From the NCBI GenBank assembly GCA_903828235.1, contig CAIKLM010000148.1, forward strand, positions 5,903 to 69,902: a stretch of 64,000 nt of DNA, written 5' to 3'. This document shows, in pieces, positions 1 to 64,000 of this stretch. The position numbers were made by a program, and so were the translations under genes. The notes under the pieces are model-generated. The model did no database searches, had not been told where the DNA came from, and saw nothing but the letters and a program-made list of their open reading frames with translations. The number at the start of each line of letters is the position of its first letter. Within the stretch, counting starts at the first letter, position 1. This stretch comes from an uncultured beta proteobacterium. Its GTDB lineage: Bacteria; Pseudomonadota; Gammaproteobacteria; Burkholderiales; Burkholderiaceae_C.

Positions 1-660
1 GATGCCGCGCTGGCGGCCACCGCGCGCGAACTGCCCGTGGTGGTGACCGGCCGCTCGCTCAGGGCTCCGGGCTTGGTGGCGCTGGACTTCGACAACTTCC
101 AGGGCGCGCGGCTGGCCACGCAGCACCTGCTGGCGCTGGGGCACCGGCGCATCGGTTTCATCTGCGGCGACCTCAAGCACCCCGACGGCAAGGAGCGCCT
201 GCGCGGCCACCGCTCGGCGCTCGCCGACGCCGGCATCCGCGCCGAGCCGGCGCTGGAGCTGCCGGGCAACTTCACCGAGGCCAGCGGCCTGGCGGCCGCC
301 GAGCGGCTGATCGACAGCGGCGAGGCGTTCACGGCGCTGTTCGCATCGAATGACCAGATGGCCTTCGGGGCTGCTCTGGCCCTGCACCGGCGGCGGCTGC
401 GCGTCCCCGACGACGTGTCGCTCGTGGGCTTCGACGATGTTGCTGGCTCGGTGTACTGCGTGCCGCCGCTGACTACCGTGCACCACCCGGTTCACGAGCT
501 CGGCGAGCTGGCGGCCCGCGCGATGCTGCAGCTGCTGGCCGGCGAGATGCCGACGCTGGCGCTGCCCGCGCCGCGCCTGATGGTGCGCGAGAGCACGCGC
601 GAGCCGCGCAGCCCGCGGGCGCGACCGCAGCGCGACCCCGCGGCGCCGTTTCCGAGGTAA
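1..660 (+). CDS. LacI-family transcriptional regulator (5' truncated; ligand-binding domain)
   Basis: Frame is open from base 1 (DAALAATARELPVVV...). Typical LacI C-terminal motifs: DNFQGARLATQHLLALGHRRIGFI, FASNDQMAFG, VPDDVSLVGFDD, PPLTTV. The HTH lies outside the window. Confidence 0.92.
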   Translation, partial: DAALAATARELPVVVTGRSLRAPGLVALDFDNFQGARLATQHLLALGHRRIGFICGDLKHPDGKERLRGHRSALADAGIRAEPALELPGNFTEASGLAAAERLIDSGEAFTALFASNDQMAFGAALALHRRRLRVPDDVSLVGFDDVAGSVYCVPPLTTVHHPVHELGELAARAMLQLLAGEMPTLALPAPRLMVRESTREPRSPRARPQRDPAAPFPR

Positions 661-667
661 CCCCCGA

Positions 668-695
668 TTGACAGGCCGTCATGGCGCGCGACACT
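668..695 (+). promoter_or_regulatory. sigma70-like promoter of the GH1 gene
   Basis: TTGACA at 668-673, 16-bp spacer, GACACT at 690-695, directly followed by the operator. Confidence 0.55.
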
Positions 696-711
696 GTGAA
701 AGCGCTTTCAA
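695..711. promoter_or_regulatory. LacI-type operator 1 (TGTGAAAGCGCTTTCAA)
   Basis: Perfect 14-bp palindrome TGAAAGCGCTTTCA (697-710) with a central CG, typical of LacI-family sites. Lies between lacI and the GH1 gene. Confidence 0.88.
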
Positions 712-786
712 GACTTTCTTCCTTGCCGGTGGGTCGCCACCCGCCGTGAGGACGCGCCCGAACCGCTCCCGCTGCTTGCGCCTGCC

Positions 787-2175
787 ATGAACCCACCCCC
801 GTCGCGGTACCCGAGCCACCCCTTCGCCGCCGACTTCGTGTGGGGCGTGGCCACCAGCGCGTTCCAGATCGAGGGCGCCGCCACGGCCGACGGCAAGGGC
901 GAGTCGATCTGGGACCGCTTCTGCCGCCAGCCCGGCGCCATCGCGGACGGCAGCCACGGCGACGTGGCCTGCGACCACTACCACCGGCTCGAGGCCGACC
1001 TCGACCTGATCGCCGACCTGGGGGTGGATGCCTACCGCTTCTCGGTCAGCTGGCCGCGCGTGCAGCCCGCCGGCCAGGGCGCCTTCAACGAGGCCGGGCT
1101 GGCCTTCTACGGGCGCCTGATCGACGGACTCGCGGCGCGGGGCATCAAGCCCTACCTGACGCTCAACCACTGGGACCTGCCGCAGGCGCTGCAGGACCAG
1201 GGCGGCTGGGCCCGGCGCGACACCGTGCACCGCTTCGTGGACTACGCGCGCCACGTGGCGGCACGCCTGGGCGACCGCGTCGCCGCGATCACCACCCACA
1301 ACGAGCCCTGGGTGATGGCCGTGCTGGGGCACGAGAGCGGCCTCTTCGCGCCCGGCATCCGCCACCGGGGCACGGCCATGCAGGTGGCGCACCACCTGCT
1401 GCTGAGCCACGGACTGGCGCTGCGGGCGCTGCGCGCCGACGCCTGCCCCGCGCGCCTGGGCATCGTGCTGAACCTCTCGCCCATCGGGCCGGCGACCGAC
1501 AGCCCCGAGGACGCGGCCGCCGCGCGCCTGGAGGACGGCCGCTGCGTGCGCTGGTACATGGACCCGCTGTTCCGCGGCCAGTACCCGGCCGACGTCTGGC
1601 AGCACCTGGGCGCCGACGTGCCGCTGGTGCACGAGGGCGACATGGCCGCCATCGCCACGCCCATGGACTTCCTGGGCATCAACTACTACACGCGCGGCGT
1701 CGTCAGCGCCAGCGGCACCTGGAGCGCGCAGCACGGCGGCAAGCCGCTCACCGACATGGGCTGGGAGATCGTTCCCGAGGGCCTGACCGAGCTGCTGCTG
1801 CGCCTGCACCGCGAGTGGCGGCCGCCGGCGCTGTACGTGATGGAAAACGGCGCCGCCTTCCAGGACACGCTGGAGCACACGCCCGAAGGCCCGCGCGTGC
1901 ACGATGCCGACCGGGTGGACTACATCGCGCGCCACATCGGAGCCCTGGACGATGCCGTCGCGCAGGGCGTGCCCGTGGCCGGCTACATGGTCTGGAGCCT
2001 GATGGACAACTTCGAGTGGGCCAGCGGCTACGCCAAGCGCTTCGGCATCGTGCACACCGACTACGCGACGCTGGCGCGCACGCCCAAGGACAGCTACCTC
2101 TGGTACCGCGGCTTCCTGAGGCTGCAGGCGCAGCGCCGCGCGCAGGCCGCGCAGGCCCAGGTCCCCGTGCCCTGA
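787..2175 (+). CDS. bglA: GH1 beta-glucosidase
   Basis: FVWGVATSAFQIEG, DHYHR, YRFSVSWPR, catalytic THNEP and VMENG motifs, WSLMDNFEWASGYAKRFG. No signal peptide. Confidence 0.95.
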   Translation: MNPPPSRYPSHPFAADFVWGVATSAFQIEGAATADGKGESIWDRFCRQPGAIADGSHGDVACDHYHRLEADLDLIADLGVDAYRFSVSWPRVQPAGQGAFNEAGLAFYGRLIDGLAARGIKPYLTLNHWDLPQALQDQGGWARRDTVHRFVDYARHVAARLGDRVAAITTHNEPWVMAVLGHESGLFAPGIRHRGTAMQVAHHLLLSHGLALRALRADACPARLGIVLNLSPIGPATDSPEDAAAARLEDGRCVRWYMDPLFRGQYPADVWQHLGADVPLVHEGDMAAIATPMDFLGINYYTRGVVSASGTWSAQHGGKPLTDMGWEIVPEGLTELLLRLHREWRPPALYVMENGAAFQDTLEHTPEGPRVHDADRVDYIARHIGALDDAVAQGVPVAGYMVWSLMDNFEWASGYAKRFGIVHTDYATLARTPKDSYLWYRGFLRLQAQRRAQAAQAQVPVP

Positions 2176-2226
2176 TCCGCGGCGCGGGCACAGGCCTGCG
2201 CGTGCCGCCGGGCTCGGGGGATGCCG

Positions 2227-3699
2227 TCAGGCCCCGTCCTCGTCGCCCTTGGTGTGGTGCAGCAGCAGGCCCACCTGCGCCACGCGCCGGCCGTCCATGC
2301 CGCGCACCGCGAAGTGCGCGTGGCCCCAGTCGATGCCGTCGCCGGCCACCGGCGGCCGGCGCAGCTCGCGGGCCATCCACTCGGCCACGTCGCCGTAGAA
2401 GCCGGGGTCGGGCAGGCCGTAGAAGCCGCAGATGTCGCGCACCGGCACGCCGGGGTCGAGCGCGAAGTCGCCGAACACCTCGCGCACGGCCGGCTCGTCC
2501 TGCGCGTCGGGCAGGTTCACGTTGAACAGGCGTGCCGCCCACACCATGGTGGAGCCCTGCAGCACCAGCGAGGCCAGCACCACCACGAAGGCCACGTCGA
2601 ACAGCACGCGCGCCTGGGGCACGGCCAGCATGAGCGGGATCAGCGCCAGCACCACGGGCACCGCGCCGCGCAGGCCCACCCACGAGATGAAGCCGATCTC
2701 CTGCCACGAGAAGCGCAGCGGCTTCAGGCACAGCGCCACGGCCAGGGGCCGCGCCACGAACATCAGCGCCAGGGCCACGGCCAGCGTGGGCAGCCAGTTG
2801 TCGAGCAGGCGGCTGGGCGTGACGAGCAGGCCCAGCAGCAGGAACATCAGCGCCTGCGCCAGCCAGGCGAAGCCGTCCATGCCGGCCAGCGCGCGCTCGA
2901 CCACCTCGCCGGCACGGTGGGCGACCACCAGGCCGAACAGGTAGACGGCCAGGAAGCCCGAGCCGCCGACCCAGCCGGCGCCCCCGAACACGCCGATGCC
3001 GGCGGCCAGCAGCAGCAGCGCGGTCAGGCCCTCGGCCGTGCCGCCCAGGGGCAGCCGCTTGAGCAGCTCGCCCACGCCCATGCCGGCGAGCACGCCGATC
3101 AGCGTGCCCAGCACGGCCTGCTGGCCGAACATCCACAGCATGGCCCAGGGCGTGGCCGCCGCCGGCTGCAGCAGCGCCGCCGACAGCGTGAGCACCAGGA
3201 ACACGGCCATGGGGTCGTTGAGGCCGGACTCGATCTCCAGCGTCGACGACAGGCGCTCGCTGACGCGCAGGCCCGAGCTCTTGAGCAGCGCGAACACCGC
3301 CGCCGCGTCGGTGGAGCCGACGATGGCCCCGGCCAGCAGCCCCAGCAGCGGCGGCAGCCCGAAGGCCAGGCTGGCGGCCAGCCCCGTGAGCGCGGCCGTC
3401 ACCAGCACGCCGACGGTGGCCAGCCACGAGGCCGGCTTCAGGCCGGTGCGGAAGGTGGACAGGCGGGTGCGCAGGCCGCCGTCGAGCAGGATCACGCCGA
3501 GCGCCGCGCTGCCCACCCACAGCGACAGCTTGACGTCGTTGAAGGCGATGCCGCCCGGGCCGTCCTCGCCCGCCAGCATGCCCATCACCAGGAACACGAG
3601 CAGGAAGGACAGGCCGGCGCGGGCCGAGTACAGCCCGGCCAGCACGCTGGCGAACACCAGCAGCCCGGTGACGCCGAACGCGAGGTTCATCAGGTCCAT
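2227..3699 (-). CDS. cvrA: potassium/proton antiporter (CPA1, NhaP2/CvrA type)
   Basis: GMLAGEDGPGGIAF, STDAAAVF, LEIESGLNDPMAVFL, WVGLRGAVPVVLA, multiple TM helices, CorC-like C-terminus. Confidence 0.9.
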   Translation of the reverse strand: MDLMNLAFGVTGLLVFASVLAGLYSARAGLSFLLVFLVMGMLAGEDGPGGIAFNDVKLSLWVGSAALGVILLDGGLRTRLSTFRTGLKPASWLATVGVLVTAALTGLAASLAFGLPPLLGLLAGAIVGSTDAAAVFALLKSSGLRVSERLSSTLEIESGLNDPMAVFLVLTLSAALLQPAAATPWAMLWMFGQQAVLGTLIGVLAGMGVGELLKRLPLGGTAEGLTALLLLAAGIGVFGGAGWVGGSGFLAVYLFGLVVAHRAGEVVERALAGMDGFAWLAQALMFLLLGLLVTPSRLLDNWLPTLAVALALMFVARPLAVALCLKPLRFSWQEIGFISWVGLRGAVPVVLALIPLMLAVPQARVLFDVAFVVVLASLVLQGSTMVWAARLFNVNLPDAQDEPAVREVFGDFALDPGVPVRDICGFYGLPDPGFYGDVAEWMARELRRPPVAGDGIDWGHAHFAVRGMDGRRVAQVGLLLHHTKGDEDGA

Positions 3700-3781
3700 G
3701 GCGTCGAACCTGGTGTGTGGCGGTACGGGGCGGGCATGGCGCGGATTGTCGCCGCCGCCCGATTGCCCTCGTGGCCGGAGC

Positions 3782-3799
3782 CCGGGCCCCGGGGCCCGG
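3782..3799. terminator. GC-rich palindrome downstream of the MFS gene (possible terminator)
   Basis: Perfect 18-bp palindrome CCGGGCCCCGGGGCCCGG, 22 bp past the MFS stop. No clear U-tract. Confidence 0.4.
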
Positions 3800-3820
3800 A
3801 CGCCAGTGGGTGGGGGCGCC

Positions 3821-5248
3821 CTAGCCGCGGCCGGCCGCCAGGCCCCGACGGCGCTCGAGCTCGGCGCGCACCTCGGCGGCGCGCTGCTCGTCGAGGTCGT
3901 AGCGGCGCATGATCCACATCGCCAGCAGCGTGCCGATGATGGGCACGCCCGAGTAGAACAGGCGCAGGCCGTCCACGGCGCCCTCGGGCTGCACCGCCGC
4001 CCCCGGCGTGAAGGCCACGAAGGACAGGATGGCCCCGCTCAGCAGCCCCGCGATGGCGAAGCCGAACTTCACCATCCACCAGTAGATGGCGCCGAAGATG
4101 CCCTCGCGGCGCTTGCCGGTGGCCAGCTCGTCGAGGTCGCACACGTCGGCCGTCATGCTCATCATCAGCGTGAACAGCCCGCCGATGCCGAAGCTGAAGA
4201 AGGGCAGCGCGATCATGAACAGCCACGGCTGCCCCGGCACCATCAGCAGCCACAGCAGCACGTAGCCGATGACCGAGACGCCCTGGGAGATCATGAACGC
4301 GTTGCGCTTGCCGATCCGCCGGGACATCCAGGCCACCGAGGGGATGACGGCGAAGGTGGTGATCAGCGCCCCCACGCTGCCGAACAGCGTCGGCCAGATT
4401 CCGGCCGCCTGCGCGTTGCCGCCGAACAGGTGGTAGACGACGATGAAGAACGAGAACGCCGCCACCGTGTTGAAGGCGTTGAAGATGAAGAAGGTGGCGA
4501 AGCACAGCTTGCGGAAGGGCGGCGAGCCGAAGGCCTCCTTGAAGCCGGCGACGATCTCGCGCAGGCCGCCGCCGAGGTTGGCCCAGGTCAGCGGCACCAG
4601 CTGCTCGTCGTCGCGCGTGGAGCGGCCGGGCAGGAAGAGGGCCGGCACCATCGCCAGCAGCATGCACGCCACGCCCACCCAGACCGACAAGGTGCGCGTG
4701 GCGGTGTCGGCGTTCGGGAACCAGGCCGGGTCGTACATCACCACCCAGAACCAGGGCGCGATCACCCAGGCCCACTGCCCGATCCACTGCGCCACGGCCA
4801 TGATGCCGGTGCGCTCGTGGAAGTCGTCGCTCATCTCGTAGCCCATGGCCACGTACGGCACGCTGAACAGCGTGAGCCCCGTGTAGAAGACGAAGCTCCA
4901 GCACAGGAAGTACACGAAGTTGTAGGCGATGCCGTCGCTGCGCTGCAGCTGCCACATGGCCACGAAGCTGATGCCCATGACGATGGCGCCGACGAACACG
5001 TACTGCCGCCGCCGGCCCCAGCGCGAGCGCGTGTTGTCGGAGATGAACCCCATGATGGGGTCGGTCAGCGAGTCGTACACGCGCGGCAGGAAGAACAGGA
5101 TCCCCCACATCCAGCCCGGGAAGCCCAGGTCCTGCACCAGCACGACCATGAAGATGCCCAGCGCCGCCGGGAACATCTGGTTGGCCAGCATGCCCAGGCC
5201 GAAGGCCACCTTGTGGCCGAAGGGGACTGCCGCCCCCTTGCTCATCAT
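3821..5248 (-). CDS. MFS sugar transporter, glycoside-pentoside-hexuronide (GPH/MelB-like) family
   Basis: 475 aa from MMSKGAAVPFGHKVAFG. DSLTDPIMGFISDNTRSRWGRRR, YVAMGYEMSDDFHERT, DLDELATGKRREGIF. ATGA overlap with the upstream GH17-like gene. The long ORF-track call 3821..7039 is an over-extension. Confidence 0.9.
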   Translation of the reverse strand: MMSKGAAVPFGHKVAFGLGMLANQMFPAALGIFMVVLVQDLGFPGWMWGILFFLPRVYDSLTDPIMGFISDNTRSRWGRRRQYVFVGAIVMGISFVAMWQLQRSDGIAYNFVYFLCWSFVFYTGLTLFSVPYVAMGYEMSDDFHERTGIMAVAQWIGQWAWVIAPWFWVVMYDPAWFPNADTATRTLSVWVGVACMLLAMVPALFLPGRSTRDDEQLVPLTWANLGGGLREIVAGFKEAFGSPPFRKLCFATFFIFNAFNTVAAFSFFIVVYHLFGGNAQAAGIWPTLFGSVGALITTFAVIPSVAWMSRRIGKRNAFMISQGVSVIGYVLLWLLMVPGQPWLFMIALPFFSFGIGGLFTLMMSMTADVCDLDELATGKRREGIFGAIYWWMVKFGFAIAGLLSGAILSFVAFTPGAAVQPEGAVDGLRLFYSGVPIIGTLLAMWIMRRYDLDEQRAAEVRAELERRRGLAAGRG

Positions 5249-6984
5249 CGCGTCCAGTGCAGGTTGTCGATGCGCAGCAGCGGCAGGCCCGTCAGGTTCG
5301 GCGGCTTGCCGGTGAAGCTGTAGCGGTCGGCGATGATGAAGCGGAAGTTCACGAAGCGCAGGTCGAGCCTGGGGTTGGCGGCCACGAAGGCCGAGATCGG
5401 GATCGACACCTCGCACCAGCTGTTGGTGTTGCAGTAGCCGTACTGGCCGGGCGCGATCTGCAGGAAGGCTTCCTGCACGTCGCGGTCCTCGGTGTCTGTG
5501 CTGATGCCGACCTCGATCTTGCCGGGGTAGCCGTCGCTGCGCACCAGGAAGTTCAGGCGGCCGCCGGCAAAGTTGCTCAGGTTGGCCAGCACGCCGGTGC
5601 CGGAGTACCGGAACAGGCCCCAGCCGTAGTCCACCGGGTTGGGCGAAACCTCCAGGTGCACGCCACCGTCGGCCGAGGGCGCGCCGGCGCTGCTCTCGCG
5701 GTAGCCGGTGGTGGCGAACGGGTCCCAGCGCAGGCCGGTGGCGCGTTCCTCGCCGGCCACGGCGGCGTCGGCGAACAGCGTGTAGCGGCTGGCCGTGACG
5801 GCGGCGGCCAGCGTCGGCGGCACCCACTTCACGGCGTCGGCCTCGGTGTAGCTGCCGGGCTCGCAGGCCCAGGTCTGGCCGCAGGTGCCCAGGCCCTGCA
5901 CCACGTAGCGCGCCTGGCGGCTGGCGTTGAACAGGCCCCAGCCGTCGTCGCCCTGCTTCCAGGGCTCGTCGAAGGCCTGGAAGAAGAAGACCGCCTTCGG
6001 GCCCTGCGGGTCGCGCCGGCCCTGCTGCGCCCACAGCTGCATCGCGTCGAAGTACATCTTCTGGTTCACGGGGTGGGCGCGGAAGGCCAGGGTGGGCCCG
6101 CCGTTGGTGTCGACCGCGGCCCAGCCCGTCTCGCCCACGACCATCGGGATGGTGCTCAGGCCCAGCTTGGCCAGGCCGGCGCGGGCCGCCTCGAACTGTT
6201 TCCTCGCCTCGGCGACGCTGGCGTCGATCATCGCGCGGGCGCGCTGCGCCTCGGGCACGGACTTCTGCCGCCAGTCGTAGCGCGTGGGGTCGTAGAAGGT
6301 GTCGAGGAAGGGGTACACGTGCACGGCCGCGAAGTCCACCGTCTCGGCCACCGAGCGCGGCACCTTCGACCACATCAGCCAGTTGTCGTTCGTGGTGACG
6401 GGCTGTCGCACCGCGGCGCGCACCTTGCGCAGGTAGCCGGCCATGACCTCGGGGGCGATCTGGGCGGTGGACCACTCCACGAGCTTCTCGTTGCCGACGC
6501 TGACGGCGAGCACGATCTCGGGGTAGGCGTTGGCCAGCCGGATGCAGGCGTCGAGCTCGGCCTGGTTGTCGGCCTCGGCGGCGGCCCCGGTCACCGGGTT
6601 GGGAAACGCGCCGAGCTGCACCTTCAGGTCCAGGCCGTTGTCGCGGATGACCTGCAGCACCGTCTCGGCGAAGCCGCGGCTGCTGAACAGGCGGATGGTG
6701 CCGATGCCCGTGGCCTGCACCAGGCGCAGATCCTGCAGCACGTTGGCCGGCGTGATCACCTCGCTGGCCAGGTCGGCCGGCCCGCGCGAGGTGCGGAAGG
6801 GCGAGTAGTTGACGGCCGCCCGCGTGAGCAGGGCCTGCGGCAGCTCGCGCCGGTCGGAGGCCTGCGACACGGCGCCGGGCGTGTAGCCGCCACCGCCGCA
6901 ACCGGCCAGGCCGGTGGTCAGCGCCACCGCGAACGCGCAGGCCAGGGCGCTGCGCGGCAGCAGGAAAAGCCGGTTGGACATCAT
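5245..6984 (-). CDS. GH17-like beta-1,3-glucanase lipoprotein with C-terminal CBM-like domain
   Basis: 579 aa. Lipobox LAGC-GGGG. VNYSPFR, IRLFS, VSVGNEK (acid/base), VHVYPF, VGETGW (nucleophile), FQAFDEPWK. Aromatic-rich beta-sandwich-like tail. Confidence 0.8.
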   Translation of the reverse strand: MMSNRLFLLPRSALACAFAVALTTGLAGCGGGGYTPGAVSQASDRRELPQALLTRAAVNYSPFRTSRGPADLASEVITPANVLQDLRLVQATGIGTIRLFSSRGFAETVLQVIRDNGLDLKVQLGAFPNPVTGAAAEADNQAELDACIRLANAYPEIVLAVSVGNEKLVEWSTAQIAPEVMAGYLRKVRAAVRQPVTTNDNWLMWSKVPRSVAETVDFAAVHVYPFLDTFYDPTRYDWRQKSVPEAQRARAMIDASVAEARKQFEAARAGLAKLGLSTIPMVVGETGWAAVDTNGGPTLAFRAHPVNQKMYFDAMQLWAQQGRRDPQGPKAVFFFQAFDEPWKQGDDGWGLFNASRQARYVVQGLGTCGQTWACEPGSYTEADAVKWVPPTLAAAVTASRYTLFADAAVAGEERATGLRWDPFATTGYRESSAGAPSADGGVHLEVSPNPVDYGWGLFRYSGTGVLANLSNFAGGRLNFLVRSDGYPGKIEVGISTDTEDRDVQEAFLQIAPGQYGYCNTNSWCEVSIPISAFVAANPRLDLRFVNFRFIIADRYSFTGKPPNLTGLPLLRIDNLHWTR

Positions 6985-6998
6985 GGAGGACCTCGGAC

Positions 6999-8354
6999 TC
7001 AGAACCGGTAGTTCGCTTCGAGCGACACCCAGTTGCCACGGTTGGCCACGCGGGAGTCGACGTTCGAGAAGGCGTCGTGGGCGGGCATGCTCAGCGGCGC
7101 CAGACCCTTGCGGCGGTACCACACCGCGTTGACCGAGCCCAGGACGCTGAGCCCGCGGCCCACGTCGTAGCGCGCGCCCAGGCTGGCGAAGGTCGCCGAG
7201 TTGCCCTGGCCGCGCTCGCTGGGGTTGTCGGTGCTGGCGCGGCCCAGGTAGGTCAGGCCGGCGAAGGCCGCCAGCCTGGGGTTCACGTACTTGCGCGCCC
7301 CCAGCATGAAGTCGGTGGAGCGCGCCGGGTAGCCCGGGTTGCGCACGCCCCGGGCATCGACGCCGTTCCAGTCGACGTTGAAGGGCGTGTTCCATTGCGC
7401 CAGCGGGCCGTCGGTCAACGGCACCGCGTAGGCGCCGCTCCAGCGGTTGAAGCGCAGGCCGCCGGAGAGCTCGTAGGCGGTGCCGATCTGGTACTTGGCC
7501 AGCAGCATGAACACGCCCTGGCTGCTGCCCCCGAGCCGGGCGTCGTCGCGCTCGGCGTAGGGCGTCAGGCCGGTGAAGCCGGCCTTGGCGAAGGCCGCCG
7601 GGGCGCCGTTGCGCGCCAACTGCGCCACCGCCTCGACCAGCAGCGGGCCGCGGCCCCACAGCGCCCACAGCTCGATCAGCTCGGGCTTGTTGCGCTTGAA
7701 GGCCGTGTCGCCCTGGTCGTAGGTGGCCTCGAGCACCAAGTTGCCCTCGGCCACGAACAGCTCGCGCGAGGTGTAGCGCACGGCCGTGGTCAGGATGCCG
7801 TAGGCCGCGCCGGAATCGGAGAACGCGGTCTGGCCGATGTCGGAGGCGTAGGGGAAGTCGGGCCGGTTCCAGGCCCGGGACGGGAAGTTGCCGATCGAGA
7901 CGCTGCCGTAGTACTCGTGCGCCAGCGTGGCGCTGCGCTCGTACACCACGCCGGGCAGGTCGGGCTTGCCGTCGCGGTAGCGCTGCGAGTAGGCCGCCGA
8001 GGCCTTGAAGCCGCCCGGTAGGTCGAACCGGACGCCCAGCGTGGGCTGGATCTGCACGCTGTCGGTGGTCAGGCCGCCGTAGGCCTTGCCGAACACGACG
8101 TCGTCGGCCCAGACGAAGTGGCGGTTGGTGTCGGGCTCGCGCTGGCAGCCCTTGCAGCCGTTGCTGACGTGGGTCACGCTGGCCTTGGCGAAGCCGGTCA
8201 GCGTGAACGGTCCCCACTCGAAGGCCTGCGCCAGCGGGCTCGAGCCCAGCCCGGCCAGGCACAGCGCGAAGGCCGGCAGCCGGCGGACCGGCCGCGTGCG
8301 GCGCTCGGCGAGGCGGGATCGCGGTTCCCGGGGACGGGAGGGTGTGTGCTGCAT
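6999..8354 (-). CDS. outer-membrane porin-like beta-barrel protein
   Basis: 451 aa from MQHTPS. Signal peptide ending AQA. Alternating amphipathic strands (LGVRFDL, VRYTS, LGARYDV) and C-terminal ...EANYRF with terminal Phe. Confidence 0.75.
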   Translation of the reverse strand: MQHTPSRPREPRSRLAERRTRPVRRLPAFALCLAGLGSSPLAQAFEWGPFTLTGFAKASVTHVSNGCKGCQREPDTNRHFVWADDVVFGKAYGGLTTDSVQIQPTLGVRFDLPGGFKASAAYSQRYRDGKPDLPGVVYERSATLAHEYYGSVSIGNFPSRAWNRPDFPYASDIGQTAFSDSGAAYGILTTAVRYTSRELFVAEGNLVLEATYDQGDTAFKRNKPELIELWALWGRGPLLVEAVAQLARNGAPAAFAKAGFTGLTPYAERDDARLGGSSQGVFMLLAKYQIGTAYELSGGLRFNRWSGAYAVPLTDGPLAQWNTPFNVDWNGVDARGVRNPGYPARSTDFMLGARKYVNPRLAAFAGLTYLGRASTDNPSERGQGNSATFASLGARYDVGRGLSVLGSVNAVWYRRKGLAPLSMPAHDAFSNVDSRVANRGNWVSLEANYRF

Positions 8355-8385
8355 GGCTCGGGCCGCCTCGGGCTGGTGGTTGGCG

Positions 8386-8402
8386 TTGAAAGCGCTTTCA
8401 CA
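8386..8402. promoter_or_regulatory. LacI-type operator 2 (TTGAAAGCGCTTTCACA)
   Basis: Same 17-mer as operator 1 in reverse orientation, 32 bp upstream of the porin ATG. On the minus strand TTGACG (8431-8426), 18 bp, TATTCT (8407-8402) abuts it. Confidence 0.88.
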
Positions 8403-8513
8403 GAATACGGGTGGCGCAGGCTGCGCGTCAACGCATGGGCGCTGCGTGTTTACCCTCCCGTCGGGGCCGGGTGCCGGCGGCGGGCTGCGGCTGCGGGTAA
8501 ACGCGGGCATGAG

Positions 8514-8530
8514 TTGAAAGCGCTTTCACA
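8514..8530. promoter_or_regulatory. LacI-type operator 3 (TTGAAAGCGCTTTCACA)
   Basis: Identical 17-mer, 43 bp upstream of the GH81 ATG. Confidence 0.88.
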
Positions 8531-8573
8531 AAGAATGGCCTGCCACCATGTTGCGCACCCACCGGGGAAGCCG

Positions 8574-10910
8574 ATGAGCGTCGTCCACACCCTCCGCCAG
8601 GCCCGTCCGTCGGGCCGGGCCGCCCTGCGGGCGAAGGCCCTGGCGTTGGCGGGCACCGCGCTGGCGCTGCTGGCGCTGGCCGCGCCCGCCCTGGCGCAGC
8701 CGGTGAAGCTGGGCGAGGGCGCCTACCTGCTGACGCCCAGGCCCGGCGACAAGGCCGTGCCGCGTGCGCCGTTCCGCACCGAGGCCATGCTGAAGCGGGC
8801 GGCGCCCACCAACCAGTGGTATTCGACGCTGGCCTTCAGCGCAAAGCCCGAAGCGCTGTTCGTGCAGCCGATCACCGTGAAGACCACGCCGGCGGGCCTG
8901 GAGTTCGCGTTGCCGTCCAAGGAGGCCGTCACCAGTGTGCGGCAGGACGTGGAGATCCGCTACCCGCACCGCGACCCGCTGCTCATCAGCCCGGTGGCCT
9001 TCGAGCCCGGTGCCGCCAGGCTGGCCAACGCCGACGACTGGTCGATCGACATCTCCATGGCGCGCGGTGGCGACGAGATGCTCGCCACGGTGGCGCGCGG
9101 CCACCCCTACGCGTCGATCCGCGTCAACCGCGGCGACCTGCGCGTGCGGCTGCCCTCGGCCGGGCAACGCCTGCACGAGGGGGCCGATGCGCGCGTCGTC
9201 GCGCTCAAGGTGGGCGGCAAGACCTACGCGCTGTTCGGCCCCACCGGCGTGGCCTGGGAGTCCGCGTCGCCCACCGAGTGGACCGCACGGCTGCCGGCGG
9301 GCCGCGGCTACCTGTCGGTGGCGGCGCTGCCCGACGACAAGCCCGAGACGCTGGCCCTGTTCACGCGCCACGCCTATGCCTTCATCCGGCAGACGCGCGT
9401 GGAGTGGCGCTACGACGAGGCGGCCAGCCGCGTCGAGACCACCTTCCGGGCCCGCACCGAGGTGATGGAGGGCCCCGACCACGGGCCGCTGCTGGGCCTG
9501 TACCCGCACCACTGGTTCCGCAACGCGTCGGTGCAGGGCCGGCTCGGGCCCGCCTTCGACACCGTGCGCGGCCCGCTGCGGCTGCTGGCGGCGGCAGAGT
9601 TCACCACGACGACCACCTTCAACGGCTTCGTGCCCTTCTGGCCCGCGGCCACCGATGCCGCCCGCCTGCCGCAGCTGCGGGAGGTGATGGACCGGGACTT
9701 CGCCACCGCCAGCCGCGAACTGCAGCGCCAGGGCCGCAGCGCCTACTGGGCCGGCAAGGGCCTGCAGCGCACCATGAAGCTGGCCGAGGTCTTCGAGCAG
9801 CAGGGCGACCTGGCCCGCCGCGACCGCCTGATCGACATGGTGAAGAAGCGCGCCGAGGAGTGGCTGGGCGGCCAGAGCAGCCGCGGCTACGTGCAGCGCG
9901 ACGAGGCCATGGGCCTGGTGTCGATCTACCCCGACGAGTTCTTCGCGGTGGCCGAGATCAACGACCACCACTTCTGGTTCGGCTACTGGATCCGCTCCGC
10001 CGCCGAGGTGGCGCTGCGCGACCCGGCCTGGATCGCCCGGGAGCGCTGGGGCGGGATGTTCGAGCTGCTCATCGCCGACATCGCCACCACCGAGCGCGGG
10101 CGCGCCGACTTCCCGTTCCTGCGCAACTGGGACGCCTACGAGGGCCACACCTGGGCCAACGGCATCGGGGCGGGCGAGTTCGGCAACAACAACGAGTCCT
10201 CGTCGGAGTCGATCAACGCCTGGACCGGCCTCATCCTGTGGGGCGAGATCACGGGCAACAGGGCCCTGCGCGACCTGGGCGTCTACCTCTACGCCAGCGA
10301 GATCGAGGCCATCAACCACTACTGGTTCGACATCCACGGCCAAGTGTTCGCGCCCGAGTATCGCAACGCCGAGGTCAGCCTGGTCTTCGGCGGCATGTAC
10401 CGCCACGACACCTGGTGGATCGACGATCCGCGGCAGATCAAGGGCATCAACCTGCTGCCGGTGACCACCGCCCACACCTACCTGGGGCGCGATCCGGCCT
10501 TCGTGAAGCGCAGCCTGGCCACGCTGCCGGCCGAGACCGAGCTGTGGAACCGCATCGCCAGGAAGCCGGACCCGCCGCCGCCCAAGGACATCTGGCAGGA
10601 CATCTTCGCCATGTACCTGGCCCTGGCCGATCCGGCCGAGGCGCTGAAGACCTGGGACCGCTGGGGCTCGGTGGAGCTGGGCTCGTCGCGCAGCTTCACG
10701 CTGCACTTCATGCTCGGCCTGGAGGCCATGGGCCTGCCGGACTTCGGCATCACCGCCGACACGCCGCTGCACGCCGTGTTCCGGCGAGCCGACGGCCGCC
10801 GCACCTACCTGGCCTTCAACGCCCGCCCGGCGCCGCTGGAGGTGCGGTTCAGCGACGGCCGGCGCCTGGTGGTGCCGCCCGGCCAGCTGGGCCGCCTGAC
10901 CGTGCCCTGA
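8574..10910 (+). CDS. GH81 endo-1,3-beta-glucanase, secreted
   Basis: 778 aa from MSVVHTLRQ. Sec signal ending PALA-Q. PTNQWYS, NDHHFWFGYW, EGHTWANG and NNESSSESINAW match GH81 catalytic motifs. Confidence 0.88.
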   Translation: MSVVHTLRQARPSGRAALRAKALALAGTALALLALAAPALAQPVKLGEGAYLLTPRPGDKAVPRAPFRTEAMLKRAAPTNQWYSTLAFSAKPEALFVQPITVKTTPAGLEFALPSKEAVTSVRQDVEIRYPHRDPLLISPVAFEPGAARLANADDWSIDISMARGGDEMLATVARGHPYASIRVNRGDLRVRLPSAGQRLHEGADARVVALKVGGKTYALFGPTGVAWESASPTEWTARLPAGRGYLSVAALPDDKPETLALFTRHAYAFIRQTRVEWRYDEAASRVETTFRARTEVMEGPDHGPLLGLYPHHWFRNASVQGRLGPAFDTVRGPLRLLAAAEFTTTTTFNGFVPFWPAATDAARLPQLREVMDRDFATASRELQRQGRSAYWAGKGLQRTMKLAEVFEQQGDLARRDRLIDMVKKRAEEWLGGQSSRGYVQRDEAMGLVSIYPDEFFAVAEINDHHFWFGYWIRSAAEVALRDPAWIARERWGGMFELLIADIATTERGRADFPFLRNWDAYEGHTWANGIGAGEFGNNNESSSESINAWTGLILWGEITGNRALRDLGVYLYASEIEAINHYWFDIHGQVFAPEYRNAEVSLVFGGMYRHDTWWIDDPRQIKGINLLPVTTAHTYLGRDPAFVKRSLATLPAETELWNRIARKPDPPPPKDIWQDIFAMYLALADPAEALKTWDRWGSVELGSSRSFTLHFMLGLEAMGLPDFGITADTPLHAVFRRADGRRTYLAFNARPAPLEVRFSDGRRLVVPPGQLGRLTVP

Positions 10911-10970
10911 GCGACCTGGCCGGCCCACCCGCGACGCCCGGCCTACGGGTAAGCGAGAGGGCCGGTGCCC

Positions 10971-11018
10971 TTGCCAACGAGCCCGCATCGTCCCGATACT
11001 GTTGAAAGCGCTTTCACA
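10971..11018 (+). promoter_or_regulatory. promoter plus LacI-type operator 4 (TTGAAAGCGCTTTCACA at 11002-11018)
   Basis: TTGCCA (10971-10976), 18 bp, GATACT (10995-11000), then the identical 17-mer operator. GAGGA SD precedes ATG 11077. Confidence 0.85.
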
Positions 11019-11076
11019 GCCGCCCGCCTTCTTTGCCCGCGAGTCCGTCGACTCCGCCACCCGAGGACAGCCTGCC

Positions 11077-13164
11077 ATGACCACCCCACAGCATCGTCCC
11101 CCCTTGGCCGCCCTCGCGGCGGCGGTGTTCGCGCTCTCGCTGGCCGCCTGCGGGGGCGGTGGCGGCGAGGCGCCGCCCGATCGGCCCGGCAGCGTCGTCG
11201 CGCCGGCCGCGCCGGTGGTGACCATCACCAACAACGTCGCGGCCGAGACGGCCACGGGCCCGATCACCTTCACCTTCTCGTTCAACCGCGACGTCGGCAC
11301 CTCGTTCACGGCCGACGACGTGATGGTGACGGGCGGCACCAAGGGCACGTTCACGCGCCTGTCGGGCACCGGCGCCACGCTGGTGGTGGCGCCGACGCCC
11401 AACGCCACCGGCACGGTGCAGGTGTCGGTGGGCGCCGGCAGCGTGACCGACGCCACCGGCACGGGCAACGCCGCGGTCACGGCCGCCAAGGCCTTCGACA
11501 CCGTGCCGCCCCCGCCACCGGCGACCGGCAACGTCGTGCTGGCCAACTTCGACGACGTGCGCCCAACGGTGGCGGGCTTCGAGGGCGCCGAGGGCAGCGC
11601 CATCGAAGCCGGGCCGGCCGGCGGCGGCTCGGGCAACAGCTTCAAGGTGCTGCGCTCGGGCGGCCAGGCCTACGCCCTGGGCATCGTCGAGACGGCCGTG
11701 CCGGTGACGGCGACGCGCCGCACGATCAGCGCGCAGGTCTACTCGCCGCTGGCGGGCATTCCGATGGTCATGAAGATCGAGGGCCCGGGCGGTGCCAACT
11801 CGGGCGACGTGTCGGCCAACGAGGCCGTGGTCGTGGGCTGGCAGACGCTGACCTGGACCTTCTCCGGCGTGAACCCCGCGCAGACCTTCAACAAGATCGT
11901 GCTGCTGCCGCGCCTGGGCACGGTCGACGCTCCGCCGGGGCGCGCCTACTTCTTCGACGGCATGACGCTGGTCGAGAACGCGTCGCTGCTCGGCGGCACC
12001 GTGCTGGCCAACTTCGACGACGTGCGCCCGCCGGTGGCGGGCTTCGAGGGCGCCGAGGGCAGCGCCATCGAGGCCGGGCCGGCCGGCGGCGGCTCGGGCA
12101 ACAGCTTCAAGGTGCTGCGCTCGGGCGGCCAGGCCTACGCCCTGGGCATCGTCGAGACGGCCGTGCCGGTGACGGCGACGCGGCGCACGATCAGCGCGCA
12201 GGTCTACTCGCCGCTGGCGGGCATCCCGATGGTGATGAAGATCGAGGGCCCGGGCGGGGCCAACTCGGGCGACGTGTCGGCCAACGAGGCCGTGGTCGTG
12301 GGTTGGCAGACCCTGACCTGGACCTTCTCCGGCGTGAACCCCGCGCAGACCTTCAACAAGATCGTGCTGCTGCCGCGCCTGGGCACGGTCGACGCACCGC
12401 CGGGGCGCGCCTACTACTTCGACGGCATCACGCTGCTGCCGGCGGCCACGGGCGGGGGCGGTGCCGCGGCGCTGACCTTCTCCACCGGCTTTGCCACGGG
12501 CAACCGCACCGTGGAGGGCGGCGAGTTCGGCGGCTTCAGCGGCAGCAACTTCGACGGCTTCAACTGCGACGGCAACCCCGCCAACTGCGGTGCCGGCGGC
12601 GAGTTCGCGCCGGCGCTCGCGGCGGCCGACAGCTACTTCTTCTACTACTACCAGACGCCCAGCCCGGCCACGGCCATGTACATGGGCATCTTCGTGCAGG
12701 CGCCCGGCGTGGTGGGGGGCTTCAGCCCCTCGGCCGACACCCCCGGCGTGCAGGTGGGCTCGCAGACGACGCTGCGCTTCAAGCTGGGGCAGAACGCCGA
12801 GTGGTTCGGCTCGGCGACCAACAACTTCATGATCGTCATGGACCTCGGCAAGCGCTTCACCGCCGGTGGCGGCACCTGCCGGCTGCAGCTGCGCAGGGTG
12901 GTCACGCCCACGGCCCAGGCCGCCAGCAGCTACGCGATCCCCCTGAACTCGTTCGCCCTGGTGCAGGACTGCGCCGGTGCCGCCACCTCGGTGGCCCAGG
13001 CGCTGGCCGTCTCGCCGATCTCGCAGATCTCGTTCCAGGGCGTGGGCGGCAGCAACGAGCTGTCGGACGGCGCGCGCACCAGCGGAGCCAACCGCAGCGT
13101 GCCCAACGGCGACGGGCGCTACCCGACGACGGTGGTGCTGCAGGGCGGCATCACGATCGACTGA
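11077..13164 (+). CDS. multidomain lipoprotein: Ig-like domain, two tandem CBM-like modules, Cys-containing C-terminal domain
   Basis: 695 aa. Lipobox LAAC-GGGGG. Ig-like segment (PVVTITNN...ITFTFSF...VSVGAGSVTD), Pro linker, two 155-aa repeats, and a C-terminal domain with four Cys. No catalytic motif recognised. Confidence 0.75.
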   Translation: MTTPQHRPPLAALAAAVFALSLAACGGGGGEAPPDRPGSVVAPAAPVVTITNNVAAETATGPITFTFSFNRDVGTSFTADDVMVTGGTKGTFTRLSGTGATLVVAPTPNATGTVQVSVGAGSVTDATGTGNAAVTAAKAFDTVPPPPPATGNVVLANFDDVRPTVAGFEGAEGSAIEAGPAGGGSGNSFKVLRSGGQAYALGIVETAVPVTATRRTISAQVYSPLAGIPMVMKIEGPGGANSGDVSANEAVVVGWQTLTWTFSGVNPAQTFNKIVLLPRLGTVDAPPGRAYFFDGMTLVENASLLGGTVLANFDDVRPPVAGFEGAEGSAIEAGPAGGGSGNSFKVLRSGGQAYALGIVETAVPVTATRRTISAQVYSPLAGIPMVMKIEGPGGANSGDVSANEAVVVGWQTLTWTFSGVNPAQTFNKIVLLPRLGTVDAPPGRAYYFDGITLLPAATGGGGAAALTFSTGFATGNRTVEGGEFGGFSGSNFDGFNCDGNPANCGAGGEFAPALAAADSYFFYYYQTPSPATAMYMGIFVQAPGVVGGFSPSADTPGVQVGSQTTLRFKLGQNAEWFGSATNNFMIVMDLGKRFTAGGGTCRLQLRRVVTPTAQAASSYAIPLNSFALVQDCAGAATSVAQALAVSPISQISFQGVGGSNELSDGARTSGANRSVPNGDGRYPTTVVLQGGITID
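11536..12435 (+). repeat. intragenic direct repeat, 2 x 435 bp (11536-11970 and 12001-12435), period 465 bp
   Basis: Manual alignment gives 12 mismatches in 435 bp: 9 synonymous, 3 non-synonymous (T/P, F/Y, M/I). Confidence 0.95.
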
Positions 13165-13202
13165 CGCGGATTCCGGGGCCGGGTGCCCCGCCGCACAAGC
13201 CC

Positions 13203-13227
13203 GCGGCCCCGGCGAACCCGGGGCCGC
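13203..13227. terminator. hairpin after the lipoprotein gene
   Basis: GCGGCCCCGG-cgaac-CCGGGGCCGC, 10-bp perfect stem, no U-tract. Confidence 0.45.
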
Positions 13228-13244
13228 TGGCCATAATCGCGTGC

Positions 13245-13460
13245 ATGACCGTCTTCTACTGGGTGATGGGCGTGCTGATCATCGGCACCCTGGCGCCGGC
13301 CGCGCTGTACCTGGTGCTGTATGCCATCACCGGGGAGCCCGCCTGCGACCGCCGCGCGCGCGCCTTCTGGGCGGCCTCGCGCGTGTTCGCGCTGCTGGGC
13401 TTCAACGTCCTGGTGTGGGGCCACGTGGTGTACGGCCTGTGGCAGATCTGGTTCGACTGA
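13245..13460 (+). CDS. small hypothetical membrane protein (71 aa, 2 TM)
   Basis: MTVFYWVMGVLIIGTLAPAALYLVLYAITG...FALLGFNVLVWGHVVYGLWQIWFD. Two hydrophobic helices, GC3-rich codons, CATAAT 7 nt upstream of the ATG. Confidence 0.7.
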   Translation: MTVFYWVMGVLIIGTLAPAALYLVLYAITGEPACDRRARAFWAASRVFALLGFNVLVWGHVVYGLWQIWFD

Positions 13461-13485
13461 GCGGGCGGCCCCGCGCGGCCGCCGC

Positions 13486-14457
13486 TCACATGGGCGCGTC
13501 GTCGCCCTGGGGCGTGCCTCGGCGGATGCGCACCGGCGCCTTCTTCGCCGGCGGCGCGGCAGGGGCGGGTGCCGCGGCGGCGCCCAGCGCCTGCAGCACG
13601 GCGTCGCCTTCGGCCGCCGGCCGGCGGCCCGGTGCCACGGGCTCGTCCTTGATCACGCGCGTGTAGGGCGCCAGGATGCCCACGAGCTGCCCGAACACCT
13701 TCGGGTTGCCGGCCACCACCTCGCGCTGGTGCAGGTAGTCGCTCTCGCCAGTGAAGTTGCCGATGAGGCCGCCGGCCTCGGTGATGATCAGCGAGCCCGC
13801 GGCCACGTCCCAGGGGTTGAGGCCCATCTCGAAGAAGCCGTCGTACCAGCCGGCGGCCACGTAGCACAGGTCCAGCGCCGCGGCGCCGGGCCGGCGCAGG
13901 CCGGCGCAGGCCTGCATGACCTCCTCGAACATCTTGACGTAACGCTTGAAGTTGTCGCCGCGGCGGAACGGGAACCCGGTGCCCACGAGCGAGTCCGACA
14001 GGCGCGTGCGCCGGCTCACCCGCAGGCGCCGGTCGTTCAGGAAGGCGCCGCGGCCGCGGCTGGCGATGAACAGGTCGTTGCGCGTGGGGTCGTAGACCAC
14101 CGCCTGCTGCACCTGGCCGCGCACGGCCAGCGCAATGCTGACGGCGTAGACCGGGAAGCCGTGCAGGAAGTTGGTGGTGCCGTCCAGCGGGTCGATGATC
14201 CAGACGTACTCGCTGTCGCGCGCCCCGTGCTCGCGGCCACTCTCCTCGGCCAGGATGCCGTGGCCGGGGTAGGCCTCCAGCAGCGTCTCGATGATGGCGG
14301 CCTCGGCGTTGCGGTCGACCTCGGAGACGAAGTCGTTGGGCCCCTTGCTGCCGACCTTGAGCACGTCGAGGTCGAGCGCCGCGCGGTTGATGATGGAACC
14401 CGCCGTGCGAGCCGCCTTGACGGCGATGTTGAGCATGGGGTGCAGGGTCTGCGACAT
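13486..14457 (-). CDS. suhB: inositol monophosphatase family protein
   Basis: [48 protein letters not shown]. Confidence 0.93.
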
Positions 14458-14580
14458 GGCGAGCAGGGGTGAGGAAGGGGCAGGCGGCGGCTGGAAAAGA
14501 TCGCGCGGCGGGACAATGCGCTGCCCACGCCGCGAAGAGCCCCGATTCTATCCGGCCCCCCTGCCGCCAGCCCCCCGACC

Positions 14581-15378
14581 ATGAGCACCGCCGTCGACCC
14601 CACCCGCTTCGTGCTCGTGCGACCCAGCCACGCCGGCAACGTGGGCGCGGCGGCGCGGGCGCTCAAGGTCATGGGCTTTGCCGACCTGGTGCTGGTGGCG
14701 CCGCGCCACGCCGACCTGCACCGCCACGACGACGCCGTGGCCCTGGCCAGCGGTGCCACCGACGTGCTGGACGGCGTGCGCGTGGTGGACACGTTGGCCG
14801 AGGCGCTGCAAGGGGTGACCCACGCCTGCGCTACCGCCATGACCCCGCGCGACTTCGGCCCGCCGGTGGCGGCCCCGCGCGAGCACCTGCCGGCCCTGGC
14901 GGCAGAGCGGGCCGAGGGCCGGCGCGTGGGTTTCGTGTTCGGGCGCGAGCGCACGGGCCTGGCCAACGAGGACGTCTGGCGCTGCCACGCCTGCCTGAGC
15001 ATCCCGGCCAACCCCGCCTACGGCTCGCTGAACCTGGCGCAGGCGGTGCAGCTCGTGGCCTACGAGTGGCGGCAGGCGCTGGGCGGCTGGCCCGTGGTGC
15101 CGGCGCGGCCGGCGCTCGCACCGTCGCCGCCGGCCGACGTGGCTGCGGTGCAGGCGGCGCTGGCGCACTGGCAGGCGGTGCTGGAGCGCATCGGCTTCCT
15201 GGACCCGGCAGCCCCGAAGAAGCTGATGCCGCGCCTGAACCAGCTGCTCAACCGCGCCCAGCCCACGGTGGACGAGCTGCACGTGCTGCGCGGCATCGCC
15301 CGCGCCGTCGAGGCCGCGGCCGGCGCGCCGCCCCCCGCCCCGGCGCCGGCCCCGGCATCGGCGCCGAAGCAGGGTTGA
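14581..15378 (+). CDS. trmJ: tRNA/rRNA methyltransferase (SPOUT, TrmJ family)
   Basis: [45 protein letters not shown]. Confidence 0.88.
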
Positions 15379-15401
15379 ACCCCGCTGGCTACACTGCGCC
15401 C

Positions 15402-16181
15402 ATGTTCGCCCGCCTGCGTGAAGACATCGCCTGCATCCTCGAGCGCGACCCCGCCGCGCGCTCGCGCTGGGAGGTGCTCACCTGCTACCCGGGGCTGCAC
15501 GCGCTGGTCATGCACCGCTGGGCGCACGCGCTGTGGAAGCACGGGCTGCGCTGGCCGGCGCGTTTCGTGTCGCACCTCTCGCGCTGGCTCACGGGCATCG
15601 AGATCCACCCCGGCGCCGTCATCGGCCGGCGCGTCTTCATCGACCACGGCATGGGGCTGGTCATCGGCGAGACGGCCGTGGTCGGCGACGAGTGCACGCT
15701 GTACCACGGCGTCACCCTCGGCGGCACCTCGCTCGACAAGGGCGCCAAGCGCCACCCCACGCTGGGGCGCGGCGTCATCGTCAGCGCCGGCGCCAAGGTG
15801 CTGGGCGGCTTCACGGTGGGCGACGGCGCGCGCGTCGGCTCCAACGCCGTGCTGCTGCAGCCGGTACCCGCGGGCGCCACGGCGGTGGGCATCCCGGCCC
15901 GCATCGTGGCCAAGACGGCCGACGCCGAGCGCGAGGCCGCTGCCGCCAAGATGGGTTTCTCGGCCTACGGCCTGACGCAGGGCGACGACCCCCTGGCGCA
16001 GGCGCTCAAGGGCCTGATCGACAACGCCGGCAGCCAGGAGCAGCAGATCGCGCTGCTGTGGCAGGCCATCGAGAAGCTCTCGTCGCGCTCGCGCGAGCTG
16101 CCGCTGGCCGACTGCGTGCCGCAGGAGGCCCGCACCGAGGCGGCGTTCGACGCCGAGCGGCTGAACCGCCTCGTGAAGTAG
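15402..16181 (+). CDS. cysE: serine O-acetyltransferase
   Basis: [44 protein letters not shown] hexapeptide repeats. Confidence 0.95.
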
Positions 16182-16199
16182 GCCCCGCCGGGGCCGTCG

Positions 16200-18236
16200 T
16201 CAGCCCAGGCGCTCGGCTTCGTGCGACAGCGGGGCCATGGTGTTCTTGGCGATCACGACGCGGTCGTCCAGTTCGCGGGCGGGCATCGGCCGGCCGAACA
16301 GGTAGCCCTGGGCGTTGCGGCAGCCCATGCGGCGCAGCGTGGCAGCCTGCAGCTCGGTCTCCACGCCCTCCGCCACGTTGTCCACGCCCAGGCTGCGCGA
16401 CAGGCCGATGATCGCGTCGACGATCTTCGCGCTCTCTGGCCTCTCCAGCGTGCGCACGAAGCTGCGGTCGATCTTGATGCGGTCGAAGGTCATCTCGGCC
16501 AGGTAGCTCAGGCTCGAGTAGCCGGTGCCGAAATCGTCCAGCGTCACCGTCAGCCCGGCCCGCTTCAGCGACAGGATCACGGCCCGGGCGCGCGCCGTGT
16601 CGTTGACCAGCGCCGTCTCGGTGAGCTCGACGTCGAAGCGGCTCGGCGGCAGGCCGGCCTCGTAGATGATCGACAGCAGCTGCGGCACCAGCTCGGGGTC
16701 CTCGATCTGCTGCGGCGCGACGTTGATCGACAGCCGCCAGTTCGGCGCGAAGCGCAGCATGTCCTTGCAGGCGGCCCGCAGCAGCGCGAAGGTCAGCGGG
16801 CCGATCAGGCCCGAGCTCTCGGCCACGGCGATGAACTTGTCGGGTGAGACGAGGCCGCGCTCGGGGTGGCGCCAGCGGCACAGCATCTCCATCGAGGTGA
16901 CGTTGCGCCGGTCCAGGCCCACGATCGGCTGGTAGAAGGGCACGAACTGCCCGGTGGCGATGCCCTCGCGGATCTCCTGCTCGAGCAGGTTTCGCTCCGC
17001 CATCAGCTCATCGCGCAGCGGGTCGTAGCGGTGCACCCTGTTGCGGCCGCCCTGCTTGGCACGGTACAGCGCCGAGTCGGCCTTGCGCAGCAGCTCGTCG
17101 GCGCTGTGGGCGTCGTACGGGAAGGTCGCCATGCCCACGCTGGCGCCGATGTTCACCAGCAGGTCCCCGAACTTCATGGGTTCGGCCAGCCGCTCGACGA
17201 TGCGCTCGGCCTTGGCGAGCGCAGCGCCCGTGCCGGTCCGCTCGGGCGTGACGACCACGAACTCGTCGCCGCCGTAGCGCGCGCGCAGGTCGTCGGGCCC
17301 CAGGCACAGGCGCAGCCGGCGCGCCACCTCCTTCAGCACCATGTCGCCGACCATGTGGCCGTGGCGGTCGTTCACGGGCTTGAAGCGGTCGAGGTCGATC
17401 ATCAAGACCGACAGCGAGTCACCGGCCCGCGTCGCGCCCTCCAGCCGGGCGTTCATGGCGTCGTGCAGGCCGGCGCGGTTGTCCAGCCCGGTCAGCAGGT
17501 CGGAGCTGGCCATGCGCTGGATGTGCACCTCGGCGTCGCGCAACGTGCCGCGCGTGGGGTCCAGGCCCTTCGACAGGCGCCGCCACAGGAAGGCGCCGGC
17601 CAGCAACGCCAGCAGCATCGCGCCGGCGCTCGTCAGCCAGCTGCGGCGCTGCAGGCGCGCAAACTGGGCCTCGGTGGCGGCCAGCGACGTGGCCGCCAGC
17701 TCGGCGTTGGCCTCGCTGAGCAGGCGGCTGTTGCGGCGGTAGCGGTCGCCTTGGAACAGGGCCCGAGCCGAGCCGTGGGCGCCGCTCCTCAGCGCTTCCA
17801 GCGCCGAGGCGCGCATGTGCGCGATCTCCGCCGCAGCGGCGGCGGTGCCCTTGCGGTGGCGCTCGGCCACCGCCAGCGGCGCCAGCAGGCTCGCGTGCTC
17901 GACGGTCTGGCCGAGCTGGTCGACGAGGCGGCCGTAGCGCTCGACCCAGCGCGCGTCGCCGGTGACCGAGGCCAGCTCGGCGGCGTCCGCCAGTTGCTGC
18001 TCCGTGACGCGCAGTCGGCCGACCACCTCGTGGGCGGTGGCCAGCCGGCCGGCTGCCGTCGTCAGCTCGTCGGCCAACCAGAGGCGTTCGACGAGCAGCA
18101 GACCTGTCCACAGCGCCGCGCCGCACAGCGTCACGGCCGCGGCACGCCGCGCCTTTCGCATCGTCTGCTCGACGATGGACACGGGCGGCAGCAGCGGGCC
18201 CGGGTGTTTCTTGTGCTCGGGGGTGTGCTGGGGCAT
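16200..18236 (-). CDS. membrane-anchored GGDEF-EAL protein
   Basis: Two TM helices flank a helical sensor. DLLTGLDNR, YGGDEF, EAL signature as EML, ELTETA, DDFGTGYSS, KIDRSF, EGVET. Start uncertain (18236 or 18161). Confidence 0.88.
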   Translation of the reverse strand: MPQHTPEHKKHPGPLLPPVSIVEQTMRKARRAAAVTLCGAALWTGLLLVERLWLADELTTAAGRLATAHEVVGRLRVTEQQLADAAELASVTGDARWVERYGRLVDQLGQTVEHASLLAPLAVAERHRKGTAAAAAEIAHMRASALEALRSGAHGSARALFQGDRYRRNSRLLSEANAELAATSLAATEAQFARLQRRSWLTSAGAMLLALLAGAFLWRRLSKGLDPTRGTLRDAEVHIQRMASSDLLTGLDNRAGLHDAMNARLEGATRAGDSLSVLMIDLDRFKPVNDRHGHMVGDMVLKEVARRLRLCLGPDDLRARYGGDEFVVVTPERTGTGAALAKAERIVERLAEPMKFGDLLVNIGASVGMATFPYDAHSADELLRKADSALYRAKQGGRNRVHRYDPLRDELMAERNLLEQEIREGIATGQFVPFYQPIVGLDRRNVTSMEMLCRWRHPERGLVSPDKFIAVAESSGLIGPLTFALLRAACKDMLRFAPNWRLSINVAPQQIEDPELVPQLLSIIYEAGLPPSRFDVELTETALVNDTARARAVILSLKRAGLTVTLDDFGTGYSSLSYLAEMTFDRIKIDRSFVRTLERPESAKIVDAIIGLSRSLGVDNVAEGVETELQAATLRRMGCRNAQGYLFGRPMPARELDDRVVIAKNTMAPLSHEAERLG

Positions 18237-18328
18237 GGGAGCGGGACGACTCCCGCGGTTTATCGGCGCGGGCGCCACGCCCTTGAGGCCCCTGAGGGCC
18301 GCCGGGCTGGGCTGCGCCCGCCCCCGCC

Positions 18329-18919
18329 CTAGCTGGTGGCCCGACGTGCCGATTTCGGCCGGAACGCCTGGCAGACGGCCTCGTCGGTCTCGAGATAGGG
18401 CCCACCGATCAGGTCGACGCAGTAGGGCACGGCCGCGAAGATGCCCGGCACCGGCGGCGTGGCCTCGGGCAGGCCCTGCAGCGTCTCGGCGATGGCCTTG
18501 GGCTGGCCGGGCAGGTTGACGATGAGCGCGCGCCCGCGGATCACGGCCACCTGGCGCGACAGGATGGCCGTGGGCACGAAGGCCAGCGAGATCTGCCGCA
18601 TCTGCTCACCGAAGCCCGGCATCACCCTGTGGGCCACGGCCAGCGTGGCTTCGGGCGTCACGTCGCGGGGGGCCGGGCCGGTGCCGCCGGTGGTGAGCAC
18701 GAGCGCGCAGCCGGCCACGTCGACCAGCTCGACCAGCGTGGCCGAGATGCCGTCCTGCTCATCGGGGATGAGCCGCTCTACCCACTCGACCGGGTTCTTC
18801 AGCGCGCGCCCGAGCCAGGCCTTCAGCGCGGGCAGACCCTGGTCCTGGTAGACGCCGGCCGAGGCGCGGTCGCTGATGGAGACCAGGCCGATGCGGACGG
18901 GGTCGTGGGCTTGGCTCAT
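18329..18919 (-). CDS. mog: molybdopterin adenylyltransferase
   Basis: IGLVSISDRAS, TTGGTGPAPRDVTPEAT, PTAILSRQ, NLPGQPKAI. Confidence 0.93.
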   Translation of the reverse strand: MSQAHDPVRIGLVSISDRASAGVYQDQGLPALKAWLGRALKNPVEWVERLIPDEQDGISATLVELVDVAGCALVLTTGGTGPAPRDVTPEATLAVAHRVMPGFGEQMRQISLAFVPTAILSRQVAVIRGRALIVNLPGQPKAIAETLQGLPEATPPVPGIFAAVPYCVDLIGGPYLETDEAVCQAFRPKSARRATS

Positions 18920-19512
18920 GGCGCGGGCTCCTCGGGCTCGGCGTCCGCCGGCGCCGCGGCCGCTGCCACCGAACGGGCCTTGACGAACTGGAACAGCTCG
19001 CGGTGCGAGCGGGGCTGCCGCGCCTCGGGGGCCACCGCGTCGCGGCGCGCCGCGCGCACCAGGCTGCGCAGCTGCTGCGCGTCGCTGTCGGGGTGCTGCT
19101 GCATCCAGCGCGTGAGCGCGGCGTCGTCGGCGATCAGCTCGGCGCGCCAGCGCTCGGCCTCGTGCAGCGCCAGCGTCTCCCGGGCCGAGCCCAGCCGCGC
19201 GGCGGCCACGGCCTCGCGCAGCACGGCCTCGTCGGCGCTGCGCATCAGCTTGCCCACGTACTGCAGCTGGCGGCGCCGGCCCTCGTGGCTCTTCGTGCGG
19301 CGGTACTCGAGGATGGCCTCGCGCAGCCCGTCGGGCATGGGCGTGGCGGCCAGCCGCTGATCGGGCAACTCGGCGACTTCCAGGCCCAGGGCCTGCAGGT
19401 CGTGCGACTGGCGCTTGAGGGCCGACTTGCTGGGTCGGGCGTCGGCGTCGTCAGGGTCGGCGTCGCCGTAGTGGACGTCGAGGCCACGGTGCGGCGCGGC
19501 TTTGCGGGGCAT
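18916..19512 (-). CDS. yjgA: ribosome biogenesis factor YjgA/DarP (DUF615)
   Basis: PSKSALKRQSHDLQALG, HEGRRRQLQYVGKLMR, LHEAERWRAELIADD, QQLRSLVRAA. Confidence 0.9.
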   Translation of the reverse strand: MPRKAAPHRGLDVHYGDADPDDADARPSKSALKRQSHDLQALGLEVAELPDQRLAATPMPDGLREAILEYRRTKSHEGRRRQLQYVGKLMRSADEAVLREAVAAARLGSARETLALHEAERWRAELIADDAALTRWMQQHPDSDAQQLRSLVRAARRDAVAPEARQPRSHRELFQFVKARSVAAAAAPADAEPEEPAP

Positions 19513-19611
19513 GGGCAGAGGCGGCGCAAGGCCGCGGGTGGCCGCCGGGGGGCAGGGCCTATGATTGTTGCGCAGCTTCCCCCGCACCCTTCCCGCACCG
19601 AGCCCCGCCGC

Positions 19612-20988
19612 ATGACCTCGTCCCCGCTTGACCCTTCCGGATTCGCCTTCGAGCGGGCGCAGTTCCAGCAGATCGTCGAGGACACGCTGGGGATCGCCAG
19701 GTCCCTGGGGGCCAGCGACGCCGGCGCCGAGGTGAGCGAGGGCGTGGGCCTGTCGGTGAGCGTGCGCAAGGGCGAGCTCGAGAACGTCGAGCGCAACCGC
19801 GACAAGAGCCTGGGCGTCAGCGTCTACCTGGGCCGCCGGCGCGGCAACGCCAGCACCTCCGACTTCTCGCCCGAGGCCATCCGCCGCACGGTGCAGGCGG
19901 CCTACGACATCGCGCGCTTCACCGCCGAGGACCCCGCCGCCGGCCTGCCCGAGGCCGAAGACCTGGCCAGCGCCGCCGAGGCCGCGGTGGACCTCGACCT
20001 CTTCCACCCCTGGGTCATCGACGCCGCCGCCGCGGCCACGCTGGCCAAGCGCTGCGAAGACGCCGCCATGGCCACCGACCGCCGCATCACCAACAGCGAG
20101 GGGGCCGGTGTCTCGGCCCAGCAGGCGCACTTCTGGGCCGGCAACACGCGCGGTTTCCGGGGCGGCTACGCCAGCTCGCGCCATTACCTGTCGGTCAGCC
20201 CCATCGCTGGCAAGGGCCGCGACATGCAGCGCGACGGCTGGTACACCAGCATGCGCGACGCCGCCGACCTGGCCGGCCCCGAGGCCGTGGGCCGCTACGC
20301 CGCGGAGCGCGCGCTGGCGCGCCTGAAGAGCCGCCGCGTGGCCACGGGCGAGGTGCCGGTGCTGTTCGAGAGCACGGTGGCCGCGGGCCTGCTCGGCGCC
20401 TTCGTGCAGGCCACCTCGGGCGGGGCCCTGTACCGCAAGGCTAGCTTCCTGGAGGGCAGCCTGGGCCGGCCGGTGCTGGCCGGCCACGTCGACATCGACG
20501 AGGAGCCGCACCTGCGCAAGGGCAAGGGCAGCGCGCCCTTCGACGACGAGGGCGTGCGCACGCGGGCGCGCCGGGTGGTCGACGGCGGCGTCGTGCAGGG
20601 CTACTTCCTCAGCAGCTACTCGGCGCGCAAGCTCGGCATGAAGACCACCGGCCACGCCGGCGGCTCGCAGAACCTGGCCATGACGAGCCGGCTCACGCAG
20701 GCCGGCGACGACCTCGACGCCATGCTGAGGAAGCTGCACCGGGGCCTGTTCGTCACCGAGCTGATGGGGCAGGGCGTCAACTACGTGACCGGCGACTACT
20801 CGCGCGGCGCGGCCGGCTTCTGGGTCGAGGGCGGGCGCATCGTGCACCCGGTGCACGAGGTGACGATCGCCGGCAACCTGAAGGCCATGTTCCGCGACAT
20901 CGCCGCCATCGGCGCCGACGCGTACACGCAGGGCAGCAAGACCGTCGGCTCGGTGTTGGTGCCCGGGCTCAAGCTCGCCGGCGCCTGA
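19612..20988 (+). CDS. pmbA: metalloprotease PmbA (TldE)
   Basis: VRKGELENVERNRDK, FDDEGV, ELMGQGVNYVTGDYSRGAAGFWVE. Confidence 0.92.
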   Translation: MTSSPLDPSGFAFERAQFQQIVEDTLGIARSLGASDAGAEVSEGVGLSVSVRKGELENVERNRDKSLGVSVYLGRRRGNASTSDFSPEAIRRTVQAAYDIARFTAEDPAAGLPEAEDLASAAEAAVDLDLFHPWVIDAAAAATLAKRCEDAAMATDRRITNSEGAGVSAQQAHFWAGNTRGFRGGYASSRHYLSVSPIAGKGRDMQRDGWYTSMRDAADLAGPEAVGRYAAERALARLKSRRVATGEVPVLFESTVAAGLLGAFVQATSGGALYRKASFLEGSLGRPVLAGHVDIDEEPHLRKGKGSAPFDDEGVRTRARRVVDGGVVQGYFLSSYSARKLGMKTTGHAGGSQNLAMTSRLTQAGDDLDAMLRKLHRGLFVTELMGQGVNYVTGDYSRGAAGFWVEGGRIVHPVHEVTIAGNLKAMFRDIAAIGADAYTQGSKTVGSVLVPGLKLAGA

Positions 20989-21233
20989 GCGGCCCCGTCT
21001 CGCGCGGCCGCCAGGCCCTGCAAAGAACCCGCTGCGCGGCGGAGACTCAGCGCCGTTTCAGCTTGGCGCGCCGACACTCCGGGCCGCCGGCGATAGGCCC
21101 GAGTCTCTCGGGGGTTTTCGAACGGGGAAAACCCGCCCGGAAGCCCTCAGGCCGAATCCTAGAATTCCGCGGGTTTCGTCGGCATTCCTGCATGCCTGTT
21201 TCCACCATCCCCGATCCTCAGGAGAAGATCACC

Positions 21234-22313
21234 ATGGAACGTCGTTCCTTCGTTCGCAATGCGGGCCTGGCCGGTGTGCTGGCCGCCGGCATCGCCCCGG
21301 CCGTCCACGCGCAGCCCAACATCCGCTGGCGCCTGGCCTCCAGCTTCCCGAAGTCGCTCGACACGATCTTCGGCGCGGCCGAGATCATGGCCAAGCAGGT
21401 CGGCGCGATGACCGGCGGCAAGTTCACGATCACCGTCGCCGCCCCCGGCGAGATCGTGCCGGCCTTCGGCGTCGATGACGCAGTGCGCAACCGCACCGTC
21501 GAGATGTGCCACACCGCGCCGTACTACTTCGTCGGCAAGAACGAGGCCTTCGCCCTCGGCACCGCCATCCCCTTCGGCCTGAACTCGCGCCAGATCAACG
21601 GCTGGGTGATGGAAGGCAACGGCATGAAGCTGCTGCGCGAGTTCTACTCGTCGTACAACTTCATCAACTTCATCGGCGGCAACACCGGCTCGCAGATGGG
21701 CGGCTTCTGGCGCAAGGAGATCAAGAGCCTGGCCGACATCAAGGGCCAGAAGATGCGCATCGGCGGCTTCGGTGGCCGCGTGATGGAGCGCATCGGCGCC
21801 GTGCCGCAGATGATCCCGGGCGGCGAGATCTACCAGGCCCTCGAGAAGGGCACGATCGACGCCGCCGAGTGGGTGGGCCCGTACGATGACGAGAAGCTGG
21901 GCCTGAACAAGGTGGCCCCGAACTACGCCTACCCGGGCTTCTGGGAAGGCGGCGCCGGCCTCGAGTTCTGGATCAACAACGCCGCGTTCAATGAGCTCTC
22001 GGCCGACTACAAGGCCGTGCTGGAGGCCGCCTGCTCGCACGCCGCGATCGAGATGCAGGCCCGCTACGACGCCCGCAACCCGGCCGCGCTGAAGAAGCTG
22101 GTGGCCGGCGGCACCAAGCTCTTCGCGTTCCCCCGTGACGTGATGGAAGGGGCCTTCAAGGCCTCGCAGGAGCTGTACTCCGAGATCAGCGCCAAGAACG
22201 CGGCGTTCAAGAAGATCTACGACGACTACAGCGCCTTCCGCCGCGACGCCAACCTGTGGTTCCGCTTCTCGGAAGCCACCTTCGACGACTTCATGCAGAA
22301 GCAGCGCCTGTGA
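21234..22313 (+). CDS. dctP: TRAP transporter substrate-binding protein (DctP; TakP-like), Tat signal
   Basis: MERRSFV twin-arginine, WRLASSFPKSLD, YQALEKGTIDAAEWVGPYDD. SD GGAG present. Confidence 0.9.
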   Translation: MERRSFVRNAGLAGVLAAGIAPAVHAQPNIRWRLASSFPKSLDTIFGAAEIMAKQVGAMTGGKFTITVAAPGEIVPAFGVDDAVRNRTVEMCHTAPYYFVGKNEAFALGTAIPFGLNSRQINGWVMEGNGMKLLREFYSSYNFINFIGGNTGSQMGGFWRKEIKSLADIKGQKMRIGGFGGRVMERIGAVPQMIPGGEIYQALEKGTIDAAEWVGPYDDEKLGLNKVAPNYAYPGFWEGGAGLEFWINNAAFNELSADYKAVLEAACSHAAIEMQARYDARNPAALKKLVAGGTKLFAFPRDVMEGAFKASQELYSEISAKNAAFKKIYDDYSAFRRDANLWFRFSEATFDDFMQKQRL

Positions 22314-22354
22314 TCGCCTGACCGGCGCCCCCGGGCGCCGGCAGCGGCTCACGC

Positions 22355-22383
22355 AAGAAAGCCCCGCGACGCGGGGCTTTCTT
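22355..22383. terminator. bidirectional intrinsic terminator
   Basis: AAGAAAGCCCCGC-gac-GCGGGGCTTTCTT, 13-bp perfect stem with A- and T-rich ends, between convergent dctP and dctM. Confidence 0.85.
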
Positions 22384-22451
22384 CTTGGCGGCGCCTGGTT
22401 CGGCGCCCGCCGTCCATCGCACCGGGCCGCGCCGTGCGGCCCCGGGCGGCG

Positions 22452-24248
22452 CTACTTCTTCTGCTGGTCCTGCTTGACCGCCTCGAGCAACGACTTCATC
22501 GGGTCTTCGGCCGCGGCCGGTGCCGAGCCGGCGGACGCCGCGGGGTCGGCGCTCATCTGCTGCAGCGCCTCGCGCGCGCCCTGCATCTGCTCCAGCGCCT
22601 TGTCGGCGTCGATCTTCACCTCGCCCTTGCCCAGGCCATCGGCCACCAGGCTCGGGAACGCGATGACGACGGCCACCATGATGACCTGCAGCACGATGAA
22701 CGCGATCGAGCCCTTGTAGATCTGCCCCGTCGTCACCGCCGGGATCATCTCGCCGGTGATGCGGTCCTTGTAGTCCTTCTTGGCGGCCACGCTGCGCAGG
22801 TAGAACAGCGCAAAGCCGAAGGGAGGCGTCAGGAACGAGGTCTGCAGGTTCATCGCGACGATCACGCCGAACCAGATCATCACCGCGTCCACTGGCGCGC
22901 CGGGCAGCAGCTCGGGCAGGATCTTCTCGGCCACCGGGGCCAGCATCGGGATCACGATGAACGCGATCTCGAAGAAGTCGATGAACATGCCCAGGATGAA
23001 GACCAGCACGTTGACGACGATGAGGAAGCCCATCGCGCCACCGGGCAGCGCGTCGAACAGGTGCTCGACCCACACGTGTCCGTCGGCGGCGTTGAAGGTG
23101 AAGCTGAAGACGGTGGAGCCGATCAGGATGAACATCACGAAGGTGGCCAGCTTGGCCGTGCTGTCCAGCGCCTGGCGCATCAGCTTCAGGTCGAGCCGCC
23201 TGCGGCCGAAGGCCATGATCAGCGCGCCCACGGCGCCCATCGCGCCGCCCTCGGTGGGCGTGGCCACGCCCAGGAATATGGTGCCCAGCACCAGGAAGAT
23301 CAGCACCAGCGGCGGGATCAGCACGAAGGTGACCTGCTCGGCCAGGCGCGACAGCAGGCCCATCTTCGCGGCGCGGTTGACGATGGCCAGGAACAGCGCC
23401 AGGAACGAGGCGATCGTCATCGACATGATGAAGACTTCGTCGCCCGGCGCCGGGCGGTCGCGGCCGACCAGCGGATTGATGATCTGGCCGTGGACAAGGC
23501 TCCACGCGTAGCCGGCAGCGCCGCAGATCGCGAACAGCACCAGCAGCGACTTGTGGCCGCTGGCGCCGCTGGACTCGCGGTAGACGCGAGCCTCCAGCGG
23601 CAGCGCCGGCACCCATGAGGGCCGCACGATGGCCACCGCGACGACGAACAGCAGGTACAGGCCCACCAGCAGCAGGCCCGGCACCAGCGCGCCGGCGTAC
23701 ATGTCGCCGACCGAGCGGCCGAGCTGGTCGGCCAGCACGATCAGCACCAGCGACGGCGGGATCGCCTGCGCCAGCGTGCCGCTGGCGGTGATGGTGCCGG
23801 TGGCGATGGTGCGGTTGTAGCCGTAGCGCAGCATGATCGGCAGCGAGATCAGGCCCATGCTGATCACCGCCGCCGCGACCACGCCGGTGGTGGCGGCGAG
23901 CAGCGCGCCGACCAGGATCACCGCGATCGCGAGGCCGCCGCGCACCGGGCCGAACACCTGGCCCACGGTCTCCAGCAGGTCCTCGGCCATGCCCGATCGC
24001 TCGAGGATGATCCCCATGAAGGTGAAGAACGGAATCGCCAGCAGCGTGTCGTTCTGCATGATCCCGAACACCCGCAGCGGCAGGGCCTGGAACATGTTGG
24101 TGCCGAACAGGCCGACCTCGATGCCGATGAAGCCGAACATCAGGCCGGTGGCCGCCAGGCCGAACGCGACCGGGATGCCGGTGAGCAGGAAGAACAGCAG
24201 GCCGCAGAACATCAGCGGCACGAAGTTCTGGGCGATGAACTGGGTCAT
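22452..24248 (-). CDS. dctM: TRAP transporter large permease
   Basis: LLAIPFFTFMG, SGTLAQAIPPSLVLIVLAD, ATPTEGGAMG, TSFLTPPFGFALFYL. Confidence 0.92.
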   Translation of the reverse strand: MTQFIAQNFVPLMFCGLLFFLLTGIPVAFGLAATGLMFGFIGIEVGLFGTNMFQALPLRVFGIMQNDTLLAIPFFTFMGIILERSGMAEDLLETVGQVFGPVRGGLAIAVILVGALLAATTGVVAAAVISMGLISLPIMLRYGYNRTIATGTITASGTLAQAIPPSLVLIVLADQLGRSVGDMYAGALVPGLLLVGLYLLFVVAVAIVRPSWVPALPLEARVYRESSGASGHKSLLVLFAICGAAGYAWSLVHGQIINPLVGRDRPAPGDEVFIMSMTIASFLALFLAIVNRAAKMGLLSRLAEQVTFVLIPPLVLIFLVLGTIFLGVATPTEGGAMGAVGALIMAFGRRRLDLKLMRQALDSTAKLATFVMFILIGSTVFSFTFNAADGHVWVEHLFDALPGGAMGFLIVVNVLVFILGMFIDFFEIAFIVIPMLAPVAEKILPELLPGAPVDAVMIWFGVIVAMNLQTSFLTPPFGFALFYLRSVAAKKDYKDRITGEMIPAVTTGQIYKGSIAFIVLQVIMVAVVIAFPSLVADGLGKGEVKIDADKALEQMQGAREALQQMSADPAASAGSAPAAAEDPMKSLLEAVKQDQQKK

Positions 24249-24249
24249 G

Positions 24250-24852
24250 TCAGCGCGCTCCCTGCAGCTTGGCCTCGGCCTCGGCGGCCAGTTCGGCGGC
24301 CAGCTTCTCCTCGTCGGACTGGCCCTCCTCGACGCTGAAGGGCTCCTTGCGGTGGCCGGTGAGGAACGCGACGCGCTTGATCAGCTCCGACAGCGCCTGC
24401 AGCGCCAGGATCGAGAAGCCCACGGGAATCAGCAGCAGCACCGGCCAGCGGATCAGGCCGCCGGCGTTGGCGCTCATCTCGCCGGACTGGAACGCGCGGT
24501 AGAACAGCGGCCACGACAGGTCGACCAGGATCACCGCGAGAGGGATCGTGAAGACGACCAGGCCGAGCAGGTCGATGATGGCGTTGGTGCGCTTGGACAG
24601 CCGCGACGCGATGAAGTCGATGCGGACGTGCGCGTTCTTCAGCAGCACGTAGCCGACGCCGAGCATGAACACCCCGGCGAACAGGTACCACTGGATCTCC
24701 AGCCACGCATTCGAGCTGATGTCGAAGGCCTTGCGGATGATGGCGTTGACGGTGCTGATCACCACCGCTGCCAGCACCAGCCACATGATGAGCTTGCCGA
24801 GCCACTCGTTGAGTGCGTCGATCAGCCCCGAGATCTTCAGCAGTCCGCCCAC
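24250..24852 (-). CDS. dctQ: TRAP transporter small permease
   Basis: Four TM helices. LEIQWYLF, NAHVRIDF, GGLIRWP. Confidence 0.9.
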   Translation of the reverse strand: MGGLLKISGLIDALNEWLGKLIMWLVLAAVVISTVNAIIRKAFDISSNAWLEIQWYLFAGVFMLGVGYVLLKNAHVRIDFIASRLSKRTNAIIDLLGLVVFTIPLAVILVDLSWPLFYRAFQSGEMSANAGGLIRWPVLLLIPVGFSILALQALSELIKRVAFLTGHRKEPFSVEEGQSDEEKLAAELAAEAEAKLQGAR

Positions 24853-24967
24853 TCGTTCGTCTCCGGTTCGTCGAATGCCAAATTGCCCCGCGCACGGCCC
24901 GCGGCGGAACCATAGATTTTAGAAACCCGCATCATGCGGGCGAGCCCTGAAAACCCGCTGAACGGGT

Positions 24968-25324
24968 TCAGCCCTGGCGGGCCGCGGCGTACAGGCGCGT
25001 CGAGCGCGCGCCGGAGCGGCAGAAGGCCAGCAGCGGCCGCGGCAGTTCGTCCAGCAGTTGCGCGAACGCCGCGATCTGCTCGGGCGACTGCCAGCCGCCG
25101 TCCACGGGGAGGTGGCGGTACACCAGCCCGGCGGCCAGCGCGGCGGCCTCGATCTCGGCGCTGGTGGGCTGGCTGGGGCCGTGCTCGTGGTCGGGGCGGT
25201 TGTTGACGACGCTGCGGAAGCCCGCGGCCGCCGCCTGCGCCATGGCGGCGGCGTCGAGCTGCCCCGCGACGCACACGTCGGGTGCGATCGCCCGCAGGTT
25301 GGCGCCGTGGAGCAGGTCCGTCAT
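24968..25324 (-). CDS. TIGR01244/DUF442-type sulfur-transferase/phosphatase-fold protein
   Basis: GFRSVVNNRPDHE, LPRPLLAFCRSGARS (CX5R loop). Confidence 0.8.
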   Translation of the reverse strand: MTDLLHGANLRAIAPDVCVAGQLDAAAMAQAAAAGFRSVVNNRPDHEHGPSQPTSAEIEAAALAAGLVYRHLPVDGGWQSPEQIAAFAQLLDELPRPLLAFCRSGARSTRLYAAARQG

Positions 25325-25340
25325 GCCGGCGGCCCTCGCT

Positions 25341-25790
25341 TCAGCGGCTGAGCGCCGCCTTCACGGCGGCCGAGACCTGCGCCATCTCGGCGCTGCCGCC
25401 CAGGCGCGACTTGGCCGCGGCCATGACGCGCCCCATGTCGCCGGGGCCGTGGGCGCCGAGCTCGGCCACCAACGCGGCCACGGCGGCCTGCACCTCGTCG
25501 GCCGACAGCCGGGCCGGCAGGTAGGCCTGCAGCACCGCCACCTCGGCCGACTCCTTGGCGACGAGGTCGTCGCGCGCGGCCTGCTGGAAGGCGGCGATGC
25601 TGTCGCGCCGCTGCTTGATCAGCTTGTCGACGATGGCCACCACGGCCGCATCGTCGAGCACGATGCGCTCGTCGACCTCGCGCTGCTTCATCGCGGCCAG
25701 CAGCATGCGGATGGTGGACAGTCGCTCGCTGTCCTTGGCGCGCATGGCGGCCTTCATGTCGTCCTGGATGCGGTCTTTCAGCGTGCTCAT
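25341..25790 (-). CDS. yqeY: GatB/YqeY domain protein
   Basis: MSTLKDRIQDDMKAAMRAKD, KQRRDSI, DMGRVM. Confidence 0.9.
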   Translation of the reverse strand: MSTLKDRIQDDMKAAMRAKDSERLSTIRMLLAAMKQREVDERIVLDDAAVVAIVDKLIKQRRDSIAAFQQAARDDLVAKESAEVAVLQAYLPARLSADEVQAAVAALVAELGAHGPGDMGRVMAAAKSRLGGSAEMAQVSAAVKAALSR

Positions 25791-25825
25791 GTCGGTGGGG
25801 GCCCCGAGGTCATGGTCCAACGAGA

Positions 25826-25857
25826 CAAGCCCGCCACGGAGCCTCCGCGCGGGCTTG
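25826..25857 (-). terminator. hairpin between rpsU and yqeY
   Basis: CAAGCCCGC ... GCGGGCTTG stem enclosing CGGAG/TCCG. Confidence 0.45.
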
Positions 25858-25910
25858 CTTCGGCGTCGCGGCCGGCGGCCCCTAGGGTGGGCGCCGGTGG
25901 CGGCGGACGA

Positions 25911-26123
25911 TCAGTACAGCTTCTTCGGCAACTGCATGCTGCGCACGCGCTTGAAGTGCCGCTTCACGGCGGCGGCCTTCTTGCGCTTGCGCTCGGAGGT
26001 GGGCTTCTCGTAGAACTCGCGGGCGCGCAGCTCGGTCAGCAGGCCGATCTTCTCGATGGTGCGCTTGAAGCGGCGCAGGGCGACATCGAAAGGCTCGTTC
26101 TCTTTGACGCGGATCGTGGTCAT
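25911..26123 (-). CDS. rpsU: 30S ribosomal protein S21
   Basis: [21 protein letters not shown]...[26 protein letters not shown] on the minus strand at 26219-26214. Confidence 0.97.
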
Positions 26124-26512
26124 TGCGGGATGGGGCTGTTCTCGCGAAGGCCCGGGGTTTGCGGGTGGGGAGCACATGCCTGCGCGCCTGAGCGCTGCGA
26201 GGCAAAGCCCGCGATTATAGGCAGGATTGCGGCAACCAGCGTGTTTCCAGATCGTGCCCGAGCGCTGGCGCCACAGGCAGGCGGGACGGCGCGCGCACAG
26301 GGCCGGCGGCGGGCCGCATCACCGGCTGCGGGCCGCACCACATCTGGCGCGGCTTTTGTCCACAGTTCTGCCCCAGCACGGCCGCTCCGGAGGACAAAAT
26401 CGGCATTGGCCTTGTCGGCCTGGTCAAGCACCCGCATCATGAAAGGCGCGGTGCGGCCGGCGGGCTCGGTTGCATGGATTCCGTCGCCCTTCGCCCATCG
26501 CCTGGACACCGC

Positions 26513-27514
26513 ATGTCGACCCGCCCGCACGAGCCAACCCCGTGGACCGCCGCCGACGCCGACGTGGCCGCCACGCGGCTGCTGCCGGCGTGGCTGTCGG
26601 CACAGGGCGCCTGGGCGACCGTCAAGGACCTCGAGACCGGCCGCTACCTCGCGGCCGACGCTGGCCTGGCCAAGCAGCTGGGCCTGACCGACGGCATGGT
26701 GGGCGCCGCCGACGCCGAGCTGTTCGACGCATCGGTGGCCGCGGCGCTGCGCGCCGCCGACCAGGCGGCGGCGGCCCAGGGTGCCGCCATGCGCGGCGAG
26801 CACCACTTCGAGCTCGCGGGCCGGCGGCACGACCTGCAGGTGCTCCGGCTGACCTACGTCCACCAGGAGCGCACGCTGCTGGCCGCGATCTGGCGCGATG
26901 CCGGGCCCGATCGCGCGCAAGCCCAGCAGTTGCGCGCGGCGCTCGAGCAGATCGAGCAGTTGCAGCGCGACCACGACCGGCTGCGCCGCGAGATGGCCGA
27001 CCAGGCGCTGCGCGACCCGGCCTCGGGCCTGCACCGCCGGCCGCACTTCGAGGAGCAGCTGCGCCGCGAGGTCGACCTCTCGCAGCGCGAGCAGCGCGAG
27101 TTCTCGCTCGTGTTCCTGGAGATGGACCCGCCCAGCCCGAAGGTGGCCGCGCTCGGTGACGCCGGCGAGCGCGCCCTGCTCGAGGCCATGGGCCGGCTGC
27201 TGCGCGGCGGCACGCGGGCGATGGACGCGGCCGGCCACTGGGGCGACCGTCGTTTCGCCGTGCTGCTGTCGGGCGTGGGCCTGGCCACGGCGCACAGCCG
27301 GATGGAAGGCCTGCGCCGCAAGTGCGCCGCGCAGCTGGTGGTGCACGATGGCCAGGAGTTCGGCTTCACGGTCTCGGTCGGGGTCGCCAGCTTCCCGCAC
27401 ACGGCACACGCCCAGGAGACGCTGCTCGAGGCCTGCGAAGGCGCGCTGGCCGAGGCCGGCCGCCGCGGCGGCAACGCGGTGGCGCTGGCGGCGATCCGTT
27501 TCGACGCGGCCTGA
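26513..27514 (+). CDS. PAS + degenerate GGDEF-domain protein
   Basis: PAS-like N-terminus, coiled coil, RDPASGL, VFLEMD. RAMD I-site present, but GDRRF replaces GG[D/E]EF. TVSVGVA, GGNAV. Confidence 0.85.
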   Translation: MSTRPHEPTPWTAADADVAATRLLPAWLSAQGAWATVKDLETGRYLAADAGLAKQLGLTDGMVGAADAELFDASVAAALRAADQAAAAQGAAMRGEHHFELAGRRHDLQVLRLTYVHQERTLLAAIWRDAGPDRAQAQQLRAALEQIEQLQRDHDRLRREMADQALRDPASGLHRRPHFEEQLRREVDLSQREQREFSLVFLEMDPPSPKVAALGDAGERALLEAMGRLLRGGTRAMDAAGHWGDRRFAVLLSGVGLATAHSRMEGLRRKCAAQLVVHDGQEFGFTVSVGVASFPHTAHAQETLLEACEGALAEAGRRGGNAVALAAIRFDAA

Positions 27515-27529
27515 CCCGGCCCGCGGCGT

Positions 27530-27991
27530 TCAGCCGCCGAGCCGCCGCAGCACCGCCTGCCACTCAGCCGGCGTCACCGGCGTGATGGACAGCCGGTTGC
27601 CCCGTGCCAACACGCGCATCGAGGCCAGTTCCGGCGCCTGCCGCATCTCGGCCAGCGACAGCAACCGGGTCTTGCGGTCGAAGCGCACGTCCACCTTCAG
27701 CCAGCGCGGCGCGGCGCGGGTGGACCGGGGGTCGAAGTAGGGGCTCGCGGGGTCGAACTGCGTCTCGTCGGGGCCGAGCCCGCCGACCACGGTGGCCAGG
27801 CCCGCGATGCCGGGCTCGGGGCACGACGAGTGGTAGAAGAGCACCCGGTCGCCCATGCGCATGGCGTCGCGCATGAAGTTGCGCGCCTGGTGGTTGCGCA
27901 CCCCCGTCCAGGGCAGCGTCTGCCCGGGGGCCGCGGCGAGGTCGTCGATCGACGCTTCGTCGGGCTCGCTCTTCATCAGCCAGTGGGCCAT
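27530..27991 (-). CDS. EVE domain protein
   Basis: HWLMKSEP, WTGVRNHQARNFMRD, FYHSSC, RGNRLSITPV. Confidence 0.93.
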   Translation of the reverse strand: MAHWLMKSEPDEASIDDLAAAPGQTLPWTGVRNHQARNFMRDAMRMGDRVLFYHSSCPEPGIAGLATVVGGLGPDETQFDPASPYFDPRSTRAAPRWLKVDVRFDRKTRLLSLAEMRQAPELASMRVLARGNRLSITPVTPAEWQAVLRRLGG

Positions 27992-28002
27992 GGGGTGGGG
28001 GT

Positions 28003-28180
28003 GTCCGCCGTGAAGCGTGGGCCGTATTCCTGAACCCTCAGGGAAGTTCAGGTGGGCGAGGTCAGCCGGGCTTCGGGTTCATCTGACGCGAGACGATCAC
28101 ACCAGCCCGACAATGTTCCAAGCCCTGGCTCAATGAGCATCGGTCCAAGGAAATTGAAGACCCACGCCATCACGACGGAC
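28003..28180 (-). ncRNA. ssrS: 6S RNA
   Basis: Lies downstream of zapA, the canonical position. 5' GTCCGTCGTGA pairs with 3' TCACGGCGGAC. Internal CCTTGGACC...GGTTCAGG and CCTGAAC arms. TAGAAT -10 at 28192-28187. About 178 nt. Confidence 0.85.
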
Positions 28181-28224
28181 GGGCCCATTCTAGGCAGTGG
28201 CAAAGGCCCCGTGCGGGGCCCGAA

Positions 28225-28536
28225 TCACAACAACTGCCCGTCGGCGCCGAGCGCGTGGTCCAGCCGTTGCACGAGGGCGTCGACCTGTTGCTGCGGCAGG
28301 GCGCTGCCGGCGGCGCCCGGTGCCTCGACCGCGGGGGGCTGTTCGGCCAGCTGGTAGGCCAGGTTCAGCGCGGCCAGCACGGCGATGCGCTCGCGCGCCC
28401 GCACCTTGCCGGCGTCGCGGATGCCGGCCATCTCGCGGTCGACGGCCGCGACGGCCTTCGCCAGCAGGGCCTCGCCGCCCTCGGGGCAGCCGAGCACGTA
28501 GACCTGGCCGAGGATCGAGAACTCCATCTGCTTCAT
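28225..28536 (-). CDS. zapA: cell division protein ZapA
   Basis: ILGQVYVLGCP, VDREM, RERIAVLAALNLA. Confidence 0.88.
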   Translation of the reverse strand: MKQMEFSILGQVYVLGCPEGGEALLAKAVAAVDREMAGIRDAGKVRARERIAVLAALNLAYQLAEQPPAVEAPGAAGSALPQQQVDALVQRLDHALGADGQLL

Positions 28537-28766
28537 GCCGCGTCCTCCCGGCCGGGGGTGGCAGGAGCCGGGCCGTCGGCCGGCAGGCGGGCCAGCAGGC
28601 CGTCGATGCGGCTGCGCGCGGCCGCCAGCCGCGAACGCAGGCTGTCGCGCTCGGCGGTGACGCTGGCCAGCTGCTGCGCCATCAGCGCGTGGGCGCGCTG
28701 CAGTTCCTGGTGGCGGAGCACCAGACGGTCGATCCGTTCCGCGAGGTCATCGAGCGTGTGGGCCAT
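28533..28766 (-). CDS. small coiled-coil protein (ZapB-like/DUF904)
   Basis: LDDLAERIDRLVLRHQEL...ERDSLRSRLAAARSRIDGLLARLP. Overlaps the zapA start. Confidence 0.75.
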   Translation of the reverse strand: MAHTLDDLAERIDRLVLRHQELQRAHALMAQQLASVTAERDSLRSRLAAARSRIDGLLARLPADGPAPATPGREDAA

Positions 28767-28830
28767 CGGCGTCTCCCTCGGGTTCATTGTAGGGATGGCG
28801 CCGCGGGCAGGCCGTGGCCGGCACGCCTGC

Positions 28831-29487
28831 TCAACGTGCCTTGTGGCGGCGCACGGCCTTGCCGCGGCGGCCTTCGTCGCACCAGCTGCGCACGGCGCAG
28901 GTGTCGCACCGCGGCGCGCGCGCCGTGCAGACGTAGCGGCCGTGCAGGATGAGCCAGTGGTGGGCGTGCTCGCCCCAGCGCGCGGGCACGCGCTTCAGCA
29001 GCCGCTCCTCCACCTGCTGCACGGTGCGGCCGGGCGCCAGCCCGGTGCGGTTGCTGACGCGGTAGACGTGCGTGTCCACCGCCATGGTCGGCTCGCCGAA
29101 GGCCACGTTGAGCACCACGTTGGCCGTCTTGCGGCCCACGCCGGGCAGCGCCTCGAGCGCGGCGCGGTCGCGGGGCACCCGGCCGCCGTGCTGCTCCTGC
29201 AGGATGCGGCAGGTGGCCAGCAGGTTGCGGGCCTTGGTGCGGTACAGCCCGATGGTGCGCACGAGCTCGGTGACGCGCTCGTCGCCCAGCGCCAGCATGC
29301 GCGCGGGGTTGGGCGCCAGCACGAACAGGCGCCGCGTCGCCTTGTTGACGCCTTCGTCGGTGGCCTGCGCCGACAGCAGCACGGCCGCGAGGAGCTCGAA
29401 GACGCTCGAGAACTCGAGTTCGGTGCGCGGCTCGGGGTTGGCCGCCGCCAGCGTGGCGAAGAAGGGTTCGATGTGCTCAGGCTTCAT
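28831..29487 (-). CDS. nth: endonuclease III
   Basis: LLSAQATD, Hh[19 protein letters not shown], 4Fe-4[18 protein letters not shown]. Confidence 0.95.
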
Positions 29488-30181
29488 CGGCGCCGGGTGC
29501 GGGGAGGGCCGGGGGTGCGGACAGGCGGGCGCGCGCCCGTGCCAGCGCGGCCTCGACGATGGCGCGCTTGGCGTCGAGCACGGCGGGCTCGGTGTGGCGG
29601 CTGGCCGCGGCGATGTCGGCCAGCTTGTGCGCGGCCTTGGCGGCCAGGCGCTCATCGTGGTCGCGGCGGTCGCGCTCGACGCGCCATCGGTGGAAGCGGT
29701 AGCGCTCGCGGGCTTCCCCGGCCTGCTCGGCGCTCCAGGCGGCCCAGCCGCTGGCGCCGGGCGTGGCCGGCTCGAGCACGATGCAGTCCACGGGGCAGGC
29801 CGGCACGCACAGCTCGCAGCCGGTGCACAGCGCCTCGATCACCGTGTGCATGCGCCGGGGCGCGCCCACGATGCAGTCCACCGGGCAGGCCTTGATGCAC
29901 AGCGTGCAGCCGATGCACCATGCCTCGTCGACGAAGGCCACCGTGCGCGGGCCCTCGGTGCCGTGGCCCGGGTCCAGCGGCGACACGGCCTGGCCGGTGA
30001 GGGCGGCCAGGCGCACGATGCCCTCGGCACCGCCGGGGGGGCAGCGGTTGATGGGCGCCCGGCCCTCGGCGATGGCCTCGGCGTAGCGGCGGCAGTCGGG
30101 CTCGCCGCAGCGCGTGCACTGCGTCTGCGGCAAGGCCGCATCGATGCGGTCGGCCAGTGTGGGCGGCGGGGGGTTGGTCAC
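29477..30181 (-). CDS. rsxB: RnfB/RsxB-type polyferredoxin (electron transport complex subunit B)
   Basis: GTG start. [45 protein letters not shown]. Confidence 0.85.
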
Positions 30182-30219
30182 GGGGGCCGGATTATCCCGG
30201 CGCAGCGCCGGGCCCGGCG

Positions 30220-31578
30220 TCAGGCCGAGGCCCGGCGGGCGCGGCCCTTGGGCGCGGGGTCGGCTGGGGCGGCCGCCGCGGCCTTGCGCGGCGCCCGGCG
30301 TGCCGGCGGGGCGGCCTCGGCCTCTTCCTCGAGCGGCGCGTTGAAGCGCTGGATGAAGTCGCGCACCTGCGGGTAGACCATCTCGCGCCACCGCCGGCCC
30401 GAGAAGATGCCGTAGTGGCCGGCCCCCTCGGCCGTGTAGTGCAGCGAGCGCGCCTTCGGGATGCCGGTGCACAGCCCGTGCGCGGCTTCCGTCTGGCCGG
30501 CGCCCGAGATGTCGTCGAGCTCGCCCTCCACCGTGAGCAGCGCCGTGCGCGTGATGTCCTGCGGGCGCACCGGCTCGCCGGCCACCACCCAGTTGCCGTT
30601 CACGAGGGCGAAGTCCTGGAACACGGTCTTGATGGTGTCCAGGTAGTACTCGGCCGGCATGTCCAGCACGGCGTTGTACTCGTCGTAGAACTGGCGGTGG
30701 CCCTCGGCGCTGTCGTCGTCGCCGCGGATGAGGTCGAGGAAGTAGTCGTAGTGGCTGGTGAGGTGGCGGTCGGGGTTCATCGCCACGAAGCCCGTGTGCT
30801 GCAGGAAGCCCGGGTAGACGCGCCGGCCGGCGCCCGGGAAGTTCTGCGGCACGCGGAAGATGACGTTGTTCTCGAACCAGCTGTGGCTCTTGTTCATCGC
30901 CAGGTTGTTGACAGCGGTGGGGCTCTTGCGGGCGTCGATGGGGCCACCCATCATCGTCATGGTGAGCGGCGTCTTCTCGCCGCGGCTGGCCAGCAGCGAC
31001 ACGGCGGCCAGCACCGGCACCGTGGGCTGGCAGACGCTGATCACGTGGGCTTCGCCGCCGCCGACGTGGCGGATGAACTCCTCGACGTAGGCCACGTAGT
31101 CGTCAAGGTGGAACGGACCGGCCTCGGCCGGCACCATGCGCGCGTCGGTCCAGTCGGTGATGTAGACCTTGTGGTCCTGCAGCAGGCTCTTGACCGTGTC
31201 GCGCAGCAGCGTGCTGTGGTGGCCGGACAGCGGCGCCACCACCAGCACCGTCGGCTGGGACTTCATCCGCGCCAGCGTGGCCGGGTCGTCCGAGAAGCGC
31301 TTGAAGCGCAGCAGCCGGCAGAACGGCTTGGCCAGCGCCACCTGCTCCTGCACCGCGACGTTGGAGCCGTGCACGGTGGCGCTGGTGATGCCGAAGGCCG
31401 GCTTCTCGTACTCCTTGGCCAGCCGGTGCAGCAGGTCGAAGCCGGCCGAGACGCGCTGGGCCCAGGGCGTGTGGGCGAAGGGCGACAGCGGGTGGTCGTA
31501 CAGCTTGGCCGTGGCGCTGGCGAACTCCGAGAACGGCGCCATCAGCGCGCGCTGGGTTTCGTACAGGTGGTAGAGCAT
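30220..31578 (-). CDS. phaZ: intracellular polyhydroxyalkanoate depolymerase
   Basis: [58 protein letters not shown]. Confidence 0.92.
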
Positions 31579-31659
31579 GGGATCGTCCTCGCTGTCGCCG
31601 GTGGCGACACTGGCCACAGGCCCGAGATGGGCCCGCATCGCCGACTGTAACCACATGGA

Positions 31660-31674
31660 TGCTGCATTGCAGCA
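31660..31674. promoter_or_regulatory. putative PhaR operator upstream of phaZ
   Basis: TGCTGCA-T-TGCAGCA inverted repeat (CTGC-N3-GCAG core), 10 bp upstream of a TACAGT -10 on the minus strand (31649-31644). Confidence 0.55.
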
Positions 31675-31751
31675 ATTGCGGCAGGCTGACGCCGGCGGAC
31701 CACCATCGTCGCCTGACGGCGTGCCGACGGTGGCCCGATGAGGGGCCGGCT

Positions 31752-32966
31752 TCAGCCCTTCATCACCGCGGCCAGCGCGGACATCACGGCGTCGATGTTG
31801 CGGCTGTTGATCGCGGCCACGCAAATGCGGCCGGAATCGACGCCGTAGACGCCGAACTCGTCGCGCAGGCGCTGCATCTGCGTCTTGGACAGGCCCGAGT
31901 AGCTGAACATGCCCATCTGGCGGGTGATGTAGGACAGATCGCCCCCGATGCCGGCCGCGGCCAGCCGCTCCACGAGCTGGCGGCGCGTGGCGGCGATGCG
32001 CTGGCGCATGCCGGCGAGCTCGTCCTCCCACAGCTTGCGCAGCTCGGGCGTGTTCAGCACCGTGGCCACCACCGTGGCGCCGAAGGTGGGCGGGTTGCTG
32101 TAGTTGGTGCGGATGACGATCTTCAGCTGGCTGAGCACGCGCGCCGCCTCGTCGGCACTGGCGCAGACGACGCTGAGCGCGCCGACCCGCTCGCCGTACA
32201 GCGAGAAGCTCTTGCTGAACGAGGTGCTGACCAGGAAGGGCAGGCCGGTGGCCAGGAACACCTGCACGGCCGCGCCGTCCTCGGCGATGCCGTGGCCGAA
32301 GCCCTGGTAGGCCATGTCGAGGAAGGGCACGAGCCCGCGCGAGCGGCAGGCCTCGGCCACGCGCTGCCACTGCTCGGGGCTGAGGTCGCAGCCGGTCGGG
32401 TTGTGGCAGCAGGCGTGCAGCACGACGATGGTGCCGGGCGCGGCGGCCGACAGCGTGGCCAACAGGTCGTCGACCCGCACGCCGCGCGTCGCCGCGTCGT
32501 AGTACGGGTAGGCCTCGACCGCGAAGCCCGCGTTCGTGAACAGGGCGCGGTGGTTCTCCCAGCTGGGGTCGGAGATCAGCACCTTGGCGCCGGGGTCCAC
32601 CCGGTGCAGCAGGTCGGCGCCGACCTTCAGCCCGCCGGTGCCGCCCAGGGCCTGCACGGTGGCCACGCGGCCATCGCGCAGCACGGCGCTGTCGGCGCCG
32701 AACACCAAGGCCTGCACCGCGCGGTCGTAGGCCGCGATGCCGTCGATCGGCAGGTAGCCCTTGGCCTTGGGCGCCTCGAGCAGCTGCCGCTCGGCGGCGG
32801 CCACGCACTGCAGCACGGGCAGCTTGCCCTGGTCGTCGAAGTAGACGCCGACGCCGAGGTTGACCTTGCCGGGCCGGGCGTCGGCGTTGAACTGCTCGTT
32901 GAGGCCCAGGATGGGGTCGCGCGGGGCCATCTCGACGGCCGAGAAGAGGGCGGGGGCTGCTGGCAT
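31752..32966 (-). CDS. tyrB: aromatic-amino-acid/aspartate aminotransferase
   Basis: APRDPILG, KVNLGVGVY, TVQALGGTGGL, HACCHNPTG, DMAYQGF, SFSKSFSLYGERVG. Confidence 0.9.
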   Translation of the reverse strand: MPAAPALFSAVEMAPRDPILGLNEQFNADARPGKVNLGVGVYFDDQGKLPVLQCVAAAERQLLEAPKAKGYLPIDGIAAYDRAVQALVFGADSAVLRDGRVATVQALGGTGGLKVGADLLHRVDPGAKVLISDPSWENHRALFTNAGFAVEAYPYYDAATRGVRVDDLLATLSAAAPGTIVVLHACCHNPTGCDLSPEQWQRVAEACRSRGLVPFLDMAYQGFGHGIAEDGAAVQVFLATGLPFLVSTSFSKSFSLYGERVGALSVVCASADEAARVLSQLKIVIRTNYSNPPTFGATVVATVLNTPELRKLWEDELAGMRQRIAATRRQLVERLAAAGIGGDLSYITRQMGMFSYSGLSKTQMQRLRDEFGVYGVDSGRICVAAINSRNIDAVMSALAAVMKG

Positions 32967-33077
32967 GCTGAAGCGGTGGGGTGGGGTGTGGGTGGGTGCG
33001 TTACCCTTGCCGGTTCCCCGGCCGGAGGCGCCGGGCAACCCCCTTCATTCTAGGTGCAAGGCCCAGGGAAACCCCGC

Positions 33078-35216
33078 ATGTCCGTCGCCCCGCCCGTTGC
33101 CCCGCCCACCCTGGCCGATGCCGCCGCCGACGCGCCGGTGCAGGGTACGTTCGTCAGCTTCCCCGGCTCGCCCTTCCAGCTGTTCCAGCCCTACCCGCCG
33201 GCCGGCGACCAGCCCGAGGCCATCGCCCGGCTGGTGGAGGGCCTCTCGGACGGCCTGGCCTTCCAGACGCTTCTGGGCGTCACCGGCTCCGGCAAGACCT
33301 TCACGATGGCCAACGTCATCGCGCGCACCGGCCGGCCGGCCATCGTGTTCGCGCCCAACAAGACGCTGGCGGCGCAGCTGTACAGCGAGTTCCGCGAGTT
33401 CTTCCCGCGAAACGCGGTGGAGTACTTCGTCAGCTACTACGACTACTACCAGCCCGAGGCCTACGTGCCGCAGCGCGACCTGTTCATCGAGAAGGACAGC
33501 GCGATCAACGAGCACATCGAGCAGATGCGGCTGTCGGCCACCAAGAGCCTGCTGGAGCGGCGCGACGTGGTCATCGTGGCCAGCGTCAGCGCCATCTACG
33601 GCATCGGCAACCCCAGCGACTACCACCAGATGGTGATGACGCTGCGGGTGGGCGACAAGGCGGGGCAGCGCGACCTCATCGCGCACCTGATCCGCATGCA
33701 GTACAAGCGCAACGAGGTCGACTTCGGCCGCGGCTCGTTCCGCGTGCGCGGCGACACCATCGACGTGTTCCCGGCCGAGCACTCCGAGCTGGCGCTGCGC
33801 ATCGAGCTGTTCGACGACGAGGTCGAGGCCCTGTCGCTGCTGGACCCGCTCACGGGGCGCGTGCGCCAGAAGATCCCGCGCTTCACCGTCTACCCCGGCA
33901 GCCACTACGTCACGCCGCGCGAGCGCGTGGTCGACGCCATCGCCTCGATCAAGGACGAGCTTCGACAGCGCCTGGACGAGCTGGTCAAGGCCGGCAAGCT
34001 GGTGGAGGCGCAGCGTTTGGAGCAGCGCACGCGCTTCGATCTCGAGATGCTGCAGGAGGTGGGCCACTGCAAGGGCATCGAGAACTACACCCGGCACCTC
34101 AGCGGCGCGAAGCCGGGCGAGCCGCCGCCGACGCTGGTCGACTACTTGCCGGCCGACTCCATCATGTTCCTCGACGAGAGCCACGTGCTGATCGGCCAGT
34201 TCGGCGGCATGTTCAACGGCGACCGCGCGCGCAAGACCACGCTGGTGGAGTACGGCTTCCGGCTGCCGAGCGCGCTGGACAACCGGCCGCTGAAGTTCGA
34301 GGAATTCGAGTCCAAGATGCGGCAGGCCGTCTTCGTGAGCGCCACGCCCGCGGCCTACGAGAAGCAGCACGCCGGCCAGGTGGTGGAGCAGCTCGTGCGC
34401 CCCACCGGCCTGATCGACCCGGCGGTGGAGGTGCGCCCGGCGTCCACGCAGGTGGACGACGTGCTGCAGGAGATCCGCGAGCGCGTGCGGCTGGGCGAGC
34501 GCGTGCTGATCACCACGCTGACCAAGCGCATGGCCGAGCAGCTGACGGAGTACCTCTCGGACAACGGCGTGAAGGTGCGCTACCTGCACTCCGACGTCGA
34601 TACGGTGGAGCGGGTGGAGATCCTGCGCGACCTGCGCCTGGGCACCTTCGACGTGCTGGTGGGCATCAACCTGCTGCGCGAGGGCCTGGACCTGCCCGAG
34701 GTGAGCCTGGTGGCCATCCTCGACGCCGACAAGGAGGGCTTCCTGCGCGCCGAGCGCAGCTTGATCCAGACCATCGGCCGCGCCGCGCGCAACCTCAACG
34801 GCCGCGCCATCCTGTACGCCGAGCGCGTCACCGACAGCATGCGCGCGGCCATCGACGAGACGGAGCGCCGGCGTGCCCGGCAGATCGCGCACAACGCCGC
34901 GCACGGCATCGTGCCCAAGGCGCTGAACAAGCGCGTGCGCGACCTCATCGACGGCGTCGTCTCCGACAAGGCTGCCAAGGACGACCTGGCCGCTGCCAAG
35001 GCGGCGGCCGAGGTGGAGGCGATGAGCGAGAAGGACCTGGGCAAGCGCATCAAGCTGCTCGAGAAGCAGATGCTCGACCACGCCCGCAACCTCGAGTTCG
35101 AGAAGGCGGCCCGCGTGCGCGACCAGCTGGCACTGCTGCGCGAGCAGGCCTTCGGCGCCGGCGGTGCCGGCGACGTCGTGCCCCTGGTGGGCGGGCAGGC
35201 CGGGGGCGCGCGGTGA
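33078..35216 (+). CDS. uvrB: excinuclease ABC subunit B
   Basis: [49 protein letters not shown]-terminal UVR motif. Confidence 0.97.
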
Positions 35217-35779
35217 TCGAGCGCCTGCGGCAGTGGCTGTCCGGCGAGCCGCCGCCGGCGGCGGCCGTCCCGCCGCGGCTGCGCATCCTGATGGTCTGCA
35301 CCGGCAACATCTGCCGCAGCCCGACGGCCGAAGGCGTGCTGCGCCACAAGCTCGAGCAGGCCGGGCTCGGCGCCGCCGTGCAGGTGGGTTCGGCCGGCAC
35401 CCACGGCTACCACACGGCAGAGCCGCCCGACCCGCGCGCCGTGCGCGCGGCCGCGGCGCGGGGCTACGACCTGTCGCGCCTGCGGGCCCGCCCGCTGGGC
35501 CCCGACGACTACCACCGCTTCGACGTGCTGCTGGCCATGGACAACACCCACCTGGCGTGGCTGCACAAGCGCCAGCCGCCCGCCACGCCGGCGCAGGCGG
35601 GCCTGCTGATGCCGCTGGCCCTGCGCCAGGCCCACGTGGCCGAGGTGCCCGACCCCTACTACGGCGGCCCGGCCGGCTTCGAGCACGTGCTGGACCTGGT
35701 GGAGGACGCCTGCGACGGCATCCTCGAGCGCCTGGCCCGCGAGCAGCCGCTGCTGGACGCGCCTGGAACGCCGCGCTGA
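35213..35779 (+). CDS. low-molecular-weight protein-tyrosine phosphatase
   Basis: GTG start overlapping the uvrB stop. P-loop [13 protein letters not shown]. Confidence 0.9.
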
Positions 35780-35847
35780 AGCGGATTTGTCCTGGACGAA
35801 GTCGCGGCAAGGCCTTCAATGCCGGACTGTTTCACTCGACTTCTGCT

Positions 35848-35872
35848 ATAGTTGAGCGATTCGCTCGGAAAC
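35848..35872. promoter_or_regulatory. putative IscR type-1 site overlapping the -10 (TATAGT)
   Basis: ATAGTTGAGCGATTCGCTCGGAAAC contains a GAGCGA/TCGCTC inverted repeat and resembles the IscR type-1 consensus. A second partial site (GGACTGTTTCACTCG) lies just upstream. Confidence 0.55.
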
Positions 35873-35914
35873 GAGCCTTCCACCGGCCGCCGCCCGGCGC
35901 CCAGGAGCCCTGCC

Positions 35915-36448
35915 ATGCGACTGACCACCAAGGGTCGTTTTGCCGTCACCGCCATGATCGACCTGGCCCTGCGTTCCAGCAACGGTCCCGTGGCGCTGGC
36001 GGCGATCAGCCAGCGCCAGCAGATCTCGCTGTCCTACCTCGAGCAGCTGTTCGGCAAGCTGCGCCGCCACGAGCTGGTGGAGAGCACGCGCGGCCCCGGC
36101 GGCGGCTACTCGCTGGGGCGGCCGGCGGCCGAGATCACCGTGGCCGACATCATCGTCGCCGTCGACGAGCCCATCGACGCCACCGGCTGCGCCGGCAGCG
36201 AGAACTGCATGGGAGAGGACAGCGGCAAGTGCATGACGCACGACCTCTGGGCCGGGCTGAACCAGCGCATGATCGAGTTCCTTGACTCCGTCTCGCTGAA
36301 GAAGCTGGTCGACGAGCAACTGGCCAAGGGCGTGTCCATCGACGAGGTGCCGGTCAAGCGCGCGATCTCGTCGGTGCCCGTGGTCAAGCCCATCAAGGTG
36401 ACGGCGCCGAACTCGGTGTTCGCGCTCGGCACCTCGCTCACCAAGTAA
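35915..36448 (+). CDS. iscR: Fe-S cluster assembly regulator IscR (Rrf2)
   Basis: [27 protein letters not shown], three Cys (CAGSENC...KCMTHDLW). Confidence 0.93.
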
Positions 36449-36464
36449 CCCGCACCACCGAGAC

Positions 36465-37679
36465 ATGACCCCGCACCTGCCCATCTACATGGACTACGGC
36501 GCCACGACGCCGTGCGACCCGCGCGTCGTCGACGCGATGATCCCCTGGCTGCGCGAGCACTTCGGCAACCCGGCCAGCCGCAGTCACGCCTGGGGCTGGG
36601 AGGCCGAGGAGGCCGTCGAGAAGGCGCGCGCCCAGGTCGCTGCGCTGCTGAACGCCGACCCGCGCGAGATTGTCTGGACCAGCGGCGCCACCGAGAGCAA
36701 CAACCTGGCGATCAAGGGCGCGGCGCACTTCTACGCCAGCCGCGGCAAGCACATCGTCACCGTCAAGACCGAGCACAAGGCCGTGCTCGACACGACGCGC
36801 GAGCTCGAGCGCCAGGGCTTCGAGGTGACCTATCTCGAGGTGCAGGAGAACGGCCTGCTCGACCTCGACCGGTTCAAGGACGCGCTGCGGCCCGACACCA
36901 TCCTGGCCAGCGTGATGATCGTGAACAACGAGATCGGCGTGATCCAGGACATCCCCACGATCGGCGCGATGTGCCGCGAACGCGGGATCATCCTGCACGT
37001 CGACGCCGCGCAGGCCACCGGCAAGGTGGCCATCGACATGGCCACGCTGCCGGTCGACCTGATGAGCCTGGCCTCGCACAAGACCTACGGCCCCAAGGGC
37101 ATCGGCGCCCTGTACGTGCGGCGCAAGCCGCGCGTGCGCCTGGAGGCGCAGATGCACGGCGGCGGCCACGAGCGCGGCATGCGCAGCGGCACGCTGCCCA
37201 CGCACCAGTGCGTGGGCATGGGGCTGGCGTTCGAGATCGCGCGCCAGGAGATGGGCACCGAGCTCGAGCGCGTGCGCATGCTGCAGAAGCGGCTGCTCGA
37301 CGGCATCAGGGGCATCGAGCAGGTGTTCATCAACGGCGACCTTGAGCGCCGGGTGCCGCACAACCTGAACGCCAGCTTCAACTTCGTCGAGGGCGAGAGC
37401 CTGATCATGGGCGTCAAGGGCATCGCGGTCAGCTCGGGCAGCGCCTGCACCAGCGCCAGCCTGGAGCCGAGCTACGTGCTGCGCGCCCTGGGCCGCAGCG
37501 ACGAGCTGGCGCACAGCAGCCTGCGCATGACCATCGGCCGCTTCACCACCGAGCACGACATCGACACCGCCGTGGCGCTGCTGCAGGACCGCGTGGCCCG
37601 GCTGCGCGAGCTCTCGCCGCTGTGGGAGATGTACAAGGACGGCATCGACCTCAACACCATTCAGTGGGCCGCGCACTGA
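36465..37679 (+). CDS. iscS: cysteine desulfurase
   Basis: [34 protein letters not shown]. Confidence 0.97.
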
Positions 37680-37716
37680 GCGCACGCGGCCGCGACGTCA
37701 CCAGGAGTACCGGAAC

Positions 37717-38127
37717 ATGGCTTACAGCGACAAGGTCGTCGAGCACTACGAGAACCCGCGCAACGTCGGCAGCTTCGACAAGTGCGATGCCGACGTCGGC
37801 ACCGGCATGGTTGGCGCGCCGGCCTGCGGCGACGTGATGAAGCTGCAGATCAAGGTCAACCCCGCCACCGGGCTGATCGAGGACGCGCGCTTCAAGACCT
37901 ACGGCTGCGGCTCGGCCATCGCCAGCAGCTCGCTCGTCACCGAGTGGGTCAAGGGCAAGAGCCTGGACGAGGCGCTGACGATCAAGAACACGCAGATCGC
38001 CGAGGAACTGGCGCTGCCGCCGGTGAAGATCCACTGCTCCATCCTGGCCGAGGACGCCATCAAGGCTGCGGTCGAGGACTACAAGCAGAAGCACGGCGCC
38101 ACCGCCACCGCCGCTGCCGCGGACTGA
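37717..38127 (+). CDS. iscU: Fe-S scaffold protein
   Basis: [36 protein letters not shown]. Confidence 0.97.
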
Positions 38128-38134
38128 CCCCGCC

Positions 38135-38458
38135 ATGGCCGTCACGCTCACCGAGGCCGCGGCGCGGCACGTCACCCGCTACCTCGGTCGCCGGGGCAAG
38201 GGTGTCGGCGTGCGCCTGGGCGTCAAGACCACCGGCTGCTCGGGCCTGGCCTACAAGCTCGAGTACGCCGACGAGGTGGCGCCGGAGGACATCGTCTTCG
38301 AGGACCACGGCGTCAAGGTGCTGATCGACCCCAAGAGCCTGCCCTACATCGACGGCACCGAGCTCGACTTCGTGCGCGAGGGGCTCAACGAAGGCTTCAA
38401 GTTCCACAACCCGCGCGAGAAAGACCGCTGCGGCTGCGGCGAATCCTTCCGGGTCTGA
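38135..38458 (+). CDS. iscA: Fe-S carrier protein
   Basis: [22 protein letters not shown]. Confidence 0.96.
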
Positions 38459-38940
38459 TGGAGCCCGCGGTCACGATCGCCGAGGAACGCCCCGACCAGC
38501 CCGAGGTCGTGGCGCTGCTGGCCGCGCTCGACCGCTACCTGGGCGGCCTGTACGCGCCCGAGGCCAACCACATCCTCTCCGTCGACGAGCTGCTGTCGGC
38601 GGACATCAGTTTCTTCGTCGCGCGCGAGCAGGGCGAGGCCGTCGGCACCGCCGCCTGCCGCCGCATGGCCGGCGAGCCCGCCACCGGCGGCCAGCCCTAC
38701 GGCGAGGTCAAGCGCATGTACGTCGATCCGGCGCGCCGCGGCCGCCGACTGGGCGCGCGGCTGCTCGACGCCGTGGAAGAGCGGCTGCGCCGCGACGGCT
38801 ATCGCCTGGCGCTGCTGGAGACCGGCCGCGACCAGACCGAGGCCGTCAAGCGCTACGAGCGCGCCGGCTACGCGCCGCGCGACCCCTTTGCCGGCTACCC
38901 GGACAACGGGCTGTCGCTGTTCATGGCCAAGGCGCTGTAG
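38458..38940 (+). CDS. GNAT family N-acetyltransferase
   Basis: GEVKRMYVDPARRGRRLG (acetyl-CoA motif A), LETG, YERAGY. TGATG overlap with the iscA stop. Confidence 0.88.
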   Translation: MEPAVTIAEERPDQPEVVALLAALDRYLGGLYAPEANHILSVDELLSADISFFVAREQGEAVGTAACRRMAGEPATGGQPYGEVKRMYVDPARRGRRLGARLLDAVEERLRRDGYRLALLETGRDQTEAVKRYERAGYAPRDPFAGYPDNGLSLFMAKAL

Positions 38941-38953
38941 CCAGGGCCGCGCG

Positions 38954-39475
38954 ATGAAGCTCTCCGACGACGACTTCACCCTGTTCGGGCTGCCGCCGCG
39001 CCAGCAACTCGACCGCGCCGTGCTCGACGCGCGCCGCCGCGAGTTGCAGGCCGCCACCCACCCCGACCGCTTCGCCGCCGAGGGCACCGCGGCGCAGCGC
39101 GTGGCCATGCAGTGGTCGGTGCGCGTCAACGAGGCCTGGCAGCGCCTGAAGGACCCGCTGACGCGCGCCGCCTACCTGTGCGAGCAGCGCGGCGTGCCGG
39201 TGGCCGCCGAGAGCAACACCGCGATGCCGCGCGAGTTCCTGCAGCAGCAGATGACTTGGCGCGAGGCGCTCGACGACGCCGCCGACGCGGCGGCCGTGCA
39301 GGCGCTGGACGACGCCGTGGCCGCGCAGGAGCGCGCGATGCACCAGCGCCTGGTGGCGCTGCTCGACGAGCACGGCGACGCCGCCGCCGCCGCTGCGCAG
39401 GTGCGCGCGCTGATGTTCGTGACCCGCTTCCGCGAGGCGCTGGCGCAGCGCCTCGAGCGGCTCGCCGCCGCCTGA
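38954..39475 (+). CDS. hscB: Fe-S co-chaperone
   Basis: J-domain HPD (THPDRF), [17 protein letters not shown]. Confidence 0.93.
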
Positions 39476-39489
39476 CACCCGTTCCCCCG

Positions 39490-41352
39490 ATGGCCCTCCT
39501 GCAGATTTCAGAGCCCGGCCAGGCGCCGGACCCGCACCAGCGCCGCATCGCCGTGGGCATCGACCTGGGCACCACGAACTCGCTGGTGGCCGCCGTGCGC
39601 CACGGCGTGCCCGAGTGCCTGCCCGACGCGCAGGGCCGGCTGCTGCTGCCCAGCGCCGTGCACTACCCCGAGGGCGGCGGCCGCCGCATCGGCCACGAGG
39701 CCCTGGCGGCGCAGGCCAGCGACGCCGCCAACGCCGTCGCGTCGTTCAAGCGCCTGATGGGCCGCCGCCTGGCCGACGTGGCCGGCGCTGCCCGGCTGCC
39801 CTACGCGCTGGTCGACCAGCCCGGCATGGTGGCCGTGGCCACGCGCGCGGGCCCGAAGACGCCGGTGGGGCTGTCGGCCGAGATCCTGGCCACGCTGCGC
39901 CAGCGCGCCGAGGACAGCTTCGACAGCGAGCTGCACGGCGCCGTCATCACCGTGCCCGCCTACTTCGACGACGCGCAGCGCCAGGCCACGAAGGACGCGG
40001 CGCAGCTGGCCGGCCTGAACGTGCTGCGCCTGATCAGCGAGCCCACGGCCGCCGCCGTGGCCTACGGCCTGGACCACGGCAGCGAGGGCCTGTACGCCGT
40101 CTACGACCTGGGCGGCGGCACCTTCGACATCAGCCTGCTGCGCCTGACCAAGGGCGTGTTCGAGGTCGTGGCCACTGGCGGCGACGCCGCCCTGGGTGGC
40201 GACGACATCGACCACGTGCTGGCCGACTGGGCGCTGGCGCAGGCCGACGTCGACGCCGCGACGCTGGGCCCGCAGGACCGCCGCAGCGCGCTGATCGCCG
40301 CGCGCGCCACCAAGGAGGCGCTGAGCGCGGCCGGCAGCACCGAGTGGAAGGCCAGCGTCTGCGGGCGAGCGCTGCACGTGCCGGTGAGCCGCGCGCAGCT
40401 CGACGCCCTGGCCGCGCCGCTGGTGGAGCGCACGCTGGCCGCCGTGCGAAAGGTGCTGCGCGACGCCCGCGTGGCGGCCGACGAGGTGCAGGGCGTGGTG
40501 ATGGTGGGCGGCAGCACGCGCATGCCGCTGGTGCGCGAGCGCGTCAGCGCGCTGTTCGGCCGCCCGGTGCTGACCGACGTGAACCCCGACGAGGTCGTGG
40601 CCATCGGCGCCGCGATCCAGGCCAACGCGCTGGCCGGCAACGCCAGGGACGGTGAGCTGCTGCTGTTGGACGTGATCGCGCTCAGCCTGGGCCTGGAGAC
40701 CATGGGCGGGCTGGTCGAGCGCGTGATCGAGCGCAACAGCACCATCCCCGTGGCCAAGGCGCAGGACTTCACCACCTTCAAGGACGGCCAGACGGCGATG
40801 GCCATCCACGTCGTGCAGGGCGAGCGCGAGCTGGTGGCCGACTGCCGCAGCCTGGCGCGCTTCGAGCTGCGCGGCATTCCGCCGATGGCCGCCGGCGCGG
40901 CGCGCATCCGCGTCACCTTCCAGGTCGACGCCGACGGGCTGCTGAGCGTGTCGGCGCGCGAGCTGGGCTCGGGCGTCGAGGCCTCGGTGGCCGTCAAGCC
41001 CAGCTACGGCCTGGCCGACGAGCAGATCGCGCAGATGCTGAAGGACGGCTTCGCCCACGCCGAGGGCGACATGGCCGCGCGCAAGCTGCGCGAGGCGCGG
41101 GTGGAGGCCGAGCGCATGGTGCTGGCCACGCGCGCCGCGCTGGCCGCCGACGGCGCGCTGCTCGACGCCGCCGAGCGCTGGGCCATCGAGGCGCTGCTGC
41201 TGGCCACCGAGGCGCAGGCGCGCGGCACCGACGCCGACGCCATCGACGCGGCCGTCGAGGCCCTGGCCGAGGGCACCGAGGGCTTCGCCGCCGCACGCAT
41301 GAACGAGGGCATCCGGCGCGCGCTGGCCGGCCGCTCGCTCGACCAGATCTGA
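39490..41352 (+). CDS. hscA: Fe-S chaperone (Hsp70 family)
   Basis: [36 protein letters not shown]. Confidence 0.95.
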
Positions 41353-41373
41353 AGGCCCCGACCGAAGGCCCCC

Positions 41374-41712
41374 ATGCCCGTCATCCGCATCCTTCCCCAC
41401 CCCGAACTGGCGCCCCAGGGCACCACCATCGAGGCCCCTGCCGGCACCTCGCTGTGCGAGGCCATGCTGGAGCATGGCGTCGAGATCGAGCACGCCTGCG
41501 AGATGAGCTGCGCCTGCACCACCTGCCACGTAATCGTGAAGGAGGGCTTCGACTCGCTGGGCGAGATGGACGAGTCGGAGGAGGACCTGCTCGACCGCGC
41601 CTGGGGCCTGACGCCGACTTCGCGCCTGAGCTGCCAGGCCATCCTGTCCAACCGCGACGTGACGATCGAGATCCCCAAGTACACGATCAACCACGCCCGC
41701 GAGAAGCACTGA
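41374..41712 (+). CDS. fdx: ISC-system [2Fe-2S] ferredoxin
   Basis: EHACEMSCACTTCH, SRLSCQA. Confidence 0.95.
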   Translation: MPVIRILPHPELAPQGTTIEAPAGTSLCEAMLEHGVEIEHACEMSCACTTCHVIVKEGFDSLGEMDESEEDLLDRAWGLTPTSRLSCQAILSNRDVTIEIPKYTINHAREKH

Positions 41713-41781
41713 GCAAGGCGCGGTGGTGCGCAGGCAGTGCCCCGCCAGCCGCGTGCCCGCCGCGCGAGGCCAGGACTTCCG

Positions 41782-42834
41782 ATGAAGGTGCTGGGCATCG
41801 AGTCGTCGTGCGACGAGACCGGCGTCGCGCTGGTCGAGGCGGGCGGCGACGCGTCGACGCCGCCGCGCCTGCTGGCCGAGGCGCTGCACACGCAGGCGGC
41901 CATGCACGCCGACTACGGCGGCGTCGTGCCCGAGCTGGCCTCGCGCGACCACATCCGCCGCGTGCTGCCGCTGCTGGAGCGCGTGCTGGCCGATGCGGGC
42001 GCCGCGCCGGCCGACATCGGCCTCGTCGCCTACACGCGCGGCCCCGGGCTGGCCGGGGCGCTGCTGGTGGGCGCGGGCGTGGCGGTGGCGCTGGCCGCCG
42101 CGCTGGGGCGTCCGGCGCTGGGCGTGCACCACCTCGAGGGGCACCTGCTGTCGCCGTTCCTGGCCTCGCCGACGCCGGCCTTCCCATTCGTGGCGCTGCT
42201 GGTGTCGGGCGGGCACACGCAGCTGATGCACGTGGCCGGCGTGGGCCGCTACGAACTGCTGGGCGAGACCATCGACGACGCTGCCGGCGAGGCCTTCGAC
42301 AAGAGCGCCAAGCTGCTGGGCCTGGGCTACCCGGGCGGGCCGGCGCTGGCGCGGCTGGCCGAGCGGGGCGACGCGGCGGCGTTCAAGCTGCCGCGCCCCT
42401 TGCTGCACAGCGGCGACCTGGACTTCTCGTTCGCCGGCCTGAAGACCGCCGTGCTCACGCAGCACCGCAAGCTCGGCGCCGCACCCGACGCCCAGGCCCT
42501 GGCCGACCTGGCCGCGGCCACGCAGGAGGCCATCGTCGACGTGCTGGTGGCCAAGTCGCTGCGCGCGCTCGAGGCCACCGGCGCCAGCACGCTGGTGGTG
42601 GCCGGCGGGGTGGGCGCCAACCGGCGCCTGCGCCAGCGTCTCGATGCCGCGGTGGCGCGCCGCGGCGCCGCCGTGCACTACCCGCCGCTGGCGCTGTGCA
42701 CCGACAACGGCGCGATGATCGCGCTGGCCGCGGCACTGCGGCTGCAGCACGGGCTGGCCGTGCCGCAGACCGACGGCGCCTTCGACGTGCGGCCGCGCTG
42801 GCCGCTGGCCGAGCTGTCGATCACGACACCGTGA
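41782..42834 (+). CDS. tsaD: tRNA N6-threonylcarbamoyladenosine synthesis protein
   Basis: [42 protein letters not shown]. Confidence 0.95.
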
Positions 42835-43258
42835 TCTGCGCCGCGTTGCGCGCGCCGCGCTTGGGCAGCGTCAGCGTCAGCACGCCGTGCTCGAGCCGCG
42901 CGCCGGCCTCGGCCTGGTCCACTTCCAGCGGCAGCGTGAAGGTGCGCGCGTAGCTCGACACCGAGCGTTCGCGGTAGACCACGCGCTCGCCGTCCTTGCG
43001 CTCCTCCTGGTGCTGGCCCTGGGCCTGCACGGTGACCTGGCGGCCGTCGATCGACACCTTGACGTCTTCGCGGGCCACGCCCGGCATCTCGAGCTTGACG
43101 GTGTAGCCGCGGTCGCTCTCGGCGACGTCGAGCGCGGGGCTGCGCGAGGCCACGCTCTCGGCCGCGGGCACGGCGACCTGCCCGAAGAAGCGGTCGAAGG
43201 CGTCGTCGAAAAGCCGGGTGAGCTGGCGGGTGTCGCGGCTGCTGGGAACGATGAACAT
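42821..43258 (-). CDS. small heat shock protein (Hsp20)
   Basis: [46 protein letters not shown] present. 3' end overlaps tsaD by 14 bp. Confidence 0.92.
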
Positions 43259-43380
43259 GGGGCCTCCTAGAATGGCGTGGCACACACACATCGCCGTGCC
43301 GGCCCGAGGGCCCTGGTCACGGCGTCCATGGCCCGCAGGTGACTGCCGGCTGCCGCGTTTTCAAGACCTTTCGTTCTGAC

Positions 43381-44658
43381 GTGCATCAAACCCGACGCAG
43401 GCTGCTGGCCGGGGCGACCTTGCTGCCCCTGGCGCTGCGCGGCCAGGCCCAGGGCGCCACCGAGCCGCTGCGCCTGGCGCTGATCGAGGGCCTGTCCGGC
43501 CCGTTCGCCAACGCCGGCGAGGCGGTGTTCCGCAACCTGCTGTGGGCCGTGGAGCGCGTGAACGCGCGCGGCGGCGTGCGCGTGGGGCCTCGGCGCCGGC
43601 CGCTGGCCTTGTCGCGCCACGACAGCAAGGGCAGCTCCGAGGAGGCACTGTCGGCGCTGCGTGGCGCGCTCGACGACGGCGCCAGCATCGTGCTGCAGGG
43701 CAACAGCTCGGCCACCGCCGCGGTGCTGTCGGATGCCATCGACAAGCACAACGAGCGCAGCCCCCAGCGGCGCGTGCTGTTCCTGAACTACTCCGCCGTG
43801 GACCCGACGCTCACCAACGAGCGCTGCAGCTTCTGGCACTTCCGCTTCGACGCCCACGCCGACATGCGGCTGGCGGCGCTGGTCGAGGCGCTGCAGGCCG
43901 ACCGCCGCGTGCAGCGCCTGTACCTCATCGGTCAGGACTACAGCTTCGGCCAGCACGTGCTGCGCCAGGCCCGGGCGCTGGTGGCGCAGCGGCGGCCCGA
44001 CATCGAGATCGTCGGCGACGAGCTGCACCCGCTGGGCCGCGTGCGCGACTTCATGCCCTACGCCACCAAGATCAAGGCCAGCGGCGCGCAGGCCGTGCTC
44101 ACGCCCAACTGGGGCAACGACCTGGCGCTGCTGGTGCGGGCGCTGCGCGAGGTGGGCAGCGTGGCGCGCCTGTACACCTTCTACGGCAACGCCCTGGGCA
44201 CGCCGGCGGCCATCGGCGAGGCCGGCGTGGGCCGCGTGCTCGCGGTGGCCGAGTGGCACCCCAACCTGGGCGGCGAGACGTCCGACGACCTGGTGCGCGC
44301 CTTCCGCCGCCGCTTCCCGGCGCCGCAGGACGACTACCTGCACCTGCGCATGCAGCTGATGGTGGAGATGCTGGCCGTGGCCATCGAGCGCGCCGGCAGC
44401 ACCGAGGCCGCCGCGGTGGCGCGTGCGCTCGAGGGCCTGGACTCGTCGGCCACGCCCTTCGCCTGGCACCCGGCGCGCATGCGCGCCGCCGACCACCAGC
44501 TGCAGCAACCGCTGGTGGTCAGCGTGATGGAGCGTGCCGGCTCGCCCGGCGTGCCGTTCGACGTCGAGGGATCGGGCTTCGGCTTCCGGACGCTGCGGCG
44601 CTTCGAGGCCGAGGCCGTGGCCCAGCCGCACGCCTGCCGCATGCCGCGGCCCGACTGA
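43381..44658 (+). CDS. ABC transporter substrate-binding protein (LivK/branched-chain amino acid type), Tat-like signal
   Basis: TRRRLL, IEGLSGPFANAG, QGNSS, FRFDAHADM, QDYSFG, GNWG-like PNWGNDL. GTG start chosen; exact start uncertain. Confidence 0.85.
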   Translation: MHQTRRRLLAGATLLPLALRGQAQGATEPLRLALIEGLSGPFANAGEAVFRNLLWAVERVNARGGVRVGPRRRPLALSRHDSKGSSEEALSALRGALDDGASIVLQGNSSATAAVLSDAIDKHNERSPQRRVLFLNYSAVDPTLTNERCSFWHFRFDAHADMRLAALVEALQADRRVQRLYLIGQDYSFGQHVLRQARALVAQRRPDIEIVGDELHPLGRVRDFMPYATKIKASGAQAVLTPNWGNDLALLVRALREVGSVARLYTFYGNALGTPAAIGEAGVGRVLAVAEWHPNLGGETSDDLVRAFRRRFPAPQDDYLHLRMQLMVEMLAVAIERAGSTEAAAVARALEGLDSSATPFAWHPARMRAADHQLQQPLVVSVMERAGSPGVPFDVEGSGFGFRTLRRFEAEAVAQPHACRMPRPD

Positions 44659-44701
44659 CGGCCCGACTGACGGCCTGACGACCCCCGAGGAAGGAGCTCG
44701 C

Positions 44702-45871
44702 ATGATCCGCGCCGCCATCGAGCAATTGCCCGCCAGCCTGATCCGCGAGGTGGCCAACGCCGGCCTGGGCCGCACCGACGTGCTGCCGTTCTGGTTTGGC
44801 GAGAGCGACGAGGTCACGCCCGAGCCCATCCGCGCGGCGGCGGCCGAGTCCCTGGCGCGGGGCGAGACCTTCTACTCGCACAACCTCGGGCTGCCCGAAC
44901 TGCGCGAGGCCATCGCCGCCTACGCCACGGCGCTGCACCGTCCGGTGGCGGCCTCGCGCATCGCCGTCACCTCGGCCGGGGTGAGCGCGCTGATGCTGGC
45001 CATGCAGATGCTGCTGGGCGCGGGCGACGAAGTCGTGGCCGTGGTGCCCGTGTGGCCCAACCTGACCGCGCAGCCGGCGATCCTGGGCGCCCGGGTGACC
45101 CGTGTCGCGCTGGCACCCGACGCGCAGGGCGCCTGGCGGCTGGACCTGCCCGCGCTGCTGGCGCGCGTGACGCCGGCCACGCGCGTGCTGCTGGTCAACG
45201 CGCCCAACAACCCCACCGGGTGGACGCTCGGCGCCGCCGAGCAGCAGGCGATGCTCGAGCACTGCCGGCGCACCGGCACCTGGATCGTGGCCGACGAGGT
45301 GTACGAGCGGCTGGCCTTCGACGTGCCGGCCGGTGGCGCTGCGCCGAGCTTCCTCGACCTGGCCGAGCCCGACGACCGCGTGGTGGTGGTGCACAGCTTC
45401 AGCAAGAGCTTCCTGATGACGGGCTGGCGCCTGGGCTGGCTGGTGCTGCCCGAGGCGGCGATGCCGGCGATGGGGCGGCTGCTGGAGTTCAACAGCTCCT
45501 GCGCGCCGGTCTTCGTGCAGCGCGGCGGCCTGGCGGCGCTGGCGATCGCCGACACGCTGGTGCCGCGCGTCGTGGCCCACCTGCGGCTGTGCCGCGACCG
45601 GCTGGTCGGCGGCCTGCAGGCGCTGCCGGGCGTGCGGGTGGCCGCGGCCCCGGGCGGGCTGTACGCCTTCTTCCGCGCCGAAGGCCACCCGCTGGCCGGC
45701 GACTCGCTGGCCCTGGCGCGGCACCTGGTGGCCGCCCACGGCCTGGGCCTGGCCCCCGGCGCCGCCTTCGGGCCCGAAGGCGAGGGCTGGCTGCGCTGGT
45801 GCTTCGCCTCGCGCGACCCGGCCCGGCTCGACGACGGCCTGGCGCGGCTCAGGGCAGCCCTCGTGCCATAA
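44702..45871 (+). CDS. PLP-dependent aminotransferase class I/II
   Basis: [34 protein letters not shown]. Confidence 0.9.
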
Positions 45872-46029
45872 TCGGCGTCTCTCCGGCCCCCGGCTGGGGA
45901 GAGCACGGCGCCGGTCGGTTTCACTGGCGTTCGCAAGTAGACGCACGGAAACCTCTCTCGGCGGCGCGCTGGCCTGGCGCGTTTCTGGGGCGGTTTCCAG
46001 CCAACACGGCATCCACACAGGAAATCGAC
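45867..46029 (+). promoter_or_regulatory. rpsO promoter (-10 CATAAT at 45867) and structured 5' leader
   Basis: TGC-CATAAT extended -10 overlaps the upstream stop. About 150-nt leader with stems GGTTTC/GAAACC (45917-45953) and inner GCGT/ACGC. Confidence 0.5.
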
Positions 46030-46299
46030 ATGCCCCTGACCACCACCGCCACCGCCGACATCGTCAAGGTCCACGCCCGTGGCGCCGCCGACACCGGCAG
46101 CCCCGAAGTGCAGGTTGCCCTGCTGACCGCGCGCATCAACGAACTCACGCCGCACTTCAAGCAGCACCTGAAGGACCACCATGGCCGCCGCGGCCTGCTG
46201 AAGATGGTCAACCAGCGCAAGCGCCTGCTGTCCTACCTGAAGGACAAGGACGCCGACCGCTACACCGCGCTGATCGCCAAGCTCGGCCTGCGCAAGTAA
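46030..46299 (+). CDS. rpsO: 30S ribosomal protein S15
   Basis: [37 protein letters not shown]. Confidence 0.97.
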
Positions 46300-46307
46300 G
46301 ACTCCCT

Positions 46308-46335
46308 GGGGGCTGCCGGCCGTTCGGCGGCCCCC
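46308..46335 (+). terminator. hairpin after rpsO
   Basis: GGGGGCTGCCG ... CGGCGGCCCCC stem, no U-tract. Confidence 0.45.
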
Positions 46336-46370
46336 GATCCCGTTCGTTCAACCCCGGGCCGCAAGAGCTG

Positions 46371-46435
46371 TGTCATTCCAACGGCACCACGCGCCGCACC
46401 CCCTGGTGCCCGCGCAGGGTCTCTCTGGAATGGCA
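46371..46435 (+). promoter_or_regulatory. pnp leader stem (putative RNase III site)
   Basis: TGTCATTCCA (46371-46380) pairs with TGGAATGGCA (46426-46435), in the position of the known pnp autoregulatory stem. Confidence 0.55.
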
Positions 46436-46470
46436 TTGCGCTGCCCACCCTGTCTGAAGGAAGACACCGC

Positions 46471-48777
<2,307 letters not shown>

Positions 48778-48785
48778 GCCCTGGC

Positions 48786-49811
48786 GTGGCGGCGGCCGGC
48801 ATGCCTGCGACGATGCGCGCCTTCGAGATCGCCCAGCCGGGCGGTCCGGAGGTGCTGCGCGCCTGCACGCGGCCGCAGCCCGTGCCCGGGCCTGGCGAAC
48901 TGCTGATCGCCGTGCAGGCCAGCGGCGTGAACCGCCCGGACGTCCTGCAGCGCAAGGGCCTGTACCCCATGCCGCCCGGCGTGAGCGACCTGCCGGGCCT
49001 GGAGGTCGCCGGCACCGTGATCGCCGGTGACGCCGCCGAACTGGCGGCGGCCGGCCTGGCCCTGGGCGACGCGGTCTGCGCGCTGGTGGCCGGCGGGGGC
49101 TACGCCGAGGTCTGCGCCGCGCCCGTGGGGCAATGCCTGCCGGTCCCGCGCGGGCTGACGATGGTGGAGGCGGCGAGCCTGCCCGAGACCTTCTTCACCG
49201 TCTGGCAGAACGTGTTCCAGATCGCGCACCTGCAGCCCGGCGAGACGCTGCTGGTGCAGGGCGGCTCCAGCGGCATCGGCGTCACCGCCATCCAGCTGGC
49301 CAAGGCGCGGGGCGCGCGCGTCATCGTCACCGCCGGCAGCGACGAGAAGGTGGCGGCCTGCGTGGCGCTGGGCGCCGACCACGGCATCAACTACCGCACG
49401 CAGGACTTCGCCGAGGAGACCCGGCGCCTGACCGCCGGCCGTGGCGCCGACGTGGTGCTCGACATGGTGGCTGGCGACTACGTGCTGCGCGAGCTGCAGT
49501 GCCTGGCCGACGACGGCCGGCTGGCCATCATCGCGACGCAGGGCGGCAACGGCGGCGCCTTCGACGCCGGGCTCGTGCTGCGCAAGCGCCTGACGATCAG
49601 CGGCTCGACCCTGCGGCCGCGCAGCGTGGCCTACAAGACTGCCATCGCGCGCGAGCTGCGCGCGCACGCCTGGCCCTGGCTCGAGAGCGGCCGCGTGCGG
49701 CCGGTGATCCATCGCGTGTTCCAGGCCGCCGGGCCGTCGGCGGCGGCCGACGCGCACGCGCTGATGGAATCCGGCGCGCACGTCGGCAAGCTCGTGCTGA
49801 GCTGGGCCTGA
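48786..49811 (+). CDS. NAD(P)H-quinone oxidoreductase (PIG3/MDR family)
   Basis: [35 protein letters not shown]. Start may be ATG 48801. Confidence 0.9.
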
Positions 49812-49839
49812 CCCCGTGTCGCACCCTGGAGCCTCCGCC

Positions 49840-50586
<747 letters not shown>

Positions 50587-50626
50587 TGCCGCTGCCGCCT
50601 TCCGAGTTCCAACGCATCGACCCATC

Positions 50627-51022
50627 ATGCAAATCTGGTTGACCCTCCTGCTGGCCCTGCAAGTGATCACGGCGATCGTGATGATCGGCCTCGTGCTGGT
50701 GCAGCACGGCAAGGGCGCCGACATGGGCGCCTCGTTCGGCAGCGGCGCCTCGGGCAGCCTGTTTGGCGCCAGCGGCAGCGCCAACTTCCTGTCGCGCTCC
50801 ACGGCGGCTTGCGCCACGGTGTTCTTCCTGTGCACGCTGGCCATCACCTACCTGAGCTCCACCGGCAAGGTCACGCGCGCGCAGCCCGGTGCCAGCGTGC
50901 TCGATGCGCCGCTGCCGGCGGCCAGCGCGCCCGGTGCCATCCCGGGTGCGATCCCCGGGGCCATTCCGGCCGCGCCGGGGCAGATTCCGGCGCAGCCGGC
51001 CGCGCCCGCGGCCTCGCGCTGA
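50627..51022 (+). CDS. secG: preprotein translocase subunit SecG
   Basis: LVQHGKGADMGASFGSGASGSLFG, FLSRST. Confidence 0.95.
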   Translation: MQIWLTLLLALQVITAIVMIGLVLVQHGKGADMGASFGSGASGSLFGASGSANFLSRSTAACATVFFLCTLAITYLSSTGKVTRAQPGASVLDAPLPAASAPGAIPGAIPGAIPAAPGQIPAQPAAPAASR

Positions 51023-51157
51023 AACCTGCCTGCAACAGGGGCCCAGAGAGGGGGAAACCCCCTCGTTTGTGGCTAGAATGCGAGGCTGTCCGGTGAGCCA
51101 AGACCTCATGCGAGCCGGGCGGAGATGACGCTAGACGGACCCCCCGAAGGGCACCGT

Positions 51158-51242
51158 GCCGACGTGGTGAAATTGGTAGACACGCTATCTTGAGGGGGTA
51201 GTGGCGAAAGCTGTGCGAGTTCGAGTCTCGCCGTCGGCACCA
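51158..51242 (+). tRNA. tRNA-Leu(GAG)
   Basis: Acceptor GCCGACG/CGTCGGC+ACCA, anticodon stem CTATC-TTGAGGG-GGTAG, long variable arm, GTTCGAG T-loop. TAGAAT -10 at 51074. Confidence 0.97.
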
Positions 51243-51398
51243 AGTCCTCCGTGCGGTCCGTTCCGGCACCCGATGTATCCATGAACAGCGCGCCCCGCGC
51301 CTTGAGCCTCTCGCAGTCTCCAAGAGGATCCTCCAAGGTCACACCGAAGGCGCGCTTTTTCATGCCCGTGTTTCAGCTGACGTTGGACTGACACCGAG

Positions 51399-51758
51399 AT
51401 GGACCTGCAAGCCTACCTGCCCGTCATCCTGTTCATCCTGGTGGGCGTGGCAGTCGGCGTGGCGCCGCAGGTGCTGGGCTTCATCTTCGGGCCCAACCGC
51501 CCCGACGCGGCCAAGAACAGCCCCTACGAGTGCGGCTTCGAGGCCTTCGAGGACGCGCGCATGAAGTTCGACGTGCGCTACTACCTCGTGGCGATCCTCT
51601 TCATCCTGTTCGATCTCGAGATCGCGTTCCTCTTCCCCTGGGCCGTGGCGCTGCATGACATCGGCGCGTCAGGCTTCTGGGCCATGATGGTCTTCCTGGC
51701 CATTCTCGTGGTCGGCTTCGTCTACGAGTGGAAGAAGGGCGCACTGGATTGGGAATGA
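51399..51758 (+). CDS. nuoA: NADH-quinone oxidoreductase subunit A
   Basis: [23 protein letters not shown]. Confidence 0.97.
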
Positions 51759-51797
51759 TGCGCGGGCAGTTCGAGCAGGGGCAGTCGGAGCAGTGGC

Positions 51798-52274
51798 ATG
51801 GGCATTGAAGGCGTTCTGAAGGAAGGCTTCGTCACCACCTCGGTCGACACGCTGGTGAACTGGTCCAAGACCGGCTCGCTATGGCCGATGACCTTCGGGC
51901 TGGCCTGCTGCGCGGTGGAGATGATGCACGCGGGTGCCGCGCGCTACGACATCGACCGGTTCGGCATGCTGTTCCGCCCCAGCCCTCGCCAGAGCGACCT
52001 GATGATCGTTGCCGGCACGCTGTGCAACAAGATGGCGCCGGCGCTGCGCAAGGTCTACGACCAGATGGCCGAGCCGCGCTGGGTGCTGAGCATGGGCTCG
52101 TGCGCCAACGGCGGCGGCTACTACCACTACAGCTACAGCGTCGTGCGCGGCTGCGACCGCATCGTGCCGGTGGACGTCTACGTGCCGGGCTGTCCGCCCA
52201 CGGCCGAGGCGCTGCTCTACGGCATCCTGCAGCTGCAGGCCAAGATCCGCCGCGAGAACACCATCGCGCGCTGA
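51798..52274 (+). CDS. nuoB: NADH-quinone oxidoreductase subunit B
   Basis: [23 protein letters not shown]. Confidence 0.97.
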
Positions 52275-52296
52275 CCCGTTGCCCGCGGAACACCCC

Positions 52297-52896
52297 ATGA
52301 CCCTGAAGCTCGACACCCTGCAGGCGGCGCTCAACAGCGTGCTGGGCGACGCCGTCACCGCGCTGAAGCGCGACCGCGGCGAGATCACCATCACCGTGCC
52401 GGCGGGCCGCTGGATCGAGGTCGCGCGCATGCTGCGCGACGATCCCCAGCTGCGCTTCGAGCAGCTGATCGACCTGGCCGGCGTGGACTGGTCGGAGTAC
52501 CGCAACGAGGGCACCGAGGGCGCGCGCTTCTCGGTCGTCGCGCACCTGCTGTCGGTGAGCCTGAACTGGCGCGTGCGCGTGCGCGTGGACTGCCCCGACG
52601 ACGACCTGCCGGCCGTGCCCTCGGTCAACGAGGTCTGGAACTCGGCCAACTGGTTCGAGCGCGAGGCCTTCGACCTCTTCGGCATCCTTTTCGAGGGTCA
52701 CCTGGACCTGCGCCGCATCCTCACCGACTACGGCTTCATCGGGCACCCGATGCGCAAGGACTTCCCGGTCAGCGGCCACGTCGAGATGCGCTACGACGCC
52801 GAGACGCGGCGCGTGATCTACCAGCCGGTCACGATCGAGCCGCGCGAGAACGTGCCGCGCGTCGTTCGCGAAGACAACTACGGCGGTCTGCACTGA
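52297..52896 (+). CDS. nuoC: NADH-quinone oxidoreductase subunit C
   Basis: [21 protein letters not shown]. Confidence 0.96.
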
Positions 52897-52900
52897 AGCC

Positions 52901-54154
52901 ATGGCCGAGATCAAGAACTACACCCTGAACTTCGGGCCCCAGCACCCCGCGGCGCACGGCGTGCTGCGGCTGGTGCTCGAGCTCGACGGCGAGGTCATCC
53001 AGCGCGCCGACCCGCACATCGGGCTGCTGCACCGCGCCACCGAGAAGCTGGCCGAGCAGAAGACCTACATCCAGAGCCTGCCCTACATGGACCGCCTCGA
53101 CTACGTGTCGATGATGGCCAACGAGCACGCGTACTGCCTGGCGATCGAGAAGCTGCTGGGCATCGAGGTGCCCGAGCGCGCGCAGTACATCCGCGTGATG
53201 TACGCCGAGCTGACCAGGCTGCTGAACCACCTGCTGTGGCTGGGCTGCCATGGCCTCGACTGCGGGGCGATGAACATCCTCATCTACTGCTTCCGCGAGC
53301 GCGAGGACATCTTCGACATGTACGAGGCGGTGTCGGGCGCGCGCATGCACGCGGCCTACTTCCGCCCGGGCGGCGTCTACCGCGACCTGCCCGAGCGCAT
53401 GCCGCAGTACCAGGTCAGCCGCATCAAGAACGAGAAGGCCATCAAGGCGCTGAACGCCAACCGCCAGGGCAGCCTGCTGGACTTCATCGAGGACTTCGTC
53501 GAACGCTTCCCGAAGAACGTCGACGACTACGAGACCCTGCTCACCGACAACCGCATCTGGAAGCAGCGCACCGTGGGCGTGGGCGTCGTCAGCCCCGAGC
53601 GCGCGCTGAACCTGGGCTTCACCGGTGCCATGCTGCGCGGCAGCGGCATCGCCTGGGACCTGCGCAAGCAGCAGCCCTACGACGTCTACGACCGCATGGA
53701 CTTCGACGTGCCGGTGGGCGTCAACGGCGACACCTACGACCGCTACCTCGTGCGCATCGAGGAGATGCGCCAGAGCAACCGCATCGTCAAGCAGTGCGTG
53801 GACTGGCTGCGCGCCAACCCCGGCCCCGTGATCACCGACAACCACAAGGTGGCACCGCCCTCGCGCGTGGACATGAAGTCCAACATGGAGGAACTGATCC
53901 ACCACTTCAAGCTGTTCACCGAGGGCATGCACGTGCCCGAGGGCGAGGCCTACGCGGCGGTGGAGCACCCCAAGGGCGAGTTCGGCATCTACATCGTCAG
54001 CGACGGGGCCAACAAGCCCTACCGCCTGAAGATCCGCCCGCCGGGCTTCGTGCACCTGGCCGCGCTCGACGAGATGGCGCGCGGCCACATGATCGCCGAC
54101 GCGGTGGCGATCATCGGGACGATGGACATCGTGTTCGGCGAGATCGATCGATGA
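52901..54154 (+). CDS. nuoD: NADH-quinone oxidoreductase subunit D
   Basis: [42 protein letters not shown]. Confidence 0.97.
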
Positions 54155-54720
54155 TGCAGTTGAGTGATGCGACGAAGGCGCGCCCGTTGACGCTGTCGGC
54201 GGCAACCCTGGAACGGTTCGACCGCGAGGTCGCCAAGTACCCGCCCGAGCAGAAGGTCTCGGCCGTGATGGCTTGCCTGGCCATCGTGCAGCAGGAGCAG
54301 GGCTGGGTCAGCACCGAGGCCGAGGACGCCGTGGCCGCGTACCTGGGCATGCCGCCGATCGCGGTGCACGAGGTGACGACCTTCTACAACATGTACAACC
54401 AGCAGCCGGTGGGGCGCTTCAAGCTCAACGTCTGCACCAACCTGCCCTGCGCGCTTCGCGACGGCGAGCAGGCGCTGCAGCACGTGTGCCGGCGGCTGGG
54501 CGTCGAGCCCTACGGGACCACCGCCGACGGCGTGTTCACCGTGCAGCCCAGCGAGTGCCTGGGCGCCTGCGCCGACGCGCCGGTGATGCTGGTCAACGAC
54601 CGCCAGATGCTCAGCTTCATGACGAACGAGCGGCTGGACGAATTGCTCGAGTTCCTGATGGCACAACCGATCCCCACGGGGGGTCGGCCGCGGGCCACCG
54701 CGGACGAGGGGCAGACATGA
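54151..54720 (+). CDS. nuoE: NADH-quinone oxidoreductase subunit E
   Basis: [25 protein letters not shown]. Start may be TTG 54187. Confidence 0.93.
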
Positions 54721-56060
54721 CACTTGACCTGTCGAGGTTCCAGGCCAAGGGCATCGAGACCTGCTTCCACGGCCGCCACGTCGGCGCGCAGATCTACGCG
54801 GGTCTCGACGGTCGCAACTGGCGCTACGCCGACTACGTGGCGCGCGGCGGCTACACCGCGCTCAGGAAGATCCTGGGCCTGGACGGCGGCCCGGGCATGA
54901 CGCCCGAGCAGGTCATCGCCGAGGTCAAGGCCAGCGCGTTGCGCGGCCGGGGTGGCGCGGGCTTCCCCACCGGCCTGAAGTGGAGCTTCATGCCGCGCAA
55001 CTTCCCGGGGGCCAAGTACCTGGTGTGCAACTCCGACGAGGGCGAGCCCGGCACCTGCAAGGACCGCGACATCCTCGCCTACAACCCGCACATCGTCATC
55101 GAGGGCATGGCCATCGCCGCCTACGCGATGGGCATCCGCACGGGCTACAACTACATCCACGGCGAGATCTTCGAGATCTACGAGCGCTTCGAGCAGGCGC
55201 TCGACGAGGCCCGCGCCGCCGGCATGCTGGGCGAGCGCATCGGAGGGTCGGAGTTCAGCTTCCAGCTGCACGCCTTCCACGGCTTCGGCGCCTACATCTG
55301 CGGCGAGGAGACCGCGCTGCTCGAGAGCCTCGAGGGCAAGAAGGGCCAGCCGCGCTTCAAGCCGCCGTTCCCGGCCAGCTTCGGCCTGTACGGCAAGCCC
55401 ACGACCATCAACAACACCGAGACCTTCGCCGCGGTGCCGTGGATCATCAACCACGGCGGCCAGGCCTACCTGGAGTGCGGCAAGCCCAACAACGGCGGCA
55501 CCAAGATCTTCAGCGTGGTGGGCGACGTCAACCAGCCCGGCAACTTCGAGATCCCGCTGGGCACGCCGTTCGCCAAGCTGCTGGAGCTGGCCGGCGGGGT
55601 CAAGGGCGGCGCGCTGAAGGCCGTCATCCCCGGCGGCTCGTCGGCGCCGGTGCTGCCGGCCAAGGTGATGATGGACCTGACGATGGACTACGACGCCATC
55701 GCCAAGGCCGGCTCGATGCTGGGCTCGGGCGCGGTCATCGTGATGAACGACACCCGCTGCATGGTCAAGAGCCTGCTGCGCCTGTCCTACTTCTACCAGC
55801 ACGAGAGCTGCGGCCAGTGCACGCCCTGCCGCGAGGGCACGGGCTGGCTGTGGCGCGTGATCCACCGCATCGAGCACGGCCAGGGCCGCCCCGACGACCT
55901 GGCGCTGCTCGACAGCGTCGCCGCCAACATCAAGGGCCGCACGATCTGCGCCCTGGGCGACGCCGCCGCGATGCCGGTGGAAGGCATGCTCAAGCACTTC
56001 CGCGACGAGTTCGCACACCACGTCGAGCACAAGACCTGCGCTGTGCCGCAGTACGTCTAG
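54717..56060 (+). CDS. nuoF: NADH-quinone oxidoreductase subunit F
   Basis: [41 protein letters not shown]. Confidence 0.97.
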
Positions 56061-56064
56061 CACC

Positions 56065-58407
56065 ATGGCCGAGCTCCACATCGACGGCAAGACCGTCACG
56101 GTTCCCGACGGCAGCGTGGTCATGCACGCGGCCGACGCCGCCGGCATCTACGTGCCGCATTTCTGCTATCACAAGAAGCTGTCCATCGCGGCCAACTGCC
56201 GAATGTGCCTGGTCGACATCGAGAAGATGCCCAAGCCCATGCCGGCCTGCGCCACGCCGGTGACCAACGGCATGGTGGTGCGCACGAAGTCCGACAAGGC
56301 GGTCAAGGCGCAGCAGTCGGTGATGGAGTTCCTGCTCATCAACCACCCGCTGGACTGCCCCATCTGCGACCAGGGCGGCGAGTGCCAGCTGCAGGACCTG
56401 GCCGTGGGCTACGGCGGCAGCGCCAGCCGCTACGCCGAAGAGAAGCGCGTCGTGCCCCACAAGGACGTCGGCCCGCTGATCAGCATGGAGGAGATGTCCC
56501 GCTGCATCCACTGCACGCGCTGCGTGCGCTTCGGCCAGGAGGTGGCCGGGGTGATGGAGCTGGGCATGATCCACCGCGGCGAGCACAGCGAGATCACCAC
56601 CGTCGAGGACCGCACCGTCGACAGCGAGCTGTCGGGCAACATGATCGACGTCTGCCCGGTCGGGGCGCTCACGAGCAAGCCCTTCCGCTACAGCGCGCGC
56701 ACCTGGGAGCTCAGCCGCCGCAAGAGCGTGAGCCCGCACGACAGCACCGGCGCCAACCTCATCGTCCAGGTCAAGGCCGGCGCCGTGATGCGCGTGGTGC
56801 CGCTGCAGAACGAGGACGTCAACGAGTGCTGGATCGCTGACCGCGACCGCTTCAGCTACGAGGCGCTGAATGCGCCGTCGCGCCTGCGTCAGCCCATGAT
56901 CAAGCAGGGCGGGCAGTGGCAAGCCGTGGACTGGACCACCGCGCTGCAATACGTGGCCGATGGCCTGAAGCGCGTGAAGGCCGAGTTCGGCACCTCGCAG
57001 GTCGGCGCGCTGGCCCACCCGGGCAGCACCGTCGAGGAGCTGCGCCTGCTGGCGAAGCTGGTGCGTGGCTTCGGCAGCGAGAGCGTGGACCACCGCCTGC
57101 GCCACGCCGACTTCTCCAACGCCGCGGCGCCGGGCCGGGCGCGCTGGCTGGGCCGCCCGATCGCGAGCCTGGCCACGCTGGACCGCGCCTTCGTCGTTGG
57201 CAGCTTCCTGCGCAAGGACCACCCGCTGCTGGCGCAGCGCCTGCGCCAGGCCGCACGCCGCGGCGCGCGCATCGCCAGCCTGAACGCGGTGCACGACGAT
57301 TGGGCGATGCCGCTGGCGGCCACGCTGACCGCCGCGCCCTCGCAGTGGCTGCAGCAGCTGGCCGACGTCGCCGCCGCCGTGGCGCGGCTGGCCGGCGTGC
57401 CGGCGCCGCTGCCGGCCGACCCCGGCCCGCACGCGCAGGCCGTGGCCGAGCTGCTGGCCGGCGGCTCGCAGAAGGCGCTGCTGCTGGGGCAGGCCGCGGC
57501 CCAGCACCTGCAGGCCGCGCAGCTGCTGGCCGTGGCGCACTGGATCGCCGCGCAGACCGGCGCCACCGTGGGCTACCTGGGCGACGGCGGCAATGCCGTG
57601 GGCGCGCAGCTCGTGGGTGCGCAGCCCGGCCCGGGCGGCCTGAACGCGGCGCAGATGCTGACGCAGCCCATGAAGGCGCTGCTGCTGCTGCACACCGAGC
57701 CGCAACTCGACGGCGCCGATGCCGCGGCCACCGCGGCCGCGCTGGCGCAGTCGGGCCTGGTGGTGGCGATGACGGCCTTCTTCGATGGCCCCGACAGCCC
57801 GCTGGGCCAGGCCGCCGACGTGTTGCTGCCGACGGCGCCCTTCACCGAGACCGGCGGCAGCTTCGTCAACGCCGAGGGCCGGCTGCAGGCCTTCCACGGC
57901 GTCGTCAAGCCCCTGGCCGAGACGCGCCCGGGCTGGAAGATCCTGCGTGTTCTGGGCAACCTGCTGGGCCTGCCGGGCTTCGAGCACGACAGCGTCGAGG
58001 CCGTCCGTGCCGAGGCGCTGGGCGACGTGGCCACGCTGGCGGCGCGGCTGGACAACGGCACGGCCACCCAGCCCGAGCCGGCCGCGGTGGCCGCGGCGCC
58101 CGGCGGGCTGGAGCGCATCGCCGATGTGCCGATCTACGCCACCGACATGATCGTGCGGCGCGCGACCTCGCTGCAGCTCACCGCCGACGCGCGCGAGCCG
58201 GTGGCCGGCATCCCGCCCGCGCTGTGGGCTCAGCTGGGCCTGGCCGACGGCGACCGCGTGCGCGTCTCGCAGGGGCAGGGCCATGCCGTGCTCGCCGCCC
58301 GCCGTGACGACACGCTCGCCTCCACGGCGGTGCGCGTGTCAGCCGGCCACCCGGCCACGGCCGCGCTCGGTGCGATGTTCGGCCCCCTCAGCGTCGAGAA
58401 AGCCTGA
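56065..58407 (+). CDS. nuoG: NADH-quinone oxidoreductase subunit G
   Basis: CYH...[32 protein letters not shown]. Confidence 0.96.
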
Positions 58408-59468
58408 TGTTCGAGCCCCTGCACACCGCCGCCAACGCGGCCCTGGGCCCCACGCTGTGGCTCGTGATCTGGACGCTGATCAAGATCGTGGCCGTGGTGC
58501 TGCCGCTGATGGGCTGCGTCGCTTACCTCACGCTGTGGGAGCGCAAGGCCATTGGCTGGAGCCAGATCCGCCCCGGCCCCAACCGCGTCGGGCCCTACGG
58601 CTTGCTCACGCCCATCGCCGATGCGGTCAAGCTGATCTTCAAGGAGATCGTGCGCCCGACGGCGGCCAACAAGCCGCTGTTCTTCCTCGGCCCCATCATG
58701 ACGATCATGCCGGCGCTGGCGGCCTGGGCGGTGATCCCGTTCGGGCCCGAGCTGGCGCTGGCCGACATCAACGCCGGGCTGCTGTTCCTGATGGCGATCA
58801 CGAGCCTGGAGGTCTACGGCGTCATCATCGCCGGCTGGGCCAGCAACTCGAAGTACGCCTTCCTGGGCGCGCTGCGCGCCAGCGCGCAGATGGTGAGCTA
58901 CGAGATCGCGATGGGCTTCTGCCTGGTCGTGGTGCTGATGGTCTCGGCGAGCATGAACCTGTCGGACATCGTCGCGCAGCAGCAGCGCGGCTACTTCGCC
59001 GACATGGGCCTCACGTTCCTCAGCTGGAACTGGCTGCCGCTGCTGCCCATCTTCGTGATCTTCTTCATCGCCGGCCTGGCGGAGACCAACCGCCACCCCT
59101 TCGACGTGGTCGAGGGCGAGAGCGAGATCGTGGCCGGCCACATGATCGAGTACTCGGGGATGTCGTTCGCGATGTTCTTCCTGGCCGAGTACGCGAACAT
59201 GATCCTCGTCAGCACGATGACGGTGCTGCTGTTCCTGGGCGGCTGGTCGTCGCCGGTCGGCTTCCTGCCCGACGGCTGGTTCTGGCTGGCGGCCAAGATC
59301 TTCGTCGTGGTGACGATGTTCCTCTGGGTGCGCGCCACGTTCCCGCGCTTCCGCTACGACCAGATCATGCGCCTGGGCTGGAAGGTGTTCATCCCGATCA
59401 CGCTGATCTGGCTGGTCGTCGTCGGCCTGTGGATGCAGACCCCGTTCAACGTGTTCAAGCCCCTGTGA
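58407..59468 (+). CDS. nuoH: NADH-quinone oxidoreductase subunit H
   Basis: ERK...[33 protein letters not shown]. Confidence 0.97.
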
Positions 59469-59481
59469 TGGAGACGCCGCG

Positions 59482-59979
59482 ATGAGCACCTTCACCGCCG
59501 TCAAGGACGTGCTGTCCAGCCTGATGCTGGCCGAGCTGTTCAAGGGCCTGAAGATCACCGGCAAGCACTTCCTGTCGCCGACGATCACGGTCCAGTTCCC
59601 GGAAGAGAAGACGCCGCAGAGCCCGCGCTTCCGCGGCCTGCACGCGCTGCGCCGCTACGACAACGGCGAGGAGCGCTGCATCGCCTGCAAGCTCTGCGAA
59701 GCCGTGTGCCCGGCGATGGCCATCACCATCGAGAGCGAGGTCCGCGCCGACGGCACGCGCCGCACCAAGCGCTACGACATCGACCTCACGAAGTGCATCT
59801 TCTGCGGCTTCTGCGAGGAGAGCTGCCCGGTGGACAGCATCGTCGAGACGCACCACTTCGAGTACCACGGCGAGAAGCGCGGCGACCTGTACTTCACCAA
59901 GGACATGCTGCTCGCGGTGGGCGACCGCTACGAGAAAGAGATCGCCGCGGCGCGCGCGGCCGACGCCAGGTATCGCTGA
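59482..59979 (+). CDS. nuoI: NADH-quinone oxidoreductase subunit I
   Basis: [24 protein letters not shown]. Confidence 0.97.
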
Positions 59980-60023
59980 ACCCGGCAGCGGCGGCGCCAC
60001 CGGTTGCCGCAGCCCGCAACAAG

Positions 60024-60653
60024 ATGAACTCGATCACAGCCCTCTTCTACGTCTTCTCGGCGGTCCTGCTGTTCGCGGGATTCCGGGTCATCACCGCGCG
60101 CAGCACGGTGCACGCGGCGCTGTACCTGGTGCTCGCGTTCTTCAGCGCCAGCTGCCTGTGGATGCTGCTGCGCGCCGAGTTCCTAGCCATCGCGCTGGTG
60201 CTGGTGTACGTGGGCGCGGTGATGGTGCTGTTCCTGTTCGTCGTGATGATGCTGGACATCAATTCCGACGCCTTCCGCGAGGGCTTCTACAAGCACCTGC
60301 CGGTGGCGGGCTTCGTGGGTGCGCTGATCGCGCTGCAGATGGCGCTGGTGCTGATGCGCGGCTTCCAGGGCGGGGCGCCCGCGGCCACCGCGCGCGAGCT
60401 CGAGGTGGGCAACACCAAGCTGCTGGGCATCGAGATCTACACCGACTACCTCTACCCGCTGCAACTGGCCGCCGTGCTGCTGCTGGTGGCCATCATCGCC
60501 GCGATCGCGCTGACGCTGCGCGAGCGCAAGGACAGCAAGCACATGGATCCGTCCGAGCAGGTGCGCGCGAAGAAGGCCGACCGGGTGCGCCTGGTGAAGA
60601 TCGCCCCGACGGTCGAGCAGCCCTCGCCGCCCCGGCAGGAAGGGGGCGCGTGA
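60024..60653 (+). CDS. nuoJ: NADH-quinone oxidoreductase subunit J
   Basis: [17 protein letters not shown]. Confidence 0.95.
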
Positions 60654-60976
60654 TGGGCTCGCTCACGCTTGGCCACTTCCTCAGCCTCGGCGGCATCCTG
60701 TTCGCGCTGTCGGTGGTCGGCATCTTCCTGAACCGCCGCAACCTGATCGTGCTGCTGATGGCCATCGAGCTGATGCTGCTGGCCGTCAACCTGAACTTCA
60801 TCGCGTTCTCGCACTTCCTGCCCCTGGAGGCCGACCGCATGGCCGGGCAGGTGATGGTGTTCTTCATCCTCACGGTGGCCGCGGCCGAGTCGGCCATCGG
60901 GCTGGCGATCCTGGTCGTGCTGTTCCGGAACCGCGCGTCGATCAACGTCGAAGAGCTGGATGAACTGAAGGGTTGA
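60653..60976 (+). CDS. nuoK: NADH-quinone oxidoreductase subunit K
   Basis: [22 protein letters not shown]. Confidence 0.95.
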
Positions 60977-60981
60977 CGACG

Positions 60982-63003
60982 ATGGCTTCGACGCTCTCGC
61001 AAGGACTGCTGCTCACGGTGCCGCTGGCACCGCTGGCCGGCGCGCTGATCGCCGGCCTGGCCGGCCGCTGGGTGGGGCGCCGAGGCGCCCACTTCTTCAC
61101 CATCCTCGGCGTGTTCATCGCGTTCGTGTGCTCGGTCATGGTGCTGGCGCAGGTGGCGGGCGGCGCCCGCTTCAACGCCACCCTTTACGAGTGGATGGTT
61201 CTGGGCAAGCTGGTCATGGAGGTCGGCTTCCTGGTCGACGGGCTGACGGCCATGATGATGGTCGTGGTGACCTTCGTGAGCCTGATGGTGCACGTCTACA
61301 CCATCGGCTACATGGACGGCGACCCGGGCTACCAGCGCTTCTTCAGCTACATCAGCCTGTTCACCTTCAGCATGTTGATGCTCGTGATGAGCAACAACTT
61401 CCTGCAGCTGTTCTTCGGCTGGGAGGCGGTGGGCCTGGTGAGCTACCTTCTGATCGGCTTCTGGTTCAAGAAGCCCACGGCGGTGTTCGCCAACATGAAG
61501 GCCTTCCTCGTCAACCGCGTGGGCGACTTCGGCTTCATCCTGGGCATCGGCCTCATCGCGGCCTACGCCGGCACGCTGAACTACGGCGAGGCCTTCGCCA
61601 AGGCGGGCGAGCTGCAGAAGCTGCAGTTCCCGGGCACCGATTGGCAACTGCTGACCGTGGCCTGCATCTGCCTGTTCGTCGGCGCCATGGGCAAGAGCGC
61701 GCAGTTCCCGCTGCACGTGTGGCTGCCCGACTCGATGGAAGGCCCCACGCCGATCTCCGCGCTGATCCACGCCGCCACCATGGTGACGGCCGGCATCTTC
61801 ATGGTCGCGCGCATGAGCCCGCTGTTCGAGCTGTCGGACACGGCGCTGAACCTGGTGCTCGTCATCGGCGCCATCACGGCCCTGTTCATGGGCTTCCTGG
61901 GCATCATCCAGAACGACATCAAGCGCGTCGTCGCGTACTCGACGCTGAGCCAGCTGGGCTACATGACGGTGGCCCTGGGCCTGAGCGCCTACAGCGTGGC
62001 GGTGTTCCACCTGATGACGCACGCCTTCTTCAAGGCGCTGCTGTTCCTGGCCGCGGGCAGCGTGATCATCGGCATGCACCACGACCAGGACATCCGCAAC
62101 ATGGGCGGCCTGCGCAAGCACATGCCCATCACCTGGATCACCTCGCTGCTGGGCAGCCTGGCGCTGATCGGCACGCCGCTCTTCGCCGGCTTCTACAGCA
62201 AGGACAGCATCCTGATCGCGTCGCACCACAGCACGCTGCCGGGCGCCACCTTCGCGATGTGGGCCATCTACATCGGCGTGTTCGTCACGGCCTTCTATTC
62301 GTTCCGCATGTACTTCCTCGTGTTCCACGGGCAGGAGCGCTTCCATCACAAGCCGTTCCCGCCCGAGGACGACCACGCCCACGGCCACGGCGACGATCAC
62401 CACGACGCCACGCCGCACGAGTCGCCCTGGGTGGTGACGGCGCCGCTGATCCTGCTGGCCGTGCCCTCGGTGGTGATCGGCTACCTGACGATCCAGCCGC
62501 TGCTGTTCGGCGAGTTCCTCAAAGACGCGATCACGGTGAACGCGCAGGCCCACCCGGCGATGGCCGAACTGGCCAAGATGTTCCACGGTCCGGTGGCGAT
62601 GGCGCTGCACGGCGTGGTGACGCTGCCGTTCTGGCTGGCGCTGGCCGGTGTCGTGACGGCCTGGGTGTTCTACCTGAAGGCGCCGCAGATCCCGGCGGCC
62701 ATCGACCGCGCGCTCGGCCCCGTGCGCACCGTGCTCGAGAACAAGTACTACATGGACTGGTTCAACGAGCACGTGCTGGCCGCCGGCGCGCGGCTGCTGG
62801 GCACGGGCCTGTGGAAGGGCGGCGACCAGGCCGTCATCGACGGCGCCATCAACGGCTCGGCACGGGGCATCGGCGGGCTGGCCGCGCTGCTGCGGCAGGC
62901 GCAGACGGGTCGCCTGTACACCTATGCGCTGGTGATGCTGCTGGGCATCTTCGCGCTGCTGACCTGGCAGTTGTGGCCCTTCTTCAGCGGCTATCTGCGC
63001 TGA
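60982..63003 (+). CDS. nuoL: NADH-quinone oxidoreductase subunit L
   Basis: GWEAVG, KSAQFPLHVWLPDSMEGPTPISALIHAATMV, HAFFKALLFL. Alternative TTG start at 60973. Confidence 0.97.
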   Translation: MASTLSQGLLLTVPLAPLAGALIAGLAGRWVGRRGAHFFTILGVFIAFVCSVMVLAQVAGGARFNATLYEWMVLGKLVMEVGFLVDGLTAMMMVVVTFVSLMVHVYTIGYMDGDPGYQRFFSYISLFTFSMLMLVMSNNFLQLFFGWEAVGLVSYLLIGFWFKKPTAVFANMKAFLVNRVGDFGFILGIGLIAAYAGTLNYGEAFAKAGELQKLQFPGTDWQLLTVACICLFVGAMGKSAQFPLHVWLPDSMEGPTPISALIHAATMVTAGIFMVARMSPLFELSDTALNLVLVIGAITALFMGFLGIIQNDIKRVVAYSTLSQLGYMTVALGLSAYSVAVFHLMTHAFFKALLFLAAGSVIIGMHHDQDIRNMGGLRKHMPITWITSLLGSLALIGTPLFAGFYSKDSILIASHHSTLPGATFAMWAIYIGVFVTAFYSFRMYFLVFHGQERFHHKPFPPEDDHAHGHGDDHHDATPHESPWVVTAPLILLAVPSVVIGYLTIQPLLFGEFLKDAITVNAQAHPAMAELAKMFHGPVAMALHGVVTLPFWLALAGVVTAWVFYLKAPQIPAAIDRALGPVRTVLENKYYMDWFNEHVLAAGARLLGTGLWKGGDQAVIDGAINGSARGIGGLAALLRQAQTGRLYTYALVMLLGIFALLTWQLWPFFSGYLR

Positions 63004-63039
63004 GCCGCCACGCCACGACAAGAATCACAGGACGTCGAG

Positions 63040-64000
63040 ATGGGTTTGCTGAGTATGGCGATCTGGCTGCCGGTGGCCTTCGGGGCACTGCTGCTGGCCG
63101 TCGGCCGCGACGAGAACGCGCGGGTGGTGCGGGCGCTGGCGCTGGTGGGCGCGGTGGCCTCGTTCGTGGTGACGCTGCCGCTGATCGCGGGCTTCGACAA
63201 CGCCAGCGCCGGCATGCAGTTCGTCGAGAAGATGCCCTGGATCGAGCGCTTCAACGTGCACTACCACCTGGGCGTCGACGGCCTGAGCCTGTGGTTCGTG
63301 CCGCTGACGGCCTTCATCACCATCATCGTCGTCATCGCCGGCTGGGAGGTGATCCAGGAGCGCGTGGCCCAGTACATGGGCGCCTTCCTCATCCTCAGCG
63401 GCCTGATGATCGGCGTGTTCTCGGCACTCGATGGCCTGCTGTTCTACGTGTTCTTCGAGGCCACGCTGATCCCGATGTACATCATCATCGGCGTCTGGGG
63501 CGGGCCCAACCGCGTCTACGCGGCGTTCAAGTTCTTCCTGTACACGCTGCTCGGCTCGCTGCTGATGCTGATCGCGCTGGTGTACCTGTACTTCAAGAGC
63601 GGCGGCAGCTTCGACATCCTGGCCTGGCACAAGCTGCCGCTGCCGCTGGACGCGCAGACGCTGCTGTTCTTCGCGTTCTTCGCGGCCTTCGCGGTGAAGG
63701 TGCCGATGTGGCCCGTGCACACCTGGCTGCCCGATGCCCACGTCGAGGCGCCCACCGGCGGCTCGGTGGTGCTGGCGGCCATCATGCTCAAGCTCGGCGC
63801 CTACGGCTTCCTGCGCTTCAGCCTGCCGATCGCGCCCGACGCCGCGCGCGAGTTCGACTGGTTCGTCATCACGCTCAGCCTGGTGGCGGTGCTGTACATC
63901 GGCCTCGTGGCGCTGGTGCAGCAGGACATGAAGAAGCTCGTGGCCTACAGCTCCATCGCGCACATGGGCTTCGTCACCCTGGGCTTCTTCATGTTCAACG
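63040..64000 (+). CDS. nuoM: NADH-quinone oxidoreductase subunit M (3' truncated by the window)
   Basis: GVDGLS, FFEATLIPM, KVPMWPVHTWLPDAHVEAPT, VAYSSIAHMG. Confidence 0.95.
   Translation, partial: MGLLSMAIWLPVAFGALLLAVGRDENARVVRALALVGAVASFVVTLPLIAGFDNASAGMQFVEKMPWIERFNVHYHLGVDGLSLWFVPLTAFITIIVVIAGWEVIQERVAQYMGAFLILSGLMIGVFSALDGLLFYVFFEATLIPMYIIIGVWGGPNRVYAAFKFFLYTLLGSLLMLIALVYLYFKSGGSFDILAWHKLPLPLDAQTLLFFAFFAAFAVKVPMWPVHTWLPDAHVEAPTGGSVVLAAIMLKLGAYGFLRFSLPIAPDAAREFDWFVITLSLVAVLYIGLVALVQQDMKKLVAYSSIAHMGFVTLGFFMFN

Follow-up and report, generated by a model that had tools for sequence, protein, structure and literature searches.

A predicted LacI-family switch at four promoters of a beta-1,3-glucan locus from an uncultured freshwater Burkholderiales lineage

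An abundant, uncultured lineage of freshwater Burkholderiales carries, in the 64,000-nucleotide stretch of DNA analysed here (the window, numbered from its first nucleotide), a beta-1,3-glucan locus in which one short palindrome recurs four times close to the gene of a LacI-family regulator. Which protein reads these palindromes, and is it the only input to the promoters in which they lie? Our analysis yields a testable regulatory map of the locus, with a single predicted repressor and four promoters that each carry an operator.

The palindromes and the promoters that carry them

The first-pass annotation reported four identical 17-mers, and exact matches confirmed them: TTGAAAGCGCTTTCACA occurs at 8386-8402, 8514-8530 and 11002-11018 on the plus strand and at 695-711 on the minus strand. 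This is far above chance, as 0.04 matches were expected with up to three mismatches allowed and none of 100 shuffles gave 8 hits. The 14-bp palindrome TGAAAGCGCTTTCA within it starts at 697, 8387, 8515 and 11003. Three of the four sites are identical over 18-19 nt, and all sites are unchanged in four further samples of the same species (L001-L004). A scan of the 64 kb for additional 14-mers and 17-mers, which the annotation had proposed for the genome, gave no further copies, nor did the whole window hold a degenerate copy of TGAAAGCGCTTTCA (up to three mismatches) outside the four operators; the statement that four operators define the regulon holds for this window only. LacI-family operators are even palindromes with CG in the centre, and the form found here, TGAAAG-CG-CTTTCA, fits the LacI/GalR criterion (14-22 bp; PMC4052901), so the palindrome was rightly taken as a signature of that family. 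Its asymmetric flanks are common to the four sites, as had been noted, but are not family-wide: they overlap the -10 elements and differ between species, even in a 95% identical genome. In related loci, the family consensus lengthens the operator to TnTGAAAGCGCTTTCAnA.

Four transcription units bear an operator, namely GH1, the porin-GH17-GPH operon, GH81 and a CBM-like lipoprotein. The features of the locus are:

1..660, plus strand: lacI-family regulator gene, 3' part (219 codons), cut by the window; Pfam Peripla_BP_3/1/4
668..695, plus strand: GH1 promoter, read from sequence; -35 TTGACA (668-673), 16-nt spacer, -10 GACACT (690-695)
697..710, no strand: operator 1 (GH1), beginning 2 nt past the -10, 76 nt ahead of the GH1 ATG
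787..2175, plus strand: GH1 beta-glucosidase; Pfam PF00232, E=3.6e-153; TIGR03356, 606 bits (cut-off 478)
3821..5248, minus strand: GPH/MFS_2 sugar:cation symporter, 3'-most gene in the porin operon; Pfam PF13347
5245..6984, minus strand: GH17-like lipoprotein; Pfam PF00332, E=5.6e-7; lipobox LAGC; C-terminal half without assignment
6999..8354, minus strand: outer-membrane porin, first gene of its operon; assigned from AF2/Foldseek
8387..8400, no strand: operator 2 (porin), beginning 2 nt past the minus-strand -10, 32 nt ahead of the ATG
8402..8431, minus strand: porin promoter, TTGACG (8431-8426), 18 nt, TATTCT (8407-8402); kept in relatives
8515..8528, no strand: operator 3 (GH81), inside the promoter spacer, 45 nt ahead of the ATG
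8531..8536, plus strand: GH81 -10-like hexamer AAGAAT, 2 nt past operator 3; AACAAT in relatives
8574..10910, plus strand: GH81 endo-beta-1,3-glucanase; Pfam PF17652, E=2.2e-44; Sec signal peptide
10971..11000, plus strand: lipoprotein promoter, TTGCCA, 18 nt, GATACT; kept in relatives
11003..11016, no strand: operator 4 (lipoprotein), beginning 3 nt past the -10, 60 nt ahead of the ATG
11077..13164, plus strand: CBM-like lipoprotein; lipobox LAAC; beta-sandwich modules

At the GH1, porin and lipoprotein promoters the palindrome had been described as directly following a -10 with a matching -35, and it does so at a distance of 2-3 nt. A sigma-70-like promoter scan of positions 600-13400 found only two promoters, those of the porin and the lipoprotein, and both abut operators; the GH1 promoter falls below the -10 threshold of the scan, and its frame is positionally kept in ~70 related species. 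At all four units the operators abut core promoter hexamers or sit between them. Measured from operator centre to ATG, the distances are 83 (GH1), 39 (porin), 52 (GH81) and 67 nt (lipoprotein), within the range of -140 to -30 relative to the start codon that holds >75% of LacI-family sites (PMC4052901). On sequence grounds, sites that cover the predicted transcription start or occupy the promoter spacer have the geometry of a repressor. The fourth site, at GH81, differs from the others: its promoter has no -35 hexamer, and the operator occupies the spacer instead of following the -10; the block TTTCA-ca-AAsAAT at this promoter is kept in relatives.

The gene products fit a pathway for glucan use. 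GH1 has no signal peptide, which predicts a cytoplasmic enzyme. The symporter scores 191.5 bits against TIGR00792, under the cut-off of 231.35, and the start of its gene overlaps the GH17 stop. Pfam and NCBIfam searches gave no match for the porin, leaving its family unnamed; its AF2 model (pLDDT 68.7, pTM 0.72) has BpsOmp38, Omp32 and the chitoporin VhChiP as top Foldseek hits (E ~1e-13). The CBM-like lipoprotein contains a 465-bp tandem duplication (11535-12435; TRF), and domains of its AF2 model (pLDDT 76) resemble the laminarin-binding CBM X584 (8qx6, TM 0.67), SGBP-B (7kwb) and CBM4 in Foldseek; judging from the model, it is probably a glucan-binding surface protein.

The adjacent regulator and its relatives

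The full lacI product has 375 aa, and its gene is whole in contigs of the same species (L005:4257-5384), where the portion outside the window supplies an N-terminal HTH_LacI domain (PF00356). Window positions 1-660 encode a type I periplasmic-binding-protein-like effector domain (PF13377, PF00532, PF13407). PDB matches span residues 30-366, and the segment KVTLDMVAAAAGVSAATVSRILNG...PNPVARGLAGGRT aligns to the DNA-binding domains of CcpA, LacI and PurR. The nearest solved DNA-binding domain is that of CcpA on cre DNA, from Firmicutes (1rzr, 1zvv, 3oqm/3oqn/3oqo); it and the present regulator agree wholly or almost wholly in recognition helix (ATVSR) and hinge (VARGLA). At this locus, we found no operator belonging to lacI itself.

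Results from relatives showed that the site travels with the regulator. Of 80 other Burkholderiales species, 74 have a perfect 14-mer no more than 1 kb 3' of their lacI orthologue, and 1.2 Mb of orthologous loci hold 90 perfect 14-mers (0.001 expected). Among these relatives the core of the operator is invariant and its flanks vary; likewise, the promoter frames around the 14-mer are kept and the spacers are not. In metagenome loci the linkage holds with LacI identity as low as 50-60%. Genes near the lacI orthologues of the 80 species encode GH1, GH16, GH17, GH30, GH81 and ABC or MFS transporters. By sequence, then, the predicted switch is conserved in about 75 related species, including members of Rubrivivax, Roseateles, Aquabacterium, Limnohabitans, Rhodoferax, Ideonella and Undibacterium. 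The invariant 14-mer could serve as a metagenome marker for laminarin-responsive genes, including the family-less porin and the CBM-like lipoprotein.

Since the perfect 14-mer tracks the lacI orthologue amid glucan genes, the earlier proposal that a local LacI represses a laminarin regulon is well supported; it is backed by the palindromes and their placement in promoters, by the family of the protein, and by the conservation of both the regulator-site pair and the gene content. We infer that the four palindromes are very probably operators of the adjacent regulator, which would govern genes for a beta-1,3-glucan (laminarin or chrysolaminarin) and be released by an imported beta-glucoside. A repressor dimer would contact each TGAAAGCGCTTTCA with a helix-turn-helix and hinge helices like those of CcpA. 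In the promoters of GH1, the porin operon and the lipoprotein, the palindrome spans roughly -5 to +9, and repressor bound there would prevent either open-complex formation or the escape of polymerase from the promoter. Operator 1 lies 37 nt 3' of the lacI stop codon, and repressor there would additionally stop read-through from lacI. At GH81, where the operator fills the promoter spacer, bound repressor would keep RNA polymerase out. Once expressed, the secreted GH81 and the GH17 lipoprotein would cleave the glucan, with the CBM-like lipoprotein as a surface component; the dedicated porin, the GPH symporter and then the cytoplasmic GH1 beta-glucosidase would complete the pathway. The inducer would bind the sugar-binding core and the repressor let go. 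Gene context (GH1, GH16, GH17, GH30, GH81) and the GlyR3 precedent suggest laminaribiose or a short laminari-oligosaccharide as the most likely effector, with glucose, cellobiose, gentiobiose or a longer oligosaccharide as equally possible candidates. The repressor-operator pair may be of use as a sugar-inducible expression tool in high-GC Betaproteobacteria.

This mechanism is a textbook sugar switch, and known systems share its parts. Like E. coli LacI, the regulator has several operators in one region (operators 2 and 3, between the porin and GH81 genes, are 128 bp apart); unlike it, the regulator shows no C-terminal tetramerisation helix, its tail being short, proline-/arginine-rich and variable. 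Paired operators among relatives are 65 to 321 bp apart; given this variation, each operator probably acts on the promoter that contains it. A tetrameric, loop-forming LacI type was rejected on the missing C-terminal heptad helix and this range of spacing. The second-best full-length structural relative, 5ysz (entry title 'LacI family'; E=3.4e-53), has the same two-domain architecture and is actinobacterial; we take it to be Thermobifida fusca CelR with cellobiose, its operator presumably being TGGGAGCGCTCCCA. GlyR3 of the Clostridium thermocellum celC operon, also of the LacI family, represses beta-1,3-glucan-related genes and is released by laminaribiose (PMC5483248, citing Newcomb et al. 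2007). It binds a cre-like palindrome, TGAACGCGCGTACA, but is a Gram-positive protein that controls the operon encoding it, and its operator is imperfect. In the part of the RegPrecise account considered (PMC4052901), the BglR and CelR regulogs of Shewanellaceae, Alteromonadales, Vibrionales, Caulobacterales and Burkholderia are likewise predicted local LacI-family repressors of beta-glucoside genes, with even palindromes, a central CG and co-localised targets. The portion of its supplement table covered lists no beta-glucoside regulog for Comamonadaceae, and relative to the regulogs in that portion the present locus is set apart by its GH81, GH17, porin and lipoprotein genes.

A second motif beside each operator

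The only unexpected element is a second motif, GGGTAAACRC, that accompanies every operator in fixed geometries:

656..665, minus strand: second motif of GH1, GGGTTACC core at 656-663, pointing away from the operator, just 5' of the -35
8446..8455, minus strand: second motif of the porin, GGGTAAACAC, 14 nt 5' of the porin -35
8495..8504, plus strand: second motif of GH81, GGGTAAACGC, 10 nt 5' of operator 3
10947..10956, plus strand: second motif of the lipoprotein, GGGTAAGCGA, 14 nt 5' of the lipoprotein -35

The first-pass annotation did not mention this motif, although it stands beside every operator. With a second conserved motif so placed, LacI is probably not the sole input. There may be two inputs, a reading to which we give slightly less than an even chance and which extends the local-repressor model without excluding it: LacI would act together with another factor bound to the asymmetric box. 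In the 64 kb, GGGTWAVC occurs four times only, once per operator promoter. In related loci the 10-mer is enriched by operators (42 hits within 110 nt vs 16 in the remaining 1.19 Mb), its spacing from the operator falls into three sharp classes over 198 operator sites (the 'away' orientation with a 34-35 nt gap accounts for 58), and it is kept in every promoter type despite diverging spacers. The GH81 promoter, which lacks a -35 hexamer, has its box near -48..-39; there, chiefly, LacI may act partly by anti-activation. Against a second factor, lacI is the one regulator gene that the 80 species conserve within 10 kb, the good -35 hexamers at the GH1, porin and lipoprotein promoters should make an activator needless, the box occurs either way round and at two different distances, and it is not known to match a described motif. 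We tentatively suggest that a GGG(T/A)(T/A)A-n-C-R-C box, paired at fixed geometry with every LacI operator across Burkholderiales genera, could be read by a further regulator encoded elsewhere, e.g., a MalT/LuxR- or AraC-like activator; laminarin genes would then obey a conserved two-input logic that is not known to have been described, with the repressor joined by an activator or anti-activator.

Other readings of the palindrome

CcpA is a global regulator that requires HPr-Ser-P as corepressor. Because TGAAAGCGCTTTCA is, letter for letter, the optimal CcpA cre (PMC5171806, PMC5483248), a different LacI-family protein such as a global, CcpA-like catabolite regulator was considered as the binder, and the same 17-mer does occur on many low-GC metagenome contigs in unrelated contexts. 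However, the linkage of lacI orthologue and site described above ties the palindrome to its neighbour, the window contains no lacI paralogue, and the four sites are confined to one locus in 64 kb, unlike a global regulon spread over many unrelated catabolic operons. With the CcpA equivalog model TIGR01481, the regulator itself, betaproteobacterial and local, scores 177.7 bits, below the cut-off of 442.35. Control by such a protein is thus very unlikely. As an explanation of the repeats, a structural or mobile element (REP-like palindrome, terminator or RNA hairpin) is less credible still: the palindrome is perfect, has four copies and in one case lies just past the lacI stop, but its transcripts fold no better than shuffled sequence (z -0.13 to 0.32), a search for terminator-like sites found none, the core is invariant within varying flanks, and each copy holds a fixed register with -10/-35 hexamers upstream of a gene. 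The local LacI-family repressor remains the preferred reading. Metatranscriptome contigs show transcription of segments of the porin gene and the GH17 gene.

Operators and promoters of the four transcription units

Exact copies of the 17-mer TTGAAAGCGCTTTCACA lie on the + strand (8386-8402, 8514-8530 and 11002-11018) and on the - strand (695-711), bearing out the first-pass annotation, which had described four identical operators. Shuffled sequence yielded 0.04 matches with up to 3 mismatches permitted. The core of the 17-mer is a perfect 14-bp palindrome, TGAAAGCGCTTTCA, at 697 (GH1), 8387 (porin), 8515 (GH81) and 11003 (lipoprotein), and no further copy with up to 3 mismatches was found in the rest of the 64 kb; three of the operator copies are identical across 18-19 nt. 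Since the G+C content of the window is ~72%, the A/T-rich palindrome stands out even more. A central CG is a hallmark of LacI-family operators, and more than three-quarters of predicted LacI-family sites fall in a range before the start codon that takes in 39-83 nt (PMC4052901), i.e., the distances at which the operator centres lie ahead of the start codons here.

A consensus scan of 600-13400 returned only two sigma-70-like promoters (0.3 expected), both of which adjoin operators (the first two entries below).

Promoter elements at the four operators
8431..8402, -: porin operon promoter, TTGACG-18-TATTCT
10971..11000, +: lipoprotein promoter, TTGCCA-18-GATACT
668-673 and 690-695: GH1 promoter, -35 TTGACA, 16 nt, -10 GACACT
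8531-8536: GH81 promoter, AAGAAT 2 nt beyond the palindrome, -35 hexamer absent

Three of the four sites had been said to follow directly after a -10 element, which is accurate, GH81 being the exception. At the GH1, porin and lipoprotein promoters the palindrome begins 2-3 nt past the -10 hexamer and thus covers about -5 to +9. Since the GH81 promoter has no -35 hexamer and its AAGAAT follows the palindrome, the operator there sits in the spacer, which is a repressor-type position as well. A search of public RNA runs for transcription starts gave only short metatranscriptome contigs, inside the porin and GH17 genes; the runs holding this DNA were lake, freshwater and aquaculture metagenomes.

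The first-pass annotation had further taken the asymmetric flanks of the palindrome to be conserved. The identity of the 17-mers is real, but it is attributable to promoter overlap and to descent within each promoter and does not speak for an asymmetric operator. At two of the promoters the 'CA'/'TG' flank consists of one base and the T that ends the -10 element, and at the GH81 promoter it stands before the -10-like hexamer. Comparison of sites 695-711, 8386-8402 and 8514-8530 with a close relative (L006, 95.1% DNA identity) showed 4 of the 9 flank positions changed and all 42 core positions intact, so the immediate flanks diverge far more quickly than the average (4.4%). The asymmetric flank was rejected as an operator part on the grounds of its overlap with -10 elements, its divergence in a 95%-identical genome and the narrow family-wide base preference given next. 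More distant relatives share the flanks seen here at the porin and GH81 sites. Family-wide, the only favoured flank bases are T at -2 and A at +2 (consensus TnTGAAAGCGCTTTCAnA), position ±1 being weak, and the preference amounts to 84% on the -10-overlapping side and 68% on the free side.

Glucan genes and their co-inheritance with the regulator

The genes of the locus are as follows.

Genes and transcription units of the locus
1-660: LacI-family gene, 3' end (Pfam Peripla_BP_3/1/4)
787-2175, +: GH1 beta-glucosidase (Pfam E=3.6e-153; NCBIfam BGL equivalog, 606 bits)
8354 to 3821, -: operator-headed operon, genes overlapping or close together
6999-8354, -: 451-aa porin protein, no Pfam or NCBIfam match
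6984-5245, -: GH17-like lipoprotein
5248-3821, -: GPH/MFS_2 symporter
3699-2227, -: Na+/H+ exchanger gene, 121 nt beyond the GPH gene
8574-10910, +: secreted GH81 endo-beta-1,3-glucanase
11077-13164, +: lipoprotein, no family match

On same-species contigs from other samples the full LacI protein has 375 aa and carries the LacI HTH; on one of these, L005, an FAA-hydrolase gene is followed after 22 nt by lacI (L005:3340-4260, upstream of window position 1). The 451-aa protein is predicted to be a porin: its AlphaFold model (pLDDT 68.7, pTM 0.72; 24 homologues in the alignment) matched 16-stranded porins at E ~1e-13, among them BpsOmp38, Omp32 and VhChiP, a chitoporin specific for sugar. It is ~100 residues longer than Omp32/BpsOmp38 and VhChiP, with low-confidence loops in the model, and its homologues, which number hundreds in freshwater Burkholderiales, have no Pfam/NCBIfam model. 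The GH17 model covers only residues ~266-362 of the GH17-like lipoprotein, whose C-terminal ~200 residues match no family and may be a binding module. Within the 121-nt gap at 3700-3820 there is a G+C-rich palindrome, CCGGGCCCCGGGGCCCGG; it lacks a T-run and may be a terminator. The Na+/H+ exchanger gene lies between the GPH symporter and GH1 genes in this species and in the closest relative and, since it is missing there in all other relatives, was left out of the system.

The model of the lipoprotein encoded at 11077-13164 (pLDDT 76) is a string of beta-sandwich modules, with domain-level matches to a laminarin-binding CBM (8qx6, TM 0.67), Bacteroides SGBP-B (7kwb) and CBM4. A 465-bp tandem duplication at 11535-12435 (97% identity) gives the protein two 155-aa CBM-like modules, where near-identical lipoproteins from other samples (540 aa) have one. 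Lengths among relatives are ~540, 695, 850 or 980-1000 aa; thus, module copy number differs within and between species.

Alignment of LacI orthologues (66-96% protein identity) provided 80 loci from 80 other Burkholderiales species, the genera including Rubrivivax, Piscinibacterium, Roseateles, Aquabacterium, Limnohabitans, Rhodoferax, Ideonella, Undibacterium and Pseudaquabacterium. The regulator, its site and the glucan genes are inherited together in these loci. The perfect 14-mer occurs 90 times in the 1.2 Mb of related sequence (0.001 expected by composition), and 74 of the 80 loci have it no more than 1 kb downstream of lacI, the usual distance being 60-150 nt from the end of the LacI match. 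Besides the porin and GH81 genes, the following co-occur with LacI orthologues.

Gene families co-occurring with LacI orthologues
GH1: 61/80 loci
GH17: 47/80 loci
GH16: 45/80 loci
GH30: 21/80 loci
CUT1-type ABC transporter or GPH symporter: 21-36 of 80 loci

These enzymes are the usual set for the breakdown of beta-1,3/1,6-glucan (laminarin). When the related loci were aligned on the operator, an invariant TTGACA appeared at a fixed distance upstream and a -10 hexamer (TATAGT, TAAATT or GACACT) 1-2 nt ahead of the operator, while the -35/-10 spacer was not conserved. The porin, GH81 and lipoprotein promoters show block-wise conservation in all relatives having these genes, as well as in at least ~45 metagenome contigs recovered with the 17-mer, and such a pattern is clearly the phylogenetic footprint of a regulator paired with its operator. 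That metagenome scan gave at least 120 matches, among which the ~45 homologous loci were listed; outside them, no convincing new regulon member was found among the high-GC matches listed.

The sites, their register with the promoters, the protein family and the joint inheritance are shown by the sequences; DNA binding, the sense of the regulation and the effector are our inference, as follows. Very probably, the adjacent LacI-family protein would bind each of the four palindromes as a dimer and sterically block the four units, until a beta-glucoside that the pathway makes and takes up lifts the repression. Laminaribiose is the leading candidate for the effector. GlyR3 of Clostridium thermocellum works alike and provides a precedent for laminaribiose in this role (PMC5483248), and the BglR and CelR regulogs (PMC4052901) are likewise local LacI-family sugar repressors defined by comparative genomics. 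In the part of that paper's RegPrecise table covered, none of the beta-glucoside regulogs belonged to Comamonadaceae, and no earlier account of this particular regulon was found in the literature. In every respect open to in-silico testing, the system looks like one of the LacI family, and the operators themselves would not surprise a specialist.

A companion box at the operator promoters

The sole feature that calls for a new explanation is a second motif, which had gone unseen in the first-pass account of the operators and is present at all four promoters. GGGTWAVC has four copies in the 64 kb, one per operator promoter.

Companion boxes (GGGTWAVC; 10-mer box)
656-663, -; 656-665, -
8448-8455, -; 8446-8455, -
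8495-8502, +; 8495-8504, +
10947-10954, +; 10947-10956, +

In the related loci, the words most enriched near operators were AGGGTA, GGGTAA and GGGTTA (26- to 44-fold), as strongly as TTGACA or more so. In its general form, GGG(T/A)(T/A)A-n-C-R-C, the box accompanies every LacI operator in the window and in the related loci (L006-L205) and is almost absent elsewhere in the 1.2 Mb; the 10-mer box gave 42 matches within 110 nt of operators versus 16 in the other 1.19 Mb. It is non-palindromic and bears no resemblance to the operator, and over 198 operator sites it falls into three sharp classes, each with its own spacing and orientation.

Classes of companion box
GH81 type: pointing to the operator, gap 13-14 nt
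Porin and lipoprotein types: pointing to the operator, gap 49-50 nt, 14 nt upstream of the -35
GH1/ABC type: pointing away, gap 34-35 nt, touching the -35

No second regulator gene conserved near lacI was found in the 80 species, and the box is likeliest a site for a regulator encoded elsewhere. The promoters would then be two-input, which would account for a GH81 promoter that functions despite lacking a -35 hexamer. Such dual control, which would complement repression by LacI, is a serious candidate, if not quite a probable one.

The LacI-family protein and its mode of action

The DNA-binding domain of the LacI-family protein is most like those of CcpA proteins solved on cre DNA, with the same recognition helix (S-x-ATVSR) and hinge (VARGLA). 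PMC5171806 and PMC5483248 quote precisely this 14-mer as the optimal CcpA cre, and every appearance of it found in the literature was as that consensus. The protein scored 177.7 bits with the CcpA equivalog model (cut-off 442) and is therefore not CcpA. That the sites serve another LacI-family protein or a global cre-binding protein appears very unlikely. Least credible is a structural or RNA element, since the palindromes fold at the level of shuffled sequence (z ~0) and no terminator-like sites were found.

For the adjacent repressor, looping between divergent operators was rejected, since paired operators lie 65-321 bp apart among relatives, a spacing that is not conserved, and no tetramerisation tail was found in the protein or the orthologue alignment; each operator would thus be a dimer site for its own promoter. 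In every orthologue the HTH is preceded by a basic, low-complexity stretch of ~30 aa (MPEEPENVASKDSITRPRRPRRGADTAPG in this species; L005:4257-4350, outside the window), whose sequence is not conserved and which CcpA, PurR and LacI do not have. Autoregulation in this species was also rejected, no site with up to 3 mismatches lying ahead of either lacI or the FAA-hydrolase gene that comes before it. Since at least ten relatives have a palindrome with 1-2 mismatches ~80-110 nt upstream of lacI, autoregulation seems to vary within the family.

Follow-up and report, generated by a model that had tools for sequence, protein, structure and literature searches.

The 64,000-nt window analysed here (positions 5,903 to 69,902 of contig CAIKLM010000148.1, from an uncultured beta proteobacterium) carries near its start a group of genes that together appear to serve the breakdown of beta-1,3-glucan (Table 1). 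A predicted outer-membrane protein, here called the porin, is encoded next to a GH17-like lipoprotein and an MFS-type sugar symporter and diverges from a GH81 endo-beta-1,3-glucanase; a lipoprotein with carbohydrate-binding-module (CBM) repeats, a GH1 beta-glucosidase and part of a LacI-family regulator lie nearby. The GH17-like gene starts 14 nt past the porin stop codon, with GGAGG ahead of its start, the symporter gene begins directly after the GH17 stop, and a scan from 3600 to 8700 returned nothing resembling a terminator, all of which agrees with an earlier note on this DNA that made the porin the first gene of a porin-GH17-MFS operon. The CBM-repeat lipoprotein was modelled by AF2 with pLDDT 84, and Foldseek matched it to a CBM22 tandem, CBM11, CBM4 and Bacteroides thetaiotaomicron SGBP-B; its relatives carry Big_12, and it is a probable glucan-binding protein. 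Neither the loci with Pfam-matched neighbours nor the scanned neighbours in the window had a second annotated outer-membrane transporter.

Table 1. Positions in the window of the porin gene, its sequence features, its putative control sites and the neighbouring genes
Feature	Position	Strand	Description
LacI-family regulator, C-terminal ligand-binding part	1..660	plus	Peripla_BP_3 2.6e-36, Peripla_BP_1 3.3e-17; gene cut by window start
Fourth operator copy	697..710		Just upstream of GH1 gene
GH1 beta-glucosidase	787..2175	plus	No signal peptide noted; Pfam GH1 3.6e-153, TIGR03356 2.5e-182
MFS_2/GPH-family sugar:cation symporter	3821..5248	minus	Third operon gene; Pfam MFS_2 3e-68, TIGR00792 2e-56
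GH17-like lipoprotein	5245..6984	minus	Second operon gene; 579 aa, lipobox LAGC; Pfam GH17 29.9 bits vs 28.2 cutoff; PDB 6fcg (GH17) E 2.7e-21
Porin gene	6999..8354	minus	ATG at 8354, stop codon ending at 6999, 451 codons; unnamed family
Porin loop L3, SRAWNRPDFPYASDIGQTAFSDSGAAYG	7797..7880	minus	Residues 159-186; 28 residues between strands 5 and 6; putative constriction loop
CKGC (C67, C70)	8145..8156	minus	Residues 67-70, start of external loop L1
Signal peptide	8223..8354	minus	Residues 1-44; long Arg-rich n-region, hydrophobic core, cleavage site between AQA and FE; read from sequence
Operator TGAAAGCGCTTTCA, porin operon	8387..8400		Exact 14-bp LacI-type palindrome, 32 nt upstream of ATG
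Promoter-like site	8402..8431	minus	-35 TTGACG, 18-nt spacer, -10 TATTCT; ends 1 nt before operator
Second operator copy, divergent GH81 gene	8515..8528		Exact palindrome
GH81 endo-beta-1,3-glucanase	8574..10910	plus	Divergent from porin; type I signal peptide; Glyco_hydro81C 2.2e-44; PDB 6fop 2.7e-154, BH0236 about 1e-94
Third operator copy	11003..11016		Upstream of CBM-repeat lipoprotein gene
CBM-repeat lipoprotein	11077..13164	plus	695 aa, lipobox LAAC; Ig-like domain, two near-identical beta-sandwich repeats, C-terminal beta-sandwich

Spurious long open reading frames are numerous across the window, in every frame. The porin gene is not among them, since its GC content by codon position (0.65/0.54/0.97, with GC3 thus at 0.97 in a 71% GC genome) follows the pattern of a real gene. 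A longer, 503-aa reading frame starting at 8510 was rejected, as it would pass through the promoter-like site as well as the operator, and as the homologues, 445-452 aa in length, align at Met1 of the shorter frame. The N-terminus reads MQHTPSRPREPRSRLAERRTRPVRRLPAFALCLAGLGSSPLAQA and, after the predicted cleavage site, FEWGP; the signal is of the Sec type and has no lipobox. AF2 places a helix at residues 25-35 and gives residues 1-42 low pLDDT, and the length of the N-terminal region is conserved among homologues in an alignment of 50 sequences. The stretch VRRLPAF might hint at Tat export, a route considered unlikely for an outer-membrane barrel, and we judge it unlikely here. At the other end the chain closes with LEANYRF; the terminal Phe, the C-terminal aromatic signal for insertion by BAM, is kept in 154 of 155 family members. 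Both cysteines of CKGC are invariant in the 81 sequences of clade 1, the Burkholderiales branch of the family, while clade-2 members instead have four cysteines located elsewhere in the loops; the CKGC pair probably forms a disulfide that staples the loop. The signal peptide, the cysteine pair and the final Phe of this 451-aa protein are thus all as the earlier note had described them. Its remark on aromatic richness is correct as to number, with 10 W, 20 Y and 22 F in 407 mature residues (12.8%), but such a content is ordinary for outer-membrane barrels and therefore not diagnostic.

The window holds four exact copies of the putative operator TGAAAGCGCTTTCA, against 0.06 expected by chance, and the copy ahead of the porin gene directly follows the -10-like box of a putative promoter (a consensus scan returned one site, with 0.2 expected), a placement that supports the direct operator control proposed from the sequence beforehand. 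The arrangement recurs in related loci, where an operator stands upstream of the porin gene in 79 of 80 genome loci, two copies per divergent intergenic region are the rule, and full LacI genes are present. Near-identical fragments of the porin gene also occur in environmental metatranscriptome assemblies, with DNA carry-over possible; these contigs are short (for example 8004-8215, 7334-7483, 7549-7699 and 7419-7603) and too sparse to speak to co-transcription or induction.

The AF2 model (pLDDT 73, pTM 0.76) predicts 16 antiparallel strands joined by periplasmic turns of 2-5 residues and by long external loops of up to 38 residues, and Foldseek returned as its best matches the 16-stranded trimeric porins BpsOmp38, Omp32 and VhChiP, with E about 1e-19. 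The barrel that had been suspected from the amphipathic sequence is therefore borne out by the model, on which the fold is the ordinary 16-stranded general-porin architecture and not a novel barrel. Because non-specific general porins have the same fold, the fold is no argument for specificity, and the idea of a sugar porin rests, as with the Vibrio chitoporin, on context and conservation.

By sequence, the protein is as unclassified as first supposed. No Pfam or NCBIfam model matched it at E<=0.1, and searches of PDB sequences with phmmer and with a family profile gave only chance-level matches (E 0.03-0.5, to an acyl-CoA dehydrogenase and to cytochromes c). Among 50 relatives, one matched Porin_4 (PF13609; 1.7e-8) and 22 had the generic OMP_b-brl model as their sole, weak match; one distant family member scored 19.7 bits, below the cutoff of 27. 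The families that the earlier note had failed to recognise in the sequence are also set aside here: LamB/ScrY (PF02264), on 16 rather than 18 strands, the lack of a PF02264 match and the 45th rank of ScrY (1oh2) at TM 0.46; OprB (PF04966), for want of a match in Pfam or NCBIfam; and TonB-dependent receptors, for want of a Plug or TonB_dep_Rec match in a protein with about 407 mature residues and 16 strands, as against a plug and a 22-stranded barrel. KdgM and CymA likewise gave no Pfam match to the porin. A total of 787 homologues were found, and the family makes up 117 clusters at 50% identity among 1.84 billion; public records label its members "hypothetical protein", and our literature search found no description of the family and no paper containing both 'GH81' and 'porin'. 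On this modelled structure, the protein is a member of an unnamed family of outer-membrane pores.

The genomic surroundings of this family are strikingly constant in content, if not in order. In clade 1, the porin gene is followed directly by a GH17 gene in 76 of 78 loci, a divergent GH81 gene stands upstream of it in 78 of 79, and a CBM-repeat lipoprotein gene was found in 70 of 80. Clade 2, whose porins are 25-32% identical to the one in the window and include, as relatives of the clade-2 query protein, sequences from Steroidobacteraceae and Gammaproteobacteria MAGs, has a co-directional GH81 gene directly downstream in 64 of 65 loci and a CBM-like lipoprotein gene directly upstream in 23 of 61. 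Other branches show the orders SBP-permease-permease-GH1-PORIN-ABC ATPase, SBP-permease-permease-GH1-ATPase-GH30-PORIN-GH81-GH16-glucokinase and LacI-unknown-PORIN-GH16-GH16-SBP-permease-permease-GH1, as well as PORIN-GH17 and a divergent GH81-PORIN pair beside LacI, glucokinase, ABC and GH1 genes. The linkage to glycoside hydrolase genes, whose absence was to count against the original proposal, thus occurs (as GH81, GH17, GH16, GH30 or GH1) at practically all loci in all the branches studied, even where identity falls to about 26% and where the gene order differs. The porin also evolves about as slowly as the adjoining enzymes, with 47-79% identity between porins and 52-85% between the GH81 proteins. 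Its carriers are widespread freshwater Burkholderiales (relatives of Rubrivivax, Limnohabitans, Ideonella, Leptothrix, Aquabacterium and Polaromonas), and, the family being bound to beta-1,3-glucan loci, it is probably the outer-membrane route for breakdown fragments in these bacteria. Carriers that can be cultivated include Piscinibacterium candidicorallinum LMG 29480, Rubrivivax albus ICH-3, Leptothrix discophora CCM 2812 and Limnohabitans planktonicus II-D5.

The same surroundings bear on the direction of transport. An outward role, in which the porin would export beta-glucan or help release glucanases, could draw on the adjacent GH17 or GH81 genes, given that GH17 domains also occur in NdvB-type cyclic-glucan synthases. 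The other partners, however, are catabolic (GH1, GH16, GH30, glucokinase, sugar importers and a LacI repressor), and the pore of a 16-stranded porin is too narrow for folded enzymes. No glycosyltransferase was present in any locus examined, for which reason we reject a reading in terms of glucan synthesis or export, and we hold an outward role of either kind to be extremely improbable.

Sequence conservation within the family points to the loops and the lumen. When regions of the porin are compared with one another inside the family itself, the external loops of clade 1 are the most conserved (entropy 0.96), ahead of the strands (1.23) and the turns (1.40); L2, which in trimeric general porins is a latching loop, is conserved (0.87), and L3, L7 and L8 are the best-conserved loops across both clades. 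Within L3, the residues R160, W162, D166, G174, G182, A183 and G186 are at least 90% identical in both clades. L1, L3 and L8, on which any specificity would depend, were modelled with pLDDT below 50, and L3 is for that reason placed inside the barrel by analogy. Putative lumen-facing strand positions, assigned by a hydrophobicity heuristic, are better conserved than outer-facing ones (entropy 1.09 vs 1.38), with strands 11 and 12 almost invariant on the lumen side, and both clades conserve 17 aromatic positions, including W162, Y169, F178, Y185, W305 and F325. A trimer interface sought by conservation was not seen, the outer face of strands 1-5 and 16 having an entropy of 1.45 against 1.34 for the other strands.

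These patterns have to be weighed against the simplest alternative, a non-specific general diffusion porin co-induced with the regulon, which would raise permeability for glucose and laminaribiose without a saturable site. Such a porin would have the fold observed here, common to Omp32, BpsOmp38 and OmpF; the weak Porin_4 or OMP_b-brl matches in a few relatives fit it as well, and the sequence keeps a porin-like charge pattern, with basic, invariant, lumen-facing K57, R193, R301 and R354 and with acidic D166, D172 and D180 in L3. In general porins, though, the external loops are typically the most variable part and the genes are not tied to one catabolic locus, whereas in this family conservation peaks in the loops and beta-1,3-glucan genes adjoin the porin almost without exception. 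A specialised function also agrees better with so small a family than a housekeeping function does, and on balance we regard the general-diffusion reading as rather unlikely.

The closest structural matches, with TM to target of 0.72-0.78, are the Burkholderiales general porins Omp32 of Delftia acidovorans (1e54, 2fgq) and BpsOmp38 (8jto, 8wv0), both of the Porin_4 family, which have in common with the present protein the bacterial order, the 16 strands and the terminal Phe. The mature protein described here is nevertheless about 75 residues longer (about 407 vs about 330), with the additional residues in L1, L5, L6 and L8; its Porin_4 score stays under the threshold, its loops show conservation where those of the general porins vary, and its gene is locked to a glycan locus. 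A functional parallel is offered by VhChiP (PDB 5mdo/5mdq), the OmpC-like, 16-stranded, trimeric chitoporin of Vibrio, which is specific for chitooligosaccharides (PMC13578368). Both proteins have the same architecture (Foldseek E 1e-18, TM 0.71) and a long L3, both are encoded in and co-regulated with a catabolic system for a single polysaccharide, and both have as their presumed job the passage of oligosaccharides released by secreted endo-enzymes. They differ in sequence (about 12% identity in the structural alignment, with no relationship detectable by phmmer or the family profile), in their polysaccharide (probably beta-1,3-glucan here, chitin in Vibrio), in the invariant CxxC of L1 found here, and in regulation, by a LacI repressor here and by ChiS there. 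Unlike VhChiP, the present porin also has no room for an N-terminal plug, as strand 1 begins within about 5 residues of the mature N-terminus. With LamB and ScrY, which are 18-stranded and belong to a different family, the resemblance is one of functional logic, in that an outer-membrane channel dedicated to one substrate shares an operon with the inner-membrane transporter for that substrate. Co-transcription of lamB with malK is an example, and the order GH1-porin-MalK-like ATPase in one branch of the family recalls that pairing.

Taken with the conserved context, these observations lead us to propose that the porin is likely a dedicated, LacI-controlled outer-membrane channel for laminari-oligosaccharides within a beta-1,3-glucan (laminarin-type) regulon, where we infer the substrate, the selectivity and the oligomeric state. 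Without inducer, the LacI-family repressor would sit on its operators at the promoters of porin-GH17-MFS and GH81 and at the CBM-lipoprotein and GH1 genes, to be released by a sugar derived from beta-glucan, probably laminaribiose or a short oligomer. The porin would then be exported by Sec and inserted by BAM as a 16-stranded channel. Glucan would be bound by the CBM-repeat lipoprotein and cut to oligosaccharides by GH81, in the locations we presume for these proteins, and the products would cross the outer membrane through the porin by facilitated diffusion, possibly with saturable specificity, guided by aromatic and polar contacts from the nearly invariant L3, L6, L7 and L8 and from the inner wall. 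The GH17-like lipoprotein could trim the oligosaccharides, the GPH/MFS symporter, or an ABC system in other lineages, would import them, and the presumably cytoplasmic GH1 enzyme would release glucose. Known porins do not usually pass very long chains, and were GH81 periplasmic and not secreted, the channel would have to pass chains much longer than is usual for them.

The conservation of the external loops could also reflect contacts with proteins. One possibility is that the porin is the membrane-embedded centre of a complex at the cell surface, comparable to SusC/SusD but independent of TonB, in which its loops dock the CBM-repeat lipoprotein and/or GH81/GH17 and transport depends on these partners. 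Besides the loops themselves, the frequency of the lipoprotein gene in both clades, the resemblance of its product's fold to CBMs and to a Bacteroides surface glycan-binding protein, and the Gly-rich linkers that follow the lipid-bearing Cys in the sequences of both partner lipoproteins are consistent with such a complex. Substrate binding explains the loop conservation equally well, however, and some branches have no recognisable homologue of the CBM-repeat lipoprotein next to the porin, so that we consider partner-dependent transport decidedly unlikely. The idea nonetheless overlaps with a dedicated channel, since the porin would still be the uptake route. In a bolder form, which we also regard as unlikely, the CBM-repeat lipoprotein would assemble with the porin and with GH81, the GH17 lipoprotein or both, and the resulting surface machine, independent of TonB, would be a porin-built equivalent of the Bacteroidota SusC/D 'utilisome'; as part of this same conjecture, glucan would be captured and cut at the mouth of the pore and long chains threaded through the passive 16-stranded channel, with the nearly invariant loops as docking surface.

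Few algal storage glycans are more abundant than laminarin and chrysolaminarin, and beta-1,3-glucans also derive from fungal walls; what has so far been described of their uptake by bacteria concerns mostly SusC/D and TonB-dependent systems. If the porin is indeed a dedicated laminari-oligosaccharide channel, it would offer a passive, energy-free outer-membrane route for these sugars, give a functional name to what is now a 'hypothetical protein' in some 170 species genomes and to hundreds of proteins from metagenomes, and make its gene a marker of beta-1,3-glucan use in Proteobacteria that have no PUL-style markers. The family would then add a sixth substrate class to the sugar-specific porins, of which LamB, ScrY, CymA, OprB and ChiP have been characterised (PMC13578368), and provide a compact test case for how glycan specificity arises on a general-porin scaffold. 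The laminarin loci of Bacteroidota and marine Gammaproteobacteria, including those of Formosa, resemble those of this porin family in their toolkit of GH16, GH17 and GH30 enzymes (PMC6246565). In contrast to their energised, 22-stranded, plug-containing receptors, the 451-aa protein described here is predicted to be a passive, 16-stranded channel, and no SusD homologue is present. The laminarin-induced porin of Formosa is an unrelated, nitrogen-linked protein (PMC6246565). An MFS-GH17 fusion such as that described for Formosa does, as a separate observation, occur among relatives of the porin loci.

Most likely, the 451-aa protein forms an outer-membrane channel dedicated to beta-1,3-gluco-oligosaccharides and under repressor control; that it serves as the channel for this regulon we consider quite probable, saturable and specific transport being the weaker part of the reading. 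The decisive evidence is genomic context. Scanning one genome per species, we found the protein in 170 stretches and kept 80 loci as clade 1, in which the named organisms are all betaproteobacteria, nearly all labelled Burkholderiales (Rubrivivax, Ideonella, Leptothrix, Aquabacterium, Limnohabitans, Piscinibacter, Hydrogenophaga, Polaromonas, Sphaerotilus), and the porins are 47-79% identical to the window protein. Here a GH17 gene lies directly downstream of the porin on the same strand (76 of 78 loci with sufficient flank), and a GH81 gene lies directly upstream and divergent (78 of 79). The porins of a second branch, clade 2, share no more than 25-32% identity with the window protein, and MAGs of Steroidobacteraceae and Gammaproteobacteria are among the relatives of its query protein; in 64 of 65 of these loci the porin gene is followed directly by GH81 in the same orientation, often with GH17 and a gene resembling that of the window's 695-aa lipoprotein upstream, and with LacI and GH1 near.

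Five further sub-branches, looked up singly, show the layouts GH81<->porin, next to LacI, glucokinase, an ABC transporter and GH1; SBP-permease-permease-GH1-porin-MalK-like ATPase; LacI-unknown-porin-GH16-GH16-SBP-permease-permease-GH1, GH81 being nearby; porin-GH17; and SBP-permease-permease-GH1-ATPase-GH30-porin-GH81-GH16-glucokinase with LacI. In a Piscinibacterium locus we also find GH30, glucokinase, GH17, GH16 and a fusion of MFS with GH17. The GH16/GH17/GH30/GH81/GH1 set is a toolkit for beta-1,3-glucan with beta-1,6 branches; thus, with glycoside hydrolase linkage found in clade 1, clade 2 and all five sub-branches, the porin remains linked to this set in two classes of Proteobacteria. 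Gene order, orientation and even the kind of transporter in the inner membrane, MFS or ABC, vary between loci, and no other outer-membrane transporter is annotated in those whose neighbours carry Pfam hits. An export role for the porin is highly improbable, because every partner is catabolic.

Within the window, the porin opens a tight operon, as the earlier note had claimed: the gene for a GH17-like lipoprotein (lipobox LAGC; matched to the solved GH17 structure 6fcg at 2.7e-21) starts 14 nt downstream behind GGAGG, that for a GPH/MFS symporter begins directly after the GH17 stop, and no terminator-like site was found between 3600 and 8700. The direct operator control that it had also described is supported by four exact copies of the palindrome TGAAAGCGCTTTCA, against 0.06 expected in the window. 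The copy before the porin begins 1 nt past a promoter-like site, a placement after the putative -10 that is classical for LacI-family repression. The motif, allowing ≤2 mismatches, stands upstream of the porin in 79 of 80 genome loci; the remaining one has no upstream DNA. Usually a locus carries two copies between the divergent genes, with a further copy ahead of the lipoprotein gene and another ahead of GH1. The repressor-operator pairing is putative, as is the inducer.

Features of the porin locus and its surroundings in the window, with porin segments by residue
Feature	Position	Strand	Remark
LacI-family regulator gene	left edge of window		3' part only
Operator copy	697		before GH1
GH1 beta-glucosidase gene			in window
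Na+/H+ exchanger gene	2227-3699	-	CorC_HlyC domain; between GH1 and MFS genes
Porin gene	ATG 8354, stop codon end 6999	-	451 codons
CKGC	nt 8145-8156	-	residues 67-70
Operator copy	8387		before porin
Promoter-like -10, TATTCT	8407-8402	-	consensus match only
Promoter-like -35, TTGACG	8431-8426	-	consensus match only
Operator copy	8515		before GH81
GH81 endo-beta-1,3-glucanase gene			divergent from porin; PDB 6fop at 2.7e-154
Operator copy	11003-11016		before 695-aa lipoprotein gene
695-aa lipoprotein gene	11077-13164	+	after GH81
GGDEF-EAL protein	16200-18278	-	few kilobases from locus
GGDEF protein	26192-27514	+	few kilobases from locus
Predicted strands 1-8	50-66, 93-111, 117-123, 139-146, 150-158, 187-195, 199-213, 225-235		AlphaFold2
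Predicted strands 9-16	238-248, 278-290, 294-305, 344-356, 361-375, 385-399, 402-415, 439-450		AlphaFold2
Predicted long external loops	L1 67-92, L3 159-186, L5 249-277, L6 306-343, L8 416-438		AlphaFold2

Because the window is 71% GC, with long ORFs in all frames, we checked the reading frame of the porin; its GC by codon position (0.65/0.54/0.97) is typical of true coding sequence in this genome. A 503-aa ORF from 8510 was rejected, since homologues of 445-452 aa align from Met1 and the extension holds regulatory sites. The N-terminus (MQHTPSRPREPRSRLAERRTRPVRRLPAFALCLAGLGSSPLAQA before FEWGP), with its long Arg-rich n-region and AQA cleavage site, reads as a Sec signal peptide and is not a lipobox; the chain ends in EANYRF. 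The 451-aa gene, signal peptide, CKGC and terminal Phe noticed earlier are therefore all present. The abundance of Trp, Tyr and Phe is also real (12.8% aromatic residues in the mature chain), but does not single the protein out, such content being ordinary in outer-membrane barrels.

An AlphaFold2 model from a 50-sequence alignment (pLDDT 73, pTM 0.76; L1, L3 and L8 at low confidence) bears out the proposed barrel, with 16 strands, periplasmic turns of 2-5 residues and long external loops. Foldseek against the PDB ranks 16-stranded trimeric porins first, with BpsOmp38 (E 1.8e-19), Omp32 (4.7e-19) and the chitooligosaccharide-specific VhChiP (1.0e-18) as the closest apparent structural relatives, V. 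cholerae OmpT and Neisseria PorB also among these first matches and the 18-stranded ScrY far lower (TM 0.46), which argues for a classical general-porin architecture in the predicted barrel. A LamB, OprB or TonB-dependent-receptor fold is rejected, in line with the earlier note, which had recognised no features of these; the protein is not a TonB-dependent receptor, and it fails membership by the Porin_4, LamB and OprB sequence models. Beside this architecture stands the main rival reading, a non-specific porin that is simply co-induced, which we regard as unlikely.

The constraint pattern in an alignment of 155 family members drawn from the loci bears on this question. External loops of general porins are usually their most variable parts; in clade 1, the external loops are better conserved (mean entropy 0.96) than the strands (1.23) and the periplasmic turns (1.40), and with both clades considered L3, L7 and L8 still show the strongest conservation. 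Strand positions assigned to the lumen by a hydrophobicity-phase heuristic are more conserved than outer-facing ones (1.09 against 1.38), and the lumen sides of strands 11 (E295, S297, G299, R301, N303, W305) and 12 (A344, S346, D348, G352, R354) are nearly invariant. At 17 positions both clades retain an aromatic residue. This pattern fits a specific role of loops and wall, either substrate binding or partner docking; that the porin is the docking core of a surface complex, a reading that overlaps with our main one, we consider improbable. C67 and C70 are invariant in 81 of 81 clade 1 porins, whereas those of clade 2 lack the L1 CxxC, most having four Cys at other loop positions, including a pair that is conserved around L6 (CDY...GC); disulfide-stapled loops thus seem to be a family habit, with different loops used in each branch.

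The protein had been called unclassified, and so it is at the sequence level: Pfam and NCBIfam give no match at E≤0.1, and PDB sequences none that is meaningful, whether searched with the single sequence or the family profile. When 1.84 billion cluster representatives were scanned exhaustively with HMMER, only 117 clusters reached E≤1e-3, about 20 of them full-length; one of 50 relatives matches Porin_4, 22 match only the generic OMP_b-brl, weakly, and public records say 'hypothetical protein' or 'predicted porin'. The defining motifs, W162...SGAGYG in L3, NRWSG, FNV.W, (T)DNPSERGQSNSA around L7, KG.AP.SMP in L8 and the terminal Phe, persist down to 26-30% identity. The protein belongs to a compact, unnamed porin family whose substrate class is probably new. 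The recent chitoporin classification names LamB, ScrY, CymA, OprB and ChiP as known sugar porins, with no beta-1,3-glucan porin among them (PMC13578368), and no paper in the library searched contains both 'GH81' and 'porin'.

The sugar-porin interpretation is supported as far as computation reaches. We suggest that GH81 would make oligomers, assisted by the CBM-repeat lipoprotein; these would diffuse through the porin, where L3 and the conserved wall probably form a binding site, to be trimmed by GH17, carried in by the GPH symporter and broken down completely by GH1. The concept of a catabolic operon that includes its own specific porin is familiar: LamB and ChiP are likewise substrate-dedicated porins encoded with their own pathways, and we read the job of this porin as alike. 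The order GH1-porin-MalK-like ATPase, inside an ABC sugar-transporter operon in one sub-branch, recalls malK-lamB of E. coli. The comparison across loci gives unusually clean evidence, and the ecological setting is relevant. Many metagenomes from lakes and fresh water contain DNA identical or nearly so to the locus. The cluster that includes the exact protein has 38 members, those with an organism name coming from Rubrivivax, Burkholderiaceae, Betaproteobacteria and Pseudomonadota MAGs, and a few near-identical metatranscriptome contigs covering parts of the gene hint at expression in the environment.

The 695-aa lipoprotein (lipobox LAAC) is modelled at pLDDT 84 with an Ig-like domain, a pair of near-identical beta-sandwich repeats, each of ~150 aa (roughly residues 153-300 and 308-454), and a C-terminal beta-sandwich; its Foldseek matches (tandem CBM22, CBM11, CBM4, a Bacteroides surface glycan-binding protein) suggest that it is probably glucan-binding. 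Since Foldseek finds CBM-type beta-sandwiches where Pfam CBM models recognise nothing, the repeats may represent a module for binding beta-1,3-glucan that has yet to be described. In relatives, lengths of about 540, 695 and 850 aa apparently go with one, two and three modules. The mechanical ORF begins at TTG 11002, overlapping the operator; ATG 11077 (MTTPQHRPP...LAAC) is the more likely start.

Elsewhere in the window, the scanned genes appear to have ordinary chromosomal functions. Those nearby encode inositol monophosphatase, SpoU methylase, PmbA/TldD peptidase, a TRAP transporter DctM component, an aminotransferase, UvrB and PNPase, and we saw no link of the GGDEF genes or these neighbours to the porin. 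No operator copy was found for the Na+/H+ exchanger gene, although it lies within the footprint of the regulon; in its place relatives have GH30, glucokinase, GH16 or MFS-GH17 fusion genes. Such fusions, described as unusual in laminarin loci of Formosa (PMC6246565), join MFS_2 and GH17 in single proteins of ~784-811 aa (L161 1157-3592; L163 15526-17880) in a Steroidobacteraceae MAG and Piscinibacterium and are therefore not confined to Bacteroidota. Proteins of 500, 651 and 865 aa that adjoin the porin in other branches (L167 6420-7922 and 2849-4804; L161 7354-9951), with no Pfam hit or a sub-threshold GH17 one, may be more uncharacterised binding proteins or glucanases.
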